Source: Bugula neritina
Taxonomy: Eukaryota > Animalia > Bryozoa
Length of the DNA stretch: 42,724 nt
Direction of reading: 5' to 3'
NCBI GenBank assembly: GCA_964035545.1
Contig: CAXIUT010000184.1
Coordinates: 1 to 42,724 of the forward strand
Part shown: positions 1 to 42,724 of the stretch, piece after piece
Position numbering within the stretch: position 1 is the first letter of the stretch
How the letters are laid out: each line of letters starts with the position of its first letter
Program-made: the position numbers and the translations under genes
Notes under the pieces: generated by a model
Databases searched by the model: none
Seen by the model: the letters and a program-made list of their open reading frames with translations, nothing else
What the model was told of the DNA's origin: nothing

Positions 1-95
1 CCCAACCCCTCAACCCCAACCCCAACCCCAACCCCAACCCCAACCCCAACCCCAACCCCAACCCCAACCCCAACCCCAACCCCAACCCCAACCCC
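1..95 (+). repeat. Left telomere, (CCCCAA)n
   Basis: About 16 tandem C4A2 units at the window start, beginning 5'-CCCAA; one imperfect unit near 6-12. Confidence 0.97.
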
Positions 96-199
96 TATGG
101 ATGCAAAGGTATAAATATCCATAGCTTGACAATTTTAGATAAAAGGAAGGATTGTGTATAATTCTGTCTATTAAATCATGATTTTTCTATAGAAAAAAA

Positions 200-1815
200 A
201 TGAAAAAAAAATATCTGATCAAAGCTCCATCAACCAATCCATACACACACACTCTCAACTACAACTCACTCCTTAACAACTCACATCAACAAGAACCCCT
301 CCCTCGACAGTCCCACGTACGACCCACTCGACCCCTCCCTCATCGATTAGCAACCTAGCCCACAGCAGACCTGAAAGACAACAAGTAACACAAGTAACAC
401 AAGTAGTACAAGTAATACAAGTAGTACAAGTAGTACAGATAGCATCAGAATGAGAGGACATCAAAGAGAGGGAGGCGACAGGGAGTGAGAGTAGGATAAT
501 AAAGGGAAGATATCTAGTTTGTGGCAAGTAGAACAATAGCCGTTTGTTAAAGAATAATAGTCAAAATAGATTTACTCATAATGAATATCGAGCTAGTTAG
601 TTTGTGGATTGTAAAAACAAACTCGATACAACCATAGCTAACAACCGACTAAGTTAAAGCAAACTAACTCAGAAAAAATCAATTCAAAAATTACAAAAAC
701 CAGATAGGTATAAACTAAATCTGCCCACTCAGTTCAACAGAGATTCATAGTCATCTTTTTAAATGAAACCCATCAAAATGCAGAAAAATGATAATAATTT
801 CATTCCTTTGCCAGACCACCCTTTAAACTAAAACGATTTGGTTTTGGAACAACAGATAGGTAGTGGCACTTTTGGGAAAGTCTATAGCGCTAGAATCAAG
901 CAGTCAGGAATCAAAGTAGCCATCAAAACAGTAAAGCAAGATAAAAAATATAAAACTAGATAACTAGAAATAGTACAAATGCTGTCCAGTCCATTCATAG
1001 TCAAATTGCTAGGAACATTCATCACCTAAGACAACAAATACTAATATCTCAACATAGCTATGGAATCCTATTAACAAAACTTCTTCTAACTCCTCAGAAA
1101 CACCCCTCCTTCTCCTCTAGAACTCAAAGCTTACACCTACCAAATGCTCAGAGGACTGCAGTACTTGCACGGACAAGGAGTCTGCCATCGTGACTTGAAG
1201 CCTCAAAACATGCTTGTAAAGAACAAAAAGCTAGTAGTTTGTGATTTTGGATCAGCCAAAATATTAAGAACTGGAGAACAAAATATATCATACATCTGCT
1301 CTAGATGCTACCGAGCACCCCGAACTCATCTTCTAGTCGACCAACTATACCACTCAGATCGACATGTGGTCTCTAGGCTGCATATTTTTATAAATACTCA
1401 ATGGTCGGCCTCTCTTCATCGCTGACTCAAGTCTCAACCACATCTTATAAGTCATCAAAGTCCTAGGAACGCCTACCAAAGAAGACGTCCACTCAATGAA
1501 TCCACAGTACTAGCTCCACGACTACGACCTCCCCCAAATCAAACAAAAATCGTTCAAAAATGTACTTAACCTTTAATACAGATGTTTCCAGGAAATGATC
1601 CATTGTTTATCGATCTAGTACAAAAGATAGTAAGATATGCGCCATAGAAAAGACTATCAGCTGTTGAAGCTTTAGCACACCCTTTTTTCGATGAGATTAG
1701 ATAATAAAAAACATATAGATCGAAATACAAAGGATGTGAGTATTTTTTAGATTTTTCTAAATAAATTTTACCTATCACACTCAGAGATAGACTAGTGCCT
1801 AATTGGCTACAATGA
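200..1815 (+). CDS. GSK3/shaggy-like Ser/Thr kinase with low-complexity N-terminal extension
   Basis: With TAR=Glu: [78 protein letters not shown] (1813-1815). 20-nt intron at 1562-1581; apparent 1-nt indels near 455 and 1320. The start (200 vs 763) is uncertain. Confidence 0.88.
381..442 (+). repeat. 9-bp coding tandem repeat (KEH/KEY)n
   Basis: aag taa cac / aag tag tac units read KEHKEHKEYKEYKEYKEYRE in the frame of ATG 200. Confidence 0.7.
1562..1581 (+). other. 20-nt spliceosomal intron
   Basis: gtacttaacctttaatacag; removal joins ...KSFKN to MFPGNDP... and restores the kinase C-lobe frame. Confidence 0.8.
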
Positions 1816-1891
1816 ACCATAATATATTTGTTCAATTTTATTATCATCAATTCACTACTATAAACCTTATATTATCAATTAACTATAAACC

Positions 1892-2008
1892 ATTATTATT
1901 ATCTAACACCTCTGGATTATTATTATTATCTAATACCTCTGGATTATTATTATTATCTAATACCTCTTGACTATTATTATTATCTAACACCTATGAACTA
2001 TTATTATA
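1892..2008. repeat. 27-bp intergenic minisatellite, about 4 copies
   Basis: atctaa(c/t)acct core recurs at 1901, 1928, 1955 and 1982, separated by (att)n. Confidence 0.85.
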
Positions 2009-2027
2009 ATCATTGTTGATAAAGACT

Positions 2028-3669
2028 ATGCTGCCTAAAAGAAAGTTTATAAAAAAATCACATAGAGTGGTATAAAACAACAACCAATCTTAAATAACCC
2101 AACCCACTTCAATACTATAACGGCTCAGATCAACAGATCCAACACATCACTAGTAGGCATTAGCATATGTATCAAGTATGTGTTCAATTGGCAATAGTGA
2201 ATAACTTTTACCTTTGTTGATAGAATTGATATCGATATTGTATAAGGGGTCAGTGGTAGTAGTAAATCAGTGTTTGTATGCTTTGTCTAACTTGATATAA
2301 CTGGACAGCAGAATAGTATCTAAACTGTTTTAACTAAATTTATCAAAAGCTCTACTCCAGCTAAACTCATAGGACGCAAATCTTTTAAAACCAATTCTAT
2401 CACTAATGTACAACCTTCATGACCTACTACCTTAGTAATATACATTTTTAGAAAAAGGAGTATAAAAATCATTAAATGTAAACCACCTAACTTCATCATC
2501 ATCAAAATAACCAGTCCTTTCTTTTCTAAACAGAATATAAAGCGTTAATCTAACACAGTAAATGTACTAAAAAATATATCACCTCTTTAAAAATTAATCA
2601 TAGCTGCGCATCCGTTCATTGTGTGGGTCGATATTGATAAAAAACAATACAATTAGAAATAAAATTATCAAAGAATTTATCTAGTATTACTAAGAAATAG
2701 TATGCGATATTAACTTGTAGAAGGAATATCAAAAGAATATCGTGCAAAATACTAAAATATAAAAAGTAAATAAATAAAACTAAACTGACATGATAGAACA
2801 ATAAGAATAAATAGCTATCATTCAATAAAATCCCAACTATCACATCTTCAGTGATACTGTCTAAGCCATATAAACTCTACTCTAAGCTATTCTCACACTT
2901 TTATAAGACAACAACTAAGACGACTACGACATCTAAGAAGAATAGTGTTAAGGAGAGGAGTGGAATAAATAAATATAGGTTGAAGAGAAAGAAGAATAAA
3001 GTACGAGCCATCTTATCCACTTCATAGCTTAAAAATATGGAGCATTGAGTCGCAATACCCTTCTGACTTTTGCTGAGGGACAAAATGTTATTCATCTTAG
3101 TCTCAGAGTCCTCAACTATTGCAAAAATATAGATAAATAAACCCTTTCCATCATCTTACTTAAAAGTCTATAAAACATGATAGCTATCAAGCCACACCCA
3201 GAAATCCAACAGTAAATACTAGTAGTCTCTCTCCATCAACTACTCTCCTGTCCTATCCCTCCTCAAGCAAGAAACCTCATTCTAACTCTTGGGTAGTCAG
3301 TTTTACAAATCAAAGGAGTATACAAATACAGTTGGATTAATCTCTTGTAGCTGTACTCTAGACACTTCAATCCATAAAAGAACTTAGTCCATGAGCACTA
3401 GAACCAAAGAGTAGGCTTGATTCTTAAAAATTTGATAATAAACATTCCAGAACTAACTCTAGAATAATGGAGGGCACAAACCATCGACACTATCTTCGAC
3501 ATATTCTCAAACTAAAATTTTGATAGGTATCTTCAGGAACTAGGACTCTTGCCACTTCTATAAAAAGTATTGTAGCATGTGGGCAATGGTAAAAAAAAAG
3601 AAATTCATTCGAGACGTAGTCAGCGATATCGTCCGTTTTCTCCAATACAAAAAGAAAATGATGAAATGA
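2028..3669 (+). CDS. HEAT/ARM-repeat protein, HEATR3/Syo1-like
   Basis: About 546-codon TGA-free frame with one extra A in the A-run at 3591-3599. N-terminal ARM-like LYALSNL, central acidic loop (EDNNEDDYDIEEEECEGEEW), C-terminal TIDTIFDIFSNE and DIVRFLQYK resembling HEATR3 motifs. Confidence 0.62.
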
Positions 3670-3703
3670 TTTAAAATTATGATTATCTTGCCTTATAAAA
3701 CAA

Positions 3704-4003
3704 TCACAAATTTTATAGACTAGATTCGATTGCTTTCTTCTGTAAAATCCTATAACTAAAAAACAAAATCACCCCCACGCATATGATCATAATCATTATG
3801 TAAATCCAGTTGTTTTTTTGTTATTTTCTTTGACCCATAACAACACCAGCTTGTTCTCTTTAGATATTGATTCTTCTGTGCTAGTTGAGTCTTGTTCTGT
3901 CGTCTTAGTGTTTGAGAGCTTTGTGTTTGAGGTGTTTGTTCATTCTGTTATCTATTTTAGTTTGAGCTTTTGAATCGTAGTTGTATTGGTTACCTTTTTT
4001 CAT
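3704..4003 (-). CDS. Small (99 aa) hypothetical protein with one C-terminal TM helix
   Basis: ATG 4003 to TGA 3704, 300 nt open; hydrophobic segment WIYIMIMIICVGVILFFSY. Confidence 0.65.
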
Positions 4004-4011
4004 AATTATAA

Positions 4012-4833
4012 ATGAGTAAATTTTTTGTTGTTTTCTGTAAAAATGCCGTCAAACAACCCAGACTCTACCAAAGATAATTCTTTGCCCTCAAAAAACTACA
4101 ATAGTCCTCCTCTTATATGCTATAGAAATTTATCAACTAAAAAGAAGCTAGCTCGTTCTATCAAGATAAAGTAAAAGAAGAATCAGAACATAAAAGGCTA
4201 GATAGTCTTTAAACACTCAAAAAAAATCTATTACTAACCACAATAAAACAATAAAAAGAAAAGGACTCATTGAATTTGACCAATGAGAAAATATCCAATT
4301 AGTAGAAATAATAGAGGTAAAAATGGTTCAATTAGATATTAATTAATAATAAAATATTTAGATCAGCCAGTTTTAAAAGTACACCCATTTCTTTGTCTCC
4401 CTCTCTTAACTACTTAGGATATTTCGATGGCTGTAGTCGTTTCAATCCTGGCACCTCAGGCATTGGTTATCTTGTAAAATCATCCAATCAGATCTTGATT
4501 GCCAACTCTCTCTTTATAGGCATGAATAGAACCAATAACCAGGCGTAAATGATTGCTCTTGTTCTTTTGATGGGAGATAGTTACTGCAATGGAGCCACTA
4601 ATTTAAAGGTATTTGGGGATAGCAAGTTAGTGATAGATTTGATGACTGGTGCAAAATAGGCTCACAACTAATACTTGAGATCTTATCTTAAAGGTGCTAA
4701 AACTTTATAAAACAAATTCAGTAAAATATATTTCTAGCATATCAATCGAATCTATAACTCCTAGGCAGATCTGTTGGCAAATAATGCTGTCAAATATAGT
4801 AAAACACCAGGAAAAAACTCTAGAAAAGTATGA
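4012..4833 (+). CDS. Ribonuclease H1 (N-terminal hybrid-binding-like domain plus archaeal-type RNase HI domain), 273 aa
   Basis: YFDGCSRFNPG.SG.G, TNNQAE (TAA), FGDSKLV, FEHINRIYNSEADLLAN; N-terminus KFFVV...PRLY...EKFINEKEASSF resembles the Cauli_VI/HBD domain. Confidence 0.85.
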
Positions 4834-4920
4834 TATTTATGATAATAATCTCATTTATGACAAATGTAGCAATTATGACCAAATTGATATCACTATATCA
4901 TGATATTATATCTATTTATT

Positions 4921-6708
4921 ATGAATCTTACAAAAATAGTAGCACTTCTAGTGTTGATCTACTGCGGAGCAACTCTAGTAGTTCACTCTATCAATAAGAG
5001 AGCTAAAACAGGATTGCCTGAACAACTTATCGCTGGATAAATCCACTACTCACGCATACCTGTCGAATATTGGGAACACAGATTACTCACCATAAAGAGC
5101 ATGGGATTCAATGCCCTGTCAGTGTATATTATGTGGAATTACCACTAAACAGAAAAAGGAGTTTTCGACTACAAAACATAAAATAAAAATCTACCACTCT
5201 TTCTAGAACTAGCAAAAAAACATGACTTCTATGTCCTCATTAGACCAGGACCATATGTATGCGCATAGTGGGATTTCGGAGGCATGCCCGCAAGACTACT
5301 TAACGTCCCAGGACTAACTATCAGATCCAACAATGAAGTCTTTCTCGGCGAAGTCCTGCTCTATTTTAGATCTCTAGCACCTATTCTCAAGCCAAATCTA
5401 GAAAGCAATGGAGGTCCAATAGTTTTACTCCAAATATAGAACTAATATGGTTTTTATGGGAAGGATAAAAGTTATATTGAAGCTATCAGATAGATGTGGC
5501 ACTTAATTGACATAAAAACTAATTAATACTATGTTGATATTATAGAAAATATCTAGAAATGCCATTGGTCAGGAGCAAATATCGGCATTAACGATGGTAA
5601 AACAGAATAACAATATATCTTGGCAAGAAAGATGTAGCCTAATGGAATGATACTCGGAGGATAGATCTATAGTGGATGGCTTACCCATTGGGGATAATAA
5701 TTCCAAGGCAAAAATATGACACAGTATATGAAGTAGTTCTAGTTTTTATTCAAATATAATCACTCTTTTTCTATGTATATGGTTCATGGAGGCAGCAATT
5801 TTGGACTAACAGCAGGCGCCAACTCAAAAGAATCAGATAAAAAGGAAGGAGACTACGAAGCAGACATCACATCCTATGACTACGACGCGCCAATCAACTA
5901 ACAGGGATCTCCTACATAAAAATTTGATAACTTTAGAACAATGGCACAAAACTATGTAAACTGGACAATACCAGACCCACCAGCACCAATCCCAGTAATA
6001 TCAATTCAAGCATTCAAACCGTACAAAATTGCATCACTCTTCGGCAACCTCCCACAGCCAACTCTGACCAAATCAGCTCTATACCCATTCGAATCAAACC
6101 AACTTCAAATGTACAACCAAGGATTCGTTGTTTATTAAACTATTCTTAAAGCACATAAATACTAACTCACAATGGAAGTCCATGATTTTGCCATTGTGTA
6201 TATGGACAGTCATTTTGTTGGATCATTCGATCGCTCTAAGTCAGTGCTGCATCGCTTCGAGGCCAATTGCAAAAAGTAATGCAAATTGTATATTTTGGTG
6301 TAGGCTATGGGACACATCAACTTCGATCACTAAATGGAAAAAGACTACAAAGGACTGATTTCTTTCAAAGATACAAGAGGTGATAAATTTCTATGGGATA
6401 TCTATAAAATAAACGCAGATAATAAAATACTAACCTGGAGGTCTCTTAGCGATAAAAGCTACCCTTCACTGAATAGAGCCTCTTTTAGCATCTCTCAAGT
6501 AGGAGATACCTTCATCAATATCAAAAATTACAAAAAAGGATACCTATGGGTCAATGGACATCTTCTAGGCAGATATTGGAACATTGGACCAACCGAAAGA
6601 ATCTTCTGTCCAGGAGTATGGCTCAAATAAGGACCAAACGATCTCTTCATCCTCGATTTGCTCACAGATTAAAACGCATAAATAACAGGTGATAAAATTC
6701 TAAGGTGA
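4921..6708 (+). CDS. Beta-galactosidase, glycoside hydrolase family 35, with signal peptide, 595 aa
   Basis: GEIHYSR, MGFNALSVYIMWNYHE, RPGPYVCAEWDFGG, QIENEYG, EIYSGWLTHWGE, YMVHGGSNFG, TSYDYDAPINEQG, LVEAMGHINF, KGYLWVNGHLLGRYW; uninterrupted frame. Confidence 0.96.
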
Positions 6709-6742
6709 TAAATCTCAATAAAAAATTATTAATCAACCTATT

Positions 6743-7988
6743 TCAACCAATAATTCTGTCTCTTCTTCGGTTTTTCAATTCCTACAATTTAGGTCGAATA
6801 GCCTACACCTCAGGACGCTCAACCTTTCCATCCAACAAACTCACGTTCACTGTATGCGGCTCAGTCAGTCCCTGAATCGATCTGTCCAGATAGTTCCTGT
6901 CAACATACTTGCCTTCAACTGCCCTCTAAATATACTTATCTATACGTTTAACTGGTTTAAATTCAATCTGTACTCCTCCTCGTTCATATACTTTTGACCC
7001 TGCTTTGCCATCTATTTCTAATCCACCTGTCTTTTCAGCTCTTATAATATAGTTGCTTTTGTGGCTGCGGCTGGTTATCATGTTTAGATAGCATTCTTCC
7101 CAACAACCCATAAGACAACTCTTCAGGATTAATCCTCTCCTACTATCTCTTCTTCTGCTGCTGAATTATCATCTGCTGGTCAAGTATCTCCTTCATTCTC
7201 AAATTACCCATCTTCTTTTACATCTCCTTCTAGTTATTTTTCTTCAATTACTCCTCTAACTTCCTCTGCGCCTACAACTACACCTGTCTATACTAGAATT
7301 ATCTCTATCTTTGATTCTGCATCTAACTTATCCTCCGATATTGCTCCTCAATCATTGGATTCTTTCGGTATTTATGCAAATTCTAACTACTACGATGGTC
7401 AAACTTCTAAATCTGATAATTCAAATTTTGATTATTTTACATCTTCTAATACTACTTATATCTGTTTTTAGCCATCTCTTTTTCCTGTATTTGCCTGTCC
7501 AACTAATCTACCATCTTCAGCCTCTCCTGCTCTACCTTTCTCTTTCGTTACTGCTAGGCTTAATGTCCAATGTCCATAGAATAGCCATAATTATGACTTT
7601 CATACTCTGCTTGAGCCTTAGAATGAAATATTCCAGTAAACAACTCTCTATTTAATGCTGCAGCTCTCCGTCTCTTCTAAGCATCCGTGTATTTCTTCTC
7701 ATTTTAAAAGTGATCACCCTCAACTACCTTTCTAACAGTTTAGTTTGCATATAGTTTGTCTTCATCTTTCTAGCGTTTCTAGCGATATTGTTTTTAATAA
7801 ATTTGTGCTTAAAGAAACTATCTAGATAAGATGTGAAGATACTTGAGTCTATTTTTCTTTTAGTTGGTTTGTTGTTTTTAGTACATTTTGGCTCTTTTCT
7901 CTTCTAGACTTTTTTGTTCTGCAATTAGAGCCCATTCATCCACTCGACTATCTTTGCCATTAAAGGTATGACTCCTATTGAGATTCAT
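6743..7988 (-). CDS. Charged coiled-coil protein, possibly ciliary
   Basis: MNLNRSHTFNGKDSRVDEWALIAEQK... E/K/R/Q-rich over about 400 codons; one or more apparent indels near 7030-7210. Confidence 0.6.
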
Positions 7989-8643
7989 TCTTTAATTTTA
8001 TTTAGTAAATCTATCAAAAATTGATTATTAAAACAAAATTAATTATTTCCTATTGAAACAATATCATATTGAATCATTTATAAATATTAAATAAGATTAT
8101 AAAAGTATTTTTATTTGATAAAAGTCAAGTAAGATCATAGATTAATGAATATTTAAGATTATTTTTATAGTCAATATCTTATTGAATGTGGATTGTAACT
8201 CTTTATGTGGATATGAATTAATTTTAAGTTATTTTAGCTTCGATATTTTTCATCAGATTAGAACAAATCATGCATTTATAGCTAAGTAAAACTGATATTA
8301 GAATCATAAATTCAAAAGATGGAATCATAGCTATTCAAAAATATATGTTAGAGCATTGAAAGAGAAAGATAGACTGACTACTCCATGATCGAAAAGTCAA
8401 AAAATAAACATTTATTTACTCATTCAATCAAAATAAATCATAAAATATTGATAAGTACATCAAGACCAACAAGTATAGACCTTACTGAATTGTTTATGAT
8501 AACAAAGACTTTCCGAGAGCATCGACCAATATCCAAAAAGACTGGCAATAATAATAAAAATGAAGAGTAATATCACATTAAAGTAGAATAGACAACTTAG
8601 TTTCTTTTAATGGATAAGATGAGATACTTTTAAATATAAATAA

Positions 8644-10200
8644 TCAAATATGATGAAGACTTTATTTTTTAACATACAAACCTTTCTTTAACAATATTCC
8701 ACGATTTCCATAATTTTCCTTCTATTTCTTCACTTGAACAGTCCGATTTAAATTCACTGAGGACTTCCTCTGAATAGATTGCTTCTTCTTCATCGACTCC
8801 TGCTTAGGCTTCAAATAAGGACTTCTCTCTATGATCTTGCTCTGATGGAAACTCGAAGGTTTTAGATTGTTTAAATTCAGTGAAGACCCTCTCTGAGTGG
8901 TATGCAGTGATTGCGTTGGTGTTTTTTCCATTGAATGATGTAGACTCGGAGTTATAGTAGCACTGTGCATGTGTTTGCTACCATGAATTTTACCTCTAAT
9001 AGTAGTTGCAAGATTATTACTTGATTTGTTGCCTTTTCTAAGACTATTATGATAAATAGATGTTTTGCTACTATGATGAGATAGCTTACTATTACTGTTG
9101 CTTCTATAACTGAAGGGCATTCTTTTAGATGATGGTCTACTTGATTTATCTCGAATACTAGTAAATATCTATTCCTGGTATCGTTATAATTTATACTTGC
9201 GGTTGTCATTTAATTATAGAAAAACTAAGGATTTTGATTTTTTTTATAGTTAAGAATCTTTAAAATCTGATAAAAAATTACAAGATAATAGTTTTTAAGC
9301 TGTCCAACGTTTTTCAGGACGATATTCTAATAAATTCTTTAAAACATACTTTATTTCTTCACATTAAATATCCTCAAAGAAAAATTATTAAGGTTTTCTC
9401 TATATTTAGAAAAAAGATATTATCTCCCCAGCTTTAGCAGCTTTGAAAGATTCCAGCTATTCTTTAGTTGGATATCCTTTGAACTAAATCATTTTAGTAA
9501 TCTGATCAATAGTATTATTTCCTGGCAACAAAGTACGTCTGCTGTACAACTAATAGATCAAACACCCAAGACTCCACATATCACTCTGCGTCGAGTACTA
9601 CTTACTGCCTAGAAGCACTTAAGGAGCCCTATACCACCTGGTAGCAATAAATTAAGTCATGACAGGCTAATTAAAATACTTAGAATGTAGTGTTCTCGAC
9701 AATCCGAAATCACAGACCTTAATCTAACAACTAGTATTAATTAGTATGTTGGATGGTTTGAGATCACGATGCAGTACTCCAGCAGAATGTAAGTAAGATA
9801 AGGCACAACCCAATTGATACACTATGAATTTTTTATGCATTGAATCTAGTAACCTGTTCTTTATGGCCTTGAAAACGTCGCTTTCTAAATTTTAAAAGAG
9901 AAGGTAGATATCGTTGCTATTCGGAACCGGATAAATCGATTTTAAGGAGACTACGTTTGGATGCTGAATCTGCTTGAGAAGAGATATCTAGCGGTATACT
10001 CTTTGAGCATCTGTGCTATTTTGAAAAGCTAGGAAGACCTTTTTGATAGCATAGATTGTTCGAGATTGGCGATGGCGTACTTTCCAAACATGGCCATATG
10101 CTCCACTTCCCACCTTAGCCAAGATCTAGAACTGAGCCTTGATAGACTAATCGAGATGCGCATGGGACTAGCTGGATGGATCTGTAGATTCTGAACTCAT
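8644..10200 (-). CDS. MAP kinase, ERK7/MAPK15-like, 518 aa
   Basis: GSGAYGHVWK, AIKK, FQNSTDAQRVYREI, HRDLKPSNIL, CDFGLSR, MTEFIATRWYRAPE, DMWSLGC, LNDNRKY, Ser/His-rich tail; 1557 nt open. Confidence 0.92.
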
Positions 10201-10427
10201 CAAAGAAATATTAATAGAAATCGAAACAAGAGCATTTCAAAAGTCAATACAAAGAAGTCAAACTAACATCAATAAATAATAATCAAAAAGGATTTATCTT
10301 CATTCATCTATGAGTAAATATCTAATTTCTGTCAATACTTTATACCGTAGCTACTTTTCGAATTCTATTCTTTAGAAATTATAATATATAGCAGTATTTC
10401 AATATTTAGACTATAGAACTATCTTTA

Positions 10428-12697
10428 TCACTATGTTTGTTCAGATTAACTTTATGACTGCGAATACCTCATTATTTCATCAGCATTTTCCTCAATAAAT
10501 TAACAAATGTCAGAACTCCTTCTTTGATATAGGTCATATTAATGATGCAAAGTCTACTTCTTATCTCTACTTCCCTCAGATTACTCGTTTTCTTTCCGAA
10601 ATGTCTCAACAATCGTCTCATTTTCAATTTGATACGGCTCCTTTTTCCTTCTTAATTTTATAAAATTATCTATAGTAGTATCATTATCTTAAGGAACATT
10701 AAGATCTGTACCTGTGATCGAGATATCACTGTCTTGAGATTGATAGCGATTTAAATACGAATCTAATGTATTCTTTTTAGGTTAGTATTTGAATAAAAGA
10801 CTATCTCTCTTTTATATTTTCTTTTATTACTTGTCTAATAAAGATATTTTACCTTTCTATCCTTTATTTATATGCTATATTTATAACTTTTGACTCTTTC
10901 CATCAACAAAAGATCCTACATTATGAACCTTCTTCTCAAGATTCCGATACAAAATATCATCCAAACTATTCTCTCCTAACAAATAATGACAATTCACTGA
11001 ACATTTCTGCCCAATTCTATGGGCTCTATCTTCAGCTTGCACCATAATACCTGGAGTCCAATGCAACTAAGCAAAAAGAACTGTACTGGCAGCAGTTAAG
11101 GTCAATCCTACTCCAGCAGCAGTGATACTCAACAAGGCTACAGTTATTTTTCTGTTTTACTGAAACAAATTGACATTTTTATGTCGATCCTAGGCAGACA
11201 TGCGACCATCTATTCTTATATATTATACTCTTTTATCACTCATTGCTTTTTCAAGTCCATCAAGGACATATTGATGATGCGCAAAGACCAGTATTTTAAT
11301 ATCATTTTCCAACAACTATAGGATATAATCTTTAACAGCATTTAGTTTGGCCTTGCCTGTCAGTATATAGGCCTACATGATCATACTTCTGACCTAGTTG
11401 TTAGAAGAGTCAGCATTTTGAAACATATCCAGCACCATGCTTTCAAAATTGCCTTTACTGCTATGAGCACTCAATATATCTTTGATCTATTTGATAACTC
11501 CTTTCTCAGTCTACACGTATACTTTCTGTCTTTGCTTATCTGGCAACTCAGTCAACACGTCTTTCTTCAACCTTCTTATCATTATCCTGTTATTTATCAA
11601 ATAATGCAACTCCTTAGCATTCTGACAACCGTTATATTCAATCGTCCGACTCCAGTGGTTCAAAGTTGGCTAGCAATATCGATTCCCAAATTATTTGAAA
11701 TTAGTAAAAGTGTCAGGACGCACTATCGACAACAAGTTAAATATCTCTCTTGGCTTAGCCAGTGCTGGCGTACCAGTCAAAAGAATAACTCTTTTACGTG
11801 TACTCAAAAAAGGACAAAGTATATCTGAACGCTTTATATTCTGGCTCTTCAAGTAGTGAGCCTCATCAGCGATCGCTATATTGTAATCTTAAAGTAGGTC
11901 TCTTGTTTTCCAAGCCAGATCATAAGATATTATCAAAGCCTTTATATTTTATCGAATCGCAGTCCCGCCTTTCGAATAGACCTGAATTTAATTTTTTTTA
12001 ATATAATCACTCATCCAAGTCAAAATCTACTGTTGCCAATTCAGTCTTAAAGCCGATGGACAAATAACCAAAAAGGGCCACTAATGCTTATAGATACTAA
12101 CTAAGGCCAGAGACTGTATAGTTTTGCCGACTCCCATCTAATCAGCCAACAAAATTCTCCCATGTCTCTTAATGCCAAACTAGAGCGATTCTTTCTGAAA
12201 CCCATACAACCTCTCATAGAATAGCATAGTCCTGGGCTAGATATCGACTTAGAGTGAGCTGTAGTGGACTACTCTATTGGCAGAATATGCAATATTTTTG
12301 ATTTACAGTTGATTTGACATCTAGCGATGAGCTTCAAAGACAAAATCAGGTATTTTGTAAATATTCGGACCATCATCTGCCTACTAGTAGAATTGACGGA
12401 CAGCCACCAAACAACCCTTATAATCACTAGCGTCGATCTACCATAATTTGTATGTGATATTCCAGTTGGCCTGATACTTCTATATTCAGTTGAGAGGTAC
12501 TTGTTTCAATAGTTCTTTCATGGAATTAGTAAACAGTTCGTAACTCAAACTAATTCCTACTTTTTGATTTCCTATCAACAAAAATGTCACATTGCTTTTC
12601 TTCTTATTCTGGGATGATTTTTTATTGTTATTCTGATAAGAAAATGGTCCTTAGTAGTGGGTTAGGTACTTCTGGTTTGTTTTGATTTGCCGGGCAT
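10428..12697 (-). CDS. SNF2-family annealing helicase, SMARCAL1/ZRANB3-like
   Basis: LYGFQKE, GRILLADEMGVGKTIQ, ICPSAL, ADEAHYLK, LLTGTPALAKPRE, RRLKKDVL, VFAHH, RIDG, SITAAGVGLTLTAA, FAELHWTPG..QAEDRAHRIGQ; introns at 12650-12669 and 12480-12500. Confidence 0.93.
12480..12500 (-). other. 21-nt intron containing an in-frame TGA
   Basis: gtacctctcaactgaatatag on the minus strand; removal eliminates the only in-frame TGA (KQ|KYQANW). Confidence 0.78.
12650..12669 (-). other. 20-nt intron
   Basis: gtacctaacccactactaag on the minus strand; links ATG 12697 to the helicase frame. Confidence 0.75.
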
Positions 12698-12735
12698 TTA
12701 AATTATAGTCAATTAATATATATAATCAAAATCAA

Positions 12736-13448
12736 TCACAGTAACTCTTTTCAGTTCTACACTTGGATGATAAATGAGATCGACAATTAAATTTGGTAAA
12801 CTTCTTCTACATCTACAAATACATATTCAACTTGACTGCCTACTTGTAGTCCTTGTTTATAAAAAACTTAGACCATCGACAGAGTTTGCCTTATGATGGC
12901 ACTTGCTACAGCACATGAAGAAGTCTTCCTTTGCTCTTCTTTCTATTCTTTGTCGCTTGAGGTCTATCTATTGTTGTTGATTCGTTGTTGCTGGGTTAGT
13001 TGTTTTATTTTTAACCAGTTTTTGAATAAAAGTTGTTTGAACTACATCCTAAAACCTACAACTTATCTCTCTTATTATTCTCTTTATTCTTGATTGTTCT
13101 TGTAGCTTGCTGTGTTTTGCAATTTCTTTTATCACAACCTTCCATTTCTTTAGTATTCTGCATAAATATAACCTAACTATCAGCTCTTCTTGGTTCTGTT
13201 CTAGCATCACTATCTATATTTTGTTTTTTTTTAATTTTATTAACAACTTGCTCACTAACTTCTTTAGAAATATCTTCTCTACTTTTTTATTGTTGTTTGC
13301 TTAGATATAGTAGATTGGGATGATGAAAGACTATTCTTATTTATTTTTTATGAGGTAGAGGTTTATGTTTGTTCGGATTGGGATTGATTTTGATTTATTT
13401 TGAAAATAAATTAAATGATGAGATCTATGGAACTTTTCTCTTATTCAT
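12736..13448 (-). CDS. Hypothetical basic protein (boundaries approximate)
   Basis: ATG 13448; long TGA-poor frames with a probable homopolymer indel near 13285; no recognisable domain. Confidence 0.35.
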
Positions 13449-13612
13449 CTATTATTTGGAATAGAAAATAATATTTAGAACAATTACGTTATTAAAATTA
13501 TCTTATCCAATTTATAGATATTTATTAAAATAAGATCTTTCACTACTTATAAAAATAAAGGTATTGCCCATATAATGATTACAAATGATATCATAATTGA
13601 TTAAATCTACAA

Positions 13613-14224
13613 ATGATAAAATAAAAACTAAGAAAGTAAACATAAATAATATAATTGGTCTAAGAATTAGCTGATAATCAAGTTTTTGAAGAAAAACAAT
13701 AATTTTTGAATTTTAGTCATTATCTATAAAAAGAAAGAGAATAAAAACATAATATCCTCTCAAGAAAAACAACCTCATTTGGTCTCAAGAAAAAACAACA
13801 AAACTATCATAATAGCAAAAGATACCAAAATAACAACTTTAATTTAGATGATAGTCTATTCTAAAGTTAATACATTAATTAAAATTCAAATTCTCCAAGT
13901 CTGTAACTCTTCTAGGAATAGTTTTCAACTAAAAATCAAAAAAATAGTCTTCCTTCTCATATATAAATCGATGATACCAGTGAATAGATATTCTATCTCA
14001 ATTCAATAACCCATAAACCTCCAAAACTCCAAGTCATAGACGTAGATTAGTAACAATAACGCCCAGATCTATTAAAAAAGCTTCTATTCTAAAAGCTTGA
14101 GGAGACCAACCACAAAATCCAGCCAAAACTTCAACAAGTAAAGCGACAACATACCAGCCACCGATAGATAAACTACTAAAGAATAAAGTTGTCATAATAG
14201 TAGTCAGTAATAATAATAGATTGA
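13613..14224 (+). CDS. Hypothetical protein, 203 aa
   Basis: ATG 13613 to TGA 14222-14224 open under TAR=Glu; hydrophilic, no recognisable motif. Confidence 0.5.
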
Positions 14225-14228
14225 TCAA

Positions 14229-15152
14229 TCATTTTATTTTTTTTAAACAAATTAACATCAACTTCCAAAACGCCTCAACGTTTACACTTTCACATACTGT
14301 CGCATTTGCTACCTTATTCATAAAATAACAATTAGTCCTGCCTCGAGATTTACCCTCACATTCAATCTAAACATAAGCCTGTCTAGTTGTAAAATGCTAA
14401 GGATGTAACAAATAGTATATAGTGCATGGGTCGTGAACAGGAGGATAGTTGAAATTTTGGTTCTTTTTGTAACTTGTTTGAAAATATCTGAATAAAGGCA
14501 CCATCTTTAAACCTATGTTTGACTTTAATTCGCCTAACTACTAAAATATCTATTCAGTTGCCAAAACACTGTGAGTGACTTCCAGTGGTACCATGGTAAT
14601 AGGTAATCCACAGTTAAAGACAATAGTAGCTGCTTAGGGATCGACTAAGATGTTGAATTCAGCTGCTGGACTCCAATTGCCAATATTAATTGCCCCTCCC
14701 ATCAAAGTTATAGAATTTATTTTTGATTTTATATCAGGAAAAGCCTTCAAAAGAATCGCAAGATTAGTCATCGCACCAGTCACAACAAACTATATCTTCC
14801 CTTCTCGAGCCATAATCTTATCATATATATACAAATATGGCTTATCTTCTATAGGTTTATGTGGTGATACTTTTAACTATGCCCCTTCTAGTCCAGAAAC
14901 ACCATGAATTTAAGGTGCTACTTACAACTGACGACACAGAGGTTGAGATGCTCCTTTAACAACAGGAATATTGGTTGTTCCTATTTAGTAGAGAATATTA
15001 AGGGAATTTTGAGTTGTATTGTCAATAACAGAATTACCAGCCGATGTGGACAATCCAATCAGTTCAACACCAGGAGCCATAACAGCCATAATAATAGCCA
15101 TCATATCGTCATGTCCAGGATCGCAGTCAAGCCAAATATATTTCTTCTCCAT
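14229..15152 (-). CDS. Inosine-uridine-preferring nucleoside hydrolase, 307 aa
   Basis: [32 protein letters not shown]...[30 protein letters not shown]; 924 nt open. Confidence 0.95.
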
Positions 15153-15331
15153 AATTATAAAAACAATATATCAATCAATTCAAAATATCAAATATAAATC
15201 AATTCGAAATATCAAAAATGATGAATTAGAATTGAATGTTTCTTTTTTATTTTATTTAAAATTAATAATTGATGATTTGAATGATCGTGATACTAAAATA
15301 TCAGTTAATAGATAATTTAATTTAAATTTGA

Positions 15332-18088
15332 ATGTAACTCCTGCACCAGCTATCAAAAGATTAACAGTAGGAATTCAACAGGCTAAGAAACGGACAAAAT
15401 GGAATGGACTAACATACCCTTGACCTCTGTCTCAGATACTTTACAGACTACAAAAAAGTATCTGACCATGTAAGACTCAAATCAAATAGATTCTACCTGA
15501 TAAACTACAAATTGCCATGAAATCAGCCCTCTTCGTTTCAGAAAAGTCACAAAACATCTAAAATGTCAAAGTATGTCAAATGATATTCAGGGGGAAAGAA
15601 TCTCACTACCTTCTCTCACACTAAGCCAAATGTTCAAAATGCATCAACCTGATGATGTCTTGGTTACCATCAAAGACTTCTATAAAAAAGTCAATATTGA
15701 AGATAAAGTAGCTGCTGCCTAACTCAAAAACCTTATCAGCTAAATCTCCACTCTCAACACTTATCATAAAAAATTTGAAAAAAGTATTTAAAAACTAGAA
15801 CTAAAAGAACGACATCCTGAAGCAGGAGGAGGAAATTATCTCAAAAACTGGTCTTCCTTTGCCTGGCTCCTCTACCTTCACGTTAAAAACAGAGTCTTCC
15901 ACAAAACTCTAGAACTAATTGAAAACACTTGCATGCTCGCCCATACAATAGCATTTATGCTTACTTGGGCATGGGACTACATCGTTCCCAAAGCTATTCT
16001 AAAGACATAGAAAAGAATAAACTAACAATCCTCACTCAACTAGGTGATAGTTATCTTTAGAGATAGAATTATGGACATGTTTACCATTAAAACCATCGAT
16101 CCCTATGCTTCCATTGCAAGCAAATTCGAACAATTCTTTTAAATAGAACTCAATAAAAAAGGAGTTATCAAAACTACAGGACAAGAAATCAACTTCTTCT
16201 CTCCTGAACTTCTATAAGCCAACTATCGAAGACTAGACAGACTATATTAAAAAATAATGGTCATTAACGACATAGATTAACGAGTATTTCTCAAATAAAG
16301 AATGGCCAACCTTACTCCATCAAAATTCACTCCCTTCGCTCGCCAAGGATATGCCAACAAAGGTCGCAGAGCACATGGAAACTAACCTACAAAATATACC
16401 AGTCACACAACTTTGAACTTCTAGATGATGTAAAAATTTTAAAACAAATTTGAAAACGCAATGAAAGGCAATCCCAACTAAGGAATCAACCCTAAACTAC
16501 CTAAACACGTCGTCATGTCACCAGCATCAACCATGAACGTCCCTCTGATCTGCCAAACACCCATATCAGCTGGCATGTAGATGTACAACTACATAAACGA
16601 AAAAAGCAGAAAATTCAAATAGATGTTTTCTCAAGGACAAATCATTAAAAGACCATTTGAAGCCAATATCGTCAGGCAAATTCATTTATTTTTGGATTTG
16701 TAAAAAAAATGCGATAAAAAAACCAAATAAATCAGATAACATCTCATCTACTCACTCTTCAAATTGGCTCTCTAAGATTTTTTAACTCTTCATCCATCAG
16801 AAACATAGAATTAAGCAGTGCATCACGCCATCATGGCTCTTAGCATAGAGATAGTATTCTTTGTAAACAATTCTATGAGCGTTACCTTCGAAGATATCTA
16901 AAAATAGACCAACATCTCAGCTCTAGATATGTGGAAAGCTTGTGACTTTTATACAAAATTTGACCGACTTATGCCATCGACAATGAAACACCATCTAACT
17001 GATCTAATGGCAGGGTACTTAACATACAAATTATGGAAAGAAAGAAACAACGTGTAGATGGTGGGCAAGTTAGCCCGAGGAGAAAAAGACATCTAAAAAC
17101 AAAATGAGTTCAGCGACAGGATGTTAAAAATGTTACTAGTTCAAACAGCTTATCAAGTCAATCAGATGGGCAACGCTTTAGGATTTGAAGATATAACAAT
17201 ATAGCATATATTTGAGACAATGAAGGTCATCTATACTAATTTTACTTGCATGTTATAGAATAGAAGTTTGGATCAACTCATCATGTGCGCTGTATTCGCA
17301 TGGAATAAGATATAAAAGTTGGATCTCAGTTTCAGATAAATTATTGACACATATAAAGATATCAGCTTATACAATAAAGAAATGCATGATATCGTGGTCC
17401 TCAAAGTGGTAGGAAAAGATAAAGAAATCAACCTCATCTAGTTCTATAACGACATCTTCATCAAAGAACTAAAACACTATATTTTGAGTATCAATAATGG
17501 GTATGTTTATGGTTATGTAGAAATGGAGAACAAAAAAAGAGAATTATCAGCAATCCTGTTTTGATGAGTCCGTTGAAAGAAGTTCTTCCAAGAGAACTAA
17601 ACAAAAAAAATATAAAGAAAGCAGTCAAAGATGGAAATACCAACCTACTCATCTCTTACAATGATAGTCCTCTGCTAAAGCAAGAACCTTTATCGTTTAA
17701 AGGAGTTCATAATCCAAAAACAAGAAAGATGATAGATTTCTAGCATGAATAAAAAGAATTCAAAGAATAGAAGATGAAATAAAAATAAAGACTATCACCT
17801 AAAATCAACACCCAACCCGCATAGTATTCAAAAAAACGTATATAATCTCATAACACAGCTGCACCAGTTAACAACTTCAACAATTATCCTTGGAAGCAAC
17901 AGCAACCAGTTCTTAACATAAATAATCATACTCCAACAAGAGTGAATAAAAACCAAGCAAATCAACCTAATTTTGAATTAAATCAATTTTCAACCAACCC
18001 AACTCCACCCATGAACTCGAAATCAGGAGCACCCAGCAAAGGAGTCACCAGTCTCGTTTATGGAAAGAACGCAAGAGGCAACCAATGA
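15332..18088 (+). CDS. Retinoblastoma-related pocket protein
   Basis: RB N-terminal FAWLLYLHVK; A-box TPISAGM, HHAIMALSIEIVFF, MPSTMKHHL; B-box NRSLDQLIMCAVF, FREIIDTY, LIEFYNDIFI; several S/T-P sites; three 20-nt introns restore one frame. Confidence 0.85.
15470..15489 (+). other. 20-nt intron
   Basis: gtaagactcaaatcaaatag, phase 0, frame-restoring. Confidence 0.78.
15571..15590 (+). other. 20-nt intron
   Basis: gtatgtcaaatgatattcag, phase 0, frame-restoring. Confidence 0.8.
17501..17520 (+). other. 20-nt intron
   Basis: gtatgtttatggttatgtag, phase 2; joins the B-box to the C-terminal frame (NPVLMSP). Confidence 0.8.
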
Positions 18089-18156
18089 TATCTGTCCCTC
18101 AATATTATACTATCACTAAAATAGAAATCAAAAGTATATATTAAATTATTATTGAA

Positions 18157-18220
18157 GGGGGTTGGGGTTGGGGTTGGGGTTGGGGTTGGGGTTGGGGTTG
18201 GGGTTGGGGTTGGGGTTGGG
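18157..18220 (+). repeat. Internal (GGGGTT)n telomeric tract, 64 nt
   Basis: G4T2 run 68 nt after the RB-related stop; ends TTGGG. Confidence 0.95.
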
Positions 18221-18462
18221 CTAAAGTTATTTTTTTTTCATAAGATCATTCTTATCTTTAATTCTCGCTTTCATATTATTATTTTTAATTTTAAAGGAAT
18301 ATGGACCAGTAGTCAAAAAGAAATTGAGTATAAGTTGCCATTTTCAGTATAAATCTGAGTTATTTTACACCAAAATTGTTAAATTCCAATCTCTAGCTTT
18401 ATATGATATAATATCATTGCAGGATGACATAAAATTGATTTCTATATTTAAAATTATAGAAA

Positions 18463-21400
18463 ATGAACAATCGATCCTTTCTACACGAATCATTGGACAC
18501 CCTCAGCACTCAAATCTGCAAAGAAGGTCTCTGTCCACGTCCACAACTCTTTATAGCCATCTGGGAAGCCACACGTAAAGTCATCATCACCAACTCGCAA
18601 CATTCTAAACCCACTTTGCTCGCAAACTCCTTCCTTAGCTGGCTCTAACGCTCATCAGGCGAATGCTGGCTCAATTTTTAACCGACCTAGACAACATTGA
18701 AGGAATGCGGCATCAGTGGCAGAGTACATATATGACTATATAGTGCGTAGATGCAAAGAAATGGGAAGGAATAGGAACAATTAAAGACACCAACCTGTAC
18801 AACCATTTAAACAGCAACTAAAAAATATATTTTAAAAGTGATAGAGAACTACTTCTAAGATGTTTCTATCTACTGATAATCAAAATAAAAGAGCTACTAA
18901 AAGAACACAAAAACATGTAGATCTGTTTAGACAATTTGGGAACAATCAGAGTCAAATAAAGAAGTTATTCTTTTGACCCATTTGTTGTAAGCTAGCAATC
19001 AATGAATCCTAACTTCAGATACAAAAGATTACACTTAAAATAAAATCATAGTTAGAGAAGTGAAGATTCTAAAACTATATAGAGACATATTGACCAAATA
19101 AACTAGCAATCATCACCTTGTGAAATAAAGAAACGTCCTTATTTCCATCAACTCATAGTCTCTAACCAGCCTCCAACAACTAAGATATCAAACGATCTTC
19201 TAGGTGCAGGAATTGACCCATTGACTTACAACATAAAATACTCAAAACTAGCTAATAATAGTTCAAATCTATTGAATCAATAATTTATCAAACCTTAACA
19301 CAACTAGAATAGACATCCTTGTGTAATTGACAAGTTTTCAAGAACTAAAGGAACCCAGTTGACTGGTATCAAAGTTGGTAACTCTATTGTTGTTAGAATC
19401 GGGAGTAATTATAGTCCAGCTCTGAAGAATTATTATTTAGATGTGGGAAGTAAGAATATACAATGGGTTGGTTCATAATCTAAGATTAAACTTGATCATA
19501 GCAAACAAAGATGTGTGTTGCCTGCTAACTAGACAGAAGAGTATGCCTTTGTTACTAAAAAATGTACCAAACAACACCTTTAAAGCAGAGTTTAGCTGAG
19601 AAGATAGTTATATAGAAGGTATTGCTAGTACTACTAAAAGTATATTCCTAGTGATTGCGTTGCACCTTTAAACAAAGATTCAGTCGAAAAGATTATCAAA
19701 CAAGTGAAAGAGTTGGTTAAGAAGATAGGCAGGAAGTAAGGATCCCCTTTAATCAATAACTTGATAAATTAGGCCAATAAGGAATATTATTTGGCTTACA
19801 AGAAAGCTGTTTTAGATTATATATTGAAAGACAAAGAAGAGACTGTGAGGACAGGAATCAATGTATCGTTTAAGAGTGTTGCTGAGTGGGGTAGACCAGT
19901 TACAAAAGCATCAACAAAAGCATACCACTTAACCAATCTAAAAGAGTCTAAACGGAGGCTATAGCTAAACCACATTCTTTTTCCCGAGTGTTTAAACAAG
20001 ATATATTTGTAGAATGAGAAAATAAATTTGATAGAATTATTCAAGAAGAGAAAAGATGGAGAATATCGACCATTTAACATCCTTTACTACATAAAACGCA
20101 ATACGAATCAACTGAGTGAAGGCTACAACATGCTATGCTAATCTTGGGCAAAGAGAATTGCTGAGATAATAGAAGAGCATGTCAATATCAAGCAGGAATC
20201 ATACCAAAAGTTGAAACAGTTTTTCAATTCTATCCATATCATCATGTCAAATAAGCTCAAAGAACTGGTTTATAATACTATTGGTAGTATCTTATGTGAG
20301 TTTTCTTGCGAGAAGGGATCGATGAGGCAAACAAGAAATTTACTACTGATTAATATGACTGAAAATGGACAGAGTATAGGATTTATCGATGACGTATAAA
20401 AAGTATTTAAGCACTAGTTGTTGGAAATGATTGATAAAATAGTTGATATCACTAGAAAGGTGCCAAGAGTATAAAACTACTTAAAACTAAGTAATGACAT
20501 GTTTGTTTGGGGAATAGACTAGAACGATAGTTTTATTATTGATACTAAAAATACACTAAGAACTGTTTTTTAAGACAACTATCGCAAAATAAATGAGTTG
20601 AAAAAATAATTAATGAGTTTATAACAGATATTTACACTGATTGATAGGATAGTGGTGTGGTGTAGATAGAAGTTCACAGTCCAGGAGTTGCATGGAATAT
20701 TTTCTCAGATAGCTGAATACTAACAAAAGATATAAGAAGTTAAATGTTACTACATGTCGGATATGGTAGTAATCGATTGTATTTAACTAAAAAGAAAGTT
20801 ATCTAGTCATTTAAAATCACTGAAAAAGATGATATTCGATACAGTAGACGACCGCTTAAAACAGCGTAATGTAAACGTTTCTAACAGGATGAGTAAAAGT
20901 ATTCAGCTGATTTGCAAAAGCATATCAACAACTAGTTAATTTGTGGAGTTATATCGTGACATAGAGATAACCAAGCAGAGTGAGCTACCTTTGGTCTGTA
21001 CATAGATAGACTAGAATGCTAAAGATATCATGTTCATGTTCGGTGTCGATGGATTCAATGCTAATTTGGAGTTAATGAGATCGAGCTACATCAGCAGACA
21101 TTCTTATGTGGAACTGACTCAGCAAATATAAAAGAATTAGAAACGACTTTATGAGTAAAGGTTGGATTTGTAGAAGAAGCTAAGATAGAAAATAAATCGA
21201 TTCCAATCTGACACATTGTCTAGTTTGAAGGAAATCAATGCCAAGATAGACAACTTCGATATGCGCAAACTATACTCTTAGTACTTGTAGATACTGACAG
21301 TGTTTAAGCAGAAAGTGTAGCAGAACAAGCAGACTCAAAAAGAATTGAATAGTCAATAGTAGGACCTGAAGTGGCCAGCAACTGTATTTCCACATGCAAA

Positions 21401-24400
21401 AGAACTGCAGTTGATAGTCTAGCCTAACTACCAGCTGTGGTAGTTGGTTGCTTAGTATGATGCTTGCATGAAGGAGTGGAAGTACATCGAGTTGAGTCAT
21501 TTCGATGTGGAAGGTGCTGAGGGGAAGATGTAGAAGATGGATCAGAGAGTGACTAAAATTATAGTTCAGTTGAAAAACTTTGTAGGATTAAAAATTATCT
21601 ATGATTTGCAAAGTGATATAAAGGAGTTTTTAGGACAACAAGTGTCCATCATTAAAATATTCAGCAATCCTGGACTCAAAGATAGACATTGGAATTTATT
21701 TAACAAACGACTACCACTATCAGGATACGACTTGAAAGAGTTATCATATGGAAGGATAAGGTTACTATATGAGTACTAGAAGAATTTGAAGGTGTTGATG
21801 TCGATATCAAATCAGGCAGCAAAATAGTTCTAAATATAAAATGAAAAACAGTAAATGTTTTAGTATTGGAATCGCCTTCAATTTCATCTCTATCAGGCCA
21901 GTGATTAAAATATGTTGTTTATCGATCAAAGTTTTCTTGATTAACAAATACAACTAATTGACCATCATCTTACCAAAACTGTTATTCTTAAAAATTCACC
22001 CTTTTCCAAAGCATGGGGTTGGGGTTGGGGTTGGGGTTGGGGTTGGGGTTGGGATGGTAAGAAAGTGTTGATCGGATTCAGATCATCACAGTAGAAGTTT
22101 GTTGTAGTTCGAGGGATATTCAAGATGGACTAAATCAATAAATTACTACCAATCGAATCGACTTAGTATGATTCTATTTAGAATATATGGAAAAGTGTGA
22201 TAAAGAAGATACTAGACCAGCCAAAGGTAACATAGTTTTTTAAGAGTCAAAAAATGCCATAAATAATATAATAAATAGGCAAAAAAGCAGACTTCATTAA
22301 AAGTTCATTCAATAGCTACCTCACCTTGAAATGTATGTAATTTACACGTCTATACTTCCTCCCTTAAACAACTATTCTTCATCTAATATCTCTTCTATCT
22401 ACATAAAAAATAAACAAAGCTCTTCAACTGATAGCCTGGACTTGCTTTACTGGCATTCAATCATGCTATCGTGATGGCAATTCCCATTTGGTGTTGAAAA
22501 GTGCATGTGATCACTTGTAAGTTAGATGTGATGCTTTGCATTCTAAGAAAGGGAAGTCTAAGTTTTTCTAGGAGTTAGTTGTTTTGGAGAAAAATGTAAG
22601 ATAAAATATAAAAAATTAGATAGAAGAATAACTAAATAAGAATTTTAGAATATAAGTGTTGATAAATATACGTTGACAGCCCTTTGTGCTGGAATTGAAG
22701 TTTAGTTTTCAAAGATGATAAAAGAAAAATAAACTAAATAATCAATCAAGGCAAAATATTAAAAATAAAGAGGACTATTTGATTGAAAAAATATCATCTT
22801 AGCCATCTCTAAAACTAGAATTTCTTCTCTCTAAAATTATATCTAAATTATCTCAAATAGCAACAGTATAAAACCTTAGTCAACTACCTCTACTTAACTA
22901 TAACGATAATAATCTCAAACTATCTTTCTTTTCTCAAACAATCAACTACCATTATTAGTATATTGGTGACTAGACAACTTTATCTCTTCCTGTTTGTTCT
23001 GATAGATTGATATGGCAGTTGGCTGTTTCTATTGGCCAGCATTGCGCAATGACTTCACCAAGACATGAAGGTGTGAGAGAGGTAGCACTGTTTACAGGTC
23101 AGAATTGGATCTAACTCAATGATCCCAAAACATGTCTTGATACTAACTTGCAATCCTGTTTGATGGAATGGTGACTACCAACTACTGGATCCACTTCAAT
23201 ACTTAGTTTGTTCAGCTGACGAGTCAAATGATAGCCAAATTGACTCAGCTGTATAATATGAAGAAACAAAAAATATAATAAAATAGTTCTACTTTATCTA
23301 TCCGCAATAACTAGTTGATGATAAATGGCTAGACAATGGTATTTTTGAGTTTATCATAAAATAGAGTGAAATAAATGCCTGATGGAGTGCTGACTTGCAT
23401 GAGAACTGTAAGCATTGTAAAACCATCTCTTTAAATGATGCGATAATAGATGTAAAAATATGATAGAATAAGAGGAATTAAGCAATATCTACATCTTTTG
23501 AAAGGTAGTTGTGATAAAGTTGATATTAGTAGTATATTGAATAACATTTAGAATAAAAAGTAATGGTAGTAGATAGTTAGTATTGTTAAGAAATCTATTT
23601 GGAAATAACTAGATAAAGACAACCAGTGTAAATTCATATCTCTTTTTTATGTAAAATTCATAGCATAAATAATAGATATAACCTTCAGATATTGATCACT
23701 ATCTCAATCTTAAAAGAAAATAAATATAAAATGGTTTATAATGGAGTGATATTGTTCTTGTAGTAGGCTAGCAAAGTGGCAAATCAAAAGTAATTGAACA
23801 AGTAATGAGAGATAGTAATCTATTTGGTTCAAACAAAGGAATCAATTTGAGTTTTATCTAATAAGGCATCTCAGAAATGAACTATCTTGACTACATCTGG
23901 AAAGCAAGGTAAAGATCAATCAGCTAGGAATAGTAAGTCAACATCTACATTGACTCAGATATCTCTCAAGAACAACTTAATGCTGTTAAAACCTTCAAAC
24001 ATAACCACATGCTATCATCTTAAAGAACAATGCCAATTAAAATAGTTATCTAGACCCATTCTGTTGCAAATCTTGATCCTAGCAGTTTGATTTAGACCTG
24101 TGTGGTTTTCTTAAAACAAAATAGCAATCAACCAAACAGAATATACAGATCTTGGGTCGGCCAGTTGAATATTACAGAATAAGACAAGTTGGTAGTCTAC
24201 TAGCTAGAACATTCTTTCGTTAGTATGCTGAACTTTGTTATGAAAATGTAGAAAAAACCATTTAATGATAGCAAGTTGATGCTGGCTAAAAGGTTTTTCG
24301 GGTTCTTTTAGATATTTTTGAGCAATCTCAATGGAAAAGAAGCAGATAGAATGTGCTAGCTATAAAAATAAAGTTACATATTTAACTGCTTTGTCTATTG

Positions 24401-27400
24401 CTTGTTTTGGGGACTAGGTATGTGCAGTCTACGAGGAATTCAAACATAAACCCTAAAAAACACATCAATGATGTCTTTGCATAGAAATTAGATCTGCCAG
24501 GATAGCTCAATGAACTCTACTTAACTGAAGACAACGAATGGGTGTATTGGGACTCGTTAAAGTAGGATTTTCAAAATAACAAATAATCTATTCCTTTTTA
24601 CCAGATTTGGGTGCCAACTGCTAACAACACTAAATTGCTGACTTTGATGGTAAAACTAATCTAACAAAATAAACTCTTTGATAGTATACGGCACTCAAAG
24701 TGGAAAATCAACTCTCCTCAACTAGATATCATGTTTCTAGTTGACCTATAACAGCTTTTTAGTTGACTGCCATAGCTATACTAGTACTTATCATTTAGCA
24801 GCACTAACTCGAGGGAAAGCTCTCTTTGGTGAGAATAGTAAAAATTTAATACTTGTCGATGACTTGCATCTCCCCAGCACTGAAGTATGTGGAGTACTGA
24901 GGACATTTATCTAAAGAGGATATTGTCCAAATTCTTCATCTACTGGCAAACTAAATGAATACGTGAATCAGTTATCAATAATAGCTACTTGGAAAGGTGG
25001 CAGTGGATAAGACAATAGATGTTTTTGGAGGTTGCTAGGTCGTTCTATTCCAATCCATCTTTAAAAAATTCTAATAAAAATAAATATAATTCATCTTCAA
25101 GACCTACCTAACTTGTCTTTTCTAATCTAAATAATCAACCATCTAGACCTTCAAAATGTAAACAATGATAGTCAATTTTTGTCTACACACCATGAAGGTG
25201 TTTCCTGCAATAGCTGCCAAACACATAAGGATGTTAATATAAAGTTTATGTCAGGTAGATATAGGCAAAGGATAGAAACATTTGCTTGAGCATTTACTAG
25301 TATAGAGTGAATCTATTATCTCTGAGGTAGTTGTCAATCAGTAAAACACATATTTCAGACATATGAGTCACTACTTTAGTAAATTTTTATCAATCCAACT
25401 CAAAAACCAACTATAACTAAAACTAATATCCAACAACTACGTCTACGACATCAAATAAGTATAATAAGACAAAAAAAACAACCATATAGTCGACCACCTA
25501 ATGGATGCAAAAAACTATTACAAAAAGTAATGCACAACTATATATATCTGATGCTCATGTTCGCATTTTATAGAAACTTATTTGGTCGTTAAAAAAATAA
25601 TAACGGGCATGTGATGTTGGTAGGCAAAAATGGTCTAGGTTGTGGTACGCTAGGAAGAATGGCAAGTAGTTGATAGATATTGAGATAAATGATATTAAAA
25701 ATATGTCTGTAAGTGGGTTGCTAGAGTAAGTAGTGAAGGTTTTGAAGACTGGAGGGAAAGTTGATTAATGTGTCAATATCATCAACCATTAAATAGTTTA
25801 AAATCAACCAGATTTAATCAAATTAGTTCATTCTTATTGTTTTCACCTTAGTTCCATTAATGTTTTGGGACAAATCCTTATGGAACAAATCATCAATCCT
25901 TCAATTCTTAAAAGAAATTTTTGAAAAAGAATGTCAAGAAATCATAACTAATCAAAAAAATAAGATAAAAGTTTAATAGCATCTATCACTTCTGCATCTG
26001 TCTATCAAGACAATCATATACCAAACTTATCAAAGACTATCCCAAATTTATAGCAATTAGAGTTATTGAAGTTAATGATTGGCCTCTTGAAGCTGTATCT
26101 GTAGTTAGTAACGATTTATAGCATAAAAAACCTGATTAAATGTTTCAAGTCATTACTAAAGTTTAAGAAGAATTAAGGTCTTTAGAGGTATATGGTAGAT
26201 CTCAAACTACTTCACCTTTAAATGTAATGAAATTATACTAAAAAGTAATGAAAATTCTTCAAGCCAAGACTAATTGTAATGATAATAGCTAAATGTGGTC
26301 TAAAAGAATTAAATTGAACAAGTAAAAAGTAGATAATTTGGAAAGTTAAAAGAAATATATGAAAGTCAGCATCATCAATACTTCTAAACTCTTAAAGGAC
26401 TGAATGAGTCAATATCTGAAGCGAATTGTTAATGCTAAAAGAAGAAAGAGAATAGAGATCAACTATAAATAGATTTAGCTCAAGCCAAAGAGCAATGCAG
26501 GTGTTTGAAATAACAATTCTAGAAATCAGATAGTGCCTTGAAATAAGAATATAGAGTATTCATATAGAACAACAGACAGGACATAATCTAATAGGCTCGA
26601 TCTTATCTCAACAGTCAGGAGTTTATTGACTTGACAACTGCTTATGAATATCCTGTATAAACAGCCAATTCACAGGTAATAGAGCTCATACATCAATTTT
26701 AAACTGATTATTTCAACAAAATACCTAATGAATGCTCTCATTTAGGCATTCTAAGTTAGCTAGTAGAAAAATTTAAAGGAAGAATGCAAGAACAATTTAA
26801 AGCTCAAGAGTAGCTTAGTTCTAAACTATGCCATTATTCAAGCATAGAGGACAAGATGCAGGAATACCGTGAGGGCATTTGTGATCTTGAAGACAAAATG
26901 AGTGATTTAAAGGAATAAGAAACAGCTTTAAAGTAATCAAGAGCTCCCTCAATGAAAGGTTATGATGATATTGTCAAAAAAATAACCCAATATGAATCAG
27001 TGACCAATATTCTATTGAAGTACTAATATGTTCTTAAATCTCAAAACGATTCCATCTATCAGCTACCTACTACTCTTAGTGGAACTGCTATCTTAATGAC
27101 ATACATCCTGGCTTATGCTCCTTTGCTTCAATAAAAATAATTAGATCATTTTTGTGAGAAAGTTGTTACCAAGTTGAAAGAAATAAAGGTGGAGGTGTCT
27201 TTGGATGGAGTTTAAAGCATTTTTGGTTGCAGGGTAACAATTGAAGTTGACTTATAAGTATTTATCTGGGATCGAATAATGGATAAATTCGCTTATTTTT
27301 GGATCTGTAGGTCATAGTATAGTCGTAGTTGGAGAGATAGAGAGAGTAGCTACATGGGTTAATAGAAATTATGAAGGTAAAAGTGGAATATGGGTTGAAA

Positions 27401-28649
27401 CTATTCAATAAATCAGATAGTTTATCCAAAAAGACCAAGTAATCTATATTAATAATGCTGATTACGAACTAGTGGCAAAGATATCTTCTTATTGAACCAA
27501 AATATTGGAATAAATAGTAGTGTTAGAGGTTTAAAAGTTGATGATGAGTAGATAAGTATCCATGAAGGTTGCAAAATAGTATTTGTTTACTAAGCTTTGT
27601 AAAAAGTGCAAGTTCAGTAATAGAAAGTGGGTTATTTATTTTGAAAGTGTTTAATAGATAGAGAAGAGGAATAAAGATGATGCTTGAAGAAAGATTGATG
27701 AAAAAGGGAGAAGTTGGGAGAAGAAGTGAGTTAATGCAATCAGTATTCAAAGAAAGGGAGTAGATGGTGACAATAGATGAGAAAATGCATTCGATTATTA
27801 GCAAGATGAGGAAGGAAAATGTAGTTAGTGAGATTATATTTAAGAAGATTTAAGAAGAAGGTGAACATAAGATAGCTACTAGCAAGAGAATGGAAGGATA
27901 TAAAGAAGAATTAATGAAAATAGGCACATATTTGTAGAACTATGAGAGTTTTGTTGATGAGATATAGTTGGTTTATAAAGAAATAAAAAAGGATGTGAGT
28001 ATAAATCGTTTTTATCTGTTTTGGGAATGTTCTTTTAACTACTTTAGAGCATTTAATAAGTACCTGTTGAAATAAAGAACTTTTTCTAGACTATTTTAGG
28101 TCAAAAAGAGTGTATTAATAAAAATAACTTGAAAATGTATGATAAAATAATAGCAGAACTAATGGTTAAATAAAAGATGATGTTAGTCGTCCCTGATTTA
28201 TCTGTCGGATTGAACTACCTTAAAAGATATGTGAATCTAATTGCCACTAAACATCTTCAATTTCATCAAATTATGCTGTTAACGAGTTGACTGATAATTT
28301 GAATTTATCTACACTTGGTATTGAGGAGTAGACAGATTCTTTGCTTGCTTTATTTGAAGGTCACTAGCAGAAAATAAAGAAATCCAAGTTGGGAGTTATT
28401 ACTCTGTAATTTATAGACATTCCTGCTTCTCTTAAAACTGTTTTTACTATTATGAAAATAAAGAACCCATATGTATTGTTTGGCTATGAATCGTAAATGA
28501 ATCATAAGTTGCTGTGTTTGGATAGACAGATGAGTTTATATGAATTTAGAACCAACTATGAAGCAGTATTAGGCAGTATTAAATCAGATGGGGATGTGAC
28601 AATTGAAAAGCAGTTGAAAGAATGGTGTAATTTCTATATTGATTATTGA
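18463..28649 (+). CDS. Highly divergent inner-arm (DNAH3/7/12-type) dynein heavy chain-like protein with degenerate motor; possibly a pseudogene
   Basis: Tail: VAPL..., YKKAVLDYILKD, VPRVE, PNYQLW, NPGLKDRHW, IDHHLTKT..NSPF. Linker: FTRLYFL, CFTGI. Collinear but eroded AAA motifs: YEYIG, EMPDGV..MRTV, VVGEQSGKS, GTQSGKST, VDDLHLP, HVMLVGKNG.G, DWPLEAV. Intron 18724-18743, telomeric tract 22015-22053, several apparent indels; end approximate. Confidence 0.78.
18724..18743 (+). other. 20-nt intron
   Basis: gtacatatatgactatatag; removes an in-frame TGA and leads into a long open frame. Confidence 0.75.
22015..22053 (+). repeat. Internal (GGGGTT)n telomeric tract, 39 nt, inside the dynein-like ORF
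   Basis: Perfect G4T2 run ending TTGGG; in frame, reads (WG)6W. Confidence 0.95.
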
Positions 28650-28798
28650 TATCATATAAATATCTTCAATTAACCATTATATCAATCTATATTAAGTCAT
28701 TATTTAAAATATTTAAATCAATATTGTTTTAATACTTGTTGGTGAATATGATAGATGAGATAAAAAGGGGTATAAGTTATTAATAAAATTAACATTAT

Positions 28799-29600
28799 AT
28801 GTAAGAAACACTTTTATTCACCACATAAATACAATAGCCTCGTCCCAACACCACATCTCGCTCTAAAAGAACATAGATCACACCTTACTATGCTCTCAAA
28901 CAAACCAAGTATGAACTAAGATAGGCACAAAAAAAAATTAGAATAACAAATGGGTCTCACCCACAAAGTCAAAAGATCCCTAGAAACAGTTACCCATCGA
29001 TCACTCATCAAAAGAATATAATTCATGAAAGTATATAACAACAAGAAAGCTATGCACAACGATCGTTAACTCCAGACCACTCGTCAGCAGTAGCGATAGA
29101 AGTTATTTCGGAAGTCAATAGATACGGTAAAGAGGAAGAAATTATAATCCTAGTTAAAGCATATATTGCATCAGAACGATGAAGAAGACAATATATATCA
29201 GATGCAGCAAATGAATAGAAAAAAGAAAGAGGTAATTCTTAGTTGATTTAGGAATATCATAAAGAATTGCAGATGGTGCGTTCAAAACAAGCTCAATTAT
29301 CATGATTAAATCAAACAACGGAACAACTAGTTCATGATTCGCAAAAAGAATATGCATACTAGCCTGACCATGCGCTCTAGAAATAACTATTGCCAAAAAG
29401 TGCAGCAATAACTAGAGTTGATCAACCAATATGAGGTAAAAAATGATTAATATAGAATATAATGCATGATGTTTAAACTTTTATTGGAGTTTAGCCGGGA
29501 AAAGAAAGTTCTACTTTATGCTAGACTGTCGATAGAGGACCTGCTGTATTTTTGACTAGTTAGAAATACCATTCAATGATAATATAAAATCAATAAAATA
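28799..29600 (+). CDS. Hypothetical coiled-coil protein (end approximate)
   Basis: MEETLLFTTEIQEPRPNT...; charged helical composition; two 20-nt GT-AG introns; probable indels near 28935 and 29275. Confidence 0.55.
29232..29251 (+). other. 20-nt intron
   Basis: gtaattcttagttgatttag; contains an in-frame TGA. Confidence 0.7.
29436..29455 (+). other. 20-nt intron
   Basis: gtaaaaaatgattaatatag; contains an in-frame TGA. Confidence 0.7.
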
Positions 29601-29674
29601 AATATAAATATTATTGATGATTAAAATATATTAAAACTATAAATAAAATATATTTTTTGAAATAATTGTTTTAA

Positions 29675-29742
29675 GGGGTTGGGGTTGGGTTGGGGTTGGG
29701 GTTGGGGTTGGGGTTGGGGTTGGGGTTGGGGTTGGGGTTGGG
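29675..29742 (+). repeat. Internal (GGGGTT)n telomeric tract, 68 nt
   Basis: G4T2 run with one G3 unit; ends TTGGG. Confidence 0.95.
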
Positions 29743-29934
29743 CATTAGATCAATATTTAAAACAATCTAACTCACTCATCAGGTTATCATAATCCTAATA
29801 ATAATTCTCAAAAATAAAAAAAAATACTATCATCAACTCTTATTACGTTATAATTTTAGATTAGTATAAATATTTCAAATTGATTTTATTTAAGAGTTTT
29901 AGAGTTCTTATAAATTTTATCTAACTACCATTAA

Positions 29935-30003
29935 GGGGTTGGGGTTGGGGTTGGGGTTGGGGTTGGGGTTGGGGTTGGGGTTGGGGTTGGGTCTGGGGTT
30001 GGG
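29935..30003 (+). repeat. Internal (GGGGTT)n telomeric tract, 69 nt
   Basis: G4T2 run with one imperfect unit; ends TTGGG; abuts the dynein reading frame. Confidence 0.95.
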
Positions 30004-33000
30004 ATCAGTCAATAAAAATACTCTTGCTCATCGTCTCTTCGATACTCCTTCTCTCAGAGGACAATCCCAACGAAGACCACGCATCTTCTCCAATGAAACC
30101 AATCAATCAAAACTCACTCCTACGATAGTCAAAGAATATCAGACCAAAAAACAAGCAGAACAGCTTCCTCCCATCGAGGCCTACCCCAAAAAAGGTCGAA
30201 TGATGACGTAGGAGTCCGAAGTATAATACCTTTAAAACTAAAGAATCACCACTATAAGAAAAAACTGGGCCTAAAATAACTAAAAAAACCCATCACTTTA
30301 CCAGGCAAAAGTCAAACAAAATTTTACCAAAGCAAGTACTTAATATTTAACTAAGGAGCTATTTAGTCGAGAATGAATAGAACCATAACTGAATCAAAAC
30401 ATGTAATAAATTTGATGGATAGAATGAAGGGACAATTCGCTGCTGATAGACAAAGCAGATTATAGAATTAGTCTCCTCAGCTGGATCAAAAATAAAGCAG
30501 AGTTTCATAAAAAGATTTGAAGTAGAAGATGAGAAGAGCAATTGATCAAAAGGGATCGATAAATATGTAGAATTCAAAGGAAATAGATTTATTTATTTTT
30601 ATGGCAGAAGATGGTAAAATACCTGATTACTAATTCTACTACATGGTCAAATAAGAAAGCAATGACTACTATAACATGGATATCGTTACCTATCAAACAG
30701 TAACAAAGAAAAAGTTGAATTAGTATTATACTTTATCAGGACATGGAGTTACCAAATACGAGGAATCGAGGCCTGTAGAATTTATAAATTTGACTGAATG
30801 GGATAAATAAAGAAGACAATTTAATTAATTAAAAGAACTACTGTTTTTCAAGAAATTTAGAAAATGGAAAACACTCAAAAAATGGATAACCATTCTTTCA
30901 AGACAAAAAATCAAACGCATCAGAGACGTTCTCTCATAAAATCTATTCATTCTTCACAACTAGTATAGAAGCATGCTCCTAGCACACCATAACATATGCT
31001 ACGATATCTAGCAATTCAAATGTCTATACATACCAACTGAAGCTCTGACCATCGATAACTTCAAAAAATAACAATAAAAAAAGAAAAACTCTCTGATCTA
31101 CAGTCTAAAGCAATGCTCAAGATAAATGCATCGACACACCACGGAAGGACTAAAGATAGTTGTCGAGGAACTGAAGAGTCAAGTGCTTGGAGGATAAGAT
31201 TTCGATCAAGATTAGGAAGAGAAAGATGTAGTAATGGACTAAAAAATATAAGCGTTTGTCTAATTAGGTTTTTCAAGTTCTATTTCATTTGGACATAGAA
31301 GTACAATCAGAACATAGTTTATGAAGTTTCTAAGATTAGCATATCTACTTGATTTTGTCGCTGTTGACTCGCTTGGTAAAATGGTCATGACCAGTCTGCA
31401 AAACTTTATGGACATGCTCTATGGAGGTCGGTTATAGGGAGGAGACAATCGGAGGTACATCTTATAGAATTAACACAAACAAGAATAAATTGATTTAGAT
31501 CTACCTAGTGGTCTAGAAATAGGAACAACTACCAATCCTTAAGGTAAAAATATATTCCAGTAAAATAATGCTAACTATCGACCTATTTTACAACTAGAAG
31601 TTAGTTATAACTAAGACGTTGATCTTTCTTTTCAAAATAATAAAGTTACATTTGACAAAGTCGATGATTCTTTCTTCTGCTTTGATCTTGAAGGATTTGT
31701 TATTATCTAGTAAACTAAAACCTTTATCTATGATTCTGATACCATTCTTTCTTATAGAACTGCTTAAAATGCACCAGGACAAATACTAAAAATAGTTCCT
31801 ACTTAAAAAGACATCATATCTTCATTGATATAATGCGTCACATAGACCCTTGACGCTCTTCAAATTGTATAAAAATGGGCAAAAAATGATTAGTTTACTC
31901 AATATGTACGAGCTCTTGAAGAATGGGACTAAATTATAGGATAATCTTGGGATTCTAATGACGAAAGATACCTTACTATAGTTGGCTGGCTCAGATAGCA
32001 ATCTAAATTTAGAGGATACAAAGGGTATATTCGTTCAAGTGTAGGTCGTACTTTCGAAACAGTGCAGACATTTATCAATCAGCATGCTGATCTACTTTCA
32101 TACTTTTAAAGAAACAAGAGAAGTTAGTTATAAATACTTACAGACAATCGAGTTCAAGACCAGATAACTGTCTTTTAAACAGTCCATGATAAATTCAATC
32201 ATTCAGAAGAATACATGCAGACTTATCTACTAGAAAGAGCAGATATTTATATCTTTGCTGTTGAGATGAACCATATGAGAAGCAAGTTGTTGCAAGATCA
32301 AGGAAAAATTCTTAAAAATTTAAGTATAATCTACATGAAAATGGTCAAATAACGAGGAATTGATTTGAGATCATGGTTAACAACTTCAGTTCAAGAGCTT
32401 ACTGGTCTAATTATCAGGATAGAATAGTTTGTAGTACTAAAAAATAATTTTGATAGGATAGGTCGAACAATAAGTGATAAAAAGGATCAAATATCAACTA
32501 TGGCAAGAGTGATATTTTTATTATAAGGAGGCAAGCATTCAAGTATGCTAACAAAATAAGATAAAGATATTGTGACTGATCTTAATACTTTGGCTTCTAA
32601 TCTTGGACAAACTTTAAATGATGTATAAAATCAGATGCCTAAATATGTCTAGCGTTTCAAAAAAGAGATAAAAGGAACGTTATAAAGGTTTTAAAAAGAA
32701 TCATAGGAATTGAAAGATACCATTGGTCAAGATCTGTTCAATAAAAACACAAATGTTATAAACTAAGCTGCATTGAAATTAAACTAGCTATAAACCAAAC
32801 TACTTTCACTCGAATAATATACTAGAAAACATAGACAGTATGAAGAAGTTCTAGATTTTACTGATTACACCAACTTCAAAGACTTCAGATAACTCAAAAC
32901 GGGCTTTATCTTAAGACAAAAAATATTCAATGGAATCATCGATCTCTAAAAGCATAGCAAGGAATGGAACGAGTGGAAAGTCATGCAGATATAAGTCAAA

Positions 33001-36000
33001 TAGTTATCAACAGTTTGCGATAAATATATGAAAGATCTTCTTTCAGCAGAAAGAGGAGTATCTTAGAACCAAGCTCTTCCAGTTTTCAAAAAGAAGCTCT
33101 TCATTTTTAAAGACGCAATTCCAGTGATAACATCAATTCGATGCCCATACCTCTAAGACACAGATTTCAAGACCCTATAGCATCTATTAAGAACGGACAT
33201 ATCACTAAAATAGAATGAATAGTTAACTTTATAGCAATTTTTAGGATTACCTTTCCAAGAAGCGCAAGAGGAGATAATGAACGTGGCAACAACTGCAACT
33301 CAATGTTACTATTTACGTCAAGATTTAGACAAATTTTAATCAGAATGGATGAGTCAATAGATAAAGTTAAAACAATTCAAATAAACAAGCGATATCATCA
33401 TTCTTTATTAAGTAGAATAACTGACAGCTAAATTAGATTAATCTATGGCGATAGTCAGTAATTTACTATCAAATAGATATATTACACATTTGAGGGAAAG
33501 AGCTGATAAGTTAAATAATTAAATATTGTTGGCTCAATAAATTATTTAAAAATTGGTTTAATCTCAAAGAAAATGGGTCTATTTATAAAATATCTTTGCT
33601 GCACAAGATATCAAAAAACAACTGATGGTTTAGGCAGGATATTTTACTCAAGCCGATAAGTTTTTAAAAGGATTGACTAAAAAATCAATAGCAAGACCTC
33701 TCTTAACCAGACTGATTAAAAATACTAATTTACAAGAACTGACTAAAAATTTATAACTTCTATAATAGATATAAAAAAAATTATAAGACTATCTATAAGT
33801 CAAAAGAAGACTCTTCTCAAGGTTCTACTTTATCTCCAATGACTAACTAGTATAAATATTGGCTAACTCCAACAACATGCAAGTCATCCAAAAACATATC
33901 AATAAACTATATGAAGGAGTTAGCCAGTTGTACATATAAAAAGATACGCCGTCTACGATTGATGGCTTGATGAGTCCAGAGGAAGAGGTTATCAAGTTGG
34001 TAAATGGAGTTAGCACAAGGTTCAATATTTAGATGTGGCTGGGAACTCTTCAGAAATAGATGGTAGAGAGTATGAAGCGGACAGTTCGCGATGGAAATAA
34101 AGATTTTGTTAATGCTGTTCAAAAAACAAGAGTACAATGGATTCTCAACCATAAAAGTCAAGCTGTGATGACAGATAATCAAATTATCTGGACTAATTAG
34201 TCACAATAAGCCATCAAATAACAAGCATTTCGGAGAGATTCTCTCAGTTCATGGTATTAACTCTTAGTTAAGCAACTCAGCCAGCTAACAGAACTGATAA
34301 GAACTGATCTAAAACCCCTATACCACAAAATAGCTGTTTCTCTTATCACTGCCGACGTCCACAATCGAGACATAATTCTAAATCTAATCAACCAAGATAT
34401 CTAATCCATCTATGACTTCCCATGGCAACAACAACTCAGATACTATATTGAAGATAGCTAGATGTGCATAGTTAGACAAGTTACATCCACGATGGACTAT
34501 GGATACTAATATCTAGGAGCAACTACTCGGCTAGTCATCACGCCTCTCACTGATAAATGCTGGATCACTATTACATCTGCTGTTGCTAACCAACTCGGAG
34601 CATCTCCTGCTGGACCAGCTGGGACAGGAAAAACATAATCAACAAAAGATCTGGCTAAAGGATTGGCAAGGGTCTGTATTGTTTTCAACTGTTCAGATCA
34701 AATAACTGCTCAAATGATGAGTAAATTATTTTCTGGTTTGGCCCAGCAAGGAGCCTGGACCTGTCTCGATGAGTTTAATAGAATAGATATTGAGGTTTTA
34801 TCAGTTATCGCACAACAGCTCTTTTCAATAAGAGTAGGTCTTAAGAAATAGAAAGGATAGGTGTAGATTTAAGGTAAAACACTACCAATAAAAAAGAATT
34901 TTGGAGTATTTATAACAATGAACCCAGGATATGCTGGTCGCACATAACTACCAGATAACTTAAAATCACTATTTAGACCAGTATCGATGATGATTCCAGA
35001 TTATGCAATGATAGCATAGATAATGTTATATGCTGAAGGCTTTCAAAACGCCAATGAACTATCTCGTAAAATGATTCAACTCTACAAATTAGCCTCAGAG
35101 CAATTATCTCAACAAAAACACTATGATTTCGGATTGAGAGCAGTTAAATCATTACTGGTGATGGCAGGCGAGTTAAAAAGATCAGATTCCAAGAGTAGTT
35201 AAGAAGTGGTACTAATTAAAGCTATGAAAGAATCAAATATACCTAAATTTTTACAAAACGACATCTATTTGTTTTAAGCTCTAGTATCAGACTTATTTCC
35301 CAGCATAGCCATCTAAGAAACAGTCAACTAAAAGCTATAAACAGTTACTCACGAAGTAATCTCTTAAATGAAGCTAGGGAACATAAAAAATGTAACAACT
35401 AAAGTATTGCAATTGCATGAAGTAGTAAACATTCGATTTGGATTAATGTTGGTTGGAGAAGCAGCTGTTGGCAAAACAACCATTTATCGTATCTTGAAAA
35501 AAGCTATGAATAAAATACTTGACCTCAATCCAGATGCAGGCAAAAGATATACAAGAGTAGAGGAGAAAGTTGTCAACCCGAAATCAGTTACAATGGGATA
35601 ACTCTACGGCTAAGTCGATCTTCTCTCACAGGAATGGACCGATGGCTTACTATCATCTATCATGAGATAGTGCAATAACGACTAAAACAAAGGAAATTAC
35701 TGGATTACACTCGATGGACCTGTTGATGCCCTTTGGATATAAAATCTTAATACAGTCCTCGATGACAACATGATTCTCTGTCTAGCTAATGGAGAAAGAA
35801 TCAAATTAAGACATCAACTTAGAATGCTTTTTGAAGTGTAAAATCTATAAGCAGCATCGCCAGCCACAGTCAGTCGATGCGGTATGGTCTACATTGGACC
35901 TAATGACAACTATCTATCTCTTATTGAAAAAGGAGTCTCAGAAATGGGATTATAAGAAGATCTCCAAAAACATCTCATCAACAACTGTCTAGGATGTCTG

Positions 36001-39000
36001 AAAACGCTATTATCTTTAAAGAAGAAATGGGTGTAGCCAATGCCAACAATACATCTCCAGGTAGCTTAATGCCTTATATTGCTCATTAAAGCCATTTTAT
36101 CAAGAACAAAGCCTAGTAACAGTTATGAATAAAATGTAAAGAGGTTGAACGTTATCAGCGCATGGTCGCTTATCTGGTCAGTAGGCTCTTCTCTTCAAAA
36201 CGTATCATATGGATAGTTATAAGCTGCTTTAAGAGCGAACATGCAAAATGTTTTTCTACCTAAAACATAAACCCTTTTTGACTTCTTTGTCAATCCTGAT
36301 AACTTTGTCTCTTTCAGTAGTTGGTAAGGTAAATTGCAATAATTCTAATTCCCTAAAGGATAATAATATCACAATATTATGGTCCCCACTATTGATACTC
36401 TCAAGTATAAATTTGTCTTTTAATTACTCCTTTAATATAAAAAACCTATCCTTATCACAGGAGATTCAGGTGTTGGTAAAACATCACTGCTTGTTCCTTT
36501 CCTCTTCAATAAAAGAGATCAAAATATAGTTACCATTTTCTTGAATTTTTCAGCTAAAACTAAATCAAAATAAACACAACTAGCCATCGAATCAAAACTC
36601 AATAAAAAAGGCAAAACACTATTCGGAGCAAGACCCAATTAAACCATTGCCATCTTTATAGATGATGTCAATATGCCATAGCTATAAAAATAAGGAGCTC
36701 AACCAACTATTGAACTTCTGAGACATTTTATTGACTATCAAGGTTTTTATGATCGATCTAAGTTGTTTTGGAAGCAAGTAGTCGATACAACGATGATTGG
36801 TTGTGGAGCTACTCCCAGCGGTGGAAGAAATAAACTTAATTCTAGATATCTTAGGCATCATATGGTCATCTGTCTACCTGAACCTTCAGATTCTAACCTT
36901 AAAAAGATATTTAATTCTATATTTAAAGGATTCTTACAAGTTTGGAACTTTTCAGAAGTAGTTAAGAAGTTATCATAAGGTCTAGTTCATGCTACTTTAG
37001 ATTTTTACAAAACTATCAGGAAAGAACTCTTACCAATACCTAGTAAATTCCATTATTTGTTCAATCTGAGAGATATTAGTCGTGTTTTCCAAGGTATTTT
37101 GCAATGTTCTTTGGACGAAGCCAACTCAACTTAAAAAATGATAGCACTATGGTCACATGAATTACAACGAGTTTTTGGTGATAGACTCAACAACATAGAG
37201 GACAGAACTTGGTTTTATAACTATAGTTCTCAAGTAAGCAAAAGATATACTGAAGGAATAGATAGTTAAAAAATAAAAGGACTACATTTTACCAAATTAT
37301 TATCCTTCTAAACTGAATAACCTACTTATGAGTACGTCTAGGATCTCAAAAAGATAATATAGTATCTTGAAAGTAAGATGTATGAATATAATCTTGAAAG
37401 TTCTGGTAAACTAGAGTTGGTTTTCTTCAAATAAACAGTCTAGCACATACTAAAAATATTTAGAGTACTCAGTCAACCACGTGGAAATGCTATGTTGATA
37501 GGAGTGGGCGGCAGTGGCAAACAATCTCTATCTAAACTAAGTTCTTTCATAGCTAAATGCCAAATATCTCAATTATAGTTTGGTAAAAACTATGGCATTG
37601 ATGCTTTCAAGACTGATCTTCAAAAGATATCTTTGCTAGCTGGAGCAGATTAGAAACCTTTGTGTTTTCTTTTTATTGACACTCAAATTTTGTATTAATA
37701 GTTTTTAGAAAGTATCAACAACTTGTTGAATACAGGATAAGTTCCTAATTTATTCAAAAAGAAAGAAGAAATCGATGATATCATGAACAGAGTTAGATCT
37801 AGTGCATTAAAACAAAAAAAAGTTGATAGTCCTGAATCTCTCTGGTCTTTCTTCATCGCTAATATCCGAGCTAATCTTCATATTGTCCTATGTATGAGTC
37901 CAGCTGGTGATTCTCTAAGAATAAGAGCAAGAAAGTTTCCTTCTCTAATAGATTGCTGCACAATAAACTGGTTTGATAGCTGGAGTGAAGAAGCACTGGT
38001 GTCTGTAGCTCAGAAATCACTGACATAAATGGACTTACCTGAAGGTAAAGGATAACATTTTGTACGTCTATGTACAAAAGCAAATATCGATAACTATGAA
38101 TTGGCTTATAAATATTTAGCAAATGAGAGAAGAAAAGTATAATCAACACCAAAAACATTTTTGGATCAACTTCTTCTGTTCAAAAATATTTTACAACTGA
38201 AAAATAAAGAAATTTAGCATAATAAAAAGATACTTACTGAAGGAATATAGAAATTATACTCAACAAACGATATAGTATCAAAATTAAAGATCTAAATGAC
38301 TAAAATGCAACCGAAATTATAAGAACAAGCTATAAAGACATAATAATTTTTAAAAAGACTAGCTATTTAAAGATAAGATGCCAATGTTGTTGAACAAGAA
38401 GTGCTAGCATAAACATTATAAGCTAACTAACAAACAGTATAGATCAAAATCATCAAAGACGATGCACAAGCTGAATTAAGTAAAGCTATGCCTATGCTTA
38501 TTGAGGCAGAATAAGCTCTTAAAAAAATAAACAAAGGTGATATCTCAGAAATCAAAGGATACGCCAATCCACATCCTATCGTCTTGATGGTACTGTAGGC
38601 TGTTTGTGCTCTTCTAGGTTAGAAGAATGATTGGACTAGTATTAAGCTCGTCATGATGGATCTTAACTTCCTTGATAGACTTAAAAGTTATGATAGAAAT
38701 AATATCAATGATAAAACGCTTTTTAATTTGAGAAAATATACAACTAAACAAGAATTCGATCCATCAATAGTTGGTCAAAAAAATTTAGCATCTAAAAGTT
38801 TATGCATGTGGTGTAGAGCTATTGACAATTATGCAAAAATAGCAAAATAAGTTTAGCCTAAGAAAAGAAAATTAAATTAGCTATAAAAAGTATTTGATGA
38901 GAAAAATAAGATACTATTTATGAAGCAAAAACAGTTATAGAAGGTGAAATAGAAGGTAGCTAAACTTCAGAAAGAATGTCAATAGACACTAGATTTAAAG

Positions 39001-42000
39001 AATCAATTACAAAGTGATTTAGACTTAACAATAAAAAGATTATAAAGAGCATAAAAATTAACAAGTCTTCTCAAAGATGAAGGACTAAGATGGAGTACTT
39101 TAATCGATGGATTCAAGTCACTTATCATATAAACTCCAGGATAAGCCTATCTCGCATCTATATACCTATCATATCTTGGTCCTTATACTGGATAATATCG
39201 GCAATAAATCATCTCCAATATTACAGAATAGATGAAAAATAGTGGTGTTTTCTATCCTAATAACTTCAGTCTGACTAATACTTTGTACGATCAGATCACT
39301 GTGAGAGATTGGATTCTTGAAGGACTTCCCAATGACCCTACATCTATTGAAAACGCTATTATAGCCAAAAAAGGTATAAGGTATCCTTTGATGATTGATC
39401 CACAATTTCAAGCCAACAAATGGCTTAAAGTCAATGAAACAGACAATAAACTGTCTATTATCAGCTTTAGTAATCCTAATTATTTAAAAGTGTTAGAGAT
39501 GGCTGTTAATTCAGGTTATCCAGTTCTTATCTAAGATGTTGAATAAAATTTATAAAGCGCAATAGATAGTTTACTTGAGAAGAAAGTACAGGTGATAGAC
39601 GGTTTGAAAATGACTTTACTTGGAGATAAAAAGGTAGTTATTGATTAAAGATTTTATCTTTATATGACTACTAGATTAGCTAATCCTAAATTTTTAGCAT
39701 AAATATATAACAAATCAACAGTTATTAACTTCAGCATTACCTTTAATGGCCTAAAAGATCAACTGCTTAGTGATGTATGCAAACGCTAAAAACCTGAGAC
39801 TGAGTAGCAAAGAGATGAAATCATTGTGAAGGTAGCAGCCAATAAGAAGTTTTTGAAGTTAACTCAAGACAAGATATTAAAGATGTTGGCATAAAGTAAA
39901 GGAATGGTCTTAGATGACATATAGTTGATAACAACTTTATAAGAATCAAAGATAAAATCAAAAGAAGTATAAAAGTCATTATAGCAAAATTCAATAATCT
40001 AGTAATAGATAAATATCGCTCGTAGTTTATTTGTACCAACAGCTATTCGAGGAACTATCCTTTACTTCGTTATATCTAAACTATGTCTGATATAATCGAT
40101 GTATTAATTTTCACTAGAATATGTAAAAAAATTGTATCTGACTGGTCTAGAAAGAGCATAGTTCAATGCCATGATTTAACTTAAAATAAGACGACTTAAT
40201 TAAAGTATTACCAAAATTATGTTTACTAGTGTATCTAGGTCTCTTTTTGAAGTTCATAAAAAATTGTATGCCTTTTTGATATGTACTGCCATCAAAAAAT
40301 AAGCTAAAAATATCTCTGAGAAGGAATGGAATCTTTTTTCAAGAGGGGCAGGCATCAAACCTAAAGTTTTCAAGTAGGTTTTGCCTTGTCCAGCAACAGT
40401 TACTCCTGATAATTGGTATTTGATGCATAAGTTAACAGAATTAAAAGGGTTATAAAATTTGATGGGCGATATGAGAGGTGGATTTTAGAATTATAAAACC
40501 TTCTTCAGATAAGATAATCTCTTTACTAATCCTTTTCCTGGTAAAGATGTGGTGGTAATAAATAATTTCCATCTACTTTTGATGTCTAGAGCTATCAGTC
40601 CATAAAAATTAACTTTCCATATGTCGAGCTATGTGCAAAAATAATTAGGCAAATACTATGACTAGTCTCATGTTGTTTCTATTTAGTAAGTTCTATCTGG
40701 TTGCACGTTCAGTGTTCCAGTTCTTTTTGTCCTTTCTACAGGAGTAGATCCGACTAATAATATACTTAACTATTGTATGAGCAAAGGAATTAATTTGGAG
40801 ACTATTTCTCTTGGTCAAGGACAAGGGAAAAAAGCACAAAATCTGATTTAAAGGTCACAAAATGATGGAACATGGGTCTTACTTAACAATTGTCATCTTT
40901 CTAAAAGTTGGCTAGGATAACTCTAAAGAATCATCAGCAGCTTTTCAGAAGATACCATCCCTAATAAGTCATTTAGACTTCTTCTTAGTAGCATGCCTGT
41001 CAGCTATTTCCCATCAAATATTCTACAAAATGCTGATAAGATAACTCTATAGCCTCCTCGAGGAGTAAAGCCAAATATATCTTTATCTTTTAAATAGCTA
41101 AATGAAGATGTATTACAAGCATGTCCAAATAGAAAGAAATAGTGGTTGTAGTGTCTTTATAGTTTGACTTTCTTCCATGCTTTGATTCAGTAAAGAAGAA
41201 AATACGGTCCTTTAGGTTTCAATGTTAGATACGATTTTAACAACTCAGATCTATAGATGTCTTTAAACACTCTTAAAAACTTTTTAAATGATGGTAGATA
41301 AGATATCAACTGGGATGCTATCTGGTACATGATTGGAAATATCAACTATGGCGGAAGAGTCACAGATGATCTGGATAGAATCTGTCTGATGAGCACTTTG
41401 AAAAAATGTCTTAATCCTTAATTAATTACAACTGCTGCAGGATAAAAATACTACTACTCTGACAGTGACTTGTATTACTGTCTCAATTGCCATACTATTG
41501 AAGATTTTATGTTGACTATCGATAGAGTACTGCCGAATAATGACACTCCATAGGTCTTTGGACTTCATCCCAATGCCAACTTGACTTTTATCATCCAAGA
41601 ATCTAATAATATACTCAATTGTATTCAACTTTTACAACCTAAAGAAACTAGCTAGCAATCTGGCGGTAATAAGCTACTATAAATAATAGCGAATCTTCAA
41701 CAATTACCTTTACCTATAGATATTAGTAAAGTCCCTGCACATTTATTAGGCGATAACAGCAAAATCTTCCCCTCTATGACTAACTTCCTCTTACAATAAA
41801 TCGATAAATTCAACAATTTCCTTTCTATTATCTAGAATAGCCTTATAATGTTAGAAAAAGCTATCAAAGGAGCTATTCCAATGAATTCAGATCTGGATTA
41901 GATGGCAATTGCTCTTCAAAATAATTATTTGCCTCAAATATGGCTTAAAAAATGTTACTAAACAATGAAACCATTAGCTTCCTGGCACATTGACTTCAAA

Positions 42001-42510
42001 CTGAGAATGGCCTTTCTTAGAAAATGGTCAGAATAAACTCCAAATGCTTACTGGATCAGTTGTTTCTTCTTTCCTCAAGGATTACTGACAGCTTTCCTGC
42101 AAACCCATGCCAGAAAAAACAAAATACCAATAGATACACTCAGTTTTAAGTTCAAACTGACATAAGTCTAAAAGTAGAAGCTAATTCAGCCAAAAGAAGG
42201 AGGTTATATCTATGGAATGTTCTTTTAAGGAGCAAGATACGATACAGGACGTGATACTTTGGTGGACGAGGAGATAGGTAAACTTAACTAGCCAGCTCCT
42301 TCTATTTTACTTTTACCTTTAGAGAACCATGAAATCGGGTAGACTCAGTACAACTGTCCATGTTATAAGACAAGCAAGCGATCAGGTGTTTTGTCAACGA
42401 CTGGGCAATCGACTAATTTTATTTTGGGGATTCATTTAAATTCTAAGACAGAGAAGACAGATTACTGGACACTAAAAGGAACAGCTTTGATCTGCCAGTT
42501 GAATTATTGA
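30004..42510 (+). CDS. Axonemal inner-arm dynein heavy chain, DNAH6-like
   Basis: N-terminal [30 protein letters not shown]1: [56 protein letters not shown]2: [21 protein letters not shown]3: [11 protein letters not shown]4: GVGGSGKQS. Also [41 protein letters not shown]; TGA 42508-42510. Start codon not visible; a few indels in 30300-31300. Confidence 0.95.
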
Positions 42511-42633
42511 TTATCAATCTGTTCAATGAAATTTACTCTTTTTATCAGTAATATAATTGCAATATTGAATTAAATTATAAATTAATTGAGTATATTTTAA
42601 AGATATTCATTCATTTTGAAAGGGTTATTCTAT

Positions 42634-42724
42634 GGGGTTGGGGTTGGGGTTGGGGTTGGGGTTGGGGTTGGGGTTGGGGTTGGGGTTGGGGTTGGGTGGG
42701 GTTGGGGTTGGGGTTGGGGTTGGG
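42634..42724 (+). repeat. Right telomere, (GGGGTT)n
   Basis: About 15 G4T2 units at the window end, ending TTGGG. Confidence 0.97.

Follow-up and report, generated by a model that had tools for sequence, protein, structure and literature searches.

A dynein heavy chain gene whose catalytic sites have degenerated is conserved across peritrich ciliates and is not a decaying pseudogene. The gene (the dead-dynein gene below) occupies positions 18463-28649 on the forward strand of the window, the whole 42,724-nt stretch analysed, which is a ciliate chromosome running from telomere to telomere in the peritrich code (TAA/TAG = Glu). Its predicted product of ~3390 aa is intact, conserved and derived from a dynein heavy chain. 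We consider it probable that this protein works without a power-stroke cycle, most likely in a structural or regulatory role that requires no nucleotide. The code is evident from the Glu positions of invariant dynein motifs, which are occupied by TAA/TAG, and the SNPs include TAA<->TAG as well as GAG->TAG changes. The gene is laid out as follows.

18463-18723, forward strand: exon 1, 87 codons in frame 0, beginning at the first ATG past an upstream TGA
18724-18743, forward strand: 20-nt intron (GTACATATATGACTATATAG), predicted from sequence, leading from frame 0 to frame 2
18744-28649, forward strand: exon 2, ending at the TGA at 28647-28649 and interrupted in the assembly by a single telomeric tract as well as one-base indels

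For exon 1, the 5´ flanks of orthologs matched 18490-18687 by tblastx, and the translations align with those of lineages L013 and L014. Both of these lineages have a GTA...AG intron, also of 20 nt, at the equivalent position (4007-4026 and 300-319, respectively), and the conserved frames were joined once it was removed. The stitched translation of the gene contains no TGA in any part and scored 4549 bits, as a single domain, against an HMM built from orthologs only. The same HMM placed a frame-1 stretch at 24446-24672 and the beginning of frame 0 near 25066.

The sequence-only reading had treated the indels in the motor region as leaving the pseudogene status of the gene open. The window was compared with contigs of three other public runs (X1, X2 and X3), which differ from it by one-base indels, and the disruptions disappeared. 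Twelve of the 21 indels and 40 of the 139 SNPs are listed; the other frame corrections were inferred from gap counts and orthologs.

22641-28221, forward strand: range of the one-base indel errors, from reads and from the ortholog HMM, which switches frames collinearly
25471, 25591, 25666, 25833, 25867, 25894, 26109, 26125, 27487, 27608, 28002 and 28221, forward strand: listed indel sites, from the X1, X2 and X3 contigs
Near 23165, 23649, 24446, 24672, 25066, 26338-26398 and 27178-27331, forward strand: indel sites inferred from gap counts and orthologs
Near 22640 and 22770, forward strand: inferred indel pair, beyond the stretch compared with run contigs
22014-22053, forward strand: (TGGGGT)6.7 telomeric tract found by Tandem Repeats Finder, which swaps ~13 conserved linker codons for an equal length

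Once corrected from these contigs, the 12 listed indels reopen 400 and 491 codons. For X2, the deepest run (word depth ~50-60), the contigs carry 2, 2, 1, 8, 0, 1, 1 and 4 gaps, exactly the frame corrections needed, and an X1 contig with no SNPs relative to the window still has a correcting gap at 26179-26398. The window state was found in no run at nine of the 12 listed sites and never in X2; at 25833 and 27487 it is shared by low-depth X1 contigs. Each of the 12 lengthens or shortens a run of bases, the pattern of consensus errors. Since the indels are absent from independent contigs (X2, X3 and most X1 contigs), they do not belong to the gene itself, and the broken frames of the window come from one-base errors of the assembly. 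Tiny introns were ruled out as their cause by the one-base differences in the reads and the uninterrupted orthologs. At the telomeric tract, where the window has WGWGWGWGWGWGW, the orthologs all read LVxLLTEWExWLxN; if real in most macronuclear copies, the tract would disrupt the gene in the sequenced strain. With dense one-base-error stretches and coding sequence overwritten by telomeric tracts, apparent pseudogenes in this assembly need to be checked against reads.

We also detected selection on the gene. Among the 40 listed SNPs (of 139), 29 are synonymous and 11 non-synonymous, against an expected synonymous fraction of 0.28 (P = 6.6e-9, ratio ~0.15), which indicates purifying selection. 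A comparison of lineages L010 and L011 gave 18 synonymous and seven non-synonymous changes (pN/pS 0.10). Related genes were found in ~7 lineages in metagenomes, and in four of these the gene is a single TGA-free ORF of 3306-3348 codons that is 29-52% identical to the window gene (ORF lengths 2936 (partial), 3343, 3345, 3348 and 3306 codons, all in the peritrich code). Conservation in the family is inverted relative to normal dyneins, with the tail and linker kept best (identity to the L001 ortholog in the linker 0.57-0.75) and the stalk and post-AAA4 part kept least (2-10% invariant columns). Neither the frame disruptions nor the absence of purifying selection expected of a pseudogene was seen in these contigs and SNPs, and the earlier preference for a non-motor dynein that has been retained, as against one in recent decay, is borne out by the vanishing indels, the 29:11 SNP ratio and intact orthologs with the same dead AAA1. 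Nine small runs guessed to be RNA under the same species label, screened without a control gene, contained almost none of the words of the stretch, and X6 gave no contig; this negative result counts against the best explanation.

The losses in the motor were mapped to the following sites.

22950-23650, forward strand: AAA1 remnant, with HYEYIG at 22950, the P-loop deletion site at 23043-23072, the Walker B remnant IHFNTEF within 23183-23218 and the sensor region at 23339-23386
23766-23786, forward strand: AAA2 loop GEQSGKS, of the form GX3GKS, one residue short of the canonical GX4GK[ST]
24690-24710, forward strand: AAA3 loop GTQSGKS, also GX3GKS and one residue short
About 24846-24875, forward strand: AAA3 Walker-B-like LILVDDLHLP, invariant in the family alignment
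25623-25646, forward strand: AAA4 loop GKNGLGCG, with the lysine lost and no P-loop in any ortholog
25840-25985 (approximate, given the indels), forward strand: near-invariant block FSPEFHECFGQILMEQIIKSFNSEKKFLKKNVKKSELIKKIREKFN within AAA4, majority fraction 0.98 in five lineages that are otherwise ~50% identical

All of the motif strings on which the sequence-only reading had based its case for a dead motor were recovered: HYEYIG at 22950 and CAMTSPRHEG at 23043 in frame 2, YWIHFNTEFVQL at 23183 and VFLSLSENRVKEMPDG at 23339 in frame 1, SGKS at 23775 and 24699, and GKNGLGCG at 25623. In a phmmer alignment with the neighbouring canonical chain (paralog A), AMTSP--RHEG lies opposite GPAGTGKTE and IHFNTEF opposite CLDEF, and a PDB alignment of an ortholog piece has a six-residue gap at GPAGTGKT. 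The AAA1 P-loop is missing via this six-residue deletion in 7/7 lineages covering the site, and the Walker B DE is kept only in L013. Pfam AAA_6 matched AAA1 weakly (E 0.004-0.015), and in the window gene neither Walker A (GX4GK[ST]) nor Walker B (hhhhDE) is present there. A P-loop hidden in another frame at 23040-23170 was ruled out by TGAs in both other frames, and no canonical P-loop is restored by correction: the X2 and X3 contigs cover the site, where only a synonymous change is listed. For AAA2, the loop reads GxxxCKS in L010 and L013 and GAFDVKT in L018 and is lost in L001. For AAA3, SGK[ST] occurs in four lineages, GRS (Lys->Arg) in L010 and L013, and GX4GKS only in L018. Collectively, these alignments show that AAA1 has lost its P-loop by deletion as well as its Walker B aspartate, and that no nucleotide site is canonical here or invariant in the family.

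The dynein ancestry of the gene was traced through its linker and by comparison with the chain next to it.

21410-22640, forward strand: linker (DHC_N2), together with the tail the best-conserved part
30097-42507, forward strand: canonical dynein heavy chain (paralog A, the comparator), 4137 codons open with TGA as the sole stop and all AAA1 motifs intact
26371-28646, forward strand: last ~760 of the ~840-1000 post-AAA4 residues, a short coiled-coil-like stretch followed by sequence without detectable dynein similarity

Pfam DHC_N2 matched the stop-free window piece 21534-21776 with E 9e-5 and ortholog pieces with 35.6, 50 and 48.5 bits, above the cut-off of 31.9. The first linker piece had no match in a PDB search; the top PDB matches of a linker piece were DNAH1-type chains. 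The tail is as long as that of single-headed (inner-arm) chains, and tail pieces gave no usable match in Pfam or in the ESM Atlas (208-aa piece). A representative search with an 81-aa piece returned short fragments and three spurious repeat proteins (P0004, P0007 and P0008), but no full-length reference dynein from which a class phylogeny could be built. On stop-free motor pieces, Pfam found almost nothing beyond DHC_N2 and the weak AAA_6. The earlier statement that the tail is much better conserved holds against the gene's own orthologs but not against the neighbouring paralog, with which no tail similarity is detectable.

Paralog A was confirmed as intact by its catalytic motif string and AGRTELPDNLK, and the length difference reported earlier (~10.2 kb vs ~12.4 kb) is correct. 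A tblastn search with paralog A against the dead locus gave nothing significant; homology between the two appeared only with HMM and profile methods on frame-stitched sequence. With hhalign, residues 1092-2489 of the family profile aligned to 1113-2644 of paralog A over 1352 columns (probability 99.2%, E 2.6e-19), placing collinear AAA1-AAA4 modules past the linker, and the linker motif lies about equally far from the N-terminus in the two (~aa 1020 vs ~aa 1008-1068). The two chains are, however, only 18% identical, and paralog A keeps every catalytic motif and has ~650 more residues past AAA4. No profile similarity was significant past its residue 2644, and for the stalk/microtubule-binding domain, AAA5, AAA6 and the C-terminal domain there was no significant profile match and, in stop-free pieces, no Pfam match. 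Taken together, the protein keeps a single-headed, inner-arm-length tail, a well-conserved linker and recognisable AAA1-AAA4, followed by a post-AAA4 part that is unrecognisable as read from sequence and ~650 residues shorter than that of a canonical chain (~1500-1650 aa past AAA4).

The protein would be unable to go through the power-stroke cycle of dyneins. It would dock by way of its conserved tail and linker at an inner-arm dynein site, either within the axoneme or on a partner dynein, and the degenerate ring would form a passive body; the most likely role of the protein would be that of a structural or regulatory element independent of nucleotide. The terms 'axonemal' and 'structural, brake or scaffold' used in the sequence-only reading remain inference.

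A true pseudogene in the window, whether a copy that arose by recent duplication or an allele that has died, with the intact X2 version as a second allele or locus, might be read from the ~2% SNPs and at least 19 indels that separate the window from X2, from X1 contigs that have both states at some SNPs and the window state at two indel sites, and from the conserved codons removed by the telomeric tract. We judge this very improbable: no run carries the window state at nine of the 12 listed indel sites (X2 never does), the frame is corrected by an X1 contig that shares the haplotype of the window, and all 12 listed indels are the base-run changes seen in consensus errors. Moreover, a copy old enough for ~21 frameshifts should show mostly neutral substitutions, whereas 72% of the listed SNPs are synonymous.

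Residual ATPase or motor activity through a non-canonical site such as AAA3 seems scarcely more probable. LILVDDLHLP is invariant, SGK[ST] is kept in four lineages and AAA1 of DNAHX binds ATP despite degenerate motifs (PMC11785096), but in the window clade the AAA3 loop lacks one residue, in L010 and L013 it has Lys->Arg, no lineage has escaped the AAA1 P-loop deletion, and the stalk and post-AAA4 part are least conserved. Less remote, though still unlikely, is that the protein is no fixed strut of the axoneme but a non-motile partner of active single-headed dyneins, which it would inhibit or ferry, by analogy with the 'phi template' role proposed for DNAHX (PMC11785096). The conserved surfaces (tail, linker and one AAA4 block) would fit protein-protein contacts; against such pairing, the family appears unrelated to DNAHX in sequence, has become shorter rather than gaining insertions, and has no recognisable C-terminal ring half.

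Non-motile dynein heavy chains have been recognised only recently, in animals (DNAHX and DNHD1; PMC11785096; PMC8754002), and these are the closest known cases to the structural or regulatory protein favoured here. DNAHX, a subfamily marked by grouping with the outer-arm alpha-derived XP_041462850 and reported absent from protists, is likewise a selection-kept paralog with degenerate AAA1 motifs and a compromised microtubule-binding region, interpreted as non-motile; however, it has many insertions and keeps Walker A and B in AAA1, where ATP is bound (PMC11785096). The peritrich family instead has an inner-arm-length tail, is shortened, has its P-loop deleted and lacks detectable AAA5, AAA6 and C-terminal domains; a place within DNAHX is made less likely by the shortness of the tail and of the chain as a whole. 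DNHD1, a 'ghost' orphan chain of animals, is also highly diverged, with a poorly conserved AAA1, and was long suspected of decaying and later found to be needed for cilia (PMC8754002; PMC11785096), but, compared by description, it exceeds canonical chains in length, and its missing residues are those of Walker B, not those of the P-loop. The orphan chains in the main text of Kollmar 2016 (PMC5100056) show the same pattern as here, a tail relatable to a known class and a motor diverged past classification. The peritrich case differs from the chains described there in the loss of all nucleotide sites and the post-AAA4 truncation across ~7 lineages, and a term search of that main text returned no peritrich family of this kind. 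A literature search found no paper describing such a non-motile dynein family in protists.

We tentatively suggest, at somewhat less than even chances, that peritrich ciliates have an old, independently evolved class of dynein-derived pseudo-ATPase, lacking every nucleotide site and the AAA5/AAA6/C-terminal ring half, whose tail and linker are the reason for its retention. If so, protists would have their first known non-motile dynein family, with a dynein body in which six modules may have ceased to close into a ring. Such a second case, independent and more radical, with the P-loop deleted, all sites degenerate, the ring truncated and conservation shifted to tail and linker, would make the passage from motor to scaffold a recurrent route in dynein evolution. 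The variation within the family offers a natural test of which dynein parts matter after the loss of motility.

CCCAAC repeats at window positions 1-95 and TGGGGT repeats at 42633-42724 are telomeric and mark the window as a complete ciliate macronuclear chromosome. The neighbouring canonical dynein heavy chain (paralog A, 30097-42507) is open for 4137 codons with TGA as the sole stop and has TAA or TAG at invariant dynein Glu positions (GYEYLG, GTGKTE and AGRTELPDNLK), as would be read under the peritrich code. For the gene upstream of it, a dynein heavy chain derivative, the 5´ flanks of orthologs match window 18490-18687 in a different frame, and the following features were assigned.

18463-28649, + strand: dead-dynein gene, ATG at 18463 to TGA at 28647-28649, ~3390 aa
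18724-18743: 20-nt GTA...AG intron predicted from the sequence, joining the 5´ exon to the main frame
18158-18220, 22014-22053, 29675-29742 and 29935-30003: four chromosome-internal tracts of (GGGGTT)n, each oriented like the right-hand telomere

The 20-nt intron is identical in length and position in two related peritrich loci, L013 (4007-4026) and L014 (300-319), and is thus shared by three lineages with only ~50% protein identity. The other ~3300 codons have no frame-disrupting intron.

The sequence-only reading had described an apparently motor-dead dynein lacking the AAA1 P-loop at 22941-28649. All of the motif strings that it quoted were found at their positions and in their frames, and the description is correct at the motif level. 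The similarity of the locus to paralog A was not significant by BLAST. With phmmer, residues 1140-1597 of the frame-stitched translation paired with paralog A 1154-1643 (i-E 2e-10), AMTSP--RHEG facing GPAGTGKTE and IHFNTEF facing CLDEF. Pfam DHC_N2 matched the stop-free piece 21534-21776. From the linker through AAA4, the family profile aligned with paralog A (1092-2489 on 1113-2644, probability 99.2%, E 2.6e-19, identity 18%), with no significant match past AAA4, where ~1008 residues separate the AAA4 loop from the C-terminal end compared to 1665 in paralog A. The best PDB matches of the linker piece were DNAH1-type single-headed inner-arm chains, and the tail is as long as that of the single-headed paralog A.

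An exhaustive protein search with an 81-aa linker piece as query returned only short fragments (51-76% identity), as gene callers had halted at TAA/TAG. Full loci were obtained from the contigs of these fragments and from a metagenome scan using an alignment of the fragments. Single TGA-free ORFs were present in L001 (2936 codons, 5´ end cut), L010 (3343), L013 (3345), L014 (3348) and L018 (at least 3306), all with TAA/TAG at Glu columns. Off-frame TGAs occur in the window at a density of ~2% per codon, so chance alone would put ~65 stops in an ORF as long as these. Identity to the window gene was 0.47-0.52 for L010, L013 and L014, 0.40 for L001 and 0.29 for L018. In all, the family spans about seven lineages, which fall into two deep clades. 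In the second clade (L018 at 4860-14777, L016 and L017), 29% identical to the window gene, the AAA4 loop carries an insertion of 16 residues. Against the window, the ortholog-only HMM gave collinear matches alternating among frames 2, 1, 2, 1, 2, 1, 2, 0, 1, 0, 2 and onwards; the protein stitched along the refined path scored 4549 bits as a single domain.

The indels had left pseudogene status open, and contigs of four public runs were compared over 22941-28649. Three runs cover the stretch, X1 and X2 from one study and X3 from a different study with a different organism label, and their contigs differ from the window by ~2% SNPs plus one-base indels. With the 12 listed indels applied, the fragmented frames merged into open runs of 400 codons (25201-26400) and 491 codons (27178-28650). 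The gaps in X2 contigs (word depth ~50-60), at 2, 2, 1, 8, 0, 1, 1 and 4, are exactly the frame corrections required per interval. No run backed the window state at nine of the 12 listed sites, where the indels are absent from the independent contigs, and all 12 alter the length of a base run. One X1 contig (26179-26398) matches the window at every letter yet has the correcting gap. Based on these data, we conclude that the 12 listed indels are consensus errors of the assembly. Gap counts and orthologs suggest the same for the nine indels outside the list, and for two more near 22640 and 22770, beyond the compared stretch. Single-base indel errors occur about once every 250-300 bases in window 22641-28221; the neighbouring dynein ORF (12.4 kb) and the dead-dynein gene's first 4.2 kb are clean, and local polishing quality in this assembly is very uneven.

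In the corrected frame path, 29 of the 40 listed SNPs are synonymous, compared to 9 and 3 in the two wrong frames and to a neutral expectation of 28% with the same mutation spectrum (P = 6.6e-9, ratio ~0.15). Given this excess, the SNPs are true alleles, and purifying selection acts on the gene. TAA<->TAG and GAG->TAG are among the synonymous changes, confirming the code. In a second species (L010 versus L011), 18 changes were synonymous and seven non-synonymous (pN/pS 0.10). Two haplotypes ~2% apart were seen over 23102-26478; X1 carries both at some sites, while at all listed sites X2 differs from the window.

An AAA1 Walker A is present in no lineage, the PDB alignment having a six-residue gap exactly at GPAGTGKT, and the Walker B DE is kept only in L013. 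The AAA2 loop is GEQSGKS in the window gene, GxxxCKS in two lineages and lost in L001; the AAA3 loop is GTQSGKS in the window gene and GRS in two lineages. The window's clade has GX3GKS at both, one residue under P-loop length. A canonical GX4GKS in AAA3 is kept only in L018. The AAA4 P-loop is absent in every lineage. All six lineages of the window's clade share LILVDDLHLP at the AAA3 Walker B position (LILVDDLNLP in L018), and a 46-residue AAA4 block is near-invariant in the five covering lineages and diverged in L018. The share of invariant columns is 41-56% in tail residues 150-600 and linker residues 900-1230, 11-37% in the ring and 2-10% in the stalk and C-terminal part, the opposite of the pattern in normal dyneins.

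Collectively, these data show an intact, old gene of dynein origin, maintained by selection, that has no catalytic AAA1 and no site conserved as a P-loop. The intact gene, the purifying selection and the uninterrupted orthologs with AAA1 dead bear out the earlier preference for a retained non-motor dynein over recent decay. An ATP-driven linker swing would be beyond this protein. Selection acts on the tail and linker and on one surface of AAA4, which, together with the dead sites, favours a nucleotide-independent structural or regulatory role, with inner-arm-dynein-like docking. The main alternative, by analogy, would be a partner or chaperone role, as proposed for DNAHX. DNAHX (PMC11785096) and DNHD1 (PMC8754002) are animal non-motile or orphan heavy chains, and DNAHX was reported absent in protists (PMC11785096); orphans with the tail kept and the motor diverged are described in Kollmar 2016 (PMC5100056). 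Literature text searches of incomplete coverage, not proof of novelty, turned up no description of a ciliate family of this kind. Almost none of the sequence words of 22941-28649 occurred in the runs tentatively taken for RNA, which were small and had no control gene for calibration.

The (GGGGTT)n tract at 22014-22053 replaces ~13 conserved linker codons with length and frame unchanged. The probable cause is that shorter, telomere-capped forms of the chromosome entered the consensus, which would place a telomere addition site within the dead-dynein gene; all four internal tracts look like such forms. Within window 1-18 kb, several long TGA-free stretches switch frame, and indel errors or small introns are possible there too. 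A protein kinase gene (Pkinase, 1144-1422, + strand, Pfam E 6.5e-18) and a beta-galactosidase gene (BetaGal_gal-bd, 6334-6627, + strand, Pfam E 9.5e-17) were also detected.
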